Source: Rebecca billardiae RCC1528
Taxonomy: Eukaryota; Protista; Haptophyta
DNA: 64,000 nucleotides
Direction of reading: 5' to 3'
Assembly: GCA_965240325.2 (NCBI GenBank)
Contig: OZ251240.1
Location: 1,178,001-1,242,000 of the forward strand
This document shows positions 1 through 64,000 of this stretch, in pieces. A program made the position numbers and the translations under genes. Under the pieces are notes generated by a model. That model had not been told where the DNA came from. It saw only the letters and a list, made by a program, of their open reading frames with translations, and searched no databases. Within the stretch, counting starts at the first letter, position 1. Each line of letters opens with the position of its first letter.

Positions 1-1684
1 CGCGCTCGGCTCGCGGCCGATGCTGCCGAAGCTTGTCGTCTTCCGCGAGGGCGAGCCGACGGACTACGGCTCGGCGGCGGCGGCGCGCAAGCGGACGTCG
101 GGAGACGACGGCGAGGCCGACGCCGACGCGACCCTCATGGCCGCGAGCGTCGGGCTGCCCACCAGCGCGAAGGAGCTGACGAGCGCGGTCCTTGCAGAGT
201 GGGCGCGGCCGACGGTGCAGACACTCCGCACGGCCAAGCAGACCGAGCGATTCCTTCACCTGGACACGTGGGCGGCGCAGCACGCGACGGACGAGCCGAC
301 GCGCGTGGTCGGCTTCTTCCCCGACACGCCCGACGTGCGCGAGTCCGAGCGCTACCGCGCCTTCCGCGCGGCGGCGAAGCGGCTGCAGTCGATGATTTCC
401 TTTGGCGAGTGTTTTGATCAATCGCTTCAGGCGAAATTCCTCGGCACGGCGGCGGAGCGGCCGGTGGTGCAGGTGGTGAAGGCGTCTAAGGCGGAGCGCA
501 AGCTGCAGTTCGGCGGGCGGTGGACGGCGCGCGTCCTCGCCCGCTTCGTCGCCTCGCACAGGGGCGACCTCGTCACAGACGTGAACTCGCAAGACGCGTT
601 CACAGATGCGCTGAGCGGCGGCTTCCCGGCCTTCCTGCTCCTGATGCCGGACGAGTACGAGGAGCGCCTCGACGCGATCATGCCTGAGTTCAAGGCGACG
701 GTGCGCGCGCGGCATGGCGCCCCCTCGCCCCCCCCCGGGCGCGCGCGCCGTGCGGCGGAGCCCGGGGCGCGGGCCGTGTCTCGCGCGCCGAACCGCCCGC
801 CGCGCCCCTGCGTGCGCTCCTGACCCCCTGCCGTGCCCTGGCTGCCGCGTGCGCGCTCGAACTGCTCGCGCGCGCGCGCGCGCTCCCGACCGACCGTCGT
901 CGTCCCACGAGCGCAGGCGACGCGCTTCCGCGACCGCATCACCTTCATCTTCGGCTTCAAGGACACCGACCCTTGGCCTGCTCTGATGCAGTCGCTCGGT
1001 CTGCCGCGCGACGCGCACGGCGCTTTTATGGTGTTCCTTGGGCAGGGCGAGAGCCTGTACGGGCACGACTGGGGGACGGCGTGGCTGCCGTCGGTCGCGC
1101 TGGGCGGCGGCATGCAGTTCGGGCTGTACGAGATGAGCGCGCAGCCGCCGGACTCGGCCCACCTGATCACGCGCGAGACGATGGACGGCCTCGTCGAGAA
1201 GTTTCTGGAAACTGCCGACGCGGCCGCGCGCGCCGACGGCGTTCCGGACGAGCGCTCGGAGCCGGAGGCGGCGGAGCTCTTCGTGCCGGCGGGCGCGGCG
1301 GCGGGCGCGGGCGCCGGGGCGGGCGCGCCGGAGGGCGGCGGCGTGCGCGCCGCTGAGTGCGCGGCGGACGGGAGCTGCGTCGACACCGCCGCCGGCGCGG
1401 CCGAGCCCAGCGCCGCGGGCGCCGACGAGGCGGGCGGTGCCCAGCGCAGCACAATCACGACCGCCCCGACGCGCTCCGAGCGCGACGAGGTGAAGGCCCT
1501 GCTGCAGAAGCGCATCAAGGCGCTGGAGGGCCAGCTGCAGGGTGCGCGCGAGAAGGGCGCGCAGCAGCTGCACGCGCTCGCGAGCGCGGTGCGCAGCGCG
1601 GCGCCCGAGCTGGACTTGGCGGCGGTCGCGCGCGACGCCGGGCTGGAGCCAGCGGCGCTCGGCCTCGCCGACAGCTCGGCTTGA
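1..1684 (+). CDS. Thioredoxin-fold (PDI b/b'-like, non-catalytic) protein, 5'-partial; intron 701-916
   Basis: ORFs 20..823 and 833..1684 join in phase 0 across GTGCGC(701)...GCGCAG(916), giving EFKAT|ATRFRDRITFIF. Segments VVGFF...FRAAAKRL..ISFG and PAFLLL resemble PDI b/b' domains. No CxxC seen; C-terminal coiled-coil-like segment. Confidence 0.55.
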
Positions 1685-2096
1685 ATCGCGAGTACAGGGC
1701 GCCGTTGGCGCGAGCGCTCATCCGCGTCTGCTGCTCTGCAGTGCGTCGCGGCTCTCGCACCGCGAGGGCTCCGGCCCTGCCTCCGACCTCCGCGGTCCGC
1801 CTCCGGCCGCGGCATCACGACGTCGAGTGCTACTGTTCGCTCGAGGTGACCGCCGTGACTGGGTCGCCTGGTTGCGGTGGTCGCCGTCGTACTCGACGTA
1901 CTCCTGTCTCCTGCTGAATTGAGAGATGAGTGCCGTCGTGCGCCTGATGACCTGCTTATCGTGGGCATTCCATAGTAGTGTGATCGGAGGTGCTACAGGC
2001 TAACTAGTGACTAAGGTCTAAGCCCGTCAGTGCGGGAGTGATTTGAGCCATAGCTGTGTGAACAAAGTGATGACGAATAATATATATATATATATA

Positions 2097-2342
2097 TTAA
2101 CGACGTGGTATGCAACGGGCAGGCGTCCGAAGAGTCAGCAAGCTGTAGCGGCAGATCGAGCAGCAGAGACAAACACCAGGATCAGCGCTCCTCGCCGTCG
2201 TCCCCCCCCCTCGTAGTCGCCCATCACTCCATCGCCGAGCGGAAGCTCGACGCACCGTCTGGCGTCGACGCGCGCGCGCCACCGCGGTGGTCGCGGTGCC
2301 ACGCGTCGTCAGCCGTCGTCTCGAAGCAGTCGTCGTACGCAG
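2097..2342 (-). mobile_element. 5'-truncated 3' end of CRE-like non-LTR retrotransposon
   Basis: Reverse complement matches 47644-47885 (YDDxFETTADDAWHRD...SAME* plus 3'UTR ending GCCCGTTGCATACCACGTCGTTAA); abuts (TA)n at 2079-2097. Confidence 0.75.
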
Positions 2343-2350
2343 ATATGTGT

Positions 2351-4333
2351 AAACTTTTCTGAGGATAGCGCACCAGCAATTTCCCTTGACCGCCATCGGG
2401 GCCGAAGTGGCGCAAAATGGCGGTTGCCCCGTTTGGGCGCCCTTCCGCGCCTTCGAGCGGCTCGTGCGCGTCGGGAAGTGCGCCAAAGCGTATCCGGAGC
2501 ATGCTCCATCGCCGAGTCGCACCGCTGGGCCCTCGCATGCGAGCCCACGCCGACGTCTGAGTGCGCCTCGCTGCGCACGGTACAGCTTGACGGTACACGG
2601 CACGATTCGGCCCGCGAGCAGCCTCGTGCGCGCGACCGAGCCAGAGGTGGTCTTCGAGAGTAGCACGAGCGGCGGCACACGAGCCGGGCTGGTCGTTGCC
2701 GAATATCTGACGCACCAATCGACCTCGCCCAGCGCCATCTGCTCGTTTGTGCACGTGTTGGAAAGGATGAGCAGCTGCGTGCAAACGCCCAGCGCGCAGA
2801 TGAAGCATGGGCGAGCGAAGGGGCGGCGAGGGCCGGCGCGTGCGCGCGCGTAAATTCGAGACTCCCCATACGCATCGAAACACACCGCGCTCGCTCGTCG
2901 AGCTGCGCACGGGTATCGGTGCGCGCGCGCCAACGCGGCGCGCCGTGCTCGCGCCTGGCGGGTGCACACCTGCTTGCGCGCGCACGCGTGCGTGATGGAC
3001 CGAGGAGGTCGCGCGAGCATGCGCGATGTGTCTGGATGGAGCGTGTAGGAGGTGTAGGCTGCGCTCCGCACGCACTCCGCCACCGTGCAGCGCGCTGCCC
3101 CTCGCCCACGCGGTCGCCGCCGAGCCCAGATTCAAACGCGTGCGAGCGCTCGAGCGCACCTCCGAGCAGCAGTCGCAGCTATCGTGTCGAAGGCGTGGCG
3201 AGAGGCAGGTGTGCATGGCAAGTAGCGCCATGGTGGTGCCCATCACGCGCACACACTCGCGCACGCTCGCCGCACCACCTCGTCGCGCCCACGTGCAGCG
3301 CGCGGGGCGCGCTTCGCGCCCGGAGCAGCTGCCGAGCGGCTCCCGCGCGCAGTGCGCGCGTCGAGTAGGGCTCAGCCAATGGTCCGAGGGCGAGCCGCCC
3401 GAGCGTCGTGCGTGACGCACATGGACCTAGTACAACGCCGCGTACCACTCGCTGCCACCATAGGGCCCGTACCAGCGAGCTGTGGCCGCCGCAGACACCC
3501 AAAAGCTGCCCAACGGTCAGCGCGCGACAGCCGACGAGCGCCCGACGCGCGCGTCCACCACCGTGATGAGCACGGACGAGCGCGCGCGCCCGTGTCGTAG
3601 CTCAGGTGGGGTCCCCCGATCGCACGCACCACCGCGCTGCCACGCCTTCGACCATCTTGTGTCACCATGTGGCCGCTCGCCGCTCGCGCCGAGCGGCTGG
3701 CGGCGCAGCTGCACGACCGGCAAACAGTCAGCGCGCGGCAAGGGTGGAGTCCGGCGAGGGTCGGCCGGACTGTCCGGCGCCACCAAGGTGGACCACGTGG
3801 TGGTCACCGGCGCGCTCGTCACCACGCTCGAGGCCATGGAGGCCGCCCACGAGCAGAAATGCTCACTGCATCTGCCTGTGCAGTGCCTTTGCAGTGCTCC
3901 TTTGCGCGCGCACGCAGCGGCGAAGAGCGAAAGCGTTTAGCGCGACATAGTCCGGGGCTCAAGGGTACCATCATCAGAGAATGGAATGCGCGCAAAGGTC
4001 GCGCTAAACAAATTTCGTGTCGCCCGTGCCGCGCGCGCGCAAGCACGGCCAATGCGGCTCCTTGCACATCTGCTGCAGATCGGCTCGTGCGCGACGAGCG
4101 CAGCGAGGAGGAAGGTGCGCGCTCGCGAGCTGGCGCACCTGGGAGTCCTCGCGGCCTCCGAGCAGAAAGAGCGCGTCGAGCGCCGCGCCGCAGGTCGCAC
4201 GGTCGCGATCTCGCGAGAGCGGTCGTGCGACGACGGGCCACTCCATCGCGCGTTTCGCCGTCTGAACGCGGCCTCCGTAAAATCCGGATGGCGGTCAAGG
4301 GAAATTGCTGGTGCGCTATCCTCAGAAAAGTTT
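2351..4333. mobile_element. Non-autonomous ~2-kb TIR element, copy 1
   Basis: 47-bp TIR AAACTTTTCTGAGGATAGCGCACCAGCAATTTCCCTTGACCGCCATC at 2351-2397 and its reverse complement at 4287-4333; TA at both ends; diverged second copy at 48838-50801; no recognisable transposase. Confidence 0.85.
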
Positions 4334-4344
4334 AATCATATATA

Positions 4345-4368
4345 GCCCGTTGCATACCACGTCGTTAA
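4345..4368 (+). mobile_element. 24-bp extreme 3' tip of the CRE-like LINE
   Basis: GCCCGTTGCATACCACGTCGTTAA identical to 47862-47885, with TA dinucleotide runs on both sides. Confidence 0.6.
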
Positions 4369-4498
4369 TATATATGAACATGCAATACAGCATGCACGGT
4401 ATTATTATGAATAATATTTTAATATTGTTTATTTACAGGTCGATCTGTACGTACCGGTCGGTACGTGGCATCATGCGACGTATTCATGGCCACGCGGC

Positions 4499-4617
<119 letters not shown>

Positions 4618-5092
4618 TATTCACAGGTGAATTTACGCTGTGCACACCGCTGGCGCTGATGGATGCGCTGATGGCAAGTGATCTGAATCAAGTCCAAGAC
4701 CAAGACTCAAGAGCCGCCGGCCGGCCGCCGAGCACCGTCACTCCAAGCGTTCTCAGCAAGCCCAACCGCGTATGACTATGCTCGGTGACGCGGCAACGCG
4801 CCACTCACCTGTTGCGCCGGTCTGCGGTTGTGCGGGCGGTGTCCATCTTAGTCGTCAATAACTGTTTCAAGTAAATTGGTAGTGGCGGGAAAATCGCCGC
4901 GTCCCGCCCGGACCAAGGGACGTCACCTGTCTGGTACTCTCCTCCGGACTGCGCCGCCATCGTTACTCGGCGGGCACAGCCCTGACAAAGTGCGATGGCG
5001 GAGAGTACCACTACCAGCCAGGGACGTCATCGCGTGTCCGCGCGGCGTGAAGCTGAGTGACGCCCGGCCTCTGACCCGGGTCAGCCGCCATC

Positions 5093-6961
5093 ATGCTCTC
5101 GCCCGCGCAAGAGGTCGACGTCGCGGCGATCGAGCGGCTGCCGCCGTTCGTGTACGGCCGCGACGGCGAGGTGGGCATCGGCCGAGAGGGCGTGGTCTTC
5201 GTCGGCCTCAAGGCGCAGCCCTACCTCAACGGCGACGTCGGCCTGATCACCAGCCCGCCCGAGGCAGAGACCGGCCGCATTGGCGTGAAAGCGTACTACC
5301 GTGCGCGCGGCATCCGCGCAGACCAGCACGAGAACGAGGTGCGCGTGGTCTCGATCAAGCCGGCGAACCTGCGCTCGATCAAGGCCGTGCGCGACGCCGG
5401 GCTCTGGCCGCTGCCCGCCCTCGTGCCCACGCCCGAGCTCAGCGTGCACGAGGCCATGGCGCTGGAGGGCGCGGCAGGCTGCTACATGCGCGCGTGGGCG
5501 ATCATGCGCGTGGCCAACCTGCCGTTCGAGCGCTTGGGCGGCGTCTTCGGGCCGAAGCAGCGCATCATCTTCAACGGCAGCAAGCGCGCCGACAAGGCCG
5601 CCAAGCGCGCGGGCGACGACGGCGCCGACGCGGCCGCCGCCGACGGCACGCTGGGCAGCGCCGACCGCGTGCGCACCGCGGCGGGCGACTGTCTGCACGT
5701 GATCAGCGAGAGCCTGTCGGTGGGCCCGCACTACTTCTTCGACTACCGCGAGCCCACGCCCGTCGGGCCCGAGGCGATGGCCTTCCTCATCTCGCGCCTC
5801 TCCAAGGCCGGCCGGTCGAAGCTCGACGGCGCGCTGCGGCCGCTGATCGACGCGGTCGGTGACGACCCGTCTTGGGCGTGGGAGCCGATGCGCGAGCGGT
5901 TCACGGCGTATCGCAACGTGGTGTGCACGACGCCGTGGTGGCACTCCGCCGCGTCCGGCCAGTGCATCCCGTGCCTCCACCGCCTGCTCGACGCCGGGCG
6001 CGACCCGAGTGTCTTCCTCAGCGGCTACCCACTGGCGCAAGCGGCGATCGCCGGCGCGCTCAACGGTGTGGCCTTCTGCCTGCTGAACGGCTCGCGCGTG
6101 AACGTGGCGCCGGAGTACCGCGCGTACTTCCCCGACGGGTGCACGCCGCTGCACCACGCGGCGAACTTCAGCGGCGCGCGCCTGTCGGGCACCACCGTCT
6201 TCGACCAGCACGACTCGCCGAGCGTGCACGCCACCGCGGCGCTCTCCATCTGCATGCTCGCGTCCTCAGGTGCCGAGCTGGACTGCAAGGACCAGGCGGG
6301 CTTCACGCCGACGGTCGCGGCTCTGTCGCTCGGCCACGTCGCCGCGCTTAAGACGCTGCTCCAGCTCGGCTCGAAGCCGTGGAAGTCCGGCCTCCCGCGC
6401 AGCGTGGGCGTGAGCGTCACCCAGTTCGCCGAGAAGATGATTGACGAGCCACCTCCGTCGCGCGCGACCGTTCGCAAGATGCGGCAGAACATGCCGTGTG
6501 TGCGCTGCCTCGGGCCGATGGATCCGCCGAGCGCCGCGCCGCGCGCGCGCGCGGCCGCGCGGCCGTCGTGCTTGTACTGCAACGCCGAGCCGCCCGAGCG
6601 CGGCGGCGCCGCGCACTTCTTTTGCGAGCGGTGCAACTGCGCCGTGTGCGAGACGTGCGTCGAGACGCATCTGCATGGGACCACTCCGAGCCACCACGCG
6701 AACCGGACGCTCGCCGCCCGGATCCTGCTGGACGCGATCCGGACCGGGCGGCTGCGGCACACGTGCTGCAACGGCGAGTGCGGCAAGACCGAGAAGGAGA
6801 GCGGAAAGTTCCCGCGCTGCCAGCGCTGTGGCATCGCGCGCTTCTGCTCCAAGGAGTGCCTGAAGGCGGCGTGGCCGCGGCACCGGCTCGCGTGCCGCGC
6901 GGCGGCGGACGTGCGAAGCGCCGACGGCGGCGCGGCCGACGCGGCGGCCGCCCAGGGCTGA
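5093..6961 (+). CDS. Ankyrin-repeat and zinc-finger MYND domain protein (intronless)
   Basis: Ankyrin motifs GCTPLHHAA and GAELDCKDQAGFTPTVAA; Cys-rich CLYC..FCERCNCAVCETC..H; C-terminal MYND C..ECGK...RCQRCGIARFCSKECLKAAWPRHRLAC. Confidence 0.85.
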   Translation: MLSPAQEVDVAAIERLPPFVYGRDGEVGIGREGVVFVGLKAQPYLNGDVGLITSPPEAETGRIGVKAYYRARGIRADQHENEVRVVSIKPANLRSIKAVRDAGLWPLPALVPTPELSVHEAMALEGAAGCYMRAWAIMRVANLPFERLGGVFGPKQRIIFNGSKRADKAAKRAGDDGADAAAADGTLGSADRVRTAAGDCLHVISESLSVGPHYFFDYREPTPVGPEAMAFLISRLSKAGRSKLDGALRPLIDAVGDDPSWAWEPMRERFTAYRNVVCTTPWWHSAASGQCIPCLHRLLDAGRDPSVFLSGYPLAQAAIAGALNGVAFCLLNGSRVNVAPEYRAYFPDGCTPLHHAANFSGARLSGTTVFDQHDSPSVHATAALSICMLASSGAELDCKDQAGFTPTVAALSLGHVAALKTLLQLGSKPWKSGLPRSVGVSVTQFAEKMIDEPPPSRATVRKMRQNMPCVRCLGPMDPPSAAPRARAAARPSCLYCNAEPPERGGAAHFFCERCNCAVCETCVETHLHGTTPSHHANRTLAARILLDAIRTGRLRHTCCNGECGKTEKESGKFPRCQRCGIARFCSKECLKAAWPRHRLACRAAADVRSADGGAADAAAAQG

Positions 6962-7240
6962 GCGTACTCTGCGCAGCCGGCGCCCCGCCCGAGGCTTCGT
7001 CGGCGCGGCGGTCGGTGGCCGCGCAGGCCGGCCACCGGTGCCCTCGGCCAGCTCGGGCTCGGGGTCCGAATAAAGCACTAGCAGCCTGGATATTCATCGT
7101 GATTCGTGGAGTATAAGTTACAGATCCGATCAGTAACTCGTCCGATTTTATGTCATTAGACTCATCAGTCTCACATTCGGTTCTGCCTGATGAGATGATG
7201 AACCGTATGTCTATGATGAAGCGCGGCGCATAAAATTTTA

Positions 7241-7244
7241 ATAC

Positions 7245-7335
<91 letters not shown>

Positions 7336-7405
7336 GTACAATCACTACTACTACTACTCTACTACTAGCGCTAGCTACTACTACTATAATATTACTAATA
7401 CTAAT
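7241..7405. repeat. (TA)n + (TAC)n microsatellite
   Basis: Seen directly. Confidence 0.95.
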
Positions 7406-7808
7406 ACAGCCCCTGCTGTTCCGTCACTCCGCGTCAGACCGCGGACACTCGTCGAGTTCGCCAGTCAGACAGAGGTCAGAGCAAGCCCGTCGGCGTCGCG
7501 TAGCTTATTATAATCAATAACGGCTCCGGGCTGCACACGACGGCGGGGCAGGGCTCTGGGCTGGGGACGCAAGCATACCCAGTGTCACAGTGTGCATCCG
7601 CCAATGGCAATGCGGTGTCCTGGGAGTGCACGAGGGTCCGTCCGCCGATGTTTCTGCGGCGCACACATGTCTCGCGACCGACACTTGGCTTGCCCGACCC
7701 TCGTTTTATTAATACGGCTTTCTCCGCGCCCTTGTTTTGCGCTTGAAGATCGGGCGCATTCGGATTATTTCGGATTTCGGGCCATGTCGCAGCGGCACCG
7801 TGCACACG

Positions 7809-8969
7809 ATGGCGGCGGGGAATCGCCTCGCTCGCGCCCTTGTGGTGGTGGTGTGCGCACCCCTTCTGGGCGTGTGCTACAAGAAGGGTCCCCCGCCAGT
7901 GTCGCCGATGAGTTGCTTGCCCACCAACAAGTCAGCCATCTTCCGCCAAATCGCTCGTCCACAGGCCGACGCGGACCGCGTGGACCCTCTTTCTGGCGAG
8001 CCGTGGATTGATATCGGATTCTTCGACACGCGCAAGGGCATCGACGCGCGTACTCTCCGACAAGCCGCGGCTGGATTCAACACGAGCAGCCGCGTGCGCT
8101 TCCACTTGCTGCTCCTCTTCCCGCAGCCCGTGCCCGGCTTCAACATCGTGCAGATCCAGTTTCCGAAGTACGGACGTTGCCTGTACGGCCTCATGAGCAA
8201 GCTGGCCCACGGCCCAGGCCCGCAGTACCTGTACAAGCCCCTGGCGCACATGTTCATGCCGGCGAATATATCCCGTCTCATCTTGGTGGACGCCGACGTC
8301 CTCATGGTGGGTGATGTGACCGAGCTGTACGCCGAGTTTGACCGCATGGGCCCAGACGCAGTGCTCGCGGTGGCTCGCGAGCAAACCTTCGTCTACAATC
8401 CTCACGTTGGCCTCAACGGCGGCGTGCAGCTGCTCGATCTGGACAAGATGAGGTCGAGCACTGCCTACCACGAGGCCGTCGACTGGGTCGCGACGGGCCG
8501 CTATGGGAAGTGGATCGGCTTCCTCGGTGACCAGACGTTGTATGTCTGGCTGCATGCCATGCATCCGGCAATGGTGCACATCCTCCCGTGCCGCTGGAAT
8601 CGGCAGCTCAGCAGCCAGCCCAAGTTCGTCAACCAGACGCTCCACGCGTGCTCGGAACGATGCGGTATCCTGCACGCCAACGAAGCTCATGTGAAGTGTG
8701 TTGCGCACTCCATGGCTTACACAAATCGTTCGTGCACAGCGTGGAACACTTTTCAGGAGCGCATGGGCACTCCCGAGCTGAATTGTCCGTACAGCAAGAG
8801 GCAGAAGAACTCCAACCTGAGGCGCCATCACGCCCTACGCCTGCAGGTTGCCATCAGGGCCTACTTCGCCGACTGCTGTATTCCCGATGGCTCGCCGGAT
8901 ACCAAGCACATCGACCCTAGGCTACCGCCCTGGCGCAGGCAGACGACTGACATGAGCCGCATCGCGTGA
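7809..8969 (+). CDS. Glycosyltransferase family 8 (xylosyltransferase GXYLT/XXYLT/LARGE-like), type II membrane or secreted
   Basis: N-terminal hydrophobic segment; YKPL; RLILVDADV (DxD); LNGGVQLLDL; GDQT; LPCRWNRQL; ILHAN. Intronless. Confidence 0.85.
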   Translation: MAAGNRLARALVVVVCAPLLGVCYKKGPPPVSPMSCLPTNKSAIFRQIARPQADADRVDPLSGEPWIDIGFFDTRKGIDARTLRQAAAGFNTSSRVRFHLLLLFPQPVPGFNIVQIQFPKYGRCLYGLMSKLAHGPGPQYLYKPLAHMFMPANISRLILVDADVLMVGDVTELYAEFDRMGPDAVLAVAREQTFVYNPHVGLNGGVQLLDLDKMRSSTAYHEAVDWVATGRYGKWIGFLGDQTLYVWLHAMHPAMVHILPCRWNRQLSSQPKFVNQTLHACSERCGILHANEAHVKCVAHSMAYTNRSCTAWNTFQERMGTPELNCPYSKRQKNSNLRRHHALRLQVAIRAYFADCCIPDGSPDTKHIDPRLPPWRRQTTDMSRIA

Positions 8970-9428
8970 AGACGTGATCGGGTATCACGAGTCGACAGTC
9001 GTGGTGCTGTATATATTGACATTGTCATCGCGGACAGCGCTGCGCCCCCCTGCAGCAGACTATATAATAAATCGATCATCAGTATATCATCGTCGCAGCA
9101 GTATACCGTGCGCCGACTCGGTTAACAGATGAGTAATAGCACTGCAGCTATGAGTATGTATATATATATATATCATCAGATATACTGATGCGATGCTGCT
9201 GATGCTGCGCCGCGTCCGCCGCGTCGTCTGACACTTCGATTCCACATCTTGAGTGACGACGCGCACGTACGCGCACAGCCTTCTTCTTCCGAATGCTGAC
9301 TGATGAACGTGATGATGGCGCCCGCTGTTCGGCCGATCGGCGCGCCATGCCGCAACGCACGGCCAGCCAGTGGCGCGGCGTGCGCGAGCGCGCGCGCGCG
9401 TCGGCGCAAAACAACCTCGGCGCTGAGC

Positions 9429-11936
9429 TCACTTGTGCGAGATGCGCGCGTTCGCGCCCGCCGCGCTGGCGGGTGCGTTGCCGCCGTCCGTGCGCGTGCC
9501 GAGCGCGGCGGCGTCCGGCGCGGGCTTGGGCGGCGCGCCCGTCTCAAGCTCGCTCTCAGCGACGCCGCCGTCGTCCGCCACCTGTGCGAGCACCTGGTGG
9601 ACGAACGCCGCGTCCTCGCCGAGCCGCGCGGCGCGGAACGTCGAGTGCGGCGCGTACAGCCCCTTCTTGCGCATGATCGAGTACGCCTCGGGGTTCGCGA
9701 CGATCGTCGCGAGCAGCCCGAGCCGGAGGTCGGCGGCCATCGACTCGAGTCTGGGCTCATATAAGACGTCGGCGAGCGTGCGCGCGATCGCGTCGACGAG
9801 CAGCGCTCGCGCCAGCCGCTCGGGGCGCTCCCGCTTGCGCCGCTGCCGCGCGAGCCAGTCGCGCGCCTTCTCCTGCACGTGCGCGGCCGCGACGTTCTCG
9901 GTCGCCACCTGCGTCCGCCCGATCCGCAGGATCCGCAGCAGCACATACGCGCGCATGCGCAGCGTGGGTCGTCCGGAGCGCGCGCCAGCCGGGGTCCCCT
10001 CCGCGCGCTCGCGCTCGAGCGCGCTCGCCGCGCGCGCCGTCGCCTCGAGGTACTTGTCGAGCAGCACGGCGATCACCACGTTGCTCATCACGATCGTCGA
10101 GATGAACGTGTACGCGACGAAGAAGAGCTTCGGCGCGTAGTCGGGCACGCTGTGCGCGGCGGAGGCAGTGTCCCCGTAGATTTCGGCCTCGTGCCGAGCG
10201 TCCTCCGCAGCCGCGGACACCTGCCGCGCCATCCCGGACCAGTTGTCGCCGGTCATCGCCTGCCACAGCGTGAACATCGACTTTGCAAAGTTGCCGAACA
10301 GCTGCGGCGCCATCCCGCCGAAGAAGTCCACGGCGATCACGGCGAAGATCGCCATGAGTAATCCGAGCACTACAAACGTGTTGGCGACGCCGGGCATCGA
10401 CGCGAGCGCACCCTCGATAATGACCTGCGAATGGCGGGCGGGCGGGGCGGCGTCGAGGCGCGCGCAGTGCATGGGGTCAGGGTGCGCGCGCGCCGCGCCA
10501 ACGCCGCGCGCCGCCACCGGGCCCGCGCGCGCGCGCGAGAGAGAGGCAGCTGGCTCGAGCCGGCCTGCGCGCGCGCGTGCCGCGCGCCGCCGCGGCGCGC
10601 GCGCCGCGCGCCGCTGCGGTCGCGCCGCGCGCCGCTGCGCTGCACACACCCGAAGCGACTGCACGCGCTTGAAGAGGCGGAAGACGCGGAAGGCGCGGAA
10701 GAGGCGCAGCACGCCCACGCCGGGCAGCCCGCTCGCCTTCTGCGCGACCCACGAGATCGTCACGATGATCACGTCGAACACATTCTGCATGGCGTGGCGC
10801 CGCGCGGCGGCGACGGCAGGGGTGTCGTCACGACCAGTAGGTGAGTGGGCGTGCGCGCGCGCGGCGCCGCGCGGCGCGGCGCGTTGAGCGGCGGCGCGTG
10901 GCGCGGCGCGCGGCGCGCGCGGGTGCGCGCGCGCACGCACCCACGGCGAGCGCCAGAACGCCCTGAACCAGTGCGCGTACGCGTTGAGCGCAAGCTCGGT
11001 GGTGAAGGCGATGTTGAACGCTAACTCCGTTCTCCAGAACGCTTCGAAGAGCGCCGTGCCCGGCTGCGGCCGCAGCTGCGCCTCGAGGGCGGAGGCGATG
11101 AAGTTGCCGAAGATGAGGAGGGCGACGGTGACCTGCGCCTCGGGCGTCGCGTACGCCAGCCGCGCCGCCTGCTGGTACGGCGCGGGCGGCAGCTTCGCCC
11201 ACGCCGCGAGCGCGCGGCCAGACGCAGTGCGCGCGCCGCGCCCGGCGGCGCGAAGGCCCTCAGCCGCCAGCTCGACCGAGTTGCGCCGGCGCATCGCGGC
11301 GGAGCGGGCGGCGCGGCGCCGGCTGCCAGAGTGCTCGATGTCGTGCATCGAGCCCGCCCGCTCGCGCCCGCCCGCGGACGCGCGCTCGCCCGGGCCGTTC
11401 CACGTCCAGAGCGTTTGGTCGATGCGCATGCGCTCGTGTGCGATCTTGGCCGTGCGCTGGATGCGGCGCGTCGCGGCGATGGCGGCGTCGGAGAGGCTGC
11501 TGCGCCGGCGCACGGGCGGCGTGTCGCGCTCGAACTGCCGCGCCGCGCGGCTCGCGCGCATCATCTCCACCACGCGCGCGCGCATCACGTCGGCCGCCGA
11601 CGGCGCCGCCTCGACCTCCTCTGGGCCAGGGTCATCCGTTTCGACGTCCGAGTTGGGCTCGGTGATGCGGCCGAAGCTGAGGTCGTCGCCGAGCTCGGCG
11701 ATGTCGCCGTCGGACAGGTCGTCCGTCACGCCCTCGGCCAGATCGTTCGCGGAGCGCCGCGTCGACCGCCTCGAGCCGATGCCCGAGCGATCGACCGGCG
11801 TGGTCGTTCCGTTCGACCGACCGCCGCGCACGCGCGCGAGCACGCCCTCGGCGCTGCCGCGCGGCGTGTGCAGGCCGACGGGGATCTCTCCCTCGCCACG
11901 CGAGTGCCGCCGGGCCGCCATCACCACCGCCGCCAT
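9429..11936 (-). CDS. Single-domain 6TM voltage-gated Na+/Ca2+ channel (EukCat/BacNav-like); introns 10425-10649 and 10785-10940
   Basis: S1 LIFGNFIASALEAQ, S2 FTTELALN, S3 PW|NVFDVIIV, S4 LRLFRAFRVFRLFKR, S5, pore MFTLWQAMTGDNWS, S6 FFVAYTFISTIVMSNVVIAVLLD. Both introns are GT..AG and in frame (225 and 156 bp). Start codon uncertain. Confidence 0.9.
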   Translation of the reverse strand: MAAVVMAARRHSRGEGEIPVGLHTPRGSAEGVLARVRGGRSNGTTTPVDRSGIGSRRSTRRSANDLAEGVTDDLSDGDIAELGDDLSFGRITEPNSDVETDDPGPEEVEAAPSAADVMRARVVEMMRASRAARQFERDTPPVRRRSSLSDAAIAATRRIQRTAKIAHERMRIDQTLWTWNGPGERASAGGRERAGSMHDIEHSGSRRRAARSAAMRRRNSVELAAEGLRAAGRGARTASGRALAAWAKLPPAPYQQAARLAYATPEAQVTVALLIFGNFIASALEAQLRPQPGTALFEAFWRTELAFNIAFTTELALNAYAHWFRAFWRSPWVRARAHPRAPRAAPRAAAQRAAPRGAARAHAHSPTGRDDTPAVAAARRHAMQNVFDVIIVTISWVAQKASGLPGVGVLRLFRAFRVFRLFKRVQSLRVCAAQRRAARPQRRAARAPRRRAARARAGRLEPAASLSRARAGPVAARGVGAARAHPDPMHCARLDAAPPARHSQVIIEGALASMPGVANTFVVLGLLMAIFAVIAVDFFGGMAPQLFGNFAKSMFTLWQAMTGDNWSGMARQVSAAAEDARHEAEIYGDTASAAHSVPDYAPKLFFVAYTFISTIVMSNVVIAVLLDKYLEATARAASALERERAEGTPAGARSGRPTLRMRAYVLLRILRIGRTQVATENVAAAHVQEKARDWLARQRRKRERPERLARALLVDAIARTLADVLYEPRLESMAADLRLGLLATIVANPEAYSIMRKKGLYAPHSTFRAARLGEDAAFVHQVLAQVADDGGVAESELETGAPPKPAPDAAALGTRTDGGNAPASAAGANARISHK

Positions 11937-12398
11937 GCTGCCGCCGAGCTCCCGCGCCCGCGCGCGTGGAGCGCGTGCGCTGGGGCGCCCTAGATCTGGC
12001 GCAGGGCCGGATCGCTCGTGATGCCCCGCGTGTGTCCTTGGCTGGTCACTTGGTGACCGCACCCGCACGGCAAACATCACTACAGAAATGCTCATAGATT
12101 CCCCTGCAAGATGCGATCGAGCTTGTTATGATAACCCAAGTTTACCCGGCGGCGCTCATCACTCTCTGTCCGGAGGGATGGCGCACCCGGACCGGCTTGC
12201 TCGCGAGGGCCTCGCCGGCCTCGCCGTCTCCCCCGGCGACGCTTTCGCCCGGTCGCGCTCGCACGCACGACGACGACGCCCATCCTCGCCGCGGCGCTCG
12301 CGGTAGCCGCCGGCCTCCCGTCGGCGGCGTGCCTGCTCCCACGCGCGCCACTCCCTCGACGCCCCGCCGCCCTGCGGCCCCTCGGCCCCGCGGTCCGG

Positions 12399-15300
12399 AT
12401 GGCGTCGCATTCGAGCGGCGCGAGTGATGTGAGCGATGCCGAGGGCGACGCGCGCGGCGCCGCGGCGCGCGCGCGGCCGTCGTGGCTGCCGTCGCCCGCG
12501 TACGTGGTGCGCCGCGCGGCGCTGGAGCTCGGCATCGTGCTCCTCTTCTTCAAGCACGCCGTGCTCAGCATGCCCGCGCAGGCGCCCGCGCCGCCGCGCT
12601 GGCTCGGCTGGCTCTCGGAGCTGTGGGTCGTGTTGAGGCTGGAGCGCGCGCGCCGCATCGACGTCCTCGACGCAGGCGGCGAGGAGGCGCTCGCGCGCGA
12701 GCCAGAGCGGCTGTTCCGCAAGCCGCTGCCCCACCTCAAGCAGCTCTCCCAGCTCCGCGCGCTCCTCCGCCCCGGCGGCCGCGCGCGCGGCGCCGGCGCT
12801 GTCGATGGCTCGATGGGCGGCGGCGGCGGCGGCGGCGGCATGGCGGATGCAGAGGTGCCCATCCTGCGCGAGCTCGTGCTGATCGGCGGCGGGCACGCGC
12901 ACGTGCACGTGCTGCGCATGTGGGGCATGCGCCCGCTCCCCGGCGTGCGCCTCACGCTCGTCTCGCGCGACGTCGAAAGCCCCTACTCCGGCATGCTGCC
13001 TGGGCACGTTGCGGGTGCGCGCGTGCGCGGCCGCGCGGCCGCGCGGCCGCAGTGAGTGGACCGGCGTGCGCGGCGGCGGCACGCGTGCGCGTGCGCGTGC
13101 TGGCGCGTGCGCGCGCTCGCGCCGTGTCAGGGCGCGCAGAGCAGCGCGGGGCCGCGGGCCCGGCCCGCTCACCCGCTCCTCACGCCCCACCTAACCCTAC
13201 CCTACCCCCGCCCGGCACGGCTGGCTGCCTCCGCGCCTGCACCGCCGGCGCCGCGCCGCGCGCGGCCCACGCCCCGTGCAATACAATAAACCTGCGCTCC
13301 TTGTGAAATGCACAGGCCAGTACACACGCGACGAGTGCCACATCGACGTTGTCAAGCTGGGCGCGTTTGCTGGCGCACGCTTTGTGCACGCGGAGGCGAC
13401 GGGCGTGGACGTGGCCGCGCGCCGCGTGCACCTGTCGGGCGGGCGGCCGCCGCTGCGGTACGACGTGCTCTCGATCAACATCGGGTGCACGCCGCGGCTG
13501 CTCGGCGCGGAGTCCGGCTACGATCGGCTGCAGCGCGAGGCCGCCGCCGCCGCGGCGCGCGGCGGCGCGCCGCCGGCCGGCGGCGGCGGCGATGGCGCGC
13601 CGGGTGCGGGCGGCGGCGCCTCGCCCGCGGCTGAGGCGGGCGGCGGTGCCGCGGCGGCGCCGCCCGACGACGGCGTGACGCCGGTCAAGCCGATCGACGG
13701 CTTCGGCCGCCGGTGGGACGCGCTGGTCGAGCGTGTCGTCGCGGGCGCGCAGCGGCGCGCCGGCGCGGCCGTTGCTCGGCGCGGCGCGCCGTCGCCCGCG
13801 CGCATCGCCATCGTTGGAGGCGGCGGCGGCGGCGTCGAGCTCGCGCTCGCCGTGCGCGCGCGGCTGCACGCGGAGCTGGAGTCCGCCGGCGTCGTCCGCC
13901 CCGCCGACGCGGTGCGCGTGTGCCTCGTCTCGCGCTCCGCGCAGCTCATGCCCTCGCACTCGCCGGCCGTGCGCGCCGTGATCACGCGCGCGCTCGCAGC
14001 GCGCTCCATTGAGGTTCGTACCGGCTGTGACGTGACGGCGATCGAGATCGAGCCCGCGGCGGCGGGCGCGGGCGGCGGCGCGGCGCGGCGCGTGCTCGTG
14101 TGCGCGGACGGCACGCGCGTGCCGTACGACGACGCCGTGTGGTGCACGCAGGGCGCGCCGCAGGCGTGGCTCGCCGCCTCCGGCCTCGCGCGCGACGCCG
14201 ACGGATTTTTGTCTGTCGACCAATTCCTCCGCGTGTCAGGCCGTGCGGACGTGTTCGCCGCGGGCGACTGCGCGTCGGTGCTGGGGCACCCGCGGCCGAA
14301 GGCGGGGGTCTTCGCCGTGCGGATGGGGATGCCGCTCGCGCACAACCTGCGCGCCGCGCTCGAGGGCGCGCCGCTCACGCCGTACACACCCCAGAGCTCC
14401 TTCCTCGGCCTCGTGGGAACGGGCGATGGTGACTGCGTCGCGTCGCGCGGCGAGCTGGCGCTGCAGGGCCCGTGGCTGTGGCAGCTGAAGGACTGGATCG
14501 ACCGGAAGTGGATGTGGGACTACACGGCGGGGCTGCCGAGCATGGAGGCGATGGGCGCGCGCCTCGACCCGCACCACGCCGCCGGCGCGCGCGCCGCGCC
14601 CAGCGCCGCGCAGCGCGTCGCGGCAACTTCCGGTGCTGAGGCGGTGGAGCTCTTAGCGAAGGCACCGATGCGGTGCGGCGGGTGCGGCGCCAAGGTGGGC
14701 TCGACGGTGCTCGGCCGCGCGATGGCGCGGATCGACGCGCCCACGCGGCCGGAGCTGCTCGTGGGCACGGACGCGCCGGACGACTGCGCGGTCATCCAGG
14801 TGAGCGCTCTGCAGGCCGCGCGCCCGCCGCGCCCGCTGCCGGCCGTTCGCGTCGGCGCGCCGCGTTCGCGCGCTCGGCGCCGCCAGCCGCCGCCAGCCCG
14901 CTCCCGCCGCTGCGCGCGTGCGCTCCGCCGCTCACGGCGGTGCGCGGCGCGCGGGCCTCGCAGGAGGACGACGGCTCGGTCAGCGTGCACTCCGTCGACT
15001 ACTTCCGCGCCTTCATCGACGACCCGTTTCTTCTCGGGCGAGTCGCGGCGGTTCACGCGCTCTCGGATGTGCACGCGATGGGCGCGGAGCCAGTGCTCGC
15101 GCTCGCGACGGTGACGCTGCCGCTGGCGGTGGAGGCGGTGGCGGAGGAGGACCTGGTGCAGCTCATGGCGGGCGCGTGCGCCGCGCTCGAGGAGGACGGC
15201 TGCGCGCTCGGCGGCGGGCACACGTGCGAGGTGCGCGCGCGCGCGGTCCAGCCTGCGCGGAGGGAGCAAGCGGAGCGCGCGTGCGCGCACTCGCGCGCGC

Positions 15301-16480
15301 GTGCGCGCGCGTCGCGGCGGCGCGCGCCTACCCACCGCCGCGCGCCGCCGAGCCGAGCGGGCCGGCCGCCTCACCCGGCGGTCCGCCCGCCCACCGTGCC
15401 CGCTCACCCGCGCGCTTCCACCCGCGCCGCCCACCCGTGCCCGCGCCGTGTGCCCGCGGCCTGTGCCCGCGCCGCCGGCCGCGCCGCCGGCCGCGCCGCC
15501 GGCCGCGCCGCCGGCCGCGCGCTGCGTGGCCGCCCCCGTGTGTGCACGCAGGGCAAGGAGATGGGCGTGGGCTTCACCGTGACCGGCCGCGCGCTCTCGC
15601 CCGTCACCCTGCTCCGGAAGGCGGGGATGCGCTCGACCCAGGCGCTCATCCTGACCAAACCGCTCGGCACGGGCGTTCTCTTTGCCGCGCACATGCGACA
15701 CCGCGCACGCGGCCGCTGGGTAAGTGGCGCACTGCATCAGATGATCTCATCCAACGGCCGCGCCGCTTCGGTGCTGCTGCGGCACGAGGCGTCGGCGTGC
15801 ACGGACGTGACGGGCTTCGGGCTGTGCGGCCACCTGCTCGAGCTGTGCCGCGCGTCCAACGTCGGAGCCACAATCCAGCTCGACGCCGTCCCGATGCTAG
15901 ACGGTGTGCGCGGCGCGCGGCGCGCGGCGCGCGGCGCGCGGCGTGCGGCGCGCGGCGCGCGGCGCGCGGCGGACCGGCCGCCTCTCAGGGCATCGTGAGG
16001 GCGCGCGGCCGCGGCAGTCTCGCGCACGCAGTCGGGCAGTGCGCAGACGGCGCGGTCGCCTCTCAGGCGCGAGGCCACGCCGCCCCGACCGCCGTGGCCG
16101 CGCGCCGTCACGCGCCGTCTCGCGCGCGCTCTCACGATCGTCCCTGCGATCGCGCGCGCGCCCGCCCGCCTCTCCCGCGCGCCGTCCGCGCGCGCGCGCC
16201 AGGCGCGGTCGAGTGCGTGCGCGAGGGCATCTTCTCCTCGCTCGCGCCGGCCAACATGCGGCTGCGGCGCGGGCTGGCGAGCGCGCGCACGTCCGAGCCC
16301 GCGTTCGCGCTGCTCTTCGACCCGCAGACGGCGGGCGGGCTGCTTGCCTCCGTGCCGCGCGCGCAGGCGGAGCAGTGCGTCGCAGAGCTGCGCGCGGCGG
16401 GGTACGCGCACGCCGCCGTCATCGGCGAGGTCGAGCCGAGCCCGGGCGACGACGACACGGCGCGCGTCCTGTGCGAGTGA
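12399..16480 (+). CDS. selD: Selenide,water dikinase fused to an N-terminal FAD-dependent pyridine nucleotide-disulfide oxidoreductase domain; introns 13015-13315, 14800-14963, 15231-15551, 15904-16202
   Basis: [44 protein letters not shown] (NDH-2-like); [63 protein letters not shown] (SelD). All four introns restore the frame. Confidence 0.93.
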
Positions 16481-16789
16481 TGGATCAGTTGATGCAAGGC
16501 GAGCGTGACCCAGACCGCGCCGCGTGTCCGGGCTCCTTCCTCACGTTGATGTCGGAGCTTGGATGACCGATGACAGCGTGTCAGGCAACAGCACAGAACA
16601 TATGAGCGCTGCACATTGTGCGCAGTGATCCATCATGGCAGCAGCAGTGGGCAGTCGTGGTCATCACTCAGCAGTGGTCATATGCGCTCTTCGCGTCGGC
16701 TCACGCGGACGGAGGTCGTCGCGGACTCTGTATGTCTGCACCACGTATATTAATCCGTATATACGATACGCTGTCGACTGCTCCGAGTT

Positions 16790-16936
16790 GCACCGACAGC
16801 ACCGACGTGCGCGCCACCAGCACCGTGATCGCGATGGGCCCACGCGGGCGTCAGTCGTCAGCCGTCGTCTCGATCGAAGTAACTAGTCGGCGTGTGCAGT
16901 GACCCCGGAGGCGCGAGCGACGCGCCCCCGGGCACA
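16790..16936 (-). mobile_element. Degenerate relic of the CRE-like LINE 3' region
   Basis: GTCGTCAGCCGTCGTCTCGA...GCCCCCGGGC is colinear with the reverse complement of ~47610-47735, with small insertions. Confidence 0.5.
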
Positions 16937-16997
16937 TGATCGATAATAATCGTCGTCATCAATATGATGAATGATGCGGCGCCGACGATATGACGCC

Positions 16998-19900
16998 TCA
17001 CTCATAGTCGACGTCATCCGCCATCTGCGACGCCGAGACTGACGGCGGCGGCGGCGGCTGCGAATGAGGTGCCAGCTGCTGGCGACTACGGCTCCTTTCT
17101 GTCGCCCGCCGCTGCACCCAGCTCCCCCGTCGGCTGCCACCGCTCGCAGACGATGCCGACCAGGCGGTGCGCAAGCCGCCGACGAGGCTCCGGGAAGAAG
17201 AGCGGCGCCGACCACCCGTGCTGCTCCTCACAAGGAGCTGCTCAAGAAGCTGTACCAGCTCGGCCGCGCTCACCGCCTCGTGCCGGCCGCCACGAAGCGC
17301 AATCGCCATCGGTCCGAACACGCGTTGGTCCATCTCGGCCGTGCGGAGTGACTGCGCGTGATGAGGGTGGTGCACAGGCGCAGTCGTGTCCAATCACGTC
17401 AGTGCGAGAGCTCGGCGCGGGCGCCCGCGTGATTGAGGCGCTGGCAGGGAGGAGGGGGCGAGGCAACCTCCGAGCCGGAGCGATCGCACAGGGGTGCCGC
17501 GCCCGGGCTGGCATGCGCGGCGCGCTGCGCGGGCGCACACCTGAGGCGCCGACCATCGGATTGCGCGGAAGTCGGAGCTCTCCTCGCTCGCTGGGTCATC
17601 CAGTAACATCGTGACGACTCTGCCAGGCGAGAAGCCAGCGCCGTCCTCGAGCGCGCTCGTGAGGCTCCGCTCAAGGGCGCGGTCGCGCACCCACGTCACG
17701 AGAAATCGATCGGCGTGGGCCGCAGCTGCTGGGCCGGCGTCAGCGCCCTCCTCGGCGGTCGAGCCAGCGCCGCGTGCGCCGCTGGCCTCGCGATGGTCCC
17801 AGCTGGTGCGCGGCAGGGGGGTGAGCAGGCTGAGGTCGGCACCGAGGCCGTCGGTGATCTCTGCGAGGGGGTACACCCGACCTGCCTGCAGTGGCTCTCC
17901 CTGTGCGCGGTACGAGCGAGCGCGGTCGTGCGCAGGGGCGCGCACACGACGAGCAGCAGGGCGCGCCCAAATGAGCTGAGGTCTCGCACGGGCAGGGGTC
18001 TCACGTGGCGCTGCTGTCGTCTTGGACTCGTGGGCAGCGTGCGGGTGGCGGCGCTCATGGACGCGCACACCTGATGCGGGCCGCCACCCTCTGCGGCAGC
18101 TGGCAGAGCGAACACCCGCAGCGAGTCAACGTCGACTGCGGCGCTCTGAACCATCGCACCGCGCTCGGCTGGAGCAATGCCGGCCGCGGCGACGCCCGGC
18201 GCGTCCGCTGCCCCCGGAGGCTGGGGCGCGTCGTCGCTCGCGTCAGCAGCGAGCGCGCGCACGGCAGCGACACTCGGCAGGATGACCCCGAACCCAAACG
18301 TGTCTGCCTGCAGCAGCAGCAGCAGCAGGGGCCGCTGGGCACGCCCGCCAGCGGCGGGAGTCTCGGGGGCGGCATCTGCGCCGCAGTCGACGCTCGACGC
18401 AGCCTCGTCAGCGCGGTGCTCGCCCGCAGGCGCGCCCGCAGCGTGCGGCGCCAGCAGGGCAGAGCGCCCGCCACTGCCGAGTCGAATGACGACGCGGCCG
18501 TCCTCCGCGCCTGCGCCGCCCACGCCGCTGCGTAGCGCGCGCACGGCGAGCAGCTTGTGGGCGCGCAGCAGGCTGGCCCACGGCGCGCCTGCGGCGATCT
18601 CCGGCGGCGCGCTTGGGTCCGGCCGCCGCTCGAGGCCCAGCCGCACAGTCAGCTGCGCGGTGGCACTCGCGGCGGCCGGCGGCGCGCCTGCCTCCACCAC
18701 ACCGGCGTCCTCCGCGGCACCGACGACTGCCGCGCTGCGCATGGCGCGTGGCCCGCGCCGCCGCCCACCGCCCGCCTCGGCCTCAGCGGGCGAGGGCGGC
18801 GGCGGCACGAGCACGCCCGCTGCGCGCAGCCTGTCGCACATCTCGAGCAGCGTCAGCTCGAGGTAGCGTCTCTCGCGGTACCAGGGTATGGGCGGGAGGG
18901 CCAGGAGCGCGGAGCCCGCCGAGCCGCCGCCCGCGGGCGCAAGCGCGCGCGCGCGCGCGAGCGGGTCGCCGAAGAGCGCGGGCGCAAGCGCTGCGCAGCG
19001 CTCGTCACCGCAGCGTTCGCACTCGGCGCGCAGCGCGGCGACCGCCGCGCCGCCGTGCAGCCTGGACGCCTCGCAGACCACAACGAACGGCTTGTTCGCC
19101 TCGAACGTGGCGAGCAGCTCACGTCGGCAGTTGAAGCTCGAGAAGAAGCCGGACGAGACGAAGAAGACGACGGCCGCGGACTCGGCGACAAGGCGCTCGA
19201 GGCTGCCAATGTCCGTCAGGTCATCCACGTCCAGGAACGTGCGCAGCTCAGGCCCGACCGCCTCTGCCAGCTTGGCCTTCACTGCGCGCGCCTGGTCCTG
19301 CCCAGTCCGCCACACCTGCGTGGCGGCGCGCGGCGGCGGCAGCGAGAATAAGGGCGAGGGCGGGTGGGGAGGCGAGGCGCTTGGCTGAGCAGGGAGCAGA
19401 GGCGGCGGCCGCCCGTCCACGTGCGCGCGAGAGCGGGGCAGGCGCGCGTGGCGGGGCGCGTACATGCGAGACAAACACGTGGTAGCGGTGCTGGCGGTGC
19501 TTTGCGCGCCCGAGGGGGGCAGCTGTCACGCGCTCGCCGGTGCGCACGTCACGCAGCACGCGCTGCGCGCGCTCGAGCCTCAGCTCGGTGATAAGCAGCG
19601 GCGCGCCCGCGCCGAGCACGAGCCCAAACGCCAGGCAGAGGAACAGCCCGAGCGGCTCCTCGAGCGGGTTTGTCTCCCAGCCGTGCAGCGCCTGCACCTG
19701 CGTCGAGAGGTGCGCCACCAGCGCGCCGATCAGCGTGAAGGCGAGGGCGACGTGCGCGAGCAGCGAGGCCAGATGGGGCGCCGCGCCCTCGAGCGGGCGC
19801 ACGTGCGAGACGAGGAGCGCGTAGCACGTCTGCACGCCGATGGCGAAGAGCAGCTGCGCGACGACGACATACGACTCAGACGCGCTCGCGCTCGCTGGCC

Positions 19901-22900
19901 GGAGCTCGCGCACGAGCGAGCCAATGGTGATCACCACGCCGATCAGCAGGATCTGCCTGAGGACCTCCAGGCACTCCCACCACACGAGCGAGGCGCGGTA
20001 CCCGTCGGCGAGGATGCGCACGCGCGGCTCGCCGTCGCGCAGCGCGGTGTACAGCGCGACGGGCACGCAGAGCGTGTACGTCAGCGCCGCGCCCACCGCC
20101 CACCACAGGTGGCGCGCGTGCGCCGCACCATCGTAGTCCACCGCCAGGTCCGTGCGCAGCACGCGCACAGGCGGCACCGACTCGGTGTCTAGTGAGTCGT
20201 AGGCCCAGTAGGAGTACACGGTCGCCGTGACGGTGGGCAGGAGCAGGTACGCGCCCAGCAGCACGGGCGCAAGCAGCTCCCGCGCCGACAGCGCGCAGCG
20301 CCACGCAAGCAGCGCGCGCCCGAGCGGCACGGCCAGCGCGCACGCCGGGGCGAGTGGCAGCGCCACCAACACGTGGTGGTACGTGGCGCCCGCGCACGCG
20401 AGGCCGTACTGGTGGAAGCGGTCGAACGAGAGGAAGCGGAAGCGCGAGAGCAGCGCGGAGAAGTTGGACGGGAGTGAGACCCCGTAGGTGCGCTCGATCA
20501 GCAGAACAAGCTGTATGTAAGCCAGCGCCGAGCGCGCGCACACCTTGAGGGAAGTGCGCGCACGCGCCGACAGCAGCGGTGCCAGCCACGGCGACGGGCG
20601 CATCGGCGGTGGGGGCGCGCGAGCGCCGGCCTCGGCGGCCGCGGGGTCCGCGGCGGCGCGATCCATTCCAGTGGATGGATGTGCGAGGCGGCGCGCGATG
20701 AGCCGCGCGCACGCGACACACGAGACGAAGCAGCCCACGACACCGAGCGCGATGAGCACGGGCGCCGTGCTCGCTGCGCGCAGCGTGCAACCCTGGCAAC
20801 TGCCCGCCGCATCTTCGTAAGTGCCCGCGGCGCACAGCGCGCAGTACGGCCCCTCGCGGCCGGGCGCGCAGTAGCCGCGCGACGCGTCCGCGCCGCCGGC
20901 GCACGAGGCGCGCGACGCGCACAGCCGGATGTCCGCTGTGCGCGCCGAATGCCGCCAGTACCCCGGCGCGAGCTGCAGTGCGTGCAGATGCGTGCCCGCG
21001 CCACACGCGACGGAGGCGTTGCAGATGTGGCAGCCGCGCTCGCCCGAGCCGTGCGTGCGCTCGTACGTGCCGCTCGGGCAGATGCACTCGGCCTCGGACG
21101 CGGCGCCGGACGAGAGCGTCTCCATACGCGCGTCGAGCGTGCGCACCGCCGCGCACGCCACGCACTGCGTCTCGGAGTGCCCAGCGGGCCGGAACGTATT
21201 GGGTGCGCACGGCACGCACGCTGCGTCGTCCGCGGCTGCTCGGAAGAAGCCGGCAGCGCATGGCGCGCGGTAAGTGAGCGCGCCGCCGTCGGCAGGGCTG
21301 CTTGCGCCACGCGTGCGGATCTCAACACCGAGCGCCTCGCCGTCGCGCGTGCCTGCCGGCCTCGCGGGCGTGGTGCACAGCAGCAGCGTCGACGAGATGC
21401 GCGCCACATCGGCGCACGGCGCGCCGCCGACGAACACGGCAATGTCTGCGCACGGCGCGGCGCACGGCAGCGCGCCGAAGTGCGTGCCCTGCACGATGAG
21501 CTGCTCGCCACCCTCGACTGCCCAGTTGTCTTTGCGCGGCAGGACGTTGCCGACCGAGGCGTGCGGCGGGCTCGGCGGCGGCGGGCTCGGCGGTGGGCTC
21601 GGCGGTGGGCTCGGCGGTGGGCTTGGCGGCGTACTTGGCGGCGGCATGCTCGGCGGCGGTCGCGGCAGTCGCGGAGGCGGGCTGGGCGGCAGGGGCGGCG
21701 ATGGTGGCGATGGCGGCGGGCTGGGGGGCGGCGTCGGCGAGCCAACGACTACATCAAACGAGTCCCGCACGATGGTATCAGCGCCGCCACCGCCGTGGAT
21801 GTAGTCGACGTCGCCGTCGGCAGTGTTGATATAGTCGTCACCAGCGCCACCAAACACTCGATCGTAGGCGTTGGCCGCGCCGTAGATGCGGTCGTTGCCC
21901 TCGCCGCCGTAGAGCCAGTTGTGCGTGATGCCGTGGCTCTGGTAGTCTAAATAGCTAGGGTTGCCGCCGGGATCCACGCGACCACCGCCGAACAGCACGT
22001 CGTCGCCCTCGCCACCGAACAGCACATTGCTCGCATCGCCGCCTTCGCCAAAATCATCATTCACGCCCGGCAGGTCACGTTGGAGGTCGAGCCCCGCGTC
22101 GCCGCCGACGAGCACGTCGTCTCCCGCGCCGCCATACAGCCGGTTGAACACGTAGCCGCCATACGCATACAAGTACCCGTTCGCTGCGTCCCCCCCATAC
22201 AGCGTGTCCGCGCCCTCGCCACCGCTCAGCCGGTTCACCGCGTTGCCGCCCTCGCCATTATATACGCCCACCCCTGCGTTGCCGCCGTGGAGCTCGTCGT
22301 CGCCCTCGTCCCCTGAGAGGACGTTCTCAACGGAACCAGCGTAGTTGCCGCTGACAGCATAGCCACCATTGCCGCCGCGCAGCGTGTCGTTGCCCGCACC
22401 TCCTGAGGCCACGTTGAGCGCCGAGCCGCCGTAATCGTCGTGCGCGTTCGCGCCGCTGCCGCCCTGGATGATGTCGTCGCCTGTGCTGCCATTCATCAGG
22501 TTGGTCACTGCAGCGCCACCCACGCCGGCGTCGCCGCCGAGAATGAAGTCGTCGTCCACGCCGCCGTCGATGTAATTCAGCGCGTCGCCCGGCCTGGTTT
22601 CCATCAGTTCCGGCGGATCGTGCGTGTCCGCGCCAGCCCCGCCGCCGTACAGCCGGTCAGCACCCTCGCCGCCGTCGATCCAGTTGCGCGCGGTCCCCCC
22701 GTTGGCAAAGTACGCAGAGGCGTCGCCTCCGTCCCCGCCATTGATCGTGTCGGCGCCCGCCCCGCCATCGAGCACATTGCGAACGCTGCCAGCAGTGGCC
22801 TCCCCCACATCGGACGCCCCACCTGAGCCACCGCTGATTGTGTCCGCGCCGCCGCCGCCGCTCACCCAGTTGCGCACCTCAGCGAGCCCCTCCTCTCCCC

Positions 22901-25900
22901 ATACGTCGACGCCGAAGCCGTCCAGTACGCCCTCGGCAGCGCTGAGGGTCTCGCCGGTGTCGGTCCCGATGAGCCGAATGTGATGCCACGGCGGTGGTGA
23001 GCTCGGAGGTGACGGCGGGCTCGGCGGGCTCGGCGGCGGCGAGAAGTGCTCGCACATCGAGCCGCCGTCGTCGAAGGTCGCACTGGAGTCGTAGTTGCGC
23101 GCGCGCGAGTCGGTGCAGCCGGAAACCTCTTCGTAGGGCGGGACGGCGAGGTCGATGCCGACGGCGTGCGTGAGCTGCGCAAGCGGGATGCTCGCAAGCG
23201 TGCCGACCACGTCGACGACTCCTGCACCGGCCCCACTGCCTGGCTGGAACACCGCGACGGTCAGCAGAGCAGAGCCAGCTGCAGCGCGCGCCACGCGGAG
23301 TTGCGCAGCAGCGTCCAAGCCGCGCTCGGAGAGCAGGCTGGCGACGCCCGAGAGCAACTCGGCAATAGCCGCGTCAGTGAGCTCGGAGACGTCGCCGTCG
23401 ACAACGAACGTGATGTACGTGACGGCGCCGGGCGGCGAGGGAGGTGGAGGCAGTGGCTGCTGGGGTGAAGGAGGTGGCATGGTCAGGCGGACAGGCGGTG
23501 GCGGCGGCGGCAGCGGTGCGGTGCGCGGAGGTGGCGGCGGCGCGTGCGGCGGCGCCGGCGGCGGTGGCGATGGAGGCGGTGGACTTGGCGACGGAGGCGG
23601 GGGCTGAGGAGGCGGTGGGTACGGCAACGTGCGCGGCGGAGGTGGCGGTGGGCTCGGCGGTGGAAGCGGGGGCGGGCTCGGCGGCGGATGCGGCGGATGC
23701 GGGGGCGGCCCAGGTGGAGCTGGCGGGCTCTGGGGCGGGCTGATGATGAACGGTGGAGGTGGCGGCAGGGACGGTGGGGGGAATGCGCACGCGACAGAGA
23801 GCGTGAAATCGCCAGCGTCGAAGTGTTGACCCCACCCTTCGATCTGCACCACGTACAGCCGCCCTGCCTCCATCGGCATCGCGATCAGCGCCTGCTGGGA
23901 GCAGCCAGGTATGGCGCTGTCGTCGTCGTACGCCACCACCTGCCGCGAGTCGTCCGCGTTGGGGCAGCCGTCCCACACGTGCAGGTACGCATCGAACTGA
24001 GTGCCACACGTGTCGAGGACCACCTCGGCGTCTGTGTCCACCGCGAGCGTGTAAAAGTGCTCGGGAGTGGTGGGCACCAGGAATCGCGACTCGCCGGAGG
24101 TGTGGCCATGGACCACTGAGCCGCAGCCGAGGCGGCCGACCTCGCTCGAGTTGGCCAAGCTGACGCATGGAGGCGGCTGCGGCGACGGCGGCGGCTGCGG
24201 AGGAGCCGGCGGCGGCGCAGGCGGCGAGGGCGGCGTCGGTGGCGAGGGCGGCGGCCCGGGTGGGCTGGGCGGCGTCGGAGGCGCAGCCGGCAGTGCTGGC
24301 AGTGGCGGTGGTGGCGGCGGCGACGCTGGAGGGATGAACTCCACGAGCATGTCCAGATTGGAGTATGCGTTCGTGCCGACATTCGACTGTACCGTCCGGC
24401 CGCACACCGCCCCCGGGGAAAGAGGAAAGAGGGTCTGCATCGATGCAAACACACCCACCGCACCGCACGTAGAGGGCGACGGCTTCCACTGCACAGCGTC
24501 CCTGAGCGTCACGCCGAACGCAAGCTCATCGCCTCTGTACTTTCTGTCCGCGAGGACCTCGAACGCGTCCCAGTCGCCCCCCACGCCGTTCACTTGCACC
24601 TTGATGTAGATGCCGAGATATCGCGTCCAGAAAGAGCTGCTGGACACAGAGAATGTCCAGCGCACATCGTACACGCCATCAGCTGCGGTCGGCACGACGC
24701 TGACCTGCCACAGGCGGTCAGAGCTCGAATAATCCGAAGTTTGGGCCAATCCAGCACACCTGCTCGACAGCCGCCGCCATGAGGAGGACATGTACTCAGG
24801 CTGGTACGACGCGCCAAAGTGCAGCCTGGTGCAGAGCGGCGGTGACTCGTCGGCGGTGCCAGAGGCGATCGGCGCTGGTGGAGGGCTTGGCGGAGATGGT
24901 GGCTGGCCAGGCAAGGGCACGCGCAGGCCAATGACGTATGCAGCGCCGGCTGCGTCGTGATTGCCATCCACAGATGCTGTCCGCCCTGCGCCAATGATGA
25001 CATCGACTTGGTTGCCACCGCCAGAGAGGTCACCAAGGACGGCAATGCCAGAGCCAAAGGCACCACCAGCGCCCAACGGCGCCGTGAGGCCACCAGCGCC
25101 CTCGCCGATGCGCAGCGCAAAACTGAGGGAGCCGTCTGCGCGCAGCCTGAGCACGTGCACGACGCCCCGCGGACTCACGCTCCAGTCGTTGCTCTCGCCG
25201 ACCGCATAGGATTTCCACGAACCGACGAGAGCATCCGGGACTCCGTCACCATCCAGATCGCCCACGCCGGAGCAGCTTCGTCCAAACTCGTTGAAATTGA
25301 GCAGATCCGGCCTGGTTGCGAATGCGCCGTCGTCTTCTACCATTCGCGCCAATATGGTCTGCCCGCCGCGCACCGTGCCATCACTGCGGAGCAGCAGGGT
25401 ACGCACGGCGCCCTGGTCGATGGCAGCGTATCGAAAGGCCTCTGGTGCGTCGAGGTAGCCGCCGCCGTCGTCTCCGCTTGAGCCAACAATTGCATCGGGG
25501 ACGCCGTCGCCGTCAAGATCGCCCAGGCCTGACACACACGAGCCAAACTGGTCGCCCCATGCGAGCGAGACCAGCGGGTACCCACTGGTCTGCCGTGTGA
25601 GCTTGGCTTGAGACTTGACGGTGCCGTCGCGCGACAGCATGAGCACATACGCGGCGCCGCTGTCAGCTAAGCTGTCGCCGTCCGTCCCTGGCGCACCCAC
25701 GATCAGATCAGGCACGCCGTCAGCGTCCACGTCGCCGAGCACGCCCACGTCCGAGCCGAAGCGATCACCATGGGCCAGCCACGCGCCGGCCTGCTGCAGA
25801 CCGCCCGTGGCGCTCGAGATCTTGGCGAAGGTCCGCACGCGCCCGCCCGTTGTGAGGAACAGAACGTAGCACGCGCCGCGCCCAGCACCTCCATCATTAT

Positions 25901-26375
25901 CGCCTGGGGCGCACACGACAAGCTCCACAGTGCCGTCACCATCCACATCGCCAGGAGACGCAACGCCCGAGCCGAACCTGTCTCCGTCCTCCAGTGTGCC
26001 GACGAAGCCGCCAGCAGTGTCCGAGATTGCGCTTGCCGACTTTACTGTCGCGTTGGGGTGGAGGGTGATGATCAGCGCTGCACCGCGCTCGTGCCCGCCG
26101 TCGTCCATGCCAGGAGCTCCGACGAGCACATCAGGGACGCCATCACCGTCCACATCGCCAAGCGCTGCGACGCGATCGCCAAAGTGCGCGTCGCTATGGA
26201 TGGCGCGTTGCGCGGCGCCCAGTGCGCTGGCGGCTGGTATCGTGGCCGCCGCGACGACGATGCCGCTGCCGAACGTCGCGTCGAGCGGGGGAGGGGGTGG
26301 TGGAGGAGGCGGTGCAGGTGGAGGCGGCGAGCTTAGTAACGCGACGAGCAGCATGGCTCCCACGCCGGTGACCAT
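16998..26375 (-). CDS. Giant receptor-like protein: signal peptide, FG-GAP (integrin-alpha) propeller, Pro-rich linkers, PPC-like domain, RTX Ca-binding repeats, IPT/TIG, Cys-rich repeats, multi-TM region, TIR domain; introns 19316-19463, probably 17901-18070 and 17352-17540
   Basis: FG..VA.LGDVDGDGVPD..VGAP repeats; GGAGADT/GGEGDD nonapeptides; GGEQLIVQGTHFG..V.VGGAPC..LLCTTP; CAPGREGPYCALC; about 8 hydrophobic segments; YHVFVSH|VWRTGQDQAR..FLDVDDL..VFFVSSGFFSSFNCRREL. The 3' exons are inferred from GT/AG sites and frame. Confidence 0.8.
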
Positions 26376-26640
26376 TTCGCCACGTCAACTTGATCAGCAC
26401 GAAGTGCTGCGCTGCCGCTCCGTGGCACGGTGGCACGCCGCTGGCGCCCGCCGTGCGAGTTGCAGCCCTTGAGCAGTACCTCTTCGTCGAAATCAATAAG
26501 TCGTCGTGGCTGCAACAGTCATATTTGAATATGACTACAGGTACGGCTATGCATATGCGTAGTATTATTAAGATGTGAAATTATGACAGTTTATGACGAG
26601 ATTCTGTTTGACTATAGTGAGAGTCTGATGATGGTCCTTA

Positions 26641-27634
26641 AGCCCATTTCACGTAACCAACCTCCAATAGCTGGCGGGAGTCTGAACTACAAACAATTCT
26701 GTCCGAGCCGAGAGGAGTTTGGGGGGAGGGCCGGGGCGGTGAGCCGCGTTGCCAGCCGCTCGGTGGCGCCGCCGCCGAGGTCGTTTCCGCGTCACACATC
26801 GACGTGCGTCGGTGTGATGTGTCTTCATCGGGCGTGTGTGAGTACTTGCAGGGGCCCTGCATTCCTTTAAGGCTCGGCATCGCACTCCTCCGAGTGTGCA
26901 CGCTCGTCAACGCCGTGCCGTGCGACTGCCTGCGCGTGTGGGCTTACACGCCGGCAATGTAGGCGAGACGAGCGCGGCTGAGCGCCAAGAGATGGGCGCT
27001 TCCACGCGGGAGTAGTATGGTGCGAGGCCCCCGACCCCTTGCGCATCGGCTCGAAGCGCGCCTGAAGCACTGGGCACTCTCCTTCACAGTATTGTCTCCC
27101 CCATCCCAAGCTTAGCTAAAACACCGCAGAAGTCAGAACGACGTGTTTCTGCGATTTGGACGATGGTGTGGTCATCGCGTGGGCAGCGGACAGACTCGCT
27201 ACTTCAGCTCCAGGCGCGCTTCGAGCCGATGCGCGAGGGGTCGGGGGCCTCGCACCATACTACTCCCGCGTGGAAGCGCCCATCTCTTGGCGCTCAGCCG
27301 CGCTCGTCTCGCCTACATTGCCGGCGTGTAAGCCCACACGCGCAGGCAGTCGCACGGCACGGCGTTGACGAGCGTGCACACTCGGAGGAGTGCGATGCCG
27401 AGCCTTAAAGGAATGCAGGGCCCCTGCAAGTACTCACACACGCCCGATGAAGACACATCACACCGACGCACGTCGATGTGTGACGCGGAAACGACCTCGG
27501 CGGCGGCGCCACCGAGCGGCTGGCAACGCGGCTCACCGCCCCGGCCCTCCCCCCAAACTCCTCTCGGCTCGGACAGAATTGTTTGTAGTTCAGACTCCCG
27601 CCAGCTATTGGAGGTTGGTTACGTGAAATGGGCT
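26641..27634. mobile_element. Foldback/MITE-like element with 428-bp inverted arms
   Basis: 26641-27068 is a near-perfect reverse complement of 27207-27634; 138-bp spacer; TA on both flanks (26639-40, 27635-36). Confidence 0.88.
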
Positions 27635-28175
27635 TATGGCCGCCGGTCTGATAATTATGAAGGGGAACGATTTGCAATTCGAGTCTTAAATCATAGAATG
27701 AGTGGACCAACATCAACGCGCTCACACCACTGCCACTGCTGCAAGCTTCGACCAGTACCACTACAGACGAATCAGGAGAGCTGCGCCCTCGTACCTGTGT
27801 CTTTAAATCATAGAATTAGTCTGATGACTGTCTGAGACCACACGAGACGACGATGATGATTCGACGATGATAATATGGCGGGTTCGGTTCTGTTTTGGGG
27901 TGGGTATTTGATGCACTTTGGGTTGCTCACCACTTGGGCGCGCACTGGGGGTGGCCGCGCGCGCTGGTCAGGAGGCCATGTCCCACCAGGCGACGCTGGG
28001 CAACGGCGCTGCCCGTATCGGCAGCATCGCGAGTGATTCGGCGCGTCCTGATGAGGTGATCCGGCCGCCTGGACAGCAAGAGAAGGCTGCTCATTTCGCC
28101 ACGGCAATGCGCTGCCCAGCAGCCTGCGCCGCGCATGCGCACGCGCCTCCCGGGGGAGTTTTGGACTGGGGTCGT

Positions 28176-28208
28176 TTAACGACGTGGCATGCAACGGGCA
28201 GGCGTCAG
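28176..28208 (-). mobile_element. Short variant copy of the CRE-like LINE 3' terminus
   Basis: TTAACGACGTGGCATGCAACGGGCAGGCGTCAG has one mismatch to the family end. Confidence 0.5.
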
Positions 28209-29174
28209 GCCGACTGCAGCAGACACGTAGAACGTGTCCGCGCCTTCTGATCATGGGTCAGGCTGGGGGTCATAATTTTCAAGCGCGCCTGGCGCGAGCA
28301 TGATGCGGCCGCCGGCGACCGGCGGCCCCGCAGCGGGTGCCTCACCGAAACGGGCGTCCTCCGGCTTGTCCTCGACGGCGAGGGCGAGGGGTGCACAGCT
28401 TTTTGCGTCCGTCCAAGCCTCTCCGCCTCTCCGTGTAAGGGGCGGGTGGTCATTTTGGCAGCAGTTGAAGCCACCCCGAACCCGCTACCCGCGACCCCGC
28501 CCCCGGCGGCGGCCGCTGCATAGTGAATGCGTGCATCACGACGGACGGCAACTGATCAGCTCGCTTCATATATATATATATCGTCATCACCCGTATATAC
28601 TGATCTCGCCTGCCTGAGCTGTGTGCGTCTCTTATCCTTAGTAAACTGTAGTATCGCTGCCTATCGTCCGACCTGATATCGGGTCGGACGGTAATTTTGA
28701 GTTTTTGATTCATGAGTTGATGACGGGCCAGCGGTCGTGATCGGACACTCGCGCATGCATGTGCGCCGTGCGCGTCCGTGCGGTGTGGCTCAGATCGATC
28801 GGATCGGCTGCCCTCCGCCGACTTTGACAAGTCCGACCCCGGGCCGCCGCGTTACGGCGTTAATACTTATTCGCCCGCCATCGTCGTTACTCGGAGCAGA
28901 TGGCATCAATGCCGCTTCACTGTTAGTGTTAACGCCTAGCCCTACTCAGACGGCTACTGTGTACTACTGTAGCTGCTTGAATTCTTGACTCGGAAACAGT
29001 AGTGCACGGTATAGTGTACCACTCTAACCACTCCGCCCGCGGGTACGTCGGGCCTCGAGGGAGTCAAGGCTCCTACGAAGTCCTGAAAAGTAAAATTCGA
29101 CAGGTCGGGCACCGTGTTGTGCCCCCGCGGACCGCAGGCCAGCTGCCGCGCGATCAGACGATCCGAGTCATCAA

Positions 29175-30336
29175 TCAGATCGCGGCAGGGTCTTGGCGCT
29201 GCCGGCCGCCAATGCAGCCAAAGCAGCCGAGCCCCCTCGTGCTGGGGCGCGGCACCACCATCGGCACGTACGAGCCGCGCCGCTGCTGCGCGCTCACTGT
29301 CGACTTTGACGCCCACGGGCCCTGCTCGAGCAGAGGGTCGAACGTCGTGTCGTTGCCGCCGAGAAAGGCCGGAAGGTCGTTCGGATCGATGTGCTCGAAT
29401 AATTGCTCATGGTAGTCGCGCCCGAGGATGGTGATCTTCTTCGCCGTGCCCGGGTCGAGCAGGGACTTCACCACGCGCCACACCGCGGTGAACACCCCGG
29501 GCGCGTTGATGATGAAAAGTACCCCCATCGTCTCCGGGTAGTGGTCGCTCAGCACTTTGATCAGCCGGCTCAGCATCGCCTGCGTCTGCCCGTTCCACTT
29601 GCGGAGCGAGAAGCCGTCCATGTCCATGATGACGAAGGACTGGTTGATCACGCGGCCCGCGCGCTGGGTGCACGCCGGGTACTTGACGCGCAGCGTGTGC
29701 TCCTGCGGCGCACGGCAGGCGCGCATGGAGCGCGCGCGCGAGCGAATCAAAGCGCGTCCGGCGCGCGAAGGAATGGCCGTCGGAGCTCGGCGCGGCGCGG
29801 CGTGTCGGCCCGGCCCGGCGGGGCTGCGTGCTGCGCGCGCGCACCATCTCCCAGATCTTCGCCCGCTCCATCTCGTCCGGCGTCGTCACCTCCAGCAGCT
29901 GCTTCAGGTTGAGCCGCCCGACCAGGTCGATGTTGACCGGCCTGCCCACCCTATCGGTCTTATGGTACGTCTGCGGGTACGCCGCCTTGACCTCGCGCGG
30001 GCTGCGGTGGGTGAAGTCGGCGTAGACGTCGTCCACCTTGTACTCCCGCCGCCACGCCACGTCGTCCTTCACCATCGCCATCGTCTTGCCCAGGTCGAAG
30101 CCCCGCGCGCGCAGCCACCTGCACAGGTCGTGCTCGCTTTCCCACCCGTCGCCCGTGATGCCTTCGGCGCGCAGCCTCCGCTTGAACTCCTCGAGGGTGC
30201 GCCGCTCGTCTGACGTGAGCGTCTCCGGAAAACGCTTCCGATCCTCGATGTATACCCTTGTCGACGGTGGCGGCGGGGTCCTCGGCGGCGAGCCTGGCGT
30301 CGGCTTCGCCTGCTGCACGCCGAGGAAGCCCAGCAT
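29175..30336 (-). CDS. CRAL-TRIO / Sec14-like lipid-binding protein; intron 29703-29844
   Basis: DLCRWLRARGFDL..WRRE; YPQTYHKTDRVGRPV; VIMDMDGFS; DHYPETMG..FIINAP..W..VK..LDP.T.KKI; LPAFLGG. Confidence 0.92.
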
Positions 30337-30496
30337 GATGTCACTGGGTGCCACCCGCCGCTGCCGCCGAGAAAGCCAGAAAGGCGAGCTGCCTCCCCTG
30401 CTGACCACCGGACGGCGTATCCGGACCAGCCCAGCGGCGGCACGGCGCGAGCCTGAGTGCCCCCACGCCGCTCTCGAGGCAGGGCGCAGGCTGCCG

Positions 30497-32560
30497 ATGC
30501 GAGCTCTCGTCGCGCTCGCCGCTCGGCGAGCGGCGCCGCCGGCGCGGCGCGCGTGGGCGCTCGCCGCGGGCCCGCCGCCCCGCCGTCTCGCCACCCCCGC
30601 GCGCGCCGGCGCGTGGGGCTCGCTCCAGCCCAACGGCGGCGCCGACCTGAAGGCGCGTGCTCTGAACGATCTCATTCGCGAGGCGTCGACGCCCGCGGGC
30701 GCGCTCAAGTTTGTGGACGAGTACGGCGCGGCTCTCGGCGCGTCGAGCGTCGCGCTGATCTACCACCGCCTCGGCGATTTCGTCTATCGCGGCGGGCCCT
30801 CCGGCCGCGCCAAGCTCCTCGACGAGTGCGCGCCGGGCCTGGAATCCCTGCGCTCCGCGCTCGACCGCGCCGCGCCGGCGCTCGGCGCGCGCGACGTGGC
30901 GCACACGGCGCGCGCGCTCGCGCGGTTGCGCGGCGCAGGGTGGCTCGACGACCTGCGCGCCGTCTCGTCCCACGCGCTCCGCCGGCTGCCCGCCTTCGAC
31001 CCCGCCGAGCGCACGATCCTCCTATGGGCTCTTTCGCATGCGGCCGGCGCCGAACCGGAGCTCTACGGGGCGGTGGCGACGAGCGTGGCGCGGCGCGCGG
31101 CGGAGCTGAGCGCGGCGCAGCTCGCGTCGGTGGCGCGCTCGATGGCCCGCGCGCACGTCCCCTCCGACGCGCTGTGCGCCGCCGTCGCCGCCGAGGTCTG
31201 CGCGCGGCCGCACGCGCTACCCCCGTCGGCCGCGGCCACCGTGGCCTACTCGCTCGCGCGCGCGCGCGAGCAGGCGGCCGAGGCGGCGGAGGCGGCGCGG
31301 AAGGGCGAGCGCGCGTCGGCGGGCGCGGTCTCGGCGGCGTCCGCCCAGCCGGACGCGCCGCCCGACGCGCCGCCGCGCGCACACCTCGACGCCACCGTCG
31401 GCGCGGCGTTCCGTGCGCTCGCGGGGGCGTGCTCGGCCGACGCGCGTCGGTTTGACGGCCACGCGCTGTCCAACATGGTGTGGGCGTACGTGCACGCGGA
31501 GCACGCGCACACGGCGGAGGCGCAGCGGCTGCTGTGCGGGCTCGCGCGCGCCGCGCCGCCCCTCCTCCCCTCGTGCCCGCCGCTCGCGCTCGCCAGCCTC
31601 GCGCGCGACGTCTCGCGCGAAGCGGAGCGACTCGGCGCGCCCGCACATGACCTGCTCGACGCGATCGCCGCAGAGGCCGCGGGGAGAATCGACGAGTTCG
31701 AGTGCCCGCAGTCGCTGGCGAACCTCGGGTGGGCGTACGCCGTGCGCGGCGTGCACGACGAGGCCCTCGCCGCCGCGCTCGCCGCGCGGCTCAACGCGCT
31801 GTGCGCCGCCGCGGGCGGGCCGGGCGGTGCCGGCTTCAGTAACCGACACCAATGGCAGTTACACCAACTGGCGGTTTCGCTCGAGCTCGACTCCCCGGGG
31901 GGCCTCGAGGGGCTGCTCGACGGCGCGCTGCGCGCGGAGCTGGCGGAGCGGGCGGAGGCGGACGTGCTCCGGCCGGAGACGTTCCACCGCCCGCGCCTCG
32001 CCGACCTCAAGCGCCGGTGGGACGCCGCCGGGCGGCGCTCGGGCGAAGAGCCTCCGCAGCGCGCGTCGCACCTATCGCCGCAGCACCGCGGGCTCTCCAA
32101 GACGCTCTGGCGGCTCGGCGTGCCGCACGACAACTCGGTGTGCGTGCGCGGGTACCTCGCGGACGTCAAGCTGCGCCCGGCCGACCCCGCCGGCGCGCCG
32201 CTCCCGCCCGTCCTCCTCGACATCACCGCGCACAGCGCGTACGCGCCCGACGGCGCTTTGCGCGCGCACGTCCAGATGAAGCACCGCCATTGGCGCCAGC
32301 TCGGGCACGTGGTCGTGGCCGTGCCGTACTGGGAGTGGCGCGCGCAGGGGACGCTCGGCGAGCGCGTGGGGTACCTCAACCGCCGGCTCGCGCCGCACCT
32401 CGCGCTCGAGCTGGCCCACCGCGCCGAGACGCTGCAGCCGCCGCAGCCGCCACGACGCGGCGCGCCGCGCCCGCACCCGGCCGGCGCGCGGCCGCGGCGC
32501 GCTCCGCTCGCGCGAGAGCTCAAGACGGGCGGCGCGGGCGGCGGCGCGCGCGCGCACTGA
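30497..32560 (+). CDS. RAP-domain helical-repeat (OPR/FASTK-like) organellar RNA-binding protein
   Basis: Repeats LSNMVWAY, PQSLANLGWAYA; C-terminal RAP-like GYLADV...MKHRHWRQLGHVVVAVPYWEW; Arg/Ala-rich transit-peptide-like N-terminus. Confidence 0.8.
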   Translation: MRALVALAARRAAPPARRAWALAAGPPPRRLATPARAGAWGSLQPNGGADLKARALNDLIREASTPAGALKFVDEYGAALGASSVALIYHRLGDFVYRGGPSGRAKLLDECAPGLESLRSALDRAAPALGARDVAHTARALARLRGAGWLDDLRAVSSHALRRLPAFDPAERTILLWALSHAAGAEPELYGAVATSVARRAAELSAAQLASVARSMARAHVPSDALCAAVAAEVCARPHALPPSAAATVAYSLARAREQAAEAAEAARKGERASAGAVSAASAQPDAPPDAPPRAHLDATVGAAFRALAGACSADARRFDGHALSNMVWAYVHAEHAHTAEAQRLLCGLARAAPPLLPSCPPLALASLARDVSREAERLGAPAHDLLDAIAAEAAGRIDEFECPQSLANLGWAYAVRGVHDEALAAALAARLNALCAAAGGPGGAGFSNRHQWQLHQLAVSLELDSPGGLEGLLDGALRAELAERAEADVLRPETFHRPRLADLKRRWDAAGRRSGEEPPQRASHLSPQHRGLSKTLWRLGVPHDNSVCVRGYLADVKLRPADPAGAPLPPVLLDITAHSAYAPDGALRAHVQMKHRHWRQLGHVVVAVPYWEWRAQGTLGERVGYLNRRLAPHLALELAHRAETLQPPQPPRRGAPRPHPAGARPRRAPLARELKTGGAGGGARAH

Positions 32561-33694
32561 TCGACCTCGCTCGGCGAGCCGTCGGCGAGCTGCGCTGAGC
32601 GCCCGCCCGATCGAGCGCGGCACAGTGCGGCGCGTGCGCGTGCGCTCGGCCCTTCTCGTCGTCCGCCGCTTCCGTTACGAGCTCGACTCCGATCCGAGGA
32701 TTTCCTGAGCCGCCGAATTCCGCCGTCCTGCGCTGTTGCAGCTTGAGCTTGCCATCGAATAGTGATCCGAGTTGATGCCGCCGAGTGCCGACAGACCGTG
32801 TCACTGTCAGCAACGCACAGTCCCGCGACAGATCGGAGTACTCACTCGTACGTCCGCGAACTCTCAAGACTCAACTCAGTTATTGACTTATTGACTCACT
32901 TATTCTGAGACTCAGACTCAGTGAATGAGATTGAGTCGAACTCAGTGAACCGAACTCGGGCTCTCTAGTTAGTCGTCTTGCGCGTGTACGCGGTCCGACG
33001 AGTCTGCAAATTCCCGCAGTCTGAATTCAGGCTCGCCTGAGTCACTCACGGTGTCATATTCGCCGCCACAACTCGGCGTCAGACTTCTGTCAGATTCTGA
33101 CTTAACACGGTCACGGTCTGCCGCCGTGCCAGCAGTAGACTGCATGCTACCCAGCCTCGGGGCAGCTGCCGATCACAGACGAAGCTGGAGCCGTGTGACG
33201 CCGGATGCCGAGCGCGACTGCTGATGCCGACGTGAGCGGGCCACCGACCAGCTGTCGGCGTGACGTCGTAGGATGGCGGATGACCGGACGCTCCGTGCGC
33301 GGCCTCAGATCTTCCGGTTCGGGTCGGGGCTGTGCTGCACGGTGTCAGGTGCCATCGTCGTCGTCGGCGACGGCGGGTGGGGGGCGGGGAATGAGCGGGC
33401 GCAGGTTGCAGCAGCTGCAGCCGCCGCCCGCCTCGTGCTGCGCCTCTAGCTTGCTCCTCCGCTCGGCGCCCGGTCCACGCATGAGGCCTCGCACGATGGG
33501 TGACGATGTTGTGTTGCGTTCGCAGCGCACGAGGCGGTCTCACGGCCGGTGGACGTGGCCACCGGAGCGCCCGAGGCGAGCCGGACCGTCCCGAGTGGCC
33601 CCAGTATCTAGGGCTGGGTGCGTGTGCCCAGGGCTTCCACGTCGCTGGACGGGCGTCGAGGCCGCGCGCTGCGCAGCGCCGGGCGAGTGGCGCG

Positions 33695-36575
33695 ATGGTG
33701 GTCTACAACTTCAAGAAGATCCAGCAGGTACCCACCGCGACCGACTTTGTCGACGTCACGCTCTCGCGCACCCAGCGCCAGACGCCGACGGTCGTGCACG
33801 CCGGCTACACGATCAACCGCATCCGGTCCTTCTACATGCGCAAGGTGAAGTACACGCAGACGAACTACAACGAGAAGCTCTCGCAGATCCTCTCGGACTT
33901 CCCGCGCCTCGACGACATCCACCCCTTCTACGCCGACCTGCTCAACATCCTCTACGACCGCGACCACTACAAGCTTGCGCTCGGGCAGATCTCGCTCGCC
34001 AAGAAGCTGATCGACACGGTGGGCAGGGACTACGTGAAGATGCTCAAGTACGGCGACTCGCTGTACCGGTGCAAGTCGCTCAAGCGCGCCGCGCTCGGCC
34101 GCATGTGCACCATCGTCAAGCGCAACAAGGCCGGCCTCGCGTACCTCGAGCAGGTCCGGCAGCACATGTCAAGGCTGCCCAACATCGACCCGAACATGCG
34201 CACGATCCTGATCGCGGGGTTCCCGAACGTGGGCAAGTCGTCGTTCATGAACAAGGTGACGCGCGCGAACGTCGACGTCCAGCCGTACGCCTTCACCACC
34301 AAGTCGCTCTACGTCGGCCACACCGACTACCGCGCGCTGCGGTGGCAGGTGATCGACACGCCGGGCGTTCTCGACAAGCCGCTTGAGGAGCGGAACACGA
34401 TCGAGATGCAGAGCATCACGGCGCTGGCGCACCTGCGGTGCACGGTGCTGTACGTGCTCGACATCTCCGAGCAGTGCGGCTACTCCCTCGAGCAGCAGGC
34501 CGCCCTCTTCAAGTCCATCCAGCCGCTGTTCGCCGCGAAGCCGCTCGTCGTCGCCGTCAACAAGACCGACGTGCGCTCGCTCGACGATCTCACAGAGCCG
34601 GAGAAGGCGCTGCTCGACGAGATCCGCGGCGCGGGCGGCGCGACGGTGGTGCCGATGAGCACGTTCGCCGACGACGGCGTCGCCGCGGTCAAGGCCACCG
34701 CGTGCGACCTGCTGCTGCGCGAGCGCGTCGAGGCGACGATGGGCTCGAAGCGGGTCGAGGCCGTTCTGAACCGCGTGCACGTGCCGACGGTGAAGCCGCG
34801 CGACGGCAAGGCGCGCGGCGTGTGCATCCCCGAGTCGGTGCTCGCCGCGCGCGAGGCGAAGGCGATGGAGACCGACGGCCCCGCCGCCGCCGCCGCCGAG
34901 GCCGGCCTGGGCGGCGCCTCGCGCAAGACGCTCCGAGACCTGCAGGAGGAGAAGGGCGGCGCGGGCGTGTTCTCGTTCCCTTACCAGAACCACTGGGAGC
35001 TCAAGAACGAGGTAAGTCTCGCCTCCGCCCAGCCCGCCGCCATTGCTCCCGCCCAGCCCGCCGCCGCCAAGCCCTCCGCCGTCGCCACCGCCCAGCCCAC
35101 CTCCAAAGGGTCGGCTGCGGAGCGGGGGCTGCGGCCGACGTGTGGCACGCAGTGCCGCGGGCCGTGCTTCTGTGCTCGCGCGCGCGCGCGTCCGCGCCTG
35201 AGTGAGAGAGAGTCGCGCGCGCGCGTTCGCGCCTGAGTGAGAGAGAGTCGCAGCGCCCTCACACGCGCCCGGCTACCTACCCTTGCCTGCCCCCCGACGG
35301 CCGCGCCCCGGCTGCCCGCGCAGGAGTGGAAGTTCGACGTGATCCCGGAGATCATGGACGGCAAGAACATCGCCGACTACGTCGACCCCGAGATCGAGCA
35401 GAAGCTGCAGGCGCTCGAGGAGGAGGTGAGGGCGACGCCCTCGGTCCAACCCCGCGCCGCGCGGGCGCGCTCGGCCGTGAGGCCCGGCCGTGAGGCGCGC
35501 TCGCGCTCGCGGCCGGGCGGGGACGCGGGGCGGGTCGGTTTGGGCGCGGGCGTGTGTTGAGAGCCGCTGCGAGGGCCGCGATGCCTGTGGGCTGAGCGCA
35601 CACGCTGGGGCCGCAGTGCACGCGCCGGAACGCCGACAATCGCACACACAGACGCGCGCACGCGCGCACGCGCTGGCGCAGCGGCCTCACTGCGTGCCCA
35701 CCCGCCGCCACGGCCGCGCCGCGCCGCGCCGCGCAGGAGGACCGGCTGGCCGAGATCGCGGCGCTCGAGGGCGACGCGCCGATGGACGGGGACGATGACG
35801 ACGAGGAGGAGCTCGCCGAGACCGCCGAGCTCGCCGAGCGCATCCGAACCAAGAAGCGGCTCATCGTGCAGCAGCACCGGCTGGCAAAGGGCGCGAACCG
35901 CCCGATGCGCCCGCGTACCAAGGGCGACCGCCCGGAGCGCACGCTGCAGGGACTCAAGGCTCAGCTGGAGGAGGTGGGCGTGCGCACGGGGCGCGAGGAG
36001 CTGCAGAACGCCAAGCGCAAGCGCGGGCGCTCGCTCTCGCCCAGGCGCAGGTGCGCCCGCACACGCGCCGCGCCAGGGCAACCCAGCTGGCACCGCGGCG
36101 CAGGTGTCCCTGGCCTTGCATGTTTTTTGCGCGCGGGCGCCGCGCTGGGCGCCCCCGCGGCGCGCACGTGCTTACGGCCCCCGCTGCGGCCTGCGCGGCG
36201 CGCCGACCGGACGCGGCACACCGCGCGCGCAGGCTGTCGGACGGCGCGATGGACGCCGACGAGCCGCGCGGCGTGAGCCGCACGCGCAAGGCGGACATGA
36301 CCGCGGACGAGCTGAAGGAAGCGAAGCGCTCGCGCTCTCGCTCAAAGGTGGCCATCCGCGGGGAGAGCCGCAGCGCGTCGCGGCCGCGCTCGCGATCGGT
36401 GGCCGGCCTGCGCGACGAGTCGCAGGCGGTGCAGGCGGACAAGATCCTCAAGAAGAAGCAGAAGCTGCGCAACGCGTACGGCAAGGTGGGCGAGTCGGAC
36501 CGGCGCATCCCGACGAAGCGCGAGAAGTGGATGCTGACGGGCAAGCGCGGCATCGGCAAGACAGACAGGCGCTGA
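33695..36575 (+). CDS. NOG1: Nucleolar GTP-binding protein 1; introns 35012-35323, 35426-35736, 36051-36232
   Basis: [33 protein letters not shown]; GFPNVGKSS; YAFTTKSL; DTPG; NKTD; [21 protein letters not shown]; C-terminal [18 protein letters not shown]. Confidence 0.97.
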
Positions 36576-36835
36576 TTGATGTCTGCTGCACATGACAATG
36601 TGTCAAATGCACGCGCAGCAGTGTCGTCGTTTGTGAACGTGATCTCCGGTCCGATCGATGCTGATGACATGACGACTCCTGCTGGTCAACGTCGCCAGCA
36701 TCTGATCGTATTCATCAATCATCGTCAGTCAGTGATATAGATGATGTAAGCGCTGCTGCTAGTATTATTAGTCGATTTTCGGAATTATCGCGACGCCGGA
36801 CGATATATATATATATATTATTAATATTATTATTA

Positions 36836-37555
36836 TTAATGACGTGGTATGCAACGGGCAAGCGTCAGAGTATAAGCAAGCTATACTTAGCAGCTGAGAT
36901 CGAGCAGCAGAGACAAACACCAGGATCAGCGCTCCTCGCCGTCGTCCCCCCCTAGAGGGGTCAGAGCCCCACTGGGGGGTGCGTGGCCCAAAATCATCCA
37001 ACTTCGTCCTGTCGTCTTGAGATGAGGCTCTCAAACTTCGGGATGTCAATATTCGCCTGAAATGAGCTGGGGTCACGCTGACAAGTTTTGCGAAAAAATG
37101 TCATGCATACTGGAGATATACGATCTCAATCTCGACGCGATCTCGGCAACATTAGTAGGGGAGATACACGATCTCCAAGGTGATCTCGCTATTTGCACCA
37201 GAATCGCACCGTCTAGATCACATTTTGGCAGTCTGAAATTGGCACAGGCGGATTCTACACCCTGGAATTAATAAGCCTAAACGAACTTAAACGGACTCAA
37301 ACAGTTACATTAAACCGAGGAGATATTTCATATTTCGAGATTTCGGGAGATTGTGTCACTCGGGAGTGTAACGGTCGGAGCTCTGACCCCACTAGACTCC
37401 CCCCCCCTCGTAGTCGCCCATCACTCCATCGGTCCATCGCCGAGCCGGAAGCTCGGACGCATCGTCCGATGGCGGCGTCGACGCGCGCGCGCCAACGCGG
37501 TTACGCGGTGGTCGCGGTGCCACGCGTCGTCAGCCGTCGTCTCGAAGTAGTCGTC
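36836..37555 (-). mobile_element. CRE-like LINE 3' fragment interrupted by a MITE
   Basis: 36836-36951 and ~37398-37555 together reproduce the 2097-2335 sequence; abuts a TA/TTA run. Confidence 0.75.
36952..37395. mobile_element. ~444-bp AT-richer MITE
   Basis: TIR CTAGAGGGGTCAGAGC / GCTCTGACCCCACTAG (1 mismatch), inserted in the poly-C tract of the LINE fragment; a C-run is present on both sides. Confidence 0.75.
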
Positions 37556-37871
37556 TGAGGTCCCGGGACCGGTCCGTGTCCGCACTCAGCATCATAGTAC
37601 CGCACTCACATGGCACTGGCTGCCGGCAGCGAGTCAGCATCATCAGAATACAAGCCGCCAACACTGTCACTGCGGGATGGTCCCGGCCGGGTAGTGCAAG
37701 CACTCGACAGGTTGGTGAGGACTGAGGTTGGCACGAGTGCCACGACCCGGGCGCGGCGGGCGGCCAGTGCCCGAAGGTGATCTGAGTCCGAGGCAGGCCG
37801 GAGCCGAGCTGCACCGTGCCCAATCTTCGCCTCCGGCACTCGCCGGCCACGCGGAACGGAGTGCGCTGCGC

Positions 37872-38918
37872 TCAGGGCCTCACCCGTCTGGCCATCACCA
37901 CGGGTCGTACATGCGACGGCGTCGATACGACGCTGGCTGTGAACAGCGGCGCGGGCAGCTGCGATGGTCGCGGCCGCCACGCTGCCACACTACTGTCCGA
38001 GGGTGTGGGTGTGCTCCTGGTGCGCTTCCGCTGTCGTTTGGCGGCGCTCACTTCTTTGGTGCTCATCACGTCTTGTTCCAGCCCGCGATTGTGCGCACCA
38101 CTCCGACGAAGGCGCTTCATGCCCGCCAGCTTGTGCGCTTCGCATCGGCTGGCGCGCGCGTCGCCCGGCATGCCGAATGACGGCCGCGTGGTGCAGCCGG
38201 TGTGATCACACTTGGAGCTCTTCAGGTCGACCATGCCGGCCAGCTTGTGCGTAGCGCACCGGCTGGCGCGCGCGTCGCCCGGCATGCCGAATGAAGGCCG
38301 CGTAGTGCAGCCCTCGTGATCACACTTGGGGCTCTTCACGTCGACCATGCCGGCCAGCTTGTGCGTAGCGCACCGGCTGGCGCGTGCGTCACCCGGCATG
38401 CCGAAGTTAGACTGCTTGGTGCAGCCCGCGTGATCGCACTTGGGGCTCTTCACGTCGACCATGCCGGCCAGCTTGTGCACAGCGCACCGGCTGGCGCGCG
38501 CGTCGCCCGGCATGCCGAATGACGGCCGCGTGGTGCAGCCGGTGTGATCACACTTGGAGCTCTTCAGGTCGACCATGCCGGCCAGCTTGTGCGTAGCGCA
38601 CCGGCTGGCGCGCGCGTCGCCCGGCATGCCGAAGTAAGGCCGCGTAGTGCAGCCGGTGTGATCACACTTGGGGCTCTTCAGGTCGACCATGCCGGCCAGC
38701 TTGTGCGCAGCGCACCGGCAGGCGCGCGCGTCGCCCGGCATGCCGAATGAAGGCACCGTGGTGCAGCCGGTGTGATCACACTTGGGGTGCTTCAGGTCGA
38801 CCATGCCGGCCAGCTTGTGCGCAGCGCACCGGCTGGCGCGCGCGTCGCCCGGCATGCCGAAGTAAGGCCGCGTGGTGCAGCCGGTGCGATCACACTTGCG
38901 GCTCTTGAGGTCGACCAT
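37872..38918 (-). CDS. EsV-1-7 cysteine-rich repeat protein (7 x 38-aa tandem repeats, 38121-38918), possibly 5'-truncated
   Basis: Unit MVDLKSxKCDHTGCTTRPSFGMPGDARASRCAxHKLAG (C-x4-C...C-x2-H) with a 114-bp period; a partial repeat RCAKLAG lies upstream; basic NLS-like tail KRQRKR. Confidence 0.8.
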   Translation of the reverse strand: MVDLKSRKCDRTGCTTRPYFGMPGDARASRCAAHKLAGMVDLKHPKCDHTGCTTVPSFGMPGDARACRCAAHKLAGMVDLKSPKCDHTGCTTRPYFGMPGDARASRCATHKLAGMVDLKSSKCDHTGCTTRPSFGMPGDARASRCAVHKLAGMVDVKSPKCDHAGCTKQSNFGMPGDARASRCATHKLAGMVDVKSPKCDHEGCTTRPSFGMPGDARASRCATHKLAGMVDLKSSKCDHTGCTTRPSFGMPGDARASRCEAHKLAGMKRLRRSGAHNRGLEQDVMSTKEVSAAKRQRKRTRSTPTPSDSSVAAWRPRPSQLPAPLFTASVVSTPSHVRPVVMARRVRP

Positions 38919-39778
38919 GCCGGCTAGCTTGGCGCAGCGCCTTGGTACCGTCCTTGGCCTTGGCCGGCAAGGAGACCGTGACCGTGTGGACGGACCGCGA
39001 GGATCCTCCCACACCCCCTTGCTCCCACTGTCAGCGAGCCTCTCGGTACAGTTTACGTAAGAATACCTTGAGCTTGCTTTTTAAATTCCCCTTCATAACG
39101 GGCTCCGGGTGATCAGACTGGCGGCCGAAGCCTCCAGCCCTACCCTGGCCAGCCCCCAACCAACCACCACCCTCACCCAACCTCGAACCACTGACCGATA
39201 CACCAAGTGCCTTGACACCACTCCGCTGTGGACACATTCTATGATTTAACGACACAGGTAGGACGACGCGGGTCTCCTGATTCGTCGGCGGCAGTGCCCG
39301 ATCGTCGACACGAAGTCGGCGTTGGTGGCAGAGCATAGCCTGCACCGCGATCGTAAAGCTTGAGCGCGGCCTTGAGCTGCTGAAGCGCGATCCACCTGCG
39401 CTGCGCGGCTCGCATGGACCTGCTGTGCCCCGAGCAAGGGCGAAAGTGCAGGTCCGGATGTCAGCTGGCAGTCTCAGCCGCGGGTAGCAGCTGGTCGAGC
39501 CTGCCCCGTGCTCCCCGGGCGGTCGCGTACGCGCTTGCTGCTCGAGCCAGCTGGCTGGCTGGCGGCGGCTGGCGCTGCGGCGTCGTCCAGGGTGCGCTTT
39601 GCCCGCTGCGGCGACGCCTCCTCGTCGTCCAAGTCGTCGCCCGGGGGCGAGTCTCGGTCATCGTGGAGGGGGGCAGCAGGGGCTGGCGTGGGCGGTGCAG
39701 CGGTCGGCGCCAGGCGCGCCGCCTTGCGCACAGCGTCCACATTATTTTTCGCGCGCTGGCGAGCGCGGGGCCGCGGCC

Positions 39779-41467
39779 ATGGCGGCGGCCAAGCCGAGGA
39801 AGAAGGCGCCCGCAGGCAAGGGCCCCCGCACGGACGGGCGCGGCGGATGGGCGCGGCCGAGCGCGATGGCGTGGGCCGCGCTTGCGGCGGTCGTGGCGAT
39901 CTCGCTGGCTCTCGTGTCGCGTGGCGCCGCGCCGCGTGGCGGCGAGGCCTCGGCCGTGGGCGAGTACTGCTCGCGGTGCGGCGTGCACGTTGCGTTGGGT
40001 GGCACCATGCCGCGCGCCAACGTGACGGCGCTTCTGCGCACGCTCAACGGCTCGGCCGAACCGCCCCTGCCGTACGACGAGTCGCGCGGTGAGCTGCTCG
40101 CGCAGCTGCTCGGCCCGCTGCCGCAGCGCGCGTTTGCGGCTGAGGCGTTCGAATCGACGCCCGTGCACGTGGCGCGCGACCGGCCGGGGTTCTGCGCCGC
40201 GCTGCTGGGCTTCGAGCTGCTCGAGCGCGTGCTCGATCACGGCAGCTCCACGCGCTCGCCCACGCGCGTGCCGCCGCGCAACCACGTCGACGTCTCGCTC
40301 ATGACGCGGCTGTGGCAAAACGAAGACTGGTGGACTGGCAAGTACGGCGCGCGCGACGCGCAGCTGAGTGTGCGCGAGGCGAAGGCCAAGTTCCGCGAGG
40401 GGTTCACGGTGCTGATCAACGACGTGGACCAGCGCGACGCGCGCGTCGCCGCGCTCTCCGAGGCCCTCGAGGCGCTCCTCGGCCACGTCGTCAACGCGAA
40501 CGTGTACGCCACACCGGAGGGGACTCAGGGGTTTGAGGCACATTATGATTCGATGGACGTTTTCGTTGTGCAGCTGGAGGGGCGGAAGGACTGGCGGGTG
40601 TACGCGCCGCTGGTCGAGCTGCCCGACGACGAGCGCAAGTGCAAGCCCACGCTGCGCCAGTTCGAGGCGCTGCCCGCCGCAAACGTCACGCTGCGCCCCG
40701 GGGACCTGTTGTACCTCCCCCGGGGGTGGCCTCACGAGGCGGCCGTGCCGGTGGGCGCGGCGCAGTCGCTCCACCTCACGCTGGGCGTGCTCACGAAGGG
40801 CGCGACGTGGGAGGGGCTGGTGCACGCGGCGATCGGGGCGTGCGCGGGCGGCACGGCGGCGGGCTCCGCTTGCCCCGCGCCGGCGCGCGCCGCCGTCGGC
40901 GGGACGCCGCCCGCGAAGGACGGCGGCGGGCTGAGTTGGGCGCAGCTGCTGCATGCGGCCGTGCGCGCGGTTGCGTGGGGCGAGCACGGCGGCGCGGAGC
41001 GTGGCGGCGGCGGCGGCGGCGGCGCGCGCGCGCTCCGTGGCGCGCTGCCGCTGCACGACGCCGAGTGGGCGCTGCGCGCGCCCTCGCTCGAGCGCTTCGA
41101 GGCCGCCCTCGACCTCCTCCTCCGCAGCCCGCTCGACCTGCTGCGATCGGCTGAGGCGTGGTCGGACGCGCAGCGAAGCTCCGAGGGCGGCGGCCATGAC
41201 GAGTTCATCCTGAGGCCGCGCCGCGCCGCGTGGCGCGCGGCCGAGCTGGCGCCGGGCACGGCGAGCGCGCTCGGCGCGGAGCTGCACGAGCGGCTCCGCA
41301 CCGTCCGCGCGCACGCGCGCGCGCTGCTCGCGCCCGCCGCGCGGGCGGTCGAGCGCGTGCATGGCGAGCGGCTGCGCGTGCGCCGCGCCGCGCGCCGCAC
41401 CAGCCTCGAGTGGCACGGCCAGCCGCAGCCGCTCGGGAACGCCGCCGCTGGTGACCAGGGCAGCTGA
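39779..41467 (+). CDS. JmjC/cupin-4 2-oxoglutarate oxygenase (NO66/MINA/RoxA-like) with N-terminal hydrophobic anchor
   Basis: NANVYATPEGTQGFEAHYDSMDVFVVQLEGRKDW; LRPGDLLYLPRGWPHEA (HxD...H). Confidence 0.88.
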   Translation: MAAAKPRKKAPAGKGPRTDGRGGWARPSAMAWAALAAVVAISLALVSRGAAPRGGEASAVGEYCSRCGVHVALGGTMPRANVTALLRTLNGSAEPPLPYDESRGELLAQLLGPLPQRAFAAEAFESTPVHVARDRPGFCAALLGFELLERVLDHGSSTRSPTRVPPRNHVDVSLMTRLWQNEDWWTGKYGARDAQLSVREAKAKFREGFTVLINDVDQRDARVAALSEALEALLGHVVNANVYATPEGTQGFEAHYDSMDVFVVQLEGRKDWRVYAPLVELPDDERKCKPTLRQFEALPAANVTLRPGDLLYLPRGWPHEAAVPVGAAQSLHLTLGVLTKGATWEGLVHAAIGACAGGTAAGSACPAPARAAVGGTPPAKDGGGLSWAQLLHAAVRAVAWGEHGGAERGGGGGGGARALRGALPLHDAEWALRAPSLERFEAALDLLLRSPLDLLRSAEAWSDAQRSSEGGGHDEFILRPRRAAWRAAELAPGTASALGAELHERLRTVRAHARALLAPAARAVERVHGERLRVRRAARRTSLEWHGQPQPLGNAAAGDQGS

Positions 41468-41768
41468 TCAGCCCAGCAGCGCCGTCGAGTGCCTGCGGGT
41501 CCGACCGGGCCACCAGTTTCTGCACACGCTTGTGATGACAGACTGACTATCGTCTGTAACTACTACTGCTATAACTACTAGCTCTTTGAATTTAATGATG
41601 CGTGCAAGCAGCGCAAGTCAGGCACGCACGGCCTGTCCGCGTCGGTGATGTCCGCCCGGTGTCGCCTCACTATCTTACTCAGACAGCCGCCGACGGAGGG
41701 TGCACAGCGGGCCCCTAACTACGTTGGTTCTACGGAAGGACCGCGGAACGCGGTCATATCGATGATCG

Positions 41769-41890
<122 letters not shown>

Positions 41891-42339
41891 GCGTTATAAC
41901 GGAGTTATAACCGAGTGTGTCGGGAGGCTGGAAAGGCGACGCGCAGCTGGTGGACAAGGGCCGCCATCGTCTTCTAGGTCCTGCAGGTAGTTGTAGCCGA
42001 TTTCCGGAGCTCATCGGCCACGGAGCTATCCTTTATCATCATCATGGCGGCCGCTGGTCCTTTCATATCGGCCAACCACACTGGCTCCTCTATAAGTACC
42101 CGCTCCGCTCCACTATCCGGCGCTCGAGATCATATCCAAGATCATCTTAAGTCGGCATGGCAACGTATGACCAAAGTTCATCAAGCAGCCCACCTATCAG
42201 AGCTCGCTCGATCATCGGTTACACGACCTTTCCGCTTTCGGGCCAAGCTGCTCATCTCTAGGCCACCCCTGCTTGCCTGCGCATCGCCATCAGCAAAGCC
42301 CGAGGTCTCACCTCCTCTGCGTTCCTTGCTTGTGCTCGT

Positions 42340-45153
42340 CGGCGCCCCCAGCTGCGCCTCTTCAGCGGCGACTGCTTCACGGACGACACCAACTTCTCCA
42401 TCGTCGGCGTGGACAGAACGGTGCGCTTTCTCTCCGTCTGGCACCGCGTCACCACCAGCCTCGGCCTGCTCATGGCCATCCCTGAGAAGCGCCAGATCGG
42501 CCAGTCCGCGCTCTGGCTCGGCTGTGACTTTGTCGTCTGCGCTGGCATCCTCGCGGTGCCGCCGGCCAAGATCCTGCGCGCTCTCGTCATCCTGGACGAC
42601 TTGTTGGCGAGCAGGCCGGTGCCCTTCTCCACCTTTCGCGCGCTCGTCGGTCTGCTCGAGCACTTCCGCCCGCTCACGCCGGCGAACCGCACGTTCTTCT
42701 ACGGCCTTTACGCGCACTTCGGCGAGCTCGGCCGCCACCCCGCGCGGCCGGTGCCCATCACCGCCGCGCTCCGCGCCGCGTGCGCGCGCTGGGCCGAGCT
42801 CCTGCGCTCCACCGCGGGCGTGCTCTTCTCCGACGCGCTGCCGGTCCCCGCGACCCGCCGGCACCTGCCGGCCGCGGCGCCGCCTGCGTTCGTGCTCTTC
42901 TCGGACGCCGCCAAGGATGGCGCGCGCGTGCCGTCGCTGGGGGGCTACGCCCACGGGCTCTGCTGGAGCCTGCCCTTGCGCGCGTCGGACCTCGCTCTGC
43001 CGGTGGTCGCGCTCGAGTTCGTCGCGCTGTTCGCCAACGTGCTGATCTTCGCGCCGCGCATTGCAGGCGCCGTCATCCGGCTGCGCACCGACAGCTCTGT
43101 CACCGACCACATCCTCCACAACCTGTCCGCGCACTCCCCGCTGCTGCAGCACGCGCACCTCGCGCTGCTCGACACCCCGGAATGGCGAGCGATCGCCGAC
43201 CTGACCGACTCGGAGTTCCTCCTCTCTGAGATGAACCCGTTGGCGGACGCTGCCAGCCGCGGCGAGTTTGGCGTCCTCGAGCGCCTGTGCGCCCAGCTCG
43301 GCCTACGCCCGACGTGGCTCGCGGTGCCCATCGTGCGCGTGCAGGCGCTGCTTGACGAGCTCGTCGCGCTGCTCTCGCGTCCGCTCGTCCTCGCTGCCGA
43401 CCCGCCCATGCCGCTGCGCGGTGAGCGCGTGGGCGAGGCACGCAACCCGGGGCCGGTGTGGCGGCGCCAGCCAGTCGGTGGCGCGCCGCCCGCGGCGGGC
43501 GCCCCTCGCAGCGGCGAGGACGCAGCGGCATCGGCAGCCCGCGAGTCGCGCAGCACAGGATGGCGGCGGCCGCCGCCCGACGCGCTCTCTCGGCAGTCGC
43601 GCTCGCGGCCGGATCTGGCCCTCGCGCCGGCGCAGGCGCCGGCTCTGCGGGCAGGTGCGCTCTGGCGACGCGGTGCGCATCTCTCGCTTAGCCAGCAGCA
43701 GCGGCCCCCCGGCGGCGCCGCGCCCTCGGGTCAGCCGCCGGCGGTCGTGTGCGCGTATGCTGCTAGCGCGCGCTTCGACTTGCGGCCCCTGCCCGTGCGG
43801 CTCTCCTCCGACCCGGCTGCGCCCTCGCCCGACGGTTTGCCGGCGCTGCCGCCGCCGCCGTTCGGAGGCACCTCGCCGCTCGCGCTCCACCCGGCCGAAC
43901 CGCTGGCGGCGGCGCGCCTCCACGCCTCGCTCGCGCGCGCCGCGGCGGCGGCGGCGCCAGTCAACACGCAGGCCAAGGACGCGACGGACTGGCGGCGCTG
44001 GTTGGCGTACTGCGCGCTGATGGGCACGCCGCCGCTGCGCACCGATGCGGCTGCTAACTCGGGCGCGGACTCGGTAGGCTTCCAGCGCGAGAGTTTCCTC
44101 CTCGCCTCGTTCCTCATCCACACGTACGAGCGCATGCGGCCGCGCCGCCACTCCGACCCGGGCGCGCGCCCGCAGAGCGCCTTCTCTGTCGTGCAGACGG
44201 TGCGCCGTGTCCACCGCAACACAGCCAACATCGAGCTCGTGCGCGCGCCGCTCATCAAGCGCGTGCTCGCGGGGATGCTGCGCGAGTTCGTGCGTCGCCA
44301 CGGCTCTGAGGCGCTCCTCCCGCAGCGCAAGGAGCCGCTGGGGGCCCAGCACCTCCGCGACATCTTTGCGCGCGCCGGCGGCGCGCGCGTGGCGGGGCGC
44401 ATTGTCGACTGGCGTGATCCATTCTGGATCGGCATGCGGGCGTTGCTCGTCACGCTCTACTTCGGCGCGCTGCGCAAGGCGGAGGTCGCGACTGCGGACA
44501 ACGACTCGTTTCACGCCGGCTGCCTATCGCGGGCGTCGCTCACTTGGCGGCTGGGCGGCGTCCTCGTCGCGATGCCTTCCGCGCAGCAGCTGCGCGCGCG
44601 CGCGCGCGGGGATTTCGCAGTGCTTCGCCCGCCGTGCTCCAAAAGCGACGCCTTTGGCGACGTCTATGGCGCCGATCCGATCTACCTGCCCGTGCTCCCC
44701 GGCGATGCGCTCGATCCCGGTGGCGCTCTCGCCGAGCACGTGCTAGCCGACCCGGTCGCGCAGGGCGCGCAAGCGTCCACGCCGCTCTTCTGCTCGGCGC
44801 CAGGCTCGCGCGCGCCGCTGCGGCACCAGCTCGTCGACAGCGTGGTCGACGGGCTGCTCTGCGCCATCATGCAGCCAGCTGACGCACGAAAGTACTCGGC
44901 GCACAGCTTCCGCATCGGCGCCGCCTGCGCTCTTCTCTCGGGAGGCGCCTCCAGGGACCTCATCCAGCGCATCTGCCGGTGGCGTTCGGACGAGTGCCCC
45001 CGCATCTACGCGCGTCTGACCGCCGAGATGTACGCGCAGCAAGTGCTTCGGATGGCTTCCTCGCCGGTGCACAGTCGCTTTGCGGCGGACCTCCCGCCCA
45101 TCGACAACGACGATATCGCCGGCGGCGTGAGCATACTCCTCGGCTCGCAGTAG
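42340..45153 (+). CDS. 5'-truncated RT (FTDD) - RNase H - tyrosine recombinase polyprotein
   Basis: In-frame QLRLFSGDCFTDD (42376-42387), EK..WLG; RNase H FSDAA, LEFVA, RTDS, NPLADAASRG; YR LRKAE, KSD, HSFRIG, RWRS, IYAR. Confidence 0.88.
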   Translation, partial: RRPQLRLFSGDCFTDDTNFSIVGVDRTVRFLSVWHRVTTSLGLLMAIPEKRQIGQSALWLGCDFVVCAGILAVPPAKILRALVILDDLLASRPVPFSTFRALVGLLEHFRPLTPANRTFFYGLYAHFGELGRHPARPVPITAALRAACARWAELLRSTAGVLFSDALPVPATRRHLPAAAPPAFVLFSDAAKDGARVPSLGGYAHGLCWSLPLRASDLALPVVALEFVALFANVLIFAPRIAGAVIRLRTDSSVTDHILHNLSAHSPLLQHAHLALLDTPEWRAIADLTDSEFLLSEMNPLADAASRGEFGVLERLCAQLGLRPTWLAVPIVRVQALLDELVALLSRPLVLAADPPMPLRGERVGEARNPGPVWRRQPVGGAPPAAGAPRSGEDAAASAARESRSTGWRRPPPDALSRQSRSRPDLALAPAQAPALRAGALWRRGAHLSLSQQQRPPGGAAPSGQPPAVVCAYAASARFDLRPLPVRLSSDPAAPSPDGLPALPPPPFGGTSPLALHPAEPLAAARLHASLARAAAAAAPVNTQAKDATDWRRWLAYCALMGTPPLRTDAAANSGADSVGFQRESFLLASFLIHTYERMRPRRHSDPGARPQSAFSVVQTVRRVHRNTANIELVRAPLIKRVLAGMLREFVRRHGSEALLPQRKEPLGAQHLRDIFARAGGARVAGRIVDWRDPFWIGMRALLVTLYFGALRKAEVATADNDSFHAGCLSRASLTWRLGGVLVAMPSAQQLRARARGDFAVLRPPCSKSDAFGDVYGADPIYLPVLPGDALDPGGALAEHVLADPVAQGAQASTPLFCSAPGSRAPLRHQLVDSVVDGLLCAIMQPADARKYSAHSFRIGAACALLSGGASRDLIQRICRWRSDECPRIYARLTAEMYAQQVLRMASSPVHSRFAADLPPIDNDDIAGGVSILLGSQ

Positions 45154-45225
45154 GCCCTGTCGATGCAGGCAGCTTTTCGCTCGTCGTCCTGTCCCGCGGC
45201 CGCTGCTGGCATGAGTGTGCAACAG

Positions 45226-45915
45226 GGGGCAGCCCCATCGCGGCTGCCCCGGGCTTCCAGCCCGACTGACCAGTGGTGATCCGGTTTCGCTGCCTGCGTT
45301 TGCAGCGATGGGCAGCCCCTTCGCGGCTGTCCCGGGCTTCTCAGCCCGACCGGCTGGTGGATGATCCAGTTCCGCAGCATTCATTTGCAGCGGGGGGCAG
45401 CCCCATCGCGGCTGTCCCTGGCTTCTCAGCCCGACTGGCCTGATTCCTTCCGCACACACCTACTGGCTGGCGGGTCGTGTCGTATCGACCGACCAGTGGT
45501 GATCCGGTTTCGCAGCATTCGCTTGCAGCGGGGGGCAGCCCCTTCGCGGCTGTCCCGGGCTTCTCAGCCCGACCGGCTGGTGGATGATCCAGTTCCGCAG
45601 CATTCGTTTGCAGCGGGGGGCAGCCCCATCGCGGCTGTCCCTGGCTTCTCAGCCCGACTGGCCTAATTCCTTCCGCACACACCTACTGGCTGGCGGGTCG
45701 TGTCACATCGACCGACCAGTGGTGATCCAGTCTCGCTGCATGCGTTTGCAGCGGGGGGCAGCCCCATCGCGGCTGTCCCGGGCTTCTTGGCCCGACCGGC
45801 TGGTGGATGATCCAGTTCCGCTGCATTCGTTTGCAGAGCGGGGGGCAGTCCCATCGAGGCTGTCCCGGGCTTCTCAGCCCGACTGGCCTGATTCCTTCCG
45901 CATACACCTACTGGC
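45226..45915 (+). repeat. Minisatellite array inside the YR element (223-bp higher-order period, 7 copies of a ~40-bp core)
   Basis: Core GCAGCCCCWTCGCGGCTGTCCCGGGCTTCTCAGCCCGAC recurs; equivalent positions at 45361, 45584 and 45807. Confidence 0.9.
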
Positions 45916-47278
45916 CCGGCGTGGGTTGTGTGCCAACGCGCTATGCGTGTGCGTGTGCCCTGCACGTGTACAGGTGTCTCAACCCAACGCCCTGGCTAAC
46001 TCCCCACCCACCAAAAAAAAAAACCAAACAAAAACACCCCCCCCCCCACCAACAAAACGACGCCGCATCGCCGTCGAATTTCTGCTGCTCGCTGCGCTTC
46101 CTCATCATTGGCTTCATGACCATGTCCCCTGTCGCCCACCTCCATCCTGCTGCGTCGTCCTCATCATCACATCAACGGGATCACTCCTGCTCACAAACAA
46201 CGGGACCTTGCTGCCACGCTGGCGCAGTCTGCGCGCAGCTTTGGCACCGTCGGCTCAGTCGCTCTTCCCGTTCAGCCAGGGACAAATCCCCACCATGCGC
46301 AAGTATATATATACATCACCATTTCTGCATGGCGTGTATCATCGGCATTTGCTGCATGCTCACACATGTGCTGCAATACCTGCCCTCGCATGCACATCAC
46401 GCAGATTGTGGGTGATGTTCGTCCATACTCAATGGCGTCGCGTCGCTTTCTATGCAGGAGGACACGTGGCGTTATAACGGAGTTATAACCGAGTGTGTCG
46501 GGAGGCTGGAAAGGCGACGCGCAGCTGGTGGACAAGGGCCGCCATCGTCTTCTAGGTCCTGCAGGTAGTTGTAGCCGATTTCCGGAGCTCATCGGCCACG
46601 GAGCTATCCTTTATCATCATCATGGCGGCCGCTGGTCCTTTCATATCGGCCAACCACACTGGCTCCTCTATAAGTACCCGCTCCGCTCCACTATCCGGCG
46701 CTCGAGATCATATCCAAGATCATCTTAAGTCGGCATGGCAACGTATTACCAAAGTTCATCAAGCAGCCCACCTATCAGAGCTCGCTCGATCATCGGTTAC
46801 ACGACCTTTCCGCTTTCGGGCCAAGCTGCTCATCTCTAGGCCACCCCTGCTTGCCTGCGCTTCGCCATCAGCAAAGCCCGAGGTCTCACCTCCTCTGCGT
46901 TCCTTGCTTGTGCTCGTTGCGAAACCCGCCATCCGCCCCTGCAGCCTCCGTTGTGGTTGACGACCTTGTCGTCAGGCCTGTGAGTGCTGAGCTTGCCTGA
47001 GCCAGGGACCTTGCTGCCACGCTGGCGCAGTCTGCGCGCAGCTTTGGCACCGTCGGCTCAGTCGCTCTTCCCGTTCAGCCAGGGACAAATCCCCACCATG
47101 CGCAAGTATATATATACATCACCATTTCTGCATGGCGTGTATCATCGGCATTTGCTGCATGCTCACACATGTGCTGCAATACCTGCCCTCGCATGCACAT
47201 CACGCAGATTGTGGGTGATGTTCGTCCATACTCAATGGCGTCGCGTCGCTTTCTATGCAGGAGGACACATATATATAT

Positions 47279-47885
47279 CGTCCCGCGCGAGCGGCGCAAG
47301 CAGCTGCAGCTCCTCGACCGCGAGGTCTACGGCACGCTTGAGGGCCAGGTGGGCCCATACGAGGCGCGGCTCGACACCTTCCCCGCGATCGTCCCGATTG
47401 TCGTGGGGGCGTTCGGCGAGTGGAGCGCGGAGGTGGACCTCACCCTCAAGAAGATCGCCAAGATGGGGCGGGACACGTGGCGCGCGCGCCTCAGCGCGCC
47501 CTCGCGCCCCGCCGCCGAGCGCGCGCTGCTCGGCACCATGCGGCGCGAGCTGGGCATGCGCTGCCTGCGTGGCCAGGCCAAGATGCTCATCGCCCGCGCG
47601 CGCATGGCGCACGTGCGCCCGGGGGCACGCGCCCGCGGGGGCGCTGCATACGACGACTACTTCGAGACGACGGCTGACGACGCGTGGCACCGCGACCACC
47701 GCGGTGGCGCGTGCGCGTCGACGCCAGACGGTGCGTCGAGCTTCCGCTCGGCGATGGAGTGATGGGCGACTATGAGGGGGGGGACGACGGCGAGGAGCGC
47801 TGATCCTGGTGTTTGTCTCTGCTGCTCGATCTGCTGCTACAGCTTGCTGACTCTGACGCCTGCCCGTTGCATACCACGTCGTTAA
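47279..47885 (+). mobile_element. 5'-truncated CRE-like (restriction-like endonuclease) non-LTR retrotransposon, longest copy
   Basis: ORF end ...GPYEARLDTFPAIVPIVVGAFGEWSAEV...RELGMRCLRGQAKML resembles the C-terminal RLE region of CRE-clade elements; shared 3' end with 4-5 other copies; TA-rich flanks. Confidence 0.75.
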
Positions 47886-48321
47886 TATAAACTCTGCCCT
47901 GGCGGGCGGGGGGGTCGGCGGGCCGTGCCAGTGCTGTCGCAATATTTCCCCAGCGGGTTCGCGTCTTTTAGCGGATTGACGGGCAGGATGACGAATAATA
48001 ACAATGCGACATACAGATGATGGTGAGCTACCCGACGGCACTGACGAATAATAACGCGACAGATGACTCTGGTGCGAGCTCACCGACAGTGTGATTGCGC
48101 GTGTATTCGTGCACCCACTGCGCTACTCGTCATCGTGCCGAGCCTTCGACTGCGCGCACGCACTGCCAACTGATTGCCGTGCGACGGCGGCGTGCTCATG
48201 TACGCCTGACGGTGACGGTTTGTTCTTGGAGCTAAACACGAAAACAGTTCAAGTTGTGGCGGAGTGTGATGTCATGATTCATTTGTTCAGGTCGTCCGGA
48301 AGTTAGTGCATCCTACCGAAT

Positions 48322-48823
48322 TCTGTCTCTCTGTCTCTCTGTCTCTCTATGTTGATTTAGCTGAGATCGTGTGTCGCCAGGATGCCAATGTCCGCACCGG
48401 GCACGCGCTCGTCGGCGCTCGCCGCTCCGCGCGCCAGGTCCGGCACTCGCACGTTCGGCGGTATCAGGAGCTCTCGGTGGTGCGCGCGCGCGCAGTGCGA
48501 GAGCGTGTGCCACTCGCGATCGAGGGTGGGCACGAGCTGCTCGAGCAGGCACATGAAGCGCAGCGCATGTGCCACTGGCTTCACGACGTCGGCCTCGTCC
48601 CGCAGCGCCCGTGCCATGGTGGAGGATGGCGCGGCGATCTTGCACGCGCGACGTTGCATCTCTTTGCGAGTGAGCGCCCTGGAACGGTTGTATCGCGCTG
48701 TCGCCTCAGTCGTCGACTCGCGAAGACGCGATTCCTGCCACGGCGGCAGACCCAGCAGGTGCGTGCGGTGCGCCTCGTACGCCGCTTTGCGCTGCGCCTC
48801 CGTCGCATTGGCCACCGTCGACG
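48322..48823 (-). mobile_element. Probable 3' fragment of a second LINE family
   Basis: Open frame begins at a TA run without an ATG, contains C..REWHTLSHC (CCHC-like), stops at 48357, and is followed by an (AGAGAGAC)3 tail. Confidence 0.4.
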
Positions 48824-48837
48824 ATATATATATGATT

Positions 48838-50801
48838 AAACTTTTCTGAGGATAGCGCACCAGCTAAATCCCTTGACCGTCATCCGGGCCGAAGTGGCGC
48901 AAAATGGCGGATGCCCCCTTCGGACGCCCTTCCGCGCCTTCGAGCGGCTCGTGCGCGTCGGGAAGTGCGCCGAAGCGTATCCGAAGCATGCTCCATCGAC
49001 GCGTCGCACTGCCGGGCCCTCGCATGCGAGCCCATGCCGACGTCTGAGTGCGCCTCGCTGCGCACGGTACAGCTTGACGGTACACGGCACGATTGGGGCC
49101 GCGAGCAGCCTCGTGCGCGCGACCGAGCCAGAGGTGGTCGTCAAGAGTAGCACGAGCGGCGGCACACGAGCGGGGCTGGTCGTTGCCGAATATCTGACGC
49201 ACCAATCGACCTCGCCCAGCGCCATCTGCTCGTTTGTGCACGTGTTGGAAAGGATGAGCAGCTGCGTGCAAACGCCGAGCGCGCAGATGAGGCGTGGGCG
49301 AGCGAAGGGGCGGCGAGGGCCGGCGCGTGCGCGCGCGTAAATTCGAGCCTCCCCATACGCATCGAAACACACCGCGCTCGCTCGTCGAGCTGCGCACGGG
49401 TATCGGTGCGCGCGCGCCAACGCGGCGCGCCGTGCACGCGCCCGGCGAACGCACACCTGCTCGCGCGCGCACGCGCACGTGATGGACCGAGGAGGTCGCG
49501 CGACCATGCGCGATGTGTCTGGATGGAGCGTGTAGGAGGTGTAGGCTGCGCTCCGCACGCGCTCCGCCACCGTGCACCGCGCTGCCCCTCGTCCACGCGA
49601 TCGCCGCCGAGCCCAGATTCAAACGCGCGCGAGCCCGCGAGCGCGCCTCCGAGCAGCGCTTGCAGCAATCGTGTCGAAGGCTTGGCGAGAGGCAGATGTG
49701 CATGGCAAGTAGCGCAATGGGGGTGCCCATCACGCACACACACCCGCGCACGCTCGCCGCACCACCTCGTCGTGCCCACGTTCAGCGCGCGGGGCGCACT
49801 TTGCGCCTCGAGCAGCTGCCGAGCGGCTCCCGCGCGCGGCGCGCGCGGCGAGTAGAACTCAGCCAATGGTCCGAGGGCGAGCCGGCCGAGCGTCGTGCGT
49901 GACGCACATGGACCTGGTGCAACGCCGCGTACCACTCGCAGCCACCATCGCGCCCGTACCAGCGAGCTGTGGCCGCCGTCGACACCCCAAAGCAGCCCAG
50001 CCGTCAGTCAGCGCGCGACAGCCGACGAGCGCGCGACGCGCGCGTCCACCACCGTGATGAGCACGGATGAGCGCGCGCGCCCGTGTCGTAGCTCAGGTGG
50101 GGTCCCCCGATCGCACGCACCACCGCGCTGCCACGTCTGCACCCGCCTTGTGGCACCACGCGGGCACGCGCCGGGCAGGCGGCAGAGCCGCCTGCTCGGC
50201 AAACGGTCAGCGCGCAGCGAGGATGGAGTCCGGCGAGGGGCGACCGGAGTGTCCGGCGCGACGGAGGTGGTCCACGCCGTGGTCGCCGACGCGTTCCTCA
50301 CCACCTCCGAGGCCGTGGTGGCCGCCCGGGAGAAGGAATGCTCCCAATCGCACCCTGTGCAGTGCTCCTTTGCGCGTGCATCATGAGCCACACTGAGATT
50401 TCGTTAGCTGGCCCGAATCCGATGATCCGGTTATTCGCCCGGCAATCGTTGCATCGCGGACTATCGGGCCAGCTAACCCTTTCCGTGTGCAGCCGTGCCG
50501 CGCGCGCGAGCTCGGCCACATGCGGCTCTTTGCACATGTGCTGCAGATCGGCTCGTGCTCGACGAGCGCGGCGAGGAGGAAGGTGCGCGCTCGCGAGCTG
50601 GCGCACCTGGGTGTCCTCGCGGCCTCCGAGCAGAAAGAGCGCGTCGAGCGCCGCGCCGCAGGTCACACGGTCGCGATCTCGCGAGCGCGGTCGTGCGAGG
50701 GCGGGCCTCTCCATCGCGCGTTTCTGCGTCCAAACGCGGCCTCCGTGAAATCCGGATGACGGTCAAGGGATTTTGCTGGTGCGCTATCCTCAGAAAAGTT
50801 T
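48838..50801. mobile_element. Non-autonomous ~2-kb TIR element, copy 2
   Basis: Same TIR AAACTTTTCTGAGGATAGCGCACCAGC; colinear with 2351-4333, with substitutions and a divergent block near 50380-50490. Confidence 0.85.
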
Positions 50802-51044
<243 letters not shown>

Positions 51045-51329
51045 TCTACTGCTGCTCAACAGTGCGCCGCGCTGTTCGGAGCAGGAGTCGGACAGAGTAG
51101 ACCGTATAAGGTATTCTGCTCGGCTGAGAGTGAGACGGAGACGCGGACGGCGGAGACCGAGTAGTTTAACTTGAGAGAGAGTCAGAGAGTGTGTGAGCAC
51201 GGCGAGAGCCGCAGAGATCGATCGTCGAGGCGAATCGAGGACGAGCAGAGAAGCAGTCGTCGCGCATCATCGGCTATCAATCATCAATCGTCGTCGTCGT
51301 CCTCATCGTCGTCTGCAGCAGCATCGTCG

Positions 51330-52517
51330 TCAATCGTCATCGCCTGCAAATTCATCTGATGAATACGAATTATCGCCAGGAGCACGAATGCGAGCCGGAT
51401 AATAGCGCTTCCGTGTGTAGCCACCCTCCACGGCCGTTGGCAGGCCGTGGACGTCCGCAAAGCGTGCATAGGCCTCATCAACCCAAGCACGAGAAAGGTT
51501 TGCTCCGGCGAAAGTTGCACCTCGCCATGACACGCCCTCTAGCACGTACTGCTCGTCACGGTAATTGCGACGGTCACGAAAATTGCGACGGACCACAAGT
51601 ATCGAGGATGACAGGTCTGCGCTGGTAAAGTTAGTATTCACCAGATTCGCATGCTGGAACTTGGTGCCGCGGCACTGCGCGCCGGTGAGATTCGCACCAG
51701 AGAGATTGGCACGGCCCAGATCCACCCCGTCGAGCACGACATCGCGCAGATCCGCGCCGCCCAGGTCCACACGCCGTTCTCCAGGCAGATGCGGCACCAG
51801 GTTGAGCCCACGGAGACACGATCTAGCGAGCGAACTCGCTGCGCCGCGCAAGTCGAAGTCAGCGTCAAACTTGATCTGGGTGATGTCGATGCCAACGAGC
51901 ATGGCGGGCTCAGAAAACTGCGCGCCTGTCAAATCAAGCCCCGCCGTCTTCGCGCCAGAAAGATCTGCGCCGGAGAGGTCCGCCCCAGATGCGTCCACAG
52001 AGCTCAGATCAGCTCCCGCCAGGCAGGCGCCGTTGAGAGTCGCTCTGCGCAGATCAGCACCCCGCAGATCAGCACCCGTGAAGTCGCAGCGTGGCAAGCT
52101 CAGGCCGGACAGGTCCAGGCCGACGAGGCGAACTCCGCGCAAGCTCAACTTTGACCCCTTAGCGAGTATGTGGTTCACCATGTCGGTGCGTGTCAGGTCT
52201 GGCACCTGCAGTTTGGCGGCATCCGCCACCATCACGCCGTAGTAGTCGAGTTCGACTTGAAGCGCTTGCCGGGCACGAGCTGACTCCGGCTGGATCAACG
52301 TGCCACTTCGCAGAAAGTTCAATATGGCGGCGAAGTGCGCGCCGTCGCGGTCGATGAAGATGTAGCCGTCCTCGTCGAGATCAATATTGTGCGAGCCGGA
52401 GAGCATGCGCGAGAAGTACGTGTCCGGATACTTCGCGAGGGTATCCCAGGTAGTCTCAAAGCGCGCACCACCAACGTTGAGGCGCACGCGGGAGCCCTGG
52501 CCTGGAGCGTTGCTCAT
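51330..52517 (-). CDS. BTB/POZ (KCTD T1) plus pentapeptide-repeat protein (KCTD9/FIP2-like)
   Basis: VRLNVGGARFETTWDTL..YPDTYF..FIDRDGAHFAAILNFLR..ELDYY; many A(D/N)L(S/R)G repeats. Confidence 0.92.
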   Translation of the reverse strand: MSNAPGQGSRVRLNVGGARFETTWDTLAKYPDTYFSRMLSGSHNIDLDEDGYIFIDRDGAHFAAILNFLRSGTLIQPESARARQALQVELDYYGVMVADAAKLQVPDLTRTDMVNHILAKGSKLSLRGVRLVGLDLSGLSLPRCDFTGADLRGADLRRATLNGACLAGADLSSVDASGADLSGADLSGAKTAGLDLTGAQFSEPAMLVGIDITQIKFDADFDLRGAASSLARSCLRGLNLVPHLPGERRVDLGGADLRDVVLDGVDLGRANLSGANLTGAQCRGTKFQHANLVNTNFTSADLSSSILVVRRNFRDRRNYRDEQYVLEGVSWRGATFAGANLSRAWVDEAYARFADVHGLPTAVEGGYTRKRYYPARIRAPGDNSYSSDEFAGDDD

Positions 52518-52615
52518 CGTCGGGACTCGGGACCGCGTCGGCTGGCGCGACGTTGAGTGACTGATGAGGCAAGTCGGGCGGTGACAACTGGGCGATGGCG
52601 GCCGGCCTCCGCGGC

Positions 52616-55239
52616 GGGGAACTTACAGTCAGACCGTCTGAATCGGCCCCCTCGCTCAGACCGGTCTGAGCGAGGGCCCGATTCAGACGGTTTTTGGGCC
52701 CGCCCCACTGGCGAGCGCGCTGCGGGACGCACCGCGCTGGGGGCGGTGCACACTGCACTCACGGCGCGCCGCGATGTGTTCGGGCGGTGGATGGGGCTGA
52801 ATCGGCCGAGAGTGACGGTGCGATCGGCCGCGATGCGTCTGCCATCACCCAGTGATCTCGTGCGGTGCCAGCTCGCCCTTCGCTTCGTCGCCACTCGCAC
52901 TCGCACCAGTCGCGCGCGTTCATGGCTTGCCGTTCGCGCGCTGTGTTCTCGCGCAGTGTGTGCTTGGCAGCAGGGTGCTCGTGGCCGGTGGTTGCCGTCG
53001 CGGAGGATCGGAATGTGCGCAGCTACGCTACATCCCAGACGCCATGTGCCCGTCCTCGTCGAGCGTTGGAGAGACACGCGTGTCGCGCATGCGCTCGCGG
53101 AAGCAGGCTGCACAGCGGCGCGCGGGCCTGGCTGCGCGCGCATGACAAGGTGCACCACACAGCTGCCCCCGCCATGAGCACCAGCTGTGTACGCACCTCT
53201 TTCGTGTTGTCTGATCCGCCAGGCCGCCACGGCGCAGAGACTGCGTGCGTGAGACACCGACAGTCAGCGGCCACGGCGCACACAGGTCACTGGCACATGC
53301 CAATATGCCATGGCGTGCAGCAGCTGATGCAGCCGTTGCTGCAGCTTCGATTGATGAAACAGCAGCAGCGCCGGTGGCAGTCACCCCAATCGCTGCCACT
53401 GGCACACCCGTACTCGCCAACAGCACTCGCAGCCCTTGCACCTCCGGCAGCTGTGGCACGATGCTCGGCTGAGCGGCGGCAATAGGCACTGTCGTCCGAG
53501 CAGCCGCGCGCGCGCTCCTTCGCGGGCGCGCTGTCGCGGGAGTGCTGCTCCAAGGACCAGCAGCTGGTGCAGATGTTGCGGCTGAGACAGCAACTGCTGT
53601 TGCTCGTGTTGGTAGCCTCAACGCAGCCGTACTAGCGTTATGAGGGGAGATGACTTGTGGAATGGGAATTGCTGCAGCCACTTTTTATTCCGCCATTTAT
53701 TTTTATTAAAAGCAGCTTGCAGTTGCAGCAGAGTCAGAGACTTAGCGTGTCAGAAGCTGTCCCGCAGGGCTCAACTCGTCACGTACAGCGTCGGCGCTCG
53801 GAGCCTCGGGAGTTTGCACCAACCGGGCGTGGTGGGCGTGTCCCGCGCGGCGCGCAGCGCAGCGCTGTACGTGGGCGAGACAGCCGCGTCCGCGTCTCGC
53901 ACTTCGGCGGCGGTGCCGAGGGCGGAGGCCGCCCGCCGCGTGCCTGACGGCAGCGCCTCAAGCAGCGCAGTCCCATGCGCATGCAGACGGGTGCGACGGC
54001 AATGGCGGTGGGTTTCGCAACGTGCACAGCGTCAGAAGCTCGGCACCTGATCCGCCCAGCTGCAGCAATAGCACCATCGGTCTGGCGCCTGGCGCTCAGT
54101 GGGCGGCGTGTCGGGCGGATGCAGATGCACTTGCCGTCTGAATCAGGACGCCGGGCATGCGTGCCGAAGCAGTTCGCCCCAGCGCGCGCACTCGCAGAGT
54201 GAGAACGGCCGCCCTGCCGGCCGGAGGCCAATGCACTCGCCTGGCGGCTGCCGGCGCACGGTAGACCAGGTCAAACGTAAGCACCCGAAACCACCACCAC
54301 CACGGCGGTGGTGACCGAGAGCACGACCACGGGCGGTGGCGCAGCCGATGTCGCGAGCGTGAGCGCAAGCGTGGCCGTGAGCAAGGCGAGCAGCGTGAGC
54401 GATGCGCGGAGCGATCGCGCCCGCCCTTCCGACGAGGAGAGGGCTTTATTGCGCAAGAGGTCCCCAGCGGTAGGTGGCAGCGATGTCGCGACATCGCTGA
54501 GCGCACCGACGTTGCCAGCCGGTCGACGTGGCCAGAGAAAGCTGTGAGCTGGATTGTTGCCGCAAGCAACCGTGTCAGCTGTGGCCGCTGACTGTCGGTG
54601 TCTCACGCACGCAGTCTCTGCGCCATGGCGGCCTGGCGGATCAGACAACACGAAAGAGGTGCGTACACAGCTGGTGCTCATGGCGGGGGCAGCTGTGTGG
54701 TGCACCTTGTCATGCGCGCGCAGCCAGGCCCGCGCGCCGCTGTGCAGCCTGCTTCCGCGAGCGCATGCGCGACACGCGTGTCTCTCCAACGCTCGACGAG
54801 GACGGGCACATGGCGTCTGGGATGTAGCGTAGCTGCGCACATTCCGATCCTCCGCGACGGCAACCACCGGCCACGAGCACCCTGCTGCCAAGCACACACT
54901 GCGCGAGAACACAGCGCGCGAACGGCAAGCCATGAACGCGCGCGACTGGTGCGAGTGCGAGTGGCGACGAAGCGAAGGGCGAGCTGGCACCGCACGAGAT
55001 CACTGGGTGATGGCAGACGCATCGCGGCCGATCGCACCGTCACTCTCGGCCGATTCAGCCCCATCCACCGCCCGAACACATCGCGGCGCGCCGTGAGTGC
55101 AGTGTGCACCGCCCCCAGCGCGGTGCGTCCCGCAGCGCGCTCGCCAGTGGGGCGGGCCCAAAAACCGTCTGAATCGGGCCCTCGCTCAGACCGGTCTGAG
55201 CGAGGGGGCCGATTCAGACGGTCTGACTGTAAGTTCCCC
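52616..55239. mobile_element. Non-autonomous Mutator-like element (MULE) with 659-bp TIRs
   Basis: 52616-53274 is the reverse complement of 54581-55239; ends GGGGAAC...GTTCCCC; TSD GCCTCCGCGGC at 52605-52615 and 55240-55250 (9 bp if the termini are read one base wider). Confidence 0.92.
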
Positions 55240-55412
55240 GCCTCCGCGGCCGGGTGACAGCCCGAGGCTGGCCAAGCGCGCGAGATTGATTCGTCACTAT
55301 CCCAGCAGGCACCGACTAAAGTTTACTGATCAACAAGCCTTGCTACCGTACAGTTTCAAGTTACTAAAGGCATGAGTACTGAGCTGATTGTTGAGTCAGC
55401 TCGGGCCGGAAG

Positions 55413-56108
55413 TTACTCCGCCCCACCGTCACCGTCGGGCGTTTCGCCTTCGTCCTCCTCGTCCACGAGGGCGTCCAGCACGGCGTTCACCACGTCCCAC
55501 TCCTCGTCGTGGTACTCGAAGAGCAGGAGGAAGTGCAGCGCCTCGATGGGGTTGAGCCCAACCTTGAGCATGCGCCCGAGCCGGCTGATGCGCGGCTCGG
55601 ACACCCACACGTCCTTCTGCTCGGCCGAGCCGTCGGGGCTGGGCACCCAGTCCGGGGCACGGATGCGCACAGCCATCAGCCGCTTCGGCGCGCCATGGTC
55701 GTAGCTCACGTTGATCGTGTACACGACGTACCAGCCGCCGCTGGCTGTGCCCGCGCGCTTCTGCGGCGTGCACCGAAAGCTGAAGTGGAGACTCGTCCGG
55801 CGTGCGAGCCCGACGAGGTCTACGGACGCCTTGATGAGCGAGCGCCCCTTGGGCTCGATGTTCGAGTCGAACGCGCGGACGCGCATGAGCGCGCTCAGCC
55901 GCTCGCCGCGCGGCGTGAGCTCGCCGGCCTCGCAGAGGCCGAGCTCAAAATCGTCTCGGCGAATCGCGTCGCGCACGGCTTGCTCTGCGCGTAAAAGCGG
56001 CGCTTCGGCCTCGATGGCGCGCAGAACGTCCGCCTCTAGGGCGTCATCACGCAGCTGCTCGACGAGCGCCTCCATCCCGGAGCGCACGCGTTCACGCAGA
56101 GAGGTCAT
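55413..56108 (-). CDS. Hypothetical protein
   Basis: Globular-looking ~230-aa ORF with GC-rich third positions and an acidic tail; no family recognised; start uncertain. Confidence 0.6.
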   Translation of the reverse strand: MTSLRERVRSGMEALVEQLRDDALEADVLRAIEAEAPLLRAEQAVRDAIRRDDFELGLCEAGELTPRGERLSALMRVRAFDSNIEPKGRSLIKASVDLVGLARRTSLHFSFRCTPQKRAGTASGGWYVVYTINVSYDHGAPKRLMAVRIRAPDWVPSPDGSAEQKDVWVSEPRISRLGRMLKVGLNPIEALHFLLLFEYHDEEWDVVNAVLDALVDEEDEGETPDGDGGAE

Positions 56109-56357
56109 CACACCAAGCTCACGGATGCACAGAGCGACGCCATCGTGCGATCCACGCGATCGGCGGCGGCGACGCGGCCGTCATTTTTTATTTAAAAAGA
56201 CGGCTGACTACTGATCACTCATCTCATGGTACACACCGCAGCGTTGCGAGCGCAGCTTCGGAGACCCACACGCGGGGAGAGAGACCACGCGGGCACTACT
56301 CGGAACCCTTAGTAGGTATTGCAGCTCTCCAGCATGACGATGCACTTCTTAATTTCA

Positions 56358-57836
56358 CTACAGCTCTGGTCGCAAGCGTGAGCGGGGCCGCGGGCGTTGC
56401 GGACGCCTCGCCTGCCGCGACGACGTCGGCACCCGCACTGCGGACGCGGTCGTGGCCGGCAGCTGCCGATGCGTCTGGCAGAGCTGCTTGTGGCAGAAGA
56501 AGCGGTGCCGCCAGCGCGAGAGGTCCACCCATGCCTCCGGGCCGACGCTCACGAGCCCAAGCGCCCGGTGCCAGAACTGCTGGTCCGTCCACCTGTGCAC
56601 CCACTGGCCGCGCGGGTGTGCGTACCACGCTGCTGAGAAGTGCATCACTTCCGGAGAAGCCCAGAAGCCGAGCCAGCCTGCGACGAAGTTGCCGTAGAAC
56701 GCCATCTTCTCCGTGACCCACCACGTCGTGTCCTCCGCCGCCGCCACCACGCGCCGGCGTGGCGCGGCGCCCGCCGTGTGCACATCACCACCGGGACCAT
56801 GCATATGATTATAATTACTCTTCGGAGCGGCGGCGGCGGCAGCGCTGCTGCCGCTGCTGGCGGATGCTTCCAGCTCGGAGCAGCGCGCCGTCTCATTGGC
56901 CAGGTACTCCTCGAGCAGCGCGTTGAGGCCCATCGCGCAGCTGGGCACGTCGAAGAACGGCCACTTCGAGGTGAAGGCGAGCGGCGCGCGCTGGCGGTGC
57001 AGCTCGGCCGCGGGGCTCGTGGGCAGCCGCGCGAGTACATGCACATCCGTGTCGACCTTGACGAAAAAGTCGAAGAAGTCGAGCACGCGTAATCGGAAGA
57101 GGTGGTGCACGTAGAAGTTGTTGGACTGCACGTACGCGAACTTCGCGTGGTTGCAGCCGGGCGTGCGCCACTCGGCGAGCGACGCGCCCTCGGGCAGCGC
57201 GCGCACCCACTCGGGCTCGGGCAGCGTGACCACGCCGACGAGCGCGTACGACGGCAGAGGCGCGCGCGCCGTGCTGAAGCTGTACAGCTCGTATCCCTCG
57301 TCGAGCTCGAGCAGCCGCGCGCGCGCGCAGGGCTGCGGCGGCTGGGCGCCGGAGTCGCACTCGACGGGGCTCAGCCCGAGCGCGCGCGCGTACGCCCGCG
57401 CCTCGCCCGCGTCGGCCACGGTGTAGTGCCGCGCGAGCAGCAGCAGCAGCGTCGAGTTGTGAGGCTGCAGCATATGCTCGTGCCATCCGGCCAGTCGGTT
57501 CGGCTCGAAGAGCAGGCTGGCCTGCGCGGCGGCCCCGCGCGCGCCGCGCGGCGAGGTGCCGTTGGCGCACACGAGCACGACGACGACGCTCGAGCCCGGT
57601 GCGTCTTCTGCGTCGCGCCACGAGCGCACGGGCGTATACCGGAAGCGCTGCTGAAGCTCGCCCGCCCTCTCGACCGCGGCCGGAGCGTCCGCGCCGAGCC
57701 GACCTCGGCACTGGTGCGCGCTCTGCCAGGGGACTGGGGATGGCTGCGAGCGGTTGGTGGCGCGCCAGCCGCCCACCACGACGTCGTGCGCGTCCGCCGC
57801 CGTCAGCATCGATACGACGAGCACCGCCGCCGCCAT
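56358..57836 (-). CDS. Glycosyltransferase family 15 (KRE2/KTR alpha-1,2-mannosyltransferase-like)
   Basis: Signal peptide; LDFFDFFVKVDTD; FYGNFVAGWLGFWASPE; WVHRWTDQ (compare GT15 RWGDA). Confidence 0.75.
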   Translation of the reverse strand: MAAAVLVVSMLTAADAHDVVVGGWRATNRSQPSPVPWQSAHQCRGRLGADAPAAVERAGELQQRFRYTPVRSWRDAEDAPGSSVVVVLVCANGTSPRGARGAAAQASLLFEPNRLAGWHEHMLQPHNSTLLLLLARHYTVADAGEARAYARALGLSPVECDSGAQPPQPCARARLLELDEGYELYSFSTARAPLPSYALVGVVTLPEPEWVRALPEGASLAEWRTPGCNHAKFAYVQSNNFYVHHLFRLRVLDFFDFFVKVDTDVHVLARLPTSPAAELHRQRAPLAFTSKWPFFDVPSCAMGLNALLEEYLANETARCSELEASASSGSSAAAAAAPKSNYNHMHGPGGDVHTAGAAPRRRVVAAAEDTTWWVTEKMAFYGNFVAGWLGFWASPEVMHFSAAWYAHPRGQWVHRWTDQQFWHRALGLVSVGPEAWVDLSRWRHRFFCHKQLCQTHRQLPATTASAVRVPTSSRQARRPQRPRPRSRLRPEL

Positions 57837-58238
57837 TGCTGAAAGTCACATGAACACTTTCAACTTGTGCCTCCGGCTCCCGCTCGCAAGGCGCTCCGGC
57901 AGCTCAGACTGCCTCAGAGCTCACTGCCACTGTCAATACTACTACGGTAATGTTCAATTGGAACATATTGGCGGTGCTGGAGCTACCAGGTCAAAGTTAT
58001 GAGTAGTAGTACAGTTTACTAAGAATAATAAGAGACGCACACAGCTCAGGCAGGCGAGATTGACGCCCGCCAACTGTCACCGCCCATGAAGCCGTCGCCG
58101 ATGGTAGCGCCGACAGTAGTGCTACAATCAGCGGCGGCAGTCAATTCATGAGCCTGCTGCGATGCTGCTGGACAGCAGCTGGCGTAGGCACCGACGGTGG
58201 CGGGCAGGCTTGCGGGCGGCACGGGTGGCATACCGGCC

Positions 58239-58307
58239 GCCGTGTCATCAGGGCGACCCCTCGCCCGCTGTGGGTGTTGGTGGGGCCGCCCGTCACATTG
58301 CACCTGC
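58239..58307 (-). promoter_or_regulatory. SECIS element (type II) in the GPx 3'UTR
   Basis: mRNA sense: GUGAC-GGGCGGCCCC-ACCAACACCCACAGCGGGCGA-GGGGUCGCCC-UGAU. This gives the UGAN/NGAN quartet, a 10-bp helix II, unpaired AA and a CCC/GGG ministem, about 60 nt after the stop. Confidence 0.85.
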
Positions 58308-58364
58308 TCCACCGACGGTGACCGCGTCGTGCCGTGCAGCTGTCTGTGACCGCCAACGCTCTGT

Positions 58365-58835
58365 TTACCCGAGCAGCTGCGCGATGTGGGCGTCGAGAGT
58401 GGCGGCAGGCGTGCGCGAGGCGTAGCGCGCGGCCAGGTTGCCCTCGCGATCAATGAGGAACTTTCCGTCAAAGTTCCACGCAATCTTACTCTCGGGATTG
58501 ATCTGCTTGAAGAGCGGATGCGCGTTCGGCCCGTTCACGTCGACGGGCGCGAACATGTCGAACTGGACATTATACTTGCTCACGAAGGACTGGATCTCCT
58601 CGTCCTTCTTGAACTCCTGCGCGCCGAACTGGTAGCACGGAAAGCCCAGGATGTGGAAGCCAGACGCTGCGTACTTTTGGTGCAGAGCGGTGAGCTCCTT
58701 GTACGAGCGATCGGTGGCTCCTCACCGTGAGGCGACGTTGACGACGAGCAGGACCTTACCGCGGTACGAGTCGATGGGCACGTCCTCGCGGCTCCCAAGC
58801 CGCTGCGCGGTCAAGCCCTGGCCAAATAGCGACAT
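58365..58835 (-). CDS. GPX: Selenocysteine glutathione peroxidase (156 aa; Sec38 = TGA at 58722-58724)
   Basis: MSLFG...GKVLLVVNVASR-U-GAT...ILGFPCYQFGAQE...VNGPNAHPLF...IAWNFDGKFLIDREG; the TGA falls exactly at the peroxidatic position. Confidence 0.95.
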
Positions 58836-59438
58836 CCCCGCCCCGGCGGCCCCGCGCGTGTTCTGCTGGTGGAAGCCTGCCTGGGCGCAATCGGTGCGGA
58901 ATCAAGGACGACGGCAGATTCCCGAATTTCCCGCCGTCCGGTGTTCATGAGTGGCTTCCCTGAACGTCGCGACCGAGACGCGAATAATGGCGGCCGTTCC
59001 CTCAAGTGCCGCTGAGATTTCCTCGCGTGGGTGCAGAGCCTCTCAGCTGCACGATCAAACCCGTGCCGATCACGCCGCACGAGCTCACGACCTGCCTAGT
59101 CGGCACTACCTACCCGGTGCAGCCATATCATTGCCAACGACGACCGCCAACCGTGCCAACCTCCGCCTTAGGAGTGAACTAGCCTCTCGGTTTAGACACT
59201 CACAGGCTCGGACCGGCATCACGGTCCGCCGGGCCCGGGGTGATGTGCGTCAGCGTGGCACCGTGCGCGGCGCGGCCGCGGCGTGCCGCGCTGGCCCCAC
59301 GGCCGCTGGCTCGCTGAGTGGCTCTTAGGCTTCACTACTCGGTGAGTACTCCTCCGTGCCGTAAACGACCGCGACTGAACTCGTGGCGCGCGGCGGCGGC
59401 CACGCTGACGGCTGAGTCCTCAGCAAGTTTCCCGCCGT

Positions 59439-62400
59439 TCACTCGCTGCACAGGAACGGCAGCACGGCCAGGTCGCACGGCCGCTCCTCCCACTTCCCCG
59501 CCGCGCCGATCACAGCGCATCCTGCGCGCGACGGGTCTCCCCTCGGCTGTCCGGCCGCCCAGTTCGCCAGCCCGAGCTCGCGCGCGCCTGTGGCCCAGCC
59601 CCAGCCCTGCGTGGTGTTGTCTGCAGCCAGCGGCAAGCCGGTCGGTCTACGCAGGCCGAGCCAGACGCCTTCCACGGGCGCATCCCCGCACGCGCACGCG
59701 GCAAGCTCCGCCTCCGAGCGCGTGCGGACGGCGCCGAGCGCGCGCCCTTCGGAGGCGCACGCGGCGCGCGCGCCATCCCACGCGCGAGGCATGCCGCTGC
59801 CCCCACGCCCGCCGCGGTAGGCGAAGCGCGCCCGGCCGCCGCGCGCGGCCGCGTCCCGCCCGACGAGATCGGCGCATTCCGCGCAGCGCTGCTGCGCGGG
59901 CATGGTCATGGCGGCGACCAGCCCGCCGATGCTCGCGCCCGTGAGCACTCCGACCAGCAGCAGCGCGACGAAGGAGCGCCGCCGGCTTCCCACCAGCGCG
60001 GAGCGGCGGTGCGCCGCCGACCAGAGGGCGCCGCCGCCTTCCCCAGGGCTCGGCACGGACAAGCCGACGCCGGGGCTCGGCGTGACGCTCGTGGCCGATT
60101 CGCCGTGCTCGACGACGGCGGGTATTCGCAGCGAGAGCTCGTGCTGCGGCGAGTGCACGCTCGCGGCCGACTCACGGCCGGATGTGGCGGCGGAGAAGCG
60201 GCCCTCGCAGAACGACAGAACGGTGCTCAGCCGGCTGCCACTGGCGCGCCCACTCGACTGGGAGGCTTGGCCGTCAGCCGCGGCGCCGTTGGTGCGCGCG
60301 GCAGCGTGCGCCCTCGACGCCGCCTGTGCTCGCCCGAAGCGGCGCGTGCGCGGCGAGCGCCTCGGCCGCGGCGGCGTTGGCGCGCCGCCAGGCGGCACGA
60401 GCACGGTTGCGCGCTCGGCCACAGGCGTTCCTCCGGCCGCGTGCGCGCCGCCGCCGCCGGCTGCCGCTGTGACGCCCATGCTGTGCACAGATGTCGGCGT
60501 ACCGCCCCCGGGTGCCGTACCAGAGGGCGATGCGTCAGCGGGCGGCGGTGCGGACCAGCTCCCTCCTGCCGGGGCCGGGGCCTTGCCCGCGGCGGGGACG
60601 CGGTGAGCGCCAACGCGCCCAGCCAGCGGGCCTCTGCTCCGCCCTACGGAGTCCGAGGCCGAGCGCGAGCGCGCCAGCGCCTTTGGCCACTCGCGAAGCG
60701 GCGAGCGTGCTGATCGCGACGACCACGAGCGAGCGCTACCGCCGCCGTCGCTCGCGCTGTTCGCGCCGCCGAGCTCGTGAGTGCCTCGATCGCGCGGCGA
60801 TTTTGGCGTGTAGAGCGCACGTGCCAGCAGCCTCGCAGCGCCTGGCGACGGCGTGTCCGACCCCGCGTCCGAGCGGCGCTTGACGCGCGCCGCCGCGTCG
60901 ATCTCGGCGGTGCGCAGCTCCGAGTACGTCGCCTTTGGCGCGGAGAGGAGCAGCTCGCGCACCAGCCGATTGAAGCCGTCGAGCGTGCCGCACGCGCCCT
61001 CGATGCACGAGAGCAGCCGGTCGTAGTCCGCAGCCAGGAAGCAGTTGCACGCGCGCGCGTCGAAGCGAGCGCCGAAGCACGACGCTTCGACCTGGCACAA
61101 GCCGGGCAGCAGGCCCATCTCGACCTCGGTGCCGCCCATCTGCACGAAGACGAAGAGCTGCGTGCACACATGCGCGCGCGTGGGGGGACAGCCCACCGTG
61201 TGGTGCGCGGGCGCGCCGCCAGGGGTAGGGGCGCGAGAGGTGGCGACGGGGTCACGGGGCAGTCGCCAGGTGCCGAGGTGCGGTCGCGCGGCGGGACGGA
61301 CACGCAAGGCGCGGCTCCACGCACGGCGCGAACGCCCGCGCCGCCGCACGGCGCGGCGAGGCACGGCCAAAGTTGCCGCGCTCGGCAGGGCTGGGGTTGC
61401 AGCAGGCGCAGGCGCAGGCGCACCTCAACGACACACCACAGGCTGCGCAGACGCAGCGGGGCCGGTCCGGGGCGGTCCGGCGCCGGGGAGAAGGGGTGCG
61501 CGGCGGGTGAGTGAAGCAGCCGAGCCATGCACAAGCGCGCGCGCTGCACGCGCCGTCCGCCACCCGCGCGACATGGCCCGAAGGGCAGGCAAGCAGGCAG
61601 ACGCCTCGTCGCAGTGTCGCACGTGCCTCCGCGCGCGCGCGGCCGCGCGCGCGTACCGCTGCAGGTAGGTGTCTCCCGCGAGGATCAGCAGCCGGTTGCA
61701 GCCGGCCAGGAAGACGGGGAGGCTCGGCAGGTCGGCGGCGATGTTTGACTGGTCGATGCAGCACTGGTGGCGCGCGGGGTGCGCACGCGGTGGGCGGCGG
61801 GCGGAGGCGCGCGCGCACGCGCGCGCGTGAGTCCGCGCACGACCGCGAGCGGCAGCACGGTGGTGGCTGGGCAGCAGCGGCTGCGTGCGCGTGTGCGCGC
61901 AGGACCCGGAGGCCGCGCAGGCGCGCCCCACCAGCGCTCTGGTAGCGCAGCGCACGCGCGCGGCGGCTGCCACGGCTGACAGCGCAGGCAGCAGCTCCTG
62001 CTGCCACGGCTGTTCAGCAAAGAGCGGGGTCCCGCCGCTCCCGCCGCTCGCTCAGCCAGCGTGCATCCACCATCGCGCGTGCGCACCGCCGCGCATGCCC
62101 CTGTGCAGCCGCCGCCGCTGCGCACACCTTGTCGATCCAGAGATACGGCTGCCGGCCCTGCGTGCTCGCAAAGCGCTCGCACCACGCCTGCAGCTCTGTC
62201 CACTTCTGCTGCGGGTCGTCGTGCCAGCTGCACGGCAGCACGCCACACGTCACACACGCGGGTTGGGCGGGCGCGGAGACGGGCGCATGCACGCGCGCGC
62301 GCGCGTCGGGCCGCACGATGGATGAGGGCGCTGCTGCGGCGCCGCGGCGCCTCGGCCCCGCGCTCCGCAAGGCGCGGCGCAGCGGAGGGGTCGGCCGTCC

Positions 62401-63511
62401 GGCGCGCGCGCGTCGCGCAGCACCTGTGCGAGACGAATGCATCGACCATCTCGAGGTGCGCCGGCACCGAGCGCTCGTACCACTCGTTGCCCGCTGCGTT
62501 CGTCGCGAACACCTCGCGCGCGAGGCTGCTTGCAAGGATCGCGCGCATCCGCTGCCGCCCCGATCGGATCGCTTCCTCGGGCGCCATGTCCTCCGCGAGC
62601 AGGGAGGCGATGCTCGCCGCGGTGCGCACGTTCTCGCCGCCCGCGGCGAGCATCGCCTGCACGCGCTGCAGCACGCCGGGGATCCAGAAGAACCCCGCGA
62701 GCGGCGCCGACACCAGCAAAATGCCCACCTCGCCCATGAGCCGCTCCGAGCGCGTATATGCGGGTACAAAGTGAAGGCCTGCGGCGAGCGCGTACGCGGC
62801 GCCGCAGCCGGTGATGACGTAGAACGCGCCGAAGACCTTCCAGAGGCGTTGGAGCATCCAGCGCGACGTGACGGCGTCGAACGCGGGTGGCGCGCTCACC
62901 CTGCTCTCGGGCGGCATGTCGCTCAAATCGCCGACCGAGGCCGTGGCCCACCTGCTGCGCAGCCGCGACGGCGCGCGGTACCAGCGCGCGAGCCCGGCGA
63001 TGTAGTAGAGGACGAACATCAGGTGGAAGGCGCCGTGCCACGCGACGCGCGCGAACGCGTCGTGCGCGTCGTAAAGCACGCGGCAGTCCGCCACGCCGAG
63101 CACGCGCGTCGCGCCGGGCAGCGCCTGCAGCGCGAGGAACACAGTCGCAAGCAGGACGTTGCATGCAAGCATCAGGTACGTGGCGCCGAGGACGAGGCGC
63201 CGGTCGACCGGGAGGACGGGGAGGACGACCAGCCAGCTCGTGCTCATGCCCAGCACGAAGCCCGCGTAAATCAGCAAAGTCCACTCGCCCTGGTCGAGCA
63301 TGATGAAGGTGAGCCCGCCGAGCGAGCCGAGCACGCCGCCGACCAGCGGCGGCACCGTGAGCTTGCGCCGTCGTGCGCGGCTCGTGGCGCGCGAGTGCTC
63401 GAGCTGGGAGCGAATGCGGTCGACGCGCGTGCTGTGGGCCGCATCGTCGCCCGCGCCGTCCGCGAGCTCCTCGTCGAACGGCACGACCGTGGCGGCCGTC
63501 GACGCCCGCAT
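59439..63511 (-). CDS. 6TM + TIR-like domain + TM + C-terminal C-type lectin domain protein; introns 62228-62423, 61764-62127, 61443-61656, 61158-61423
   Basis: Spliced: VDAFVSHSWHDD..KW..LWIDKCCIDQSNI..LPVFLAGCNRLLILAGDTYLQRLWCVVELFVF. CTLD: WDGARAAC..LGAVRT..VWLGL..WGW..NWAAGQP..CAVI..GKWEERPC..PFLC. Confidence 0.82.
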
Positions 63512-64000
63512 CTCTCGGGTCGCGGGGCCTTCCCCACCTGCGCAACTCCCGCACGGTCAACTTGGTTTGTGTGGTGCCGAGATGGTCGTAAACCACATGT
63601 CAAACGCCTTTAGCATTGGAGGTTGCGCTACTTGATGACTACTCAAAAGAGGTTCGATCGACGTTCGACGAAGCGTCCCGGGGATGATTATATCCTCGTC
63701 CGCCGCTCGTCAGACGCTACAGCGCTGCTCATTCGCTGACACCGCCCAGTATCCGCTCCGCTCGGCAATTCACTCGGCGTAAACCGTGCCGACCCGCACT
63801 GGTCATGAACTCCGAACATCACGCTCGCAAGGGCCGTGATCACGCGCCAAATAATCCACCCGTCCCAGAAAGCCTCTGAGCCCGTCTTCGGCTCAGCGGG
63901 CTCAAAAACTTCGCAGCGAGGTTTTTGAGCTCAGTGACTATGAAATGGACTGGCAACGAATAGCTGCGGGTATTTTTCAATACCAGGGGCCTTGATGTAG

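What the first reader, a model, noticed from the sequence alone, without database searches (positions are those of the whole stretch)
16998..26375. TLR-analogous mosaic receptor: integrin-alpha propeller, RTX, IPT and Cys-rich ectodomain, multi-TM core, cytoplasmic TIR with a putative catalytic Glu
Seen: the 2375-aa ORF continues across intron 19316-19463 into a TIR domain (FVSH..FLDVDDL..SFNCRRE), which the ORF track leaves disconnected; the protein is roughly 2900 aa. Known: TIR domains with this Glu are often NADases in immune signalling, while FG-GAP, RTX, PPC-like and GCTD..ANY..DDG modules are typical adhesin or ligand-binding parts, several of them bacterial in style. Inference: a modular algal pattern-recognition receptor with an interchangeable ectodomain.
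Basis: partly seen in the sequence, partly recalled or inferred. Interest (0 to 1): 0.75.

Follow-up and report, generated by a model that had tools for sequence, protein, structure and literature searches.

The report
Algal mosaic surface receptor with TIR
A GC-rich haptophyte-type alga encodes a roughly 2,950-residue membrane protein with a patchwork outer part, nine membrane helices and an inner TIR domain of the NAD-cleaving immune type; it belongs to a small gene family that keeps the membrane core and swaps the outer sensor.

Summary
The 2375-aa minus-strand ORF runs on across a GT-AG intron (19463-19316) into a TIR domain. Two further introns carry the gene to the stop at 16998, giving four exons and 2956 aa.

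- **Intron 1.** Paralogue C10 is intronless and reads FISH-VWSTGQDQ, which is the junction predicted here. Four other paralogues have an intron at that spot. Contiguous residues of transcript-like environmental proteins map across the gap.
- **Ectodomain.** Pfam confirms FG-GAP, RTX, TIG and, just under cut-off, Ephrin_rec_like. The PPC-like and GCTD modules have no family support.
- **TIR.** The family TIR, modelled on the intronless paralogue, matches SARM1, RPS4 and AbTir TIRs. The Glu of N-C-R-R-E is invariant in six paralogues and aligns with RPS4's C-V-R-E.
- **Membrane core.** Nine helices put the TIR in the cytoplasm. The core belongs to a very large protist family (6549 hits) linked only indirectly to Pfam PF06011, with no solved counterpart.
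- **Family.** This genome holds at least 10 core+TIR genes. Their ectodomains include LRR, C-type lectin/D8C, MAM/beta-helix and FG-GAP. Two more carry a nucleoside hydrolase in place of TIR.

Immune and NADase roles are inferred, not shown. The scan has noted other TIR fusions in this genome, but none with this architecture in my three look-ups.

The parts
26328..26375 (-). Start codon and hydrophobic N-terminus (MVTGVGAMLLVALLSS), a probable signal peptide
   Evidence: First ATG lies 3 codons after an in-frame stop (ORF of 2375 aa; open frame of 2378 aa). Sequence. No signal-peptide predictor was run.
24918..26270 (-). FG-GAP beta-propeller (aa 36-486): six blades with FG...GD(V/L)DGDG calcium motifs, plus a probable seventh
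   Evidence: Pfam FG-GAP 67.1 bits (5 stretches), FG-GAP_3 and FG-GAP_2. Six motif blades at aa 65, 134, 206, 277, 364 and 440.
24339..24854 (-). Unclassified module (aa 508-679) between Pro/Ser-rich linkers
   Evidence: No Pfam or NCBIfam match at E<=1. Linkers mapped.
23787..24152 (-).
   Evidence: No Pfam hit at E<=1. No PDB sequence hit at E<=10. Only NF038127 at E 0.057.
23052..23417 (-). Unclassified module (aa 987-1108) ending in the motif GCTDSRARNYDSSATFDDGGSMC
   Evidence: No family match. The motif occurs once in the window and nowhere in the paralogue loci or the 152 environmental relatives.
21747..22973 (-). RTX-type calcium-binding nonapeptide repeat block (aa 1135-1543)
   Evidence: Pfam HemolysinCabind 102 bits, 11 stretches.
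21273..21518 (-). IPT/TIG domain (aa 1620-1701)
   Evidence: Pfam TIG 30.4 bits against a cut-off of 20.9.
20781..21263 (-). Cys-rich juxtamembrane stalk (Ephrin_rec_like / TNFR-like), aa about 1705-1865
   Evidence: Ephrin_rec_like 22.0 bits (cut-off 23.1) and TNFR_c6 weak. The same module precedes the core in the paralogues and environmental relatives, where it scores above cut-off.
19590..20765 (-). Nine-helix membrane core (aa 1871-2262)
   Evidence: Nine hydrophobic segments. AlphaFold2 model pLDDT 86.1, pTM 0.85. Eleven further own-genome loci match the core profile. 6549 relatives in the 1.84-billion-protein library. No direct Pfam hit. 19 of 60 aligned sequences (52 of them environmental relatives) hit PF06011 TRP. 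No clear solved fold.
19464..19484 (-). First strand of the TIR domain (YHVFVSH), at the end of exon 1
   Evidence: Corresponds to EYHIFISH, strand E4-7 in the model of the intronless paralogue.
19316..19463 (-). Intron 1, 148 nt, GT-AG, phase 0 (CAT|GTACGC...CGCAG|GTG)
   Evidence: Intron position shared with paralogues C27, C3, C26a and C26b, and absent in C10. Spliced protein-to-genome alignment.
18806..19315 (-). Rest of the TIR domain plus its helical extension (VWRTGQDQ...FLDVDDL...SFNCRRELL...PWYRERRYLELTLLEMCDRLRAAG)
   Evidence: Pfam TIR_2 17.9 bits for exon 2 alone, profile positions 11-90. Family profile E 1.8e-86. The paralogue model matches SARM1, RPS4 and AbTir TIRs. Glu invariant in six paralogues.
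18071..18805 (-). Linker and first part of the conserved post-TIR tail domain (LLLLLLQADTFGFG ... VDSLRVFALP), to the end of exon 2
   Evidence: Motif shared with C26a, C27, C26b, C3, C10, P0002, P0003 and P0006. Tail HMM positions 6-58 at window 18337-18128, E 1.3e-6.
17901..18070 (-). Intron 2, 170 nt, GT-AG, phase 0 (CAG|GTGTGCGC...GCACAG|GGA)
17541..17900 (-). Exon 3 (120 aa): middle of the tail domain (RVYPLAEITDGLGADLSLL ... FLVTWVRD ... RVVTMLLDD ... FRAIRWSAPQ)
   Evidence: Tail HMM positions 62-166, E 2.6e-14. Alignment with the one-frame tails of C26a and C3.
17352..17540 (-). Intron 3, 189 nt, GT-AG, phase 0 (CAG|GTGTGCGC...GCGCAG|TCA)
   Evidence: The spacing between the AP and FGP motifs is 12 residues both in the spliced reading here and in the unspliced C26a.
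16998..17351 (-). Exon 4 (117 aa plus TGA at 17000-16998): end of the tail domain (VFGPMAIALRGGRHEAVS...) and an acidic C-terminus
   Evidence: Tail HMM positions 165-205, E 5e-6. Stop located.

Best explanation
This is one four-exon gene for a type-I-oriented, multi-pass surface receptor-enzyme.

Shown:
- Outside the cell sit a calcium-type FG-GAP propeller, an RTX repeat block, a TIG domain and a Cys-rich stalk, strung on Pro/Ser-rich linkers.
- A nine-helix core follows. It is a divergent member of the large protist 'Ephrin_rec_like + PF06011-like' membrane family.
- The odd helix count puts the TIR domain and a conserved tail domain of unknown fold in the cytoplasm.
- The TIR is of the SARM1 / plant-TIR enzymatic type and keeps the catalytic-position Glu.
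- The gene belongs to a family of at least 10 in this genome that shares core, TIR and tail. Their ectodomains differ: LRR, C-type lectin/D8C, MAM/beta-helix and FG-GAP.

Inferred mechanism:
- A ligand or surface contact at the ectodomain, probably calcium-dependent, clusters or rearranges the membrane cores.
- That brings the TIR domains together. Enzymatic TIRs need self-association to form their active site.
- The assembled TIRs cleave NAD+, either making a cADPR-type signal or depleting NAD+, which starts a defence or death response.
For: - Gene structure.
- Domains.
- Topology: nine hydrophobic helices, with basic residues on the predicted inner loops (sequence).
- TIR fold: the model of intronless paralogue C10 (44% identical to window exon 2, which is in the alignment) has pLDDT 81.9. 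Its best Foldseek matches are C. elegans and human SARM1, RPS4 and AbTir TIRs, E 1.6e-6 to 2.7e-5, probability 1.00.
- Glu: invariant in six paralogues and placed in helix alphaC of the model (H68-79). The window's S-S-G-F-F-S-S-F-N-C-R-R-E-L aligns without gaps to RPS4's S-G-N-Y-T-E-S-V-W-C-V-R-E-L as printed. An own-genome TIR that HMMER aligns to RPS4 and Cat1 puts its Glu in the same column.
- Family.
- Same architecture in environmental proteins, again with varied ectodomains.
- Literature: protist TIRs with this Glu make cADPR isomers (bioRxiv 10.64898/2026.04.20.719644). TIR genes are tied to virus resistance in the haptophyte Gephyrocapsa huxleyi, including one with an extracellular region and an intracellular TIR that has the Glu (PMC12489294).
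Against: - No transcript, protein, localisation or activity data exist for this gene.
- Window exon 2 alone scores below Pfam's TIR_2 cut-off (17.9 against 28).
- The fold test was run on a paralogue, not on the spliced window protein. The joined protein was deliberately not built.
- Residue-level structural superposition on a solved NADase was not possible.
- Three FG-GAP paralogues have lost the Glu, so catalysis is not obligatory in the family.
- The membrane core is shared by thousands of non-TIR proteins, so the chassis may have a general sensing or adhesion role.
- The ligand is unknown.
Confidence: 0.55

Rival explanations
1. Adhesion or mechanosensing protein, not an immune receptor. 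The FG-GAP, RTX and TIG ectodomain on glycosylated Pro/Ser stalks binds matrix, scales or other cells. The PF06011-like core acts as in the wider family, possibly as a channel-like or stress-sensing unit. The TIR serves as a protein-interaction scaffold for general signalling such as cell-cell recognition, mating or cell-covering integrity.
For: - FG-GAP, RTX and TIG are typical adhesin modules.
- The core family has 6549 members, most without TIR, joined to RCC1, EF-hand and other parts.
- There is an indirect link to PF06011 TRP.
- Three paralogues lack the Glu.
Against: - The Glu is invariant in the six closest paralogues.
- The best structural matches are enzymatic TIRs.
- Sister genes on the same chassis carry a nucleoside hydrolase instead of TIR, which points to nucleotide chemistry rather than scaffolding.
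- Ectodomain swapping that includes LRR and C-type lectin resembles recognition-receptor families.
Confidence: 0.27
2. Receptor that regulates NAD-derived nucleotide signals as part of a maker/breaker pair. TIR-bearing members make a signal on ligand binding, and nucleoside-hydrolase-bearing members on the same chassis destroy it. On this reading the family is a signalling network and not a simple death switch.
For: - C12 and C7 carry the same core (profile E 8e-127 and 1e-85), followed by IU_nuc_hydro at 31.7 and 35.5 bits.
- Earlier scan notes on this genome report hydrolase-membrane-TIR fusions (s1-363292, s1-353107, s1-332088). These are leads that I did not check.
Against: - One hydrolase match is below Pfam's cut-off.
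- No substrate is known.
- There is no co-expression or genetic link.
- This refines the best explanation rather than excluding it.
Confidence: 0.12
3. Gene-model artefact or pseudogene: the TIR exon belongs to a separate gene, or the locus is decaying.
For: There are no transcript data. High GC content makes long chance ORFs common.
Against: - The intronless paralogue shows the exact predicted junction.
- The intron position is conserved in four paralogues.
- Contiguous residues of environmental proteins span the gap.
- A transcript-like 4988-nt contig carries LRR, core, TIR and tail in one CDS.
- All four exons are open and hit the family profiles in colinear order.
Confidence: 0.03

Closest known systems
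Toll-like receptors (animal LRR - single TM - TIR)
   Same: Extracellular recognition modules, a membrane span and a cytoplasmic TIR. Two paralogues (C27, C15) and the environmental relative P0003 even carry LRRs outside.
   Different: This gene has no LRR. It has nine membrane helices, not one, and a Cys-rich Ephrin_rec_like stalk. Its TIR is closest to SARM1, plant and bacterial enzymatic TIRs. An extra conserved tail domain follows the TIR. This is analogy, not membership.
SARM1, plant TIR-NLR (RPS4) and bacterial AbTir enzymatic TIR domains
   Same: Best fold matches. Glu at the catalytic position in helix alphaC.
   Different: Those proteins are cytosolic, with ARM/SAM or NB-LRR sensors. 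Here the TIR hangs on a multi-pass surface protein. Sequence similarity is too low for a PDB sequence hit. Activity is untested.
Gephyrocapsa huxleyi TIR genes linked to virus resistance (PMC12489294)
   Same: Haptophyte TIR proteins with the conserved Glu. One is modelled there with an extracellular region and an intracellular TIR.
   Different: That paper reports no NBS or LRR domains in the G. huxleyi TIR genes. Here the ectodomain is a large named mosaic, the membrane core is a defined family, and the ectodomains are swapped among paralogues. Homology between the two sets was not tested.
Pfam PF06011 'TRP' membrane family (fungal Flc/Pkd2-like) and protist Ephrin_rec_like multi-pass proteins
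   Same: Relatives of the core found with the core profile (E<=1e-22) match PF06011, 19 of the 60 sequences aligned, best E 3.2e-10. They have the same Cys-rich stalk before the core. The WWE...E..R motif is shared.
   Different: The window's own core gives no Pfam hit even at E<=10. No solved structure matches the model. Most members of that family have no TIR.
Integrin alpha subunits
   Same: FG-GAP repeats with calcium-type DxDxDG loops forming a probable seven-bladed propeller.
   Different: There are no integrin leg domains, no single-pass tail and no beta partner. Only the propeller is shared.

Membership tests
TIR domain (fold and Pfam TIR_2 PF13676) | Flavodoxin-like beta-alpha fold superposable on solved TIR domains | tested here: met
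   The model of intronless paralogue C10, from an alignment that includes window exon 2, has pLDDT 81.9. There are 78 PDB matches at E<=0.001, and all those listed are TIR domains. The spliced window protein itself was not modelled because the joined step was left out.
TIR domain (fold and Pfam TIR_2 PF13676) | Score above Pfam's gathering threshold (28 bits) | tested here: inconclusive
   Window exon 2 alone scores 17.9 bits, and strand A lies in exon 1. Paralogue C10 scores 32.1 bits. Relatives P0003, P0044 and P0058 score 29.1-32.2 bits.
Enzymatic (NADase) TIRs | Glutamate at the catalytic position in helix alphaC | tested here: met
   Invariant in six paralogues and lies in H68-79 of the model. 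The motif matches RPS4's ...WCVREL without gaps, and Cat1's ...WCWDEL as printed. Column agreement is shown. That this Glu is the catalytic one in RPS4 rests on published knowledge.
Enzymatic (NADase) TIRs | NAD+ cleavage or cADPR-isomer production that depends on that Glu | not testable with these tools
   Needs expression and LC-MS.
Toll-like receptor | LRR ectodomain | tested here: not met
   No LRR family appears in the 2304-aa exon 1 product. Paralogues C27 and C15 do have LRRs.
Toll-like receptor | Single transmembrane helix between ectodomain and TIR | tested here: not met
   Nine helices.
Pfam PF06011 TRP-like membrane family | Direct profile match of the membrane core | tested here: not met
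   No Pfam hit for the window core or for any of the ten paralogue cores at E<=10. The link is only transitive, through environmental relatives (P0016).
RTX calcium-binding repeats (PF00353) | Tandem GGxGxDxUx nonapeptides above the Pfam cut-off | tested here: met
   102 bits, 11 stretches.
FG-GAP / integrin-alpha-type propeller (PF01839) | Repeated FG-GAP units above the Pfam cut-off, enough for a propeller | tested here: met
   67.1 bits, 5 stretches. Six motif blades plus a probable seventh. The propeller fold itself was not modelled.
Pre-peptidase C-terminal (PPC) domain | Profile or structure match | tested here: not met
   No Pfam hit at E<=1 and no PDB sequence hit at E<=10.

The most novel reading that the evidence does not exclude
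Haptophytes and other marine protists may have an undescribed class of surface receptors. In it, one conserved chassis (a Cys-rich stalk plus a nine-helix PF06011-like core of unsolved fold) couples freely swapped ectodomains (LRR, lectin, propeller, RTX, beta-helix) to an enzymatic TIR with a partner tail domain. In sister genes the same chassis carries a XopQ-like nucleoside hydrolase instead. That would be a convergent, multi-pass counterpart of Toll-like receptors that writes and erases NAD-derived signals at the plasma membrane.
Probability: 0.3. Interest if true: 0.8.

Novelty: new variant of a known kind. Interest (0 to 1): 0.62.

Why it matters
TIR enzymes are a shared immune currency of bacteria, plants and animals. 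How protists couple them to sensing is largely unknown. An early survey found no LRR receptors or TLRs in the haptophyte then sequenced (PMC2939053). A 2025 study tied haptophyte TIR genes to virus resistance but reported no NBS or LRR domains in them (PMC12489294).

This locus and its paralogues give a concrete architecture: named ectodomains, a defined membrane core, and a Glu-bearing TIR. That makes the question testable in three ways.
- Which ectodomain binds what.
- Whether clustering switches on the TIR.
- Whether the hydrolase-bearing sisters oppose it.

The membrane core is also a very large protist family with no solved structure.

Tried and rejected
- **Word search.** A search for the core among proteins of 1267-4032 aa found nothing. 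This was a false negative, probably swamped by Ala/Leu-rich words, because the full HMMER search found 6549 relatives.
- **PDB sequence searches.** The TIR profile, the C10 TIR and P0044 gave no TIR hit. The fold search was needed instead.
- **Membrane-core fold.** Foldseek gave nothing below E 0.08. VIA-align gave a best Z of 8.9, to a designed helical protein, which is within the noise for helical bundles. Readings as a GPCR or a classical TRP channel are therefore unsupported.
- **Post-TIR tail domain.** It has no Pfam hit (C26a tail) and no Atlas lead. hhalign against the family TIR gave 4.7% probability, so 'second degenerate TIR' is only a hunch.
- **PPC-like and GCTD modules.** No support.
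- **tblastn of tail domains.** With composition filters it returned nothing against the window. An HMM search then placed exons 2-4.
- **tblastx downstream of the TIR.** It was dominated by low-complexity noise.
- **One mis-framed Pfam call.** It was corrected and rerun.
- **Joined protein.** The spliced protein was never assembled, searched or folded. All searches were run exon by exon or on intronless paralogues.
Full report
**Setting**

The window is G000:C23:1178001-1242000 of a 72-Mb, 41-contig genome with about 60-77% GC. The genome has 61 matches to the light-harvesting chlorophyll-binding family, so it is an alga. Atlas leads and earlier scan notes point to a haptophyte, possibly a pavlovophyte. 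I did not verify the taxon.

**Observation**

The minus-strand ORF 26375..19248 (2375 aa) is real. Its useful frame ends at ...RYHVFVSH, followed by GTACGC. After ...CGCAG, another frame reads VWRTGQDQARAVKAKL...FLDVDDL...FFSSFNCRRELL. No transcripts were available, so I tested the junction by comparison.

- Own-genome searches with the membrane core and with exon 2 each found the same set of loci, with the core followed by the TIR.
- Paralogue C10 reads EYHIFISHVWSTGQDQ in one frame, which is exactly the spliced product predicted here.
- C27 and C3 have a phase-0 intron at the same boundary. C26a and C26b have one 1 nt later, read as G|gtgcgc...cag|TC.
- Environmental proteins P0003 and P0006 align with contiguous residues to the end of exon 1 and the start of exon 2, skipping the intron.
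- P0003 fills a 4988-nt contig that looks like a transcript, with a short leader, one CDS and a lower-GC trailer. That it is a transcript is my inference.

**Rest of the gene**

Beyond the TIR, the paralogues and P0002, P0003 and P0006 share a tail with conserved motifs: LLLLxADTFGxG, VRV(Y/H), L(V/I)xWP, VVTxLLD, FxxxxxxAP and FGxIAxPLRxGxHE. In C26a and C3 this tail lies in one frame. In the window it is split over three frames.

- Exon 2 is 19315-18071.
- Intron 2 is 18070-17901.
- Exon 3 is 17900-17541.
- Intron 3 is 17540-17352.
- Exon 4 is 17351-16998, with TGA at 17000-16998.

All introns are GT-AG and phase 0, and the two new donors read CAG|GTGTGCGC. An HMM built only from intronless tails hits three separate window ORF pieces in colinear order. 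Positions 6-58, 62-166 and 165-205 score E 1.3e-6, 2.6e-14 and 5e-6, among 1016 ORF pieces. The total is 2304 + 415 + 120 + 117 = 2956 aa.

Everything was done exon by exon, by reference, or on intronless relatives.

**Ectodomain**

Pro/Ser-rich linkers cut exon 1 into modules.

- Pfam gives FG-GAP at 67 bits, with six calcium-motif blades plus a probable seventh.
- HemolysinCabind scores 102 bits with 11 stretches.
- TIG scores 30 bits.
- The Cys-rich stalk scores just under cut-off for Ephrin_rec_like (22.0 against 23.1), with weak TNFR hits.
- Three modules (aa 508-679, 742-863, 987-1108) match nothing in Pfam or NCBIfam.
- The 'PPC-like' call has only NF038127 at E 0.057. The GCTD..NY..DDG motif occurs once only.
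- The N-terminus is hydrophobic and follows a stop by three codons. No signal-peptide predictor was run.

**Membrane core**

Hydropathy gives nine helices, and so does an AlphaFold2 model built on 60 sequences (pLDDT 86.1, pTM 0.85). With the ectodomain outside, an odd helix count puts the C-terminus inside. The basic stretches after helices 1, 5 and 9 agree with that.

- Pfam finds nothing in the cores, even at E<=10.
- The word search found nothing.
- Because the claim would rest on absence of relatives, I ran the full HMMER search with the core profile. It returned 6549 proteins at E<=0.001 and 1988 at E<=1e-10.
- The ten looked up, among them the best hits, are unnamed environmental sequences.
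- Of the 60 sequences aligned (8 from this genome, 52 environmental relatives), 19 match Pfam PF06011 'TRP', best E 3.2e-10. The core is therefore a divergent relative of that family by a transitive link only.
- No solved structure matches the model.

**TIR**

Window exon 2 alone scores 17.9 bits on TIR_2, over profile positions 11-90, because strand A lies in exon 1. C10, which is unsplit, scores 32.1 bits.

- The C10 model, from an alignment that includes the window, has pLDDT 81.9 and a beta-alpha pattern.
- Its best PDB matches are the TIRs of C. elegans TIR-1 and human SARM1, RPS4 and AbTir, E 1.6e-6 to 2.7e-5.
- The Glu of N-C-R-R-E is invariant in six paralogues and lies in helix alphaC.
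- The stretch from the Ser after strand C to the Glu aligns without gaps to RPS4's SGNYTESVWCVREL, as printed by HMMER.
- An own-genome TIR that HMMER aligns to RPS4 and Cat1 puts its Glu in the same column.
- That this Glu is catalytic in RPS4 and SARM1 is established knowledge, not something I tested.

**Family census**

Profiles of the TIR and of the core find 10 core+TIR loci in this genome. Pfam on their upstream frames gives the following ectodomains.

| Locus | Ectodomain families |
|---|---|
| Window gene | FG-GAP, RTX, TIG, Ephrin_rec_like |
| C26a (one 3554-aa frame) | MAM, beta-helix, Ephrin_rec_like |
| C26b | two D8C, four C-type lectins, TIG |
| C27 and C15 | LRR, Ephrin_rec_like |
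| C3 | Ephrin_rec_like |
| C10 | nothing recognised |
| C14, C18, C35 (near-identical trio) | eight FG-GAP repeats in C14, three stretches detected in C18, none in the C35 frames scanned |

In C14, the trio member whose post-core frame I read, the TIR reads Ala or Gln at the Glu position. Two further loci (C12, C7) have the same stalk and core, followed by an inosine-uridine-type nucleoside hydrolase instead of TIR (31.7 and 35.5 bits; cut-off 34.2).

Environmental relatives with core+TIR also vary outside. They carry LRR, FG-GAP_2, C-type lectin, beta-helix or Chlam_PMP. These counts are lower bounds.

**Mechanism**

Shown: the architecture, the topology logic, the TIR fold type, the Glu and the family modularity.

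Inferred: ligand or surface contact, probably calcium-dependent given the FG-GAP and RTX parts, clusters the receptors. TIR self-association then forms the NADase site, as in SARM1, plant TIRs and bacterial TIRs. NAD+ is cleaved to a cADPR-type signal, or depleted.

Literature support is indirect. Protist TIRs with this Glu make cADPR isomers, including a clade with haptophyte members (bioRxiv 10.64898/2026.04.20.719644). TIR genes track virus resistance in G. huxleyi (PMC12489294).

The main rival is an adhesion or mechanosensing role with a scaffold TIR. The size of the non-TIR core family and the Glu-less trio favour it. The invariant Glu and the hydrolase-bearing sisters count against it.

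**Comparison and novelty**

- It is not a TLR, because it has no LRR and nine helices.
- It is not an integrin, because only the propeller is shared.
- It is not a direct PF06011 member by score.
- It is a TIR-domain protein of enzymatic type.

I found no paper that pairs Ephrin_rec_like with TIR, or that treats pavlovophyte TIRs. The library does not cover all journals. I rate the finding as a new variant of a known kind: a membrane TIR receptor on a new chassis.

The scan has noted other TIR fusions in this genome, on other DNA. They include hydrolase-membrane-TIR, H-NOX-TIR, PA-7TM-TIR, and a second TIR-type receptor at 59439-63511 of this window. None showed this architecture in my three look-ups.

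Noticed in passing
G000:C12:1687741-1691301 (L038:6741-9998) and G000:C7 from about 1390185 (L042:4685-9997): Two genes have the same Cys-rich stalk (Ephrin_rec_like, DUF7630) and the same nine-helix core (profile E 8e-127 and 1e-85). They carry an inosine-uridine-type nucleoside hydrolase (PF01156; 31.7 and 35.5 bits) where the others carry TIR.
   Followed up: partly
G000:C14:1410105-1418462, C18:128741-135484, C35:466741-470739 (L003, L004, L005, L032-L037): This is a near-identical trio of core+TIR genes (FG-GAP found upstream in C14 and C18). In C14, the one read, the TIR reads ...DGYFTADGGALAQLQ..., so the catalytic-position Glu is lost. In C14 and C18 a single in-frame stop (1413393-5; 131849-51) separates the FG-GAP frame from the core frame. 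It probably lies inside an intron.
   Followed up: partly
window 16998-18337; also L021:2252-2896 (C26a): A conserved post-TIR tail domain is shared with distant environmental relatives, where it is a compact unit of about 110 aa. It has no Pfam or Atlas lead. It weakly resembles the C-terminal half of this family's own TIR (hhalign 4.7%).
   Followed up: partly
L007 (G000:C26:930428-934303), alignment A2 columns 201-300: The C26b core holds an in-frame insert that translates as CACVCACVRACVRACV..., like a microsatellite. It is probably an unspliced intron that happens to stay open.
   Followed up: no
I did not examine it.
   Followed up: no
window 15900-16500, minus strand: A low-complexity open frame gives many tblastx matches to repetitive parts of the paralogue loci. 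It lies downstream of this gene's stop and was not assigned to any gene.
   Followed up: no
environmental proteins P0011, P0018, P0016: The same membrane core appears with an EF-hand pair inserted (P0011), behind RCC1 repeats (P0018), and with a direct weak PF06011 match (P0016). The chassis is therefore used well beyond TIR proteins.
   Followed up: no

Follow-up and report, generated by a model that had tools for sequence, protein, structure and literature searches.

The window, i.e. the whole stretch of 64,000 nucleotides from Rebecca billardiae RCC1528 that was analysed, contains on its forward strand a 5'-deleted, non-autonomous copy of a split-direct-repeat tyrosine recombinase (YR) retroelement. 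By self-BLAST, positions 41888-42339 are 99.6% identical to positions 46466-46917, and positions 46202-46465 are 100% identical to positions 47005-47268. The element thus has the A1 - internal - B1 A2 B2 layout of the DIRS order, as in PAT/Ngaro-like elements. Its features are the following:

41888..47268 (+): whole retroelement copy, A1 - internal - B1 A2 B2 (self-BLAST)
41888..42339 (+): repeat A1, equal to the first 452 bp of A2
42409..45153 (+): single stop-free frame of 914 aa (stop included), with RT remnant, RNase H, motif, linker and YR
42409..42879 (+): RT remnant, the thumb/connection part after motif C, with fingers and palm missing (comparison with fuller copies)
42880..43380 (+): RNase H domain (AlphaFold2, Foldseek, alignments)
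43405..43848 (+): predicted disordered low-complexity linker, with the motif near its start (AlphaFold2, drop in DNA identity)
43414..43455 (+): junction motif LRGERVGEARNPGP, candidate StopGo site (sequence, alignments)
43936..45150 (+): tyrosine recombinase region of about 400 aa, with an N-terminal helical part and a catalytic domain (ALRKAE, HSFRIG, RIYARL)
45263..45931 (+): 223-bp unit present as three tandem copies, in the 3' non-coding region
46202..46465 (+): repeat B1 (self-BLAST)
46466..47004 (+): repeat A2, the 452 bp common to A1 plus 87 bp up to B2 (self-BLAST)
47005..47268 (+): repeat B2 (self-BLAST)

The open frame and the copies in the genome

As a preliminary description of this DNA had reported, RNase H and the YR lie in one stop-free frame. 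The same description had RT/RNase H joined to the YR; this is true of another copy in the same genome, L034 (G000:C33), which has an intact RT-RH-YR frame of 1286 aa with the RT motifs LTDD and FTDD, but not of the window copy, whose RT is incomplete. The window frame corresponds to residues 373-1286 of the L034 frame, and in the fuller copies FTDD (RT motif C) is located directly 5' of the point where the window frame opens. The relatives match Pfam RVT_1, whereas the window copy itself has no RT palm. The YR-bearing copies of the genome are all at least 97% identical to each other, and no copy in this genome unites a long N-terminal region with RT/RH and YR. A sequencing-run search found no RNA sequencing run with the element, the sole match being weak (12% of sampled words) and to contigs.

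The RNase H part is modelled by AlphaFold2 with a pLDDT above 95, the top PDB matches of this model in Foldseek are RNase HI/H1 and retroviral (HIV/MLV) RNase H, and alignments A1 and A3 show the invariant D..E..D..D residues and the DA.SRG motif. The YR region has HxxR and a downstream Tyr. It matches Pfam Phage_integrase (PF00589) with E 2.4e-5, which is under the gathering score; several relatives' YR regions exceed the Pfam threshold for this family, and jackhmmer joins the window YR to the relatives' YR regions at E 1e-116 to 1e-151. A sequence search of the PDB with the YR region as query gave no match.

A conserved motif at the RNase H/YR junction

The NPGP of LRGERVGEARNPGP is found at positions 43444-43455 (+), and the candidate StopGo bond predicted from the sequence is that between Gly 43450-43452 and Pro 43453-43455. 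The final RNase H helix of the AlphaFold2 model ends about 19 residues ahead of the motif, and pLDDT is below 50 over residues 705-852 of the full ORF, which include the motif. The placement of NPGP just past RNase H and ahead of a disordered linker, already proposed, was thus confirmed. A structural role on RNase H was considered and rejected, the motif being of low confidence and undocked in the model.

We scored 186 related proteins for motifs, and 150 of the approximately 958 relatives were listed. The family core, G-x-R-[VFY]-G-E-A-x-[N/H]-P-G-P, recurs 20-70 residues past RNase H in four to five lineages that are 29-59% identical. The pattern G[ED]A..PGP was observed 12 times in the 186 related proteins for 0.08 expected, every time within the linker that follows RNase H. 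In this genome the core reads RVGEASNPGP in the 95% subfamily and GVRFGEATHPGP in another family, which is 59% identical. It is also present in metagenomic relatives whose RT/RH are 29-40% identical (P0059, P0186, P0060, P0111, P0062, P0034, P0037, P0039, P0041, P0043 and P0116). Further GEA-type proteins were looked for with a word search, which returned only P0059 and P0186, and a metagenome scan with a narrow alignment gave two loci.

In 13 of the 18 GEA-type instances PGP comes after N or H; the other states of the residue before it (p16) are K and I, once each, while N stands before EGP in two duplicated copies and H before TGP once. PGP is intact in 14 of the 18. The exceptions to the core end are HTGP in P0077, KPGP in P0060, IPGP in P0038 and, where P0059/P0186 have the motif twice in tandem, NEGP in the first copy. 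Counting from the terminal Pro, residue 16 is Trp in P0034, P0037, P0038, P0039, P0041, P0043 and P0116; these seven proteins, six of the GEA type and P0038, belong to one clade.

We then compared the motif with its surroundings. Up to PGP, the DNA of the window copy is 96.8% identical to that of the 95% subfamily, and beyond this point 83%; the 236 nt that follow the motif differ at 17% between the two subfamilies, whereas the motif itself shows two synonymous changes, one change at the x position and no others. Across the lineages that are 29-59% identical, the residues flanking the E-A core vary while the core stays identical. GxRVGEAxNPGP is therefore kept at the RH/YR boundary with diverging flanks, among relatives as well as between subfamilies, a positive outcome of the test proposed in the preliminary description. 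When the GEA label is mapped onto the trees, 4-5 changes are needed for RT/RH and 4 for YR, which indicates that the GEA type is not one recent clade. We also considered that the motif might be tied to the YR module and rejected this, since the YR tree, with its 4 changes, gives no better fit than the RT tree.

The same junction in other relatives

The single frame had at first been regarded as an oddity. In fact, among the relatives listed, 124 extend 60 residues or more beyond RNase H, and in 100 of these the frame runs on into a YR; fusion is thus the rule for this clade and needs no special explanation. The classical layout with the YR in a separate ORF is found neither in the window, nor in L034, nor in these 100 relatives, and some relatives also carry a DNA methyltransferase (DNMT) in frame, in the order (DNMT)-RT-RH-linker-YR.

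In other lineages, near-canonical 2A cores occupy the same junction, namely LLFTCGDVEHHPGP, LLLTFGDVESHPGP and a doubled LIALCGDVHPHPGP. The core is MMVMLLFTCGDVEHHPGP in P0036 and LLLTFGDVESHPGP in P0139, and LIALCGDVHPHPGP occurs twice, 176 aa apart, in P0152; P0035 and P0040 have GD[LV]xxHPGP and P0112 has GERIHPHPGP, and in all of these proteins the YR lies downstream. GD[VIL]..[NH]PGP was observed 6 times for 0.004 expected in the related proteins. Other motifs fill the slot elsewhere: among the relatives listed, about 29 of the 100 fused ones have a GDGP-type '[FY]SSDxxGDGP', 'ACEEADAV' is present in 7, and 49 show no motif of those looked for. On the tree, the GDGP-type and other slot motifs are intermixed with the GEA type, so the general function of the slot does not need PGP; the GDGP type cannot be a 2A under present rules. 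In a 57-sequence alignment the terminal Pro, mostly with a Gly before it, is the one slot position to reach 90% conservation, and this alignment of Pro-rich linkers may overstate the common Gly-Pro.

Among the relatives listed, 22, which represent at least six clades, have fewer than 60 residues after RNase H, and no such motif was found in them; in P0120 and P0010 the stops are genuine ones inside contigs, shortly past RNase H. The motif thus goes with the fused junction and not with RT/RH function. Two in-genome families that stop 15-17 codons past PGP had led us to consider the motif as a C-terminal tail of RT/RH. This was rejected, because the 95% subfamily arose recently by deletion and its DNA past PGP is decaying, the copy of the 59% family breaks off at an 86-nt palindrome, probably by truncation, and genuine RT/RH-only relatives stop ahead of the slot.

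Comparison with known 2A peptides

The tested class A core, found in F2A, T2A and P2A, is (D/G/C/N)(V/I)ExNPGP (PMC12846837). The window motif has the terminal P-G-P, a match by sequence only, as well as N at p16, where class A has N and rarely H, and, from the D/G/C/N usual at p12, a G that is invariant in alignment A1; it also shares with class A the NPG/P end, a variable p15 and its situation in a disordered stretch between two functional domains of a polyprotein. Relatives of the window element have H at p16; the residues known to work at this position are N and H (PMC12338488; PMC12846837), H being a natural variant reported to be >95% active. However, the window octapeptide GEARNPGP has E at p13 (not V/I) and A at p14 (not E), as do all GEA-type relatives. 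Deep mutational scanning of F2A and P2A put substitutions of E14 under the activity threshold, except E14H in P2A, and found V13 to tolerate only I (bioRxiv 10.64898/2026.09.24.754024). Nearly all of about 2,500 viral octapeptides have E at p14, and at p12 of natural sites G is as common as D (PMC12846837). A few natural peptides in which Ala replaces E14 have 39-74% activity. Unlike class A peptides, the window motif, a candidate site, has a proline-rich and basic upstream part and no Leu-rich stretch at p4-p10.

Two other groups also resemble the motif in part. The 'motif 3' StopGo peptides, PAPRLV followed by G(V/I)EPNPGP, come only from environmental virus-like sequences (PMC12846837). Going by that paper's description, the window motif likewise has the Arg, followed at -8 by a hydrophobic residue and at -7 by Gly; in both, the proline-rich upstream part lacks helix propensity and the setting is environmental or protist, but after the Gly the window has E-A-x instead of (V/I)-E-P. 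Class B 2A peptides, Wxxx(L/V)xxEG(I/V)Ex(N/H)PGP, are reported from dsRNA viruses, ticks and dinoflagellates (Rao et al. 2025, PMC12338488). Our family shares with them N/H before PGP and G at -7, and the DNMT-bearing relatives have the Trp-16 that is invariant in class B; in the window element residue 16 is Met (PMPLRGERVGEARNPGP), and in the GEA-type family [VFY]GEA replaces the central EG(I/V)E block.

Among retroelements, 2A-like peptides were described in the non-LTR retrotransposons L1Tc, Ingi, CR1, L2 and Rex1 (Odon et al. 2013, PMC3708506) and in one Ty3-like case (bioRxiv 10.64898/2026.06.17.732966). In these, as would be the case in the present family, a 2A-type peptide is part of a retroelement polyprotein; however, those peptides have canonical cores and are mostly located at ORF1p/ORF2p N-termini, whereas here the motif stands between RT/RH and the recombinase. 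The element resembles the DIRS-order PAT/Ngaro elements and SymbioDIRS-Dnmt3 (de Mendoza et al. 2018, PMC5890265) in its A-internal-B-A-B repeats, in its divergent RT, RNase H and phage-type tyrosine recombinase and in the C5 DNA methyltransferase found in the Pol frame of this clade's relatives. Described PAT/Ngaro-type elements have a separate YR ORF, whereas in this clade the YR is usually fused behind a long disordered linker. In our literature search we found no paper joining 2A or StopGo with DIRS, Ngaro or a tyrosine recombinase.

Discussion

We conclude that an old junction motif of a clade of YR retroelements has been kept by selection and takes the form LRGERVGEARNPGP here. Its best single explanation, to which sequence comparisons lead us to assign a probability of about 45%, would be a StopGo-type separation at the junction. 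The motif would act during translation at its Gly-Pro bond, in a StopGo/2A-like manner: the RT/RH nascent chain ending in ...ARNPG would be released and the ribosome would resume at the proline, giving a separate linker-YR protein. Efficiency would perhaps be partial, with fused and separate products side by side. We infer that the E-A core of the window motif skips the peptide bond. This reading is supported by the conservation of the 12-residue core in distant lineages, by N/H at p16 in 13 of 18 instances together with near-canonical cores at the same junction, and by Trp-16, a class B hallmark, in seven relatives together with the resemblance to 'motif 3'. That the motif lies in disorder, that constraint ends at PGP and that unfused RT/RH frames lack it argue in the same direction. 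The E-A at p13/p14, the variant p16 and p17 of some members, the slots filled by GDGP or other motifs and the commonness of the fused frame in this clade count against it. The variant 2A of the preliminary description is therefore partly supported, by conservation and by the near-canonical sister cores, and weakened at p13/p14, by the usual fusion, by the members with a variant core end and by a slot that is often GDGP; an 'undescribed recoding class', there put forward as a possibility, is conceivable on the sequences compared. It seems rather unlikely that GEA-x-[N/H]PGP would be a new active StopGo core class freeing the recombinase, by bond skipping at a conserved Gly-Pro slot, throughout a clade of protist YR retroelements, with lineages spread along a pause-to-skip range from GDGP through GEAxHPGP to GDVExHPGP.

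The motif could instead be a short linear motif of the linker with a non-recoding role, such as a docking or processing site for a host factor or protease, a localisation signal or a translational pause at a slow Gly-Pro bond that would let RT/RH fold or bind its own RNA; we hold this to be doubtful, yet worth serious consideration. The 2A likeness would then be partial and coincidental, or raw material for a true 2A in a few lineages. In keeping with such a role, GDGP-type, EEADAV-type and other motifs fill the slot in most relatives, lineages of the GDGP and GEA types are intermixed, the one widely conserved slot residue in the 57-sequence alignment is the terminal Pro, P17 and p16 vary in some GEA-type members and the E-A core is outside the tested StopGo sequence space. 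In addition, a preprint (2026) reports that retrotransposon 2A-like peptides mostly lower protein output rather than skip, and basic residues often stand just ahead of the motif, as might suit a localisation signal. However, a linear motif gives no reason for the near-constant N/H before PGP, nor for the GDVE-x-HPGP cores and hydrophobic upstream stretches of at least three other lineages at this junction; no partner, protease or signal can be named for it, and AlphaFold2 leaves the motif undocked on RNase H.

It is improbable that the motif is an idle relic, i.e. a once-functional 2A-type or other motif that drifted from V-E to E-A and was kept by the youth of the copies. The high identity of the YR-bearing copies, the defective state of the window copy itself and the absence from the genome of a copy with long N-terminal region, RT/RH and YR together fit this idea, but the E-A core is identical across lineages in which its neighbours are not, and the changes within the motif are synonymous or at x, against 17% divergence over the next 236 nt. 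As for chance, NPGP is observed once in the six-frame translation of the window for 0.66 expected from composition, as could happen in a G+C-rich, Pro/Gly-rich frame; but the 12 occurrences for 0.08 expected at the homologous position in distant relatives leave this origin a negligible probability, and we consider it refuted by the conservation of the 12-residue core.

If StopGo were inactive here, there would still be a conserved linker motif in a little-studied retroelement clade. Beyond the window, the GDVE-x-HPGP relatives point to an apparent use of 2A at the RNase H/YR junction in this class of elements, which was not found in the literature searched, and GDVE-HPGP, GDVH-HPGP, GEA-x-[N/H]PGP and GDGP at one homologous junction form a natural panel on the requirements of bond skipping. 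If the motif is active, the StopGo rules would be widened at the two core positions thought to be least tolerant, tyrosine-recombinase retroelements would join the users of 2A peptides, and the release of a free recombinase from a fused Pol frame would be explained in elements that have no protease.

The motif lies in a fused frame of a tyrosine recombinase retroelement

The preliminary description had placed an NPGP-ending peptide between RNase H and a tyrosine recombinase (YR). We indeed found LRGERVGEARNPGP encoded in one stop-free frame whose C-terminal part gives a Pfam Phage_integrase match slightly below the gathering score (E 2.4e-5), within an element with split direct repeats:

41888-47268: whole element, 5.4 kb, enclosing the frame
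41888-42339: repeat A1
between A1 and B1: internal region
42409-45153, + strand: stop-free frame containing the motif, 914 aa
43414-43455, + strand: motif peptide, from translation of the window
46202-46465: repeat B1
from 46466: repeat A2
47005-47268: repeat B2

The same A1-internal-B1-A2-B2 layout is that of PAT/Ngaro-type YR retroelements. This copy is defective: its frame opens directly after RT motif C, at a point where fuller copies read ...GDCFTDDTNFSIVG-VDRTV.... Its 3' non-coding part holds three 223-bp tandem repeats (45263-45931, 92-95% identical). Long (TA)n/(TG)n microsatellites occupy 41756-41880 and 50789-51060; the 5' end of the element adjoins a microsatellite and the 3' end of another copy, L031, carries one too, an arrangement that points to insertion into TA/TG repeats. 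A host gene lies just upstream (ORF 39599-41467, + strand, with JmjC, PF08007, E 1e-28, and cupin-like domains), and seven tandem copies of a 114-bp unit occupy 38004-38987. A 682-nt inverted repeat, 99% complementary (52602-53283 and 54572-55253, arms 1288 nt apart), resembles a further mobile element bounded by long terminal inverted repeats.

The YR is carried by only five copies in this 72-Mb genome (about 68-70% G+C around the window), all with an identity of at least 97%. Of these, L034 (contig C33) keeps an intact frame of 1286 aa:

residue 242: RT motif LTDD
residue 362: FTDD
about 530-696: RNase H
718-721: NPGP
to about 880: linker, followed by YR
1204 and 1237: YR motifs HSFRIG and RIYARL

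In a 95%-identical subfamily (P0001, L032, L056), a long N-terminal extension is followed by RT and RNase H (RT/RH) and the motif RVGEASNPGP, with a stop 17 codons further and tandem repeats in the expected place of the YR; in L032 these lie at 2475-3980 (minus strand), they are also present in L056 and other copies, and one frame reads PVTFVGTAFVGT. Since no copy of this genome joins the N-terminal extension (about 600 aa), RT/RH and YR, complementation between the two deletion forms is possible. In a third family (L055, 59% identical) the motif is GVRFGEATHPGP, and the frame ends 15 codons later, probably by truncation, exactly at an 86-nt palindrome (6660-6744) resembling a truncation breakpoint.

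Residues 500-912 of the full frame were modelled with AlphaFold2 (57 aligned relatives). RNase H has a pLDDT above 95, its last helix ending at about residue 695; for residues 705-852 the pLDDT is below 50, and confident helices return where the YR region starts. With Foldseek, the ordered part matched RNase HI/H1 and retroviral RNase H. The motif (core 714-721) is thus predicted to start 19 residues past RNase H, where a disordered linker begins, in agreement with the position first proposed.

The core is conserved at the junction

Translated in six frames, the window contains NPGP once (0.66 expected), which by itself is not beyond chance, but the relatives settle this question and make a chance occurrence extremely improbable. 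Indeed, 273,346 residues contain 12 instances of G[ED]A..PGP (0.08 expected), and [NH]PGP was found 21 times against about 5, with 17 of the 21 in the post-RNase H linker. The core G-x-R-[VFY]-G-E-A-x-[N/H]-P-G-P (GEA type) is present 20-70 residues past RNase H in P0059 and P0186 (twice each), and also in P0060, P0111, P0062, P0034, P0037, P0039, P0041, P0043, P0116 and three in-genome families. The invariant linker columns of alignment A1 are exactly the G, A, G and P of the motif. In trees made with FastTree only, the GEA label requires five changes for RT/RH and four for YR, so the motif is old or recurrent rather than confined to one young clade. The DNA of the two in-genome subfamilies is 96.8% identical along the 1047 nt leading up to the PGP codons and 83% identical in the 236 nt that follow; inside the motif they differ by two synonymous changes and an R-to-S replacement at position x. 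The expectation that GxRVGEAxNPGP is kept at the boundary while its flank diverges was therefore borne out.

The RT/RH part retrieved about 958 proteins at E ≤ 0.001 from a representative library, and 44 in a word-indexed search. We considered the best 150 of the roughly 958; metagenomic proteins among the relatives may include dead copies. The relatives are mostly 1200-2200 aa, 29-46% identical and from marine and other metagenomes, one being labelled Prymnesium sp. Many are single DNMT-RT-RH-YR or RT-RH-YR frames (DNMT, C5 DNA methyltransferase), and since 100 of the 146 with a near-complete RT/RH carry the YR downstream in frame, fusion is the norm in this clade. The DNMT is in the Pol frame in L062 (P0120, additionally with a NADAR domain), P0010 (where a separate 723-aa ORF precedes the DNMT-RT-RH frame), P0026, P0035, P0037 and P0043.

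Among the same 100 fused relatives, the linker slot holds '[FY]SSDxxGDGP' in 29 and 'ACEEADAV' in 7, and lacks the searched motifs in 49. The former, often behind a basic cluster, is found in P0002, P0004, P0005, P0007, P0025, P0046, P0050, P0054, P0057, P0104, P0110, P0130, P0131 and others; further lineages have 'ACEEADAV' or 'GVFNPNLIGDQP'. The GDGP, ACEEADAV and GEA types interleave on the tree. Across the 57 aligned sequences, conservation of at least 90% is confined to the terminal Pro, mostly preceded by Gly; this column calls for caution, since Pro-rich linkers align loosely. No such motif was found in 22 relatives from at least six clades whose frame ends less than 60 residues past RNase H; the frames of P0120 and P0010 stop well inside their contigs. 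The motif goes with the fused junction.

Does the motif act as a 2A peptide?

The preliminary description read the motif as a ribosome-skipping (StopGo) signal. Several relatives have junction cores that lie within the tested StopGo space or close to it, namely MMVMLLFTCGDVEHHPGP (P0036, P0198), LLLTFGDVESHPGP (P0139), LIALCGDVHPHPGP twice, 176 residues apart (P0152, P0200, P0205), GD[LV]xxHPGP (P0035, P0040) and GERIHPHPGP (P0112), and the YR follows 80-165 residues downstream in all six scanned (P0035, P0036, P0040, P0112, P0139, P0152). The repeated core, GL[ST]Nx[AE]LIALCGDVHPHPGP, lies between RNase H and YR at residues 836-845 and 1012-1021 of P0152 (also P0200, P0205; L061) and brackets a small segment, as do tandem 2A sites of some viruses. 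The metagenomic contig of a GDVEHHPGP element, L060, has ends that repeat each other (1-300 and 9943-10242, unit 9942 nt); in the assembly, this element takes a tandem or circular form. His occurs naturally, though rarely, at p16 and at p14, and these variants are >95% active in their native context (PMC12846837). The hallmark of class B peptides (PMC12338488), a Trp at position 16 counted from the terminal Pro, is shared by P0038 and six GEA-type proteins, seven relatives that all belong to the DNMT-bearing clade. Upstream of the window core, a proline-rich stretch, Arg, a hydrophobic residue and Gly recall the 'motif 3' type PAPRLV-G(V/I)EPNPGP, known from environmental sequences only (PMC12846837).

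Against this, p13 of the octapeptide GEARNPGP is E, and p14, almost always E among about 2,500 viral octapeptides (PMC12846837), is A; deep mutational scanning of F2A and P2A left all E14 substitutions except E14H in P2A below the activity threshold, and at V13 only I was accepted (bioRxiv 10.64898/2026.09.24.754024). The intolerance at E14 is not absolute, since two natural 'class X' peptides with Ala there are 74% and 39% active. Positions that a StopGo site should hold vary, as in HTGP (P0077), KPGP (P0060), IPGP (P0038) and NEGP, the first of two motif copies in P0059 and P0186, and '[FY]SSDxxGDGP' in the same slot cannot be a 2A by present rules. The element was found in no RNA run in a sequencing-run search.

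The points on both sides roughly cancel: N/H specificity, canonical 2A cores at the homologous junction, disorder and junction-only occurrence on the one hand, the p13/p14 mismatch and the GDGP-type slot on the other. StopGo-type separation at the Gly-Pro bond is a tentative reading, to which we give a probability of about 0.45. A linear motif without recoding, serving for docking, processing or a plain pause, is possible though rather doubtful, and a relic is unlikely. The preliminary observation stood, and the skipping interpretation only in part.

2A-like peptides are documented in RNA viruses and non-LTR retrotransposons (PMC3708506), in one Ty3-like element (bioRxiv 10.64898/2026.06.17.732966) and in assorted RT-bearing contigs (bioRxiv 10.64898/2026.09.24.754024); our full-text searches found no paper joining NPGP, 2A-like or StopGo with tyrosine recombinase, DIRS or Ngaro. 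In described DIRS-type elements with DNMT the YR is in a separate ORF (PMC5890265), whereas in the clade of the window element it is usually in the RT/RH frame. On these grounds the motif is a candidate new core, in a retroelement class that the searched papers do not link to 2A.
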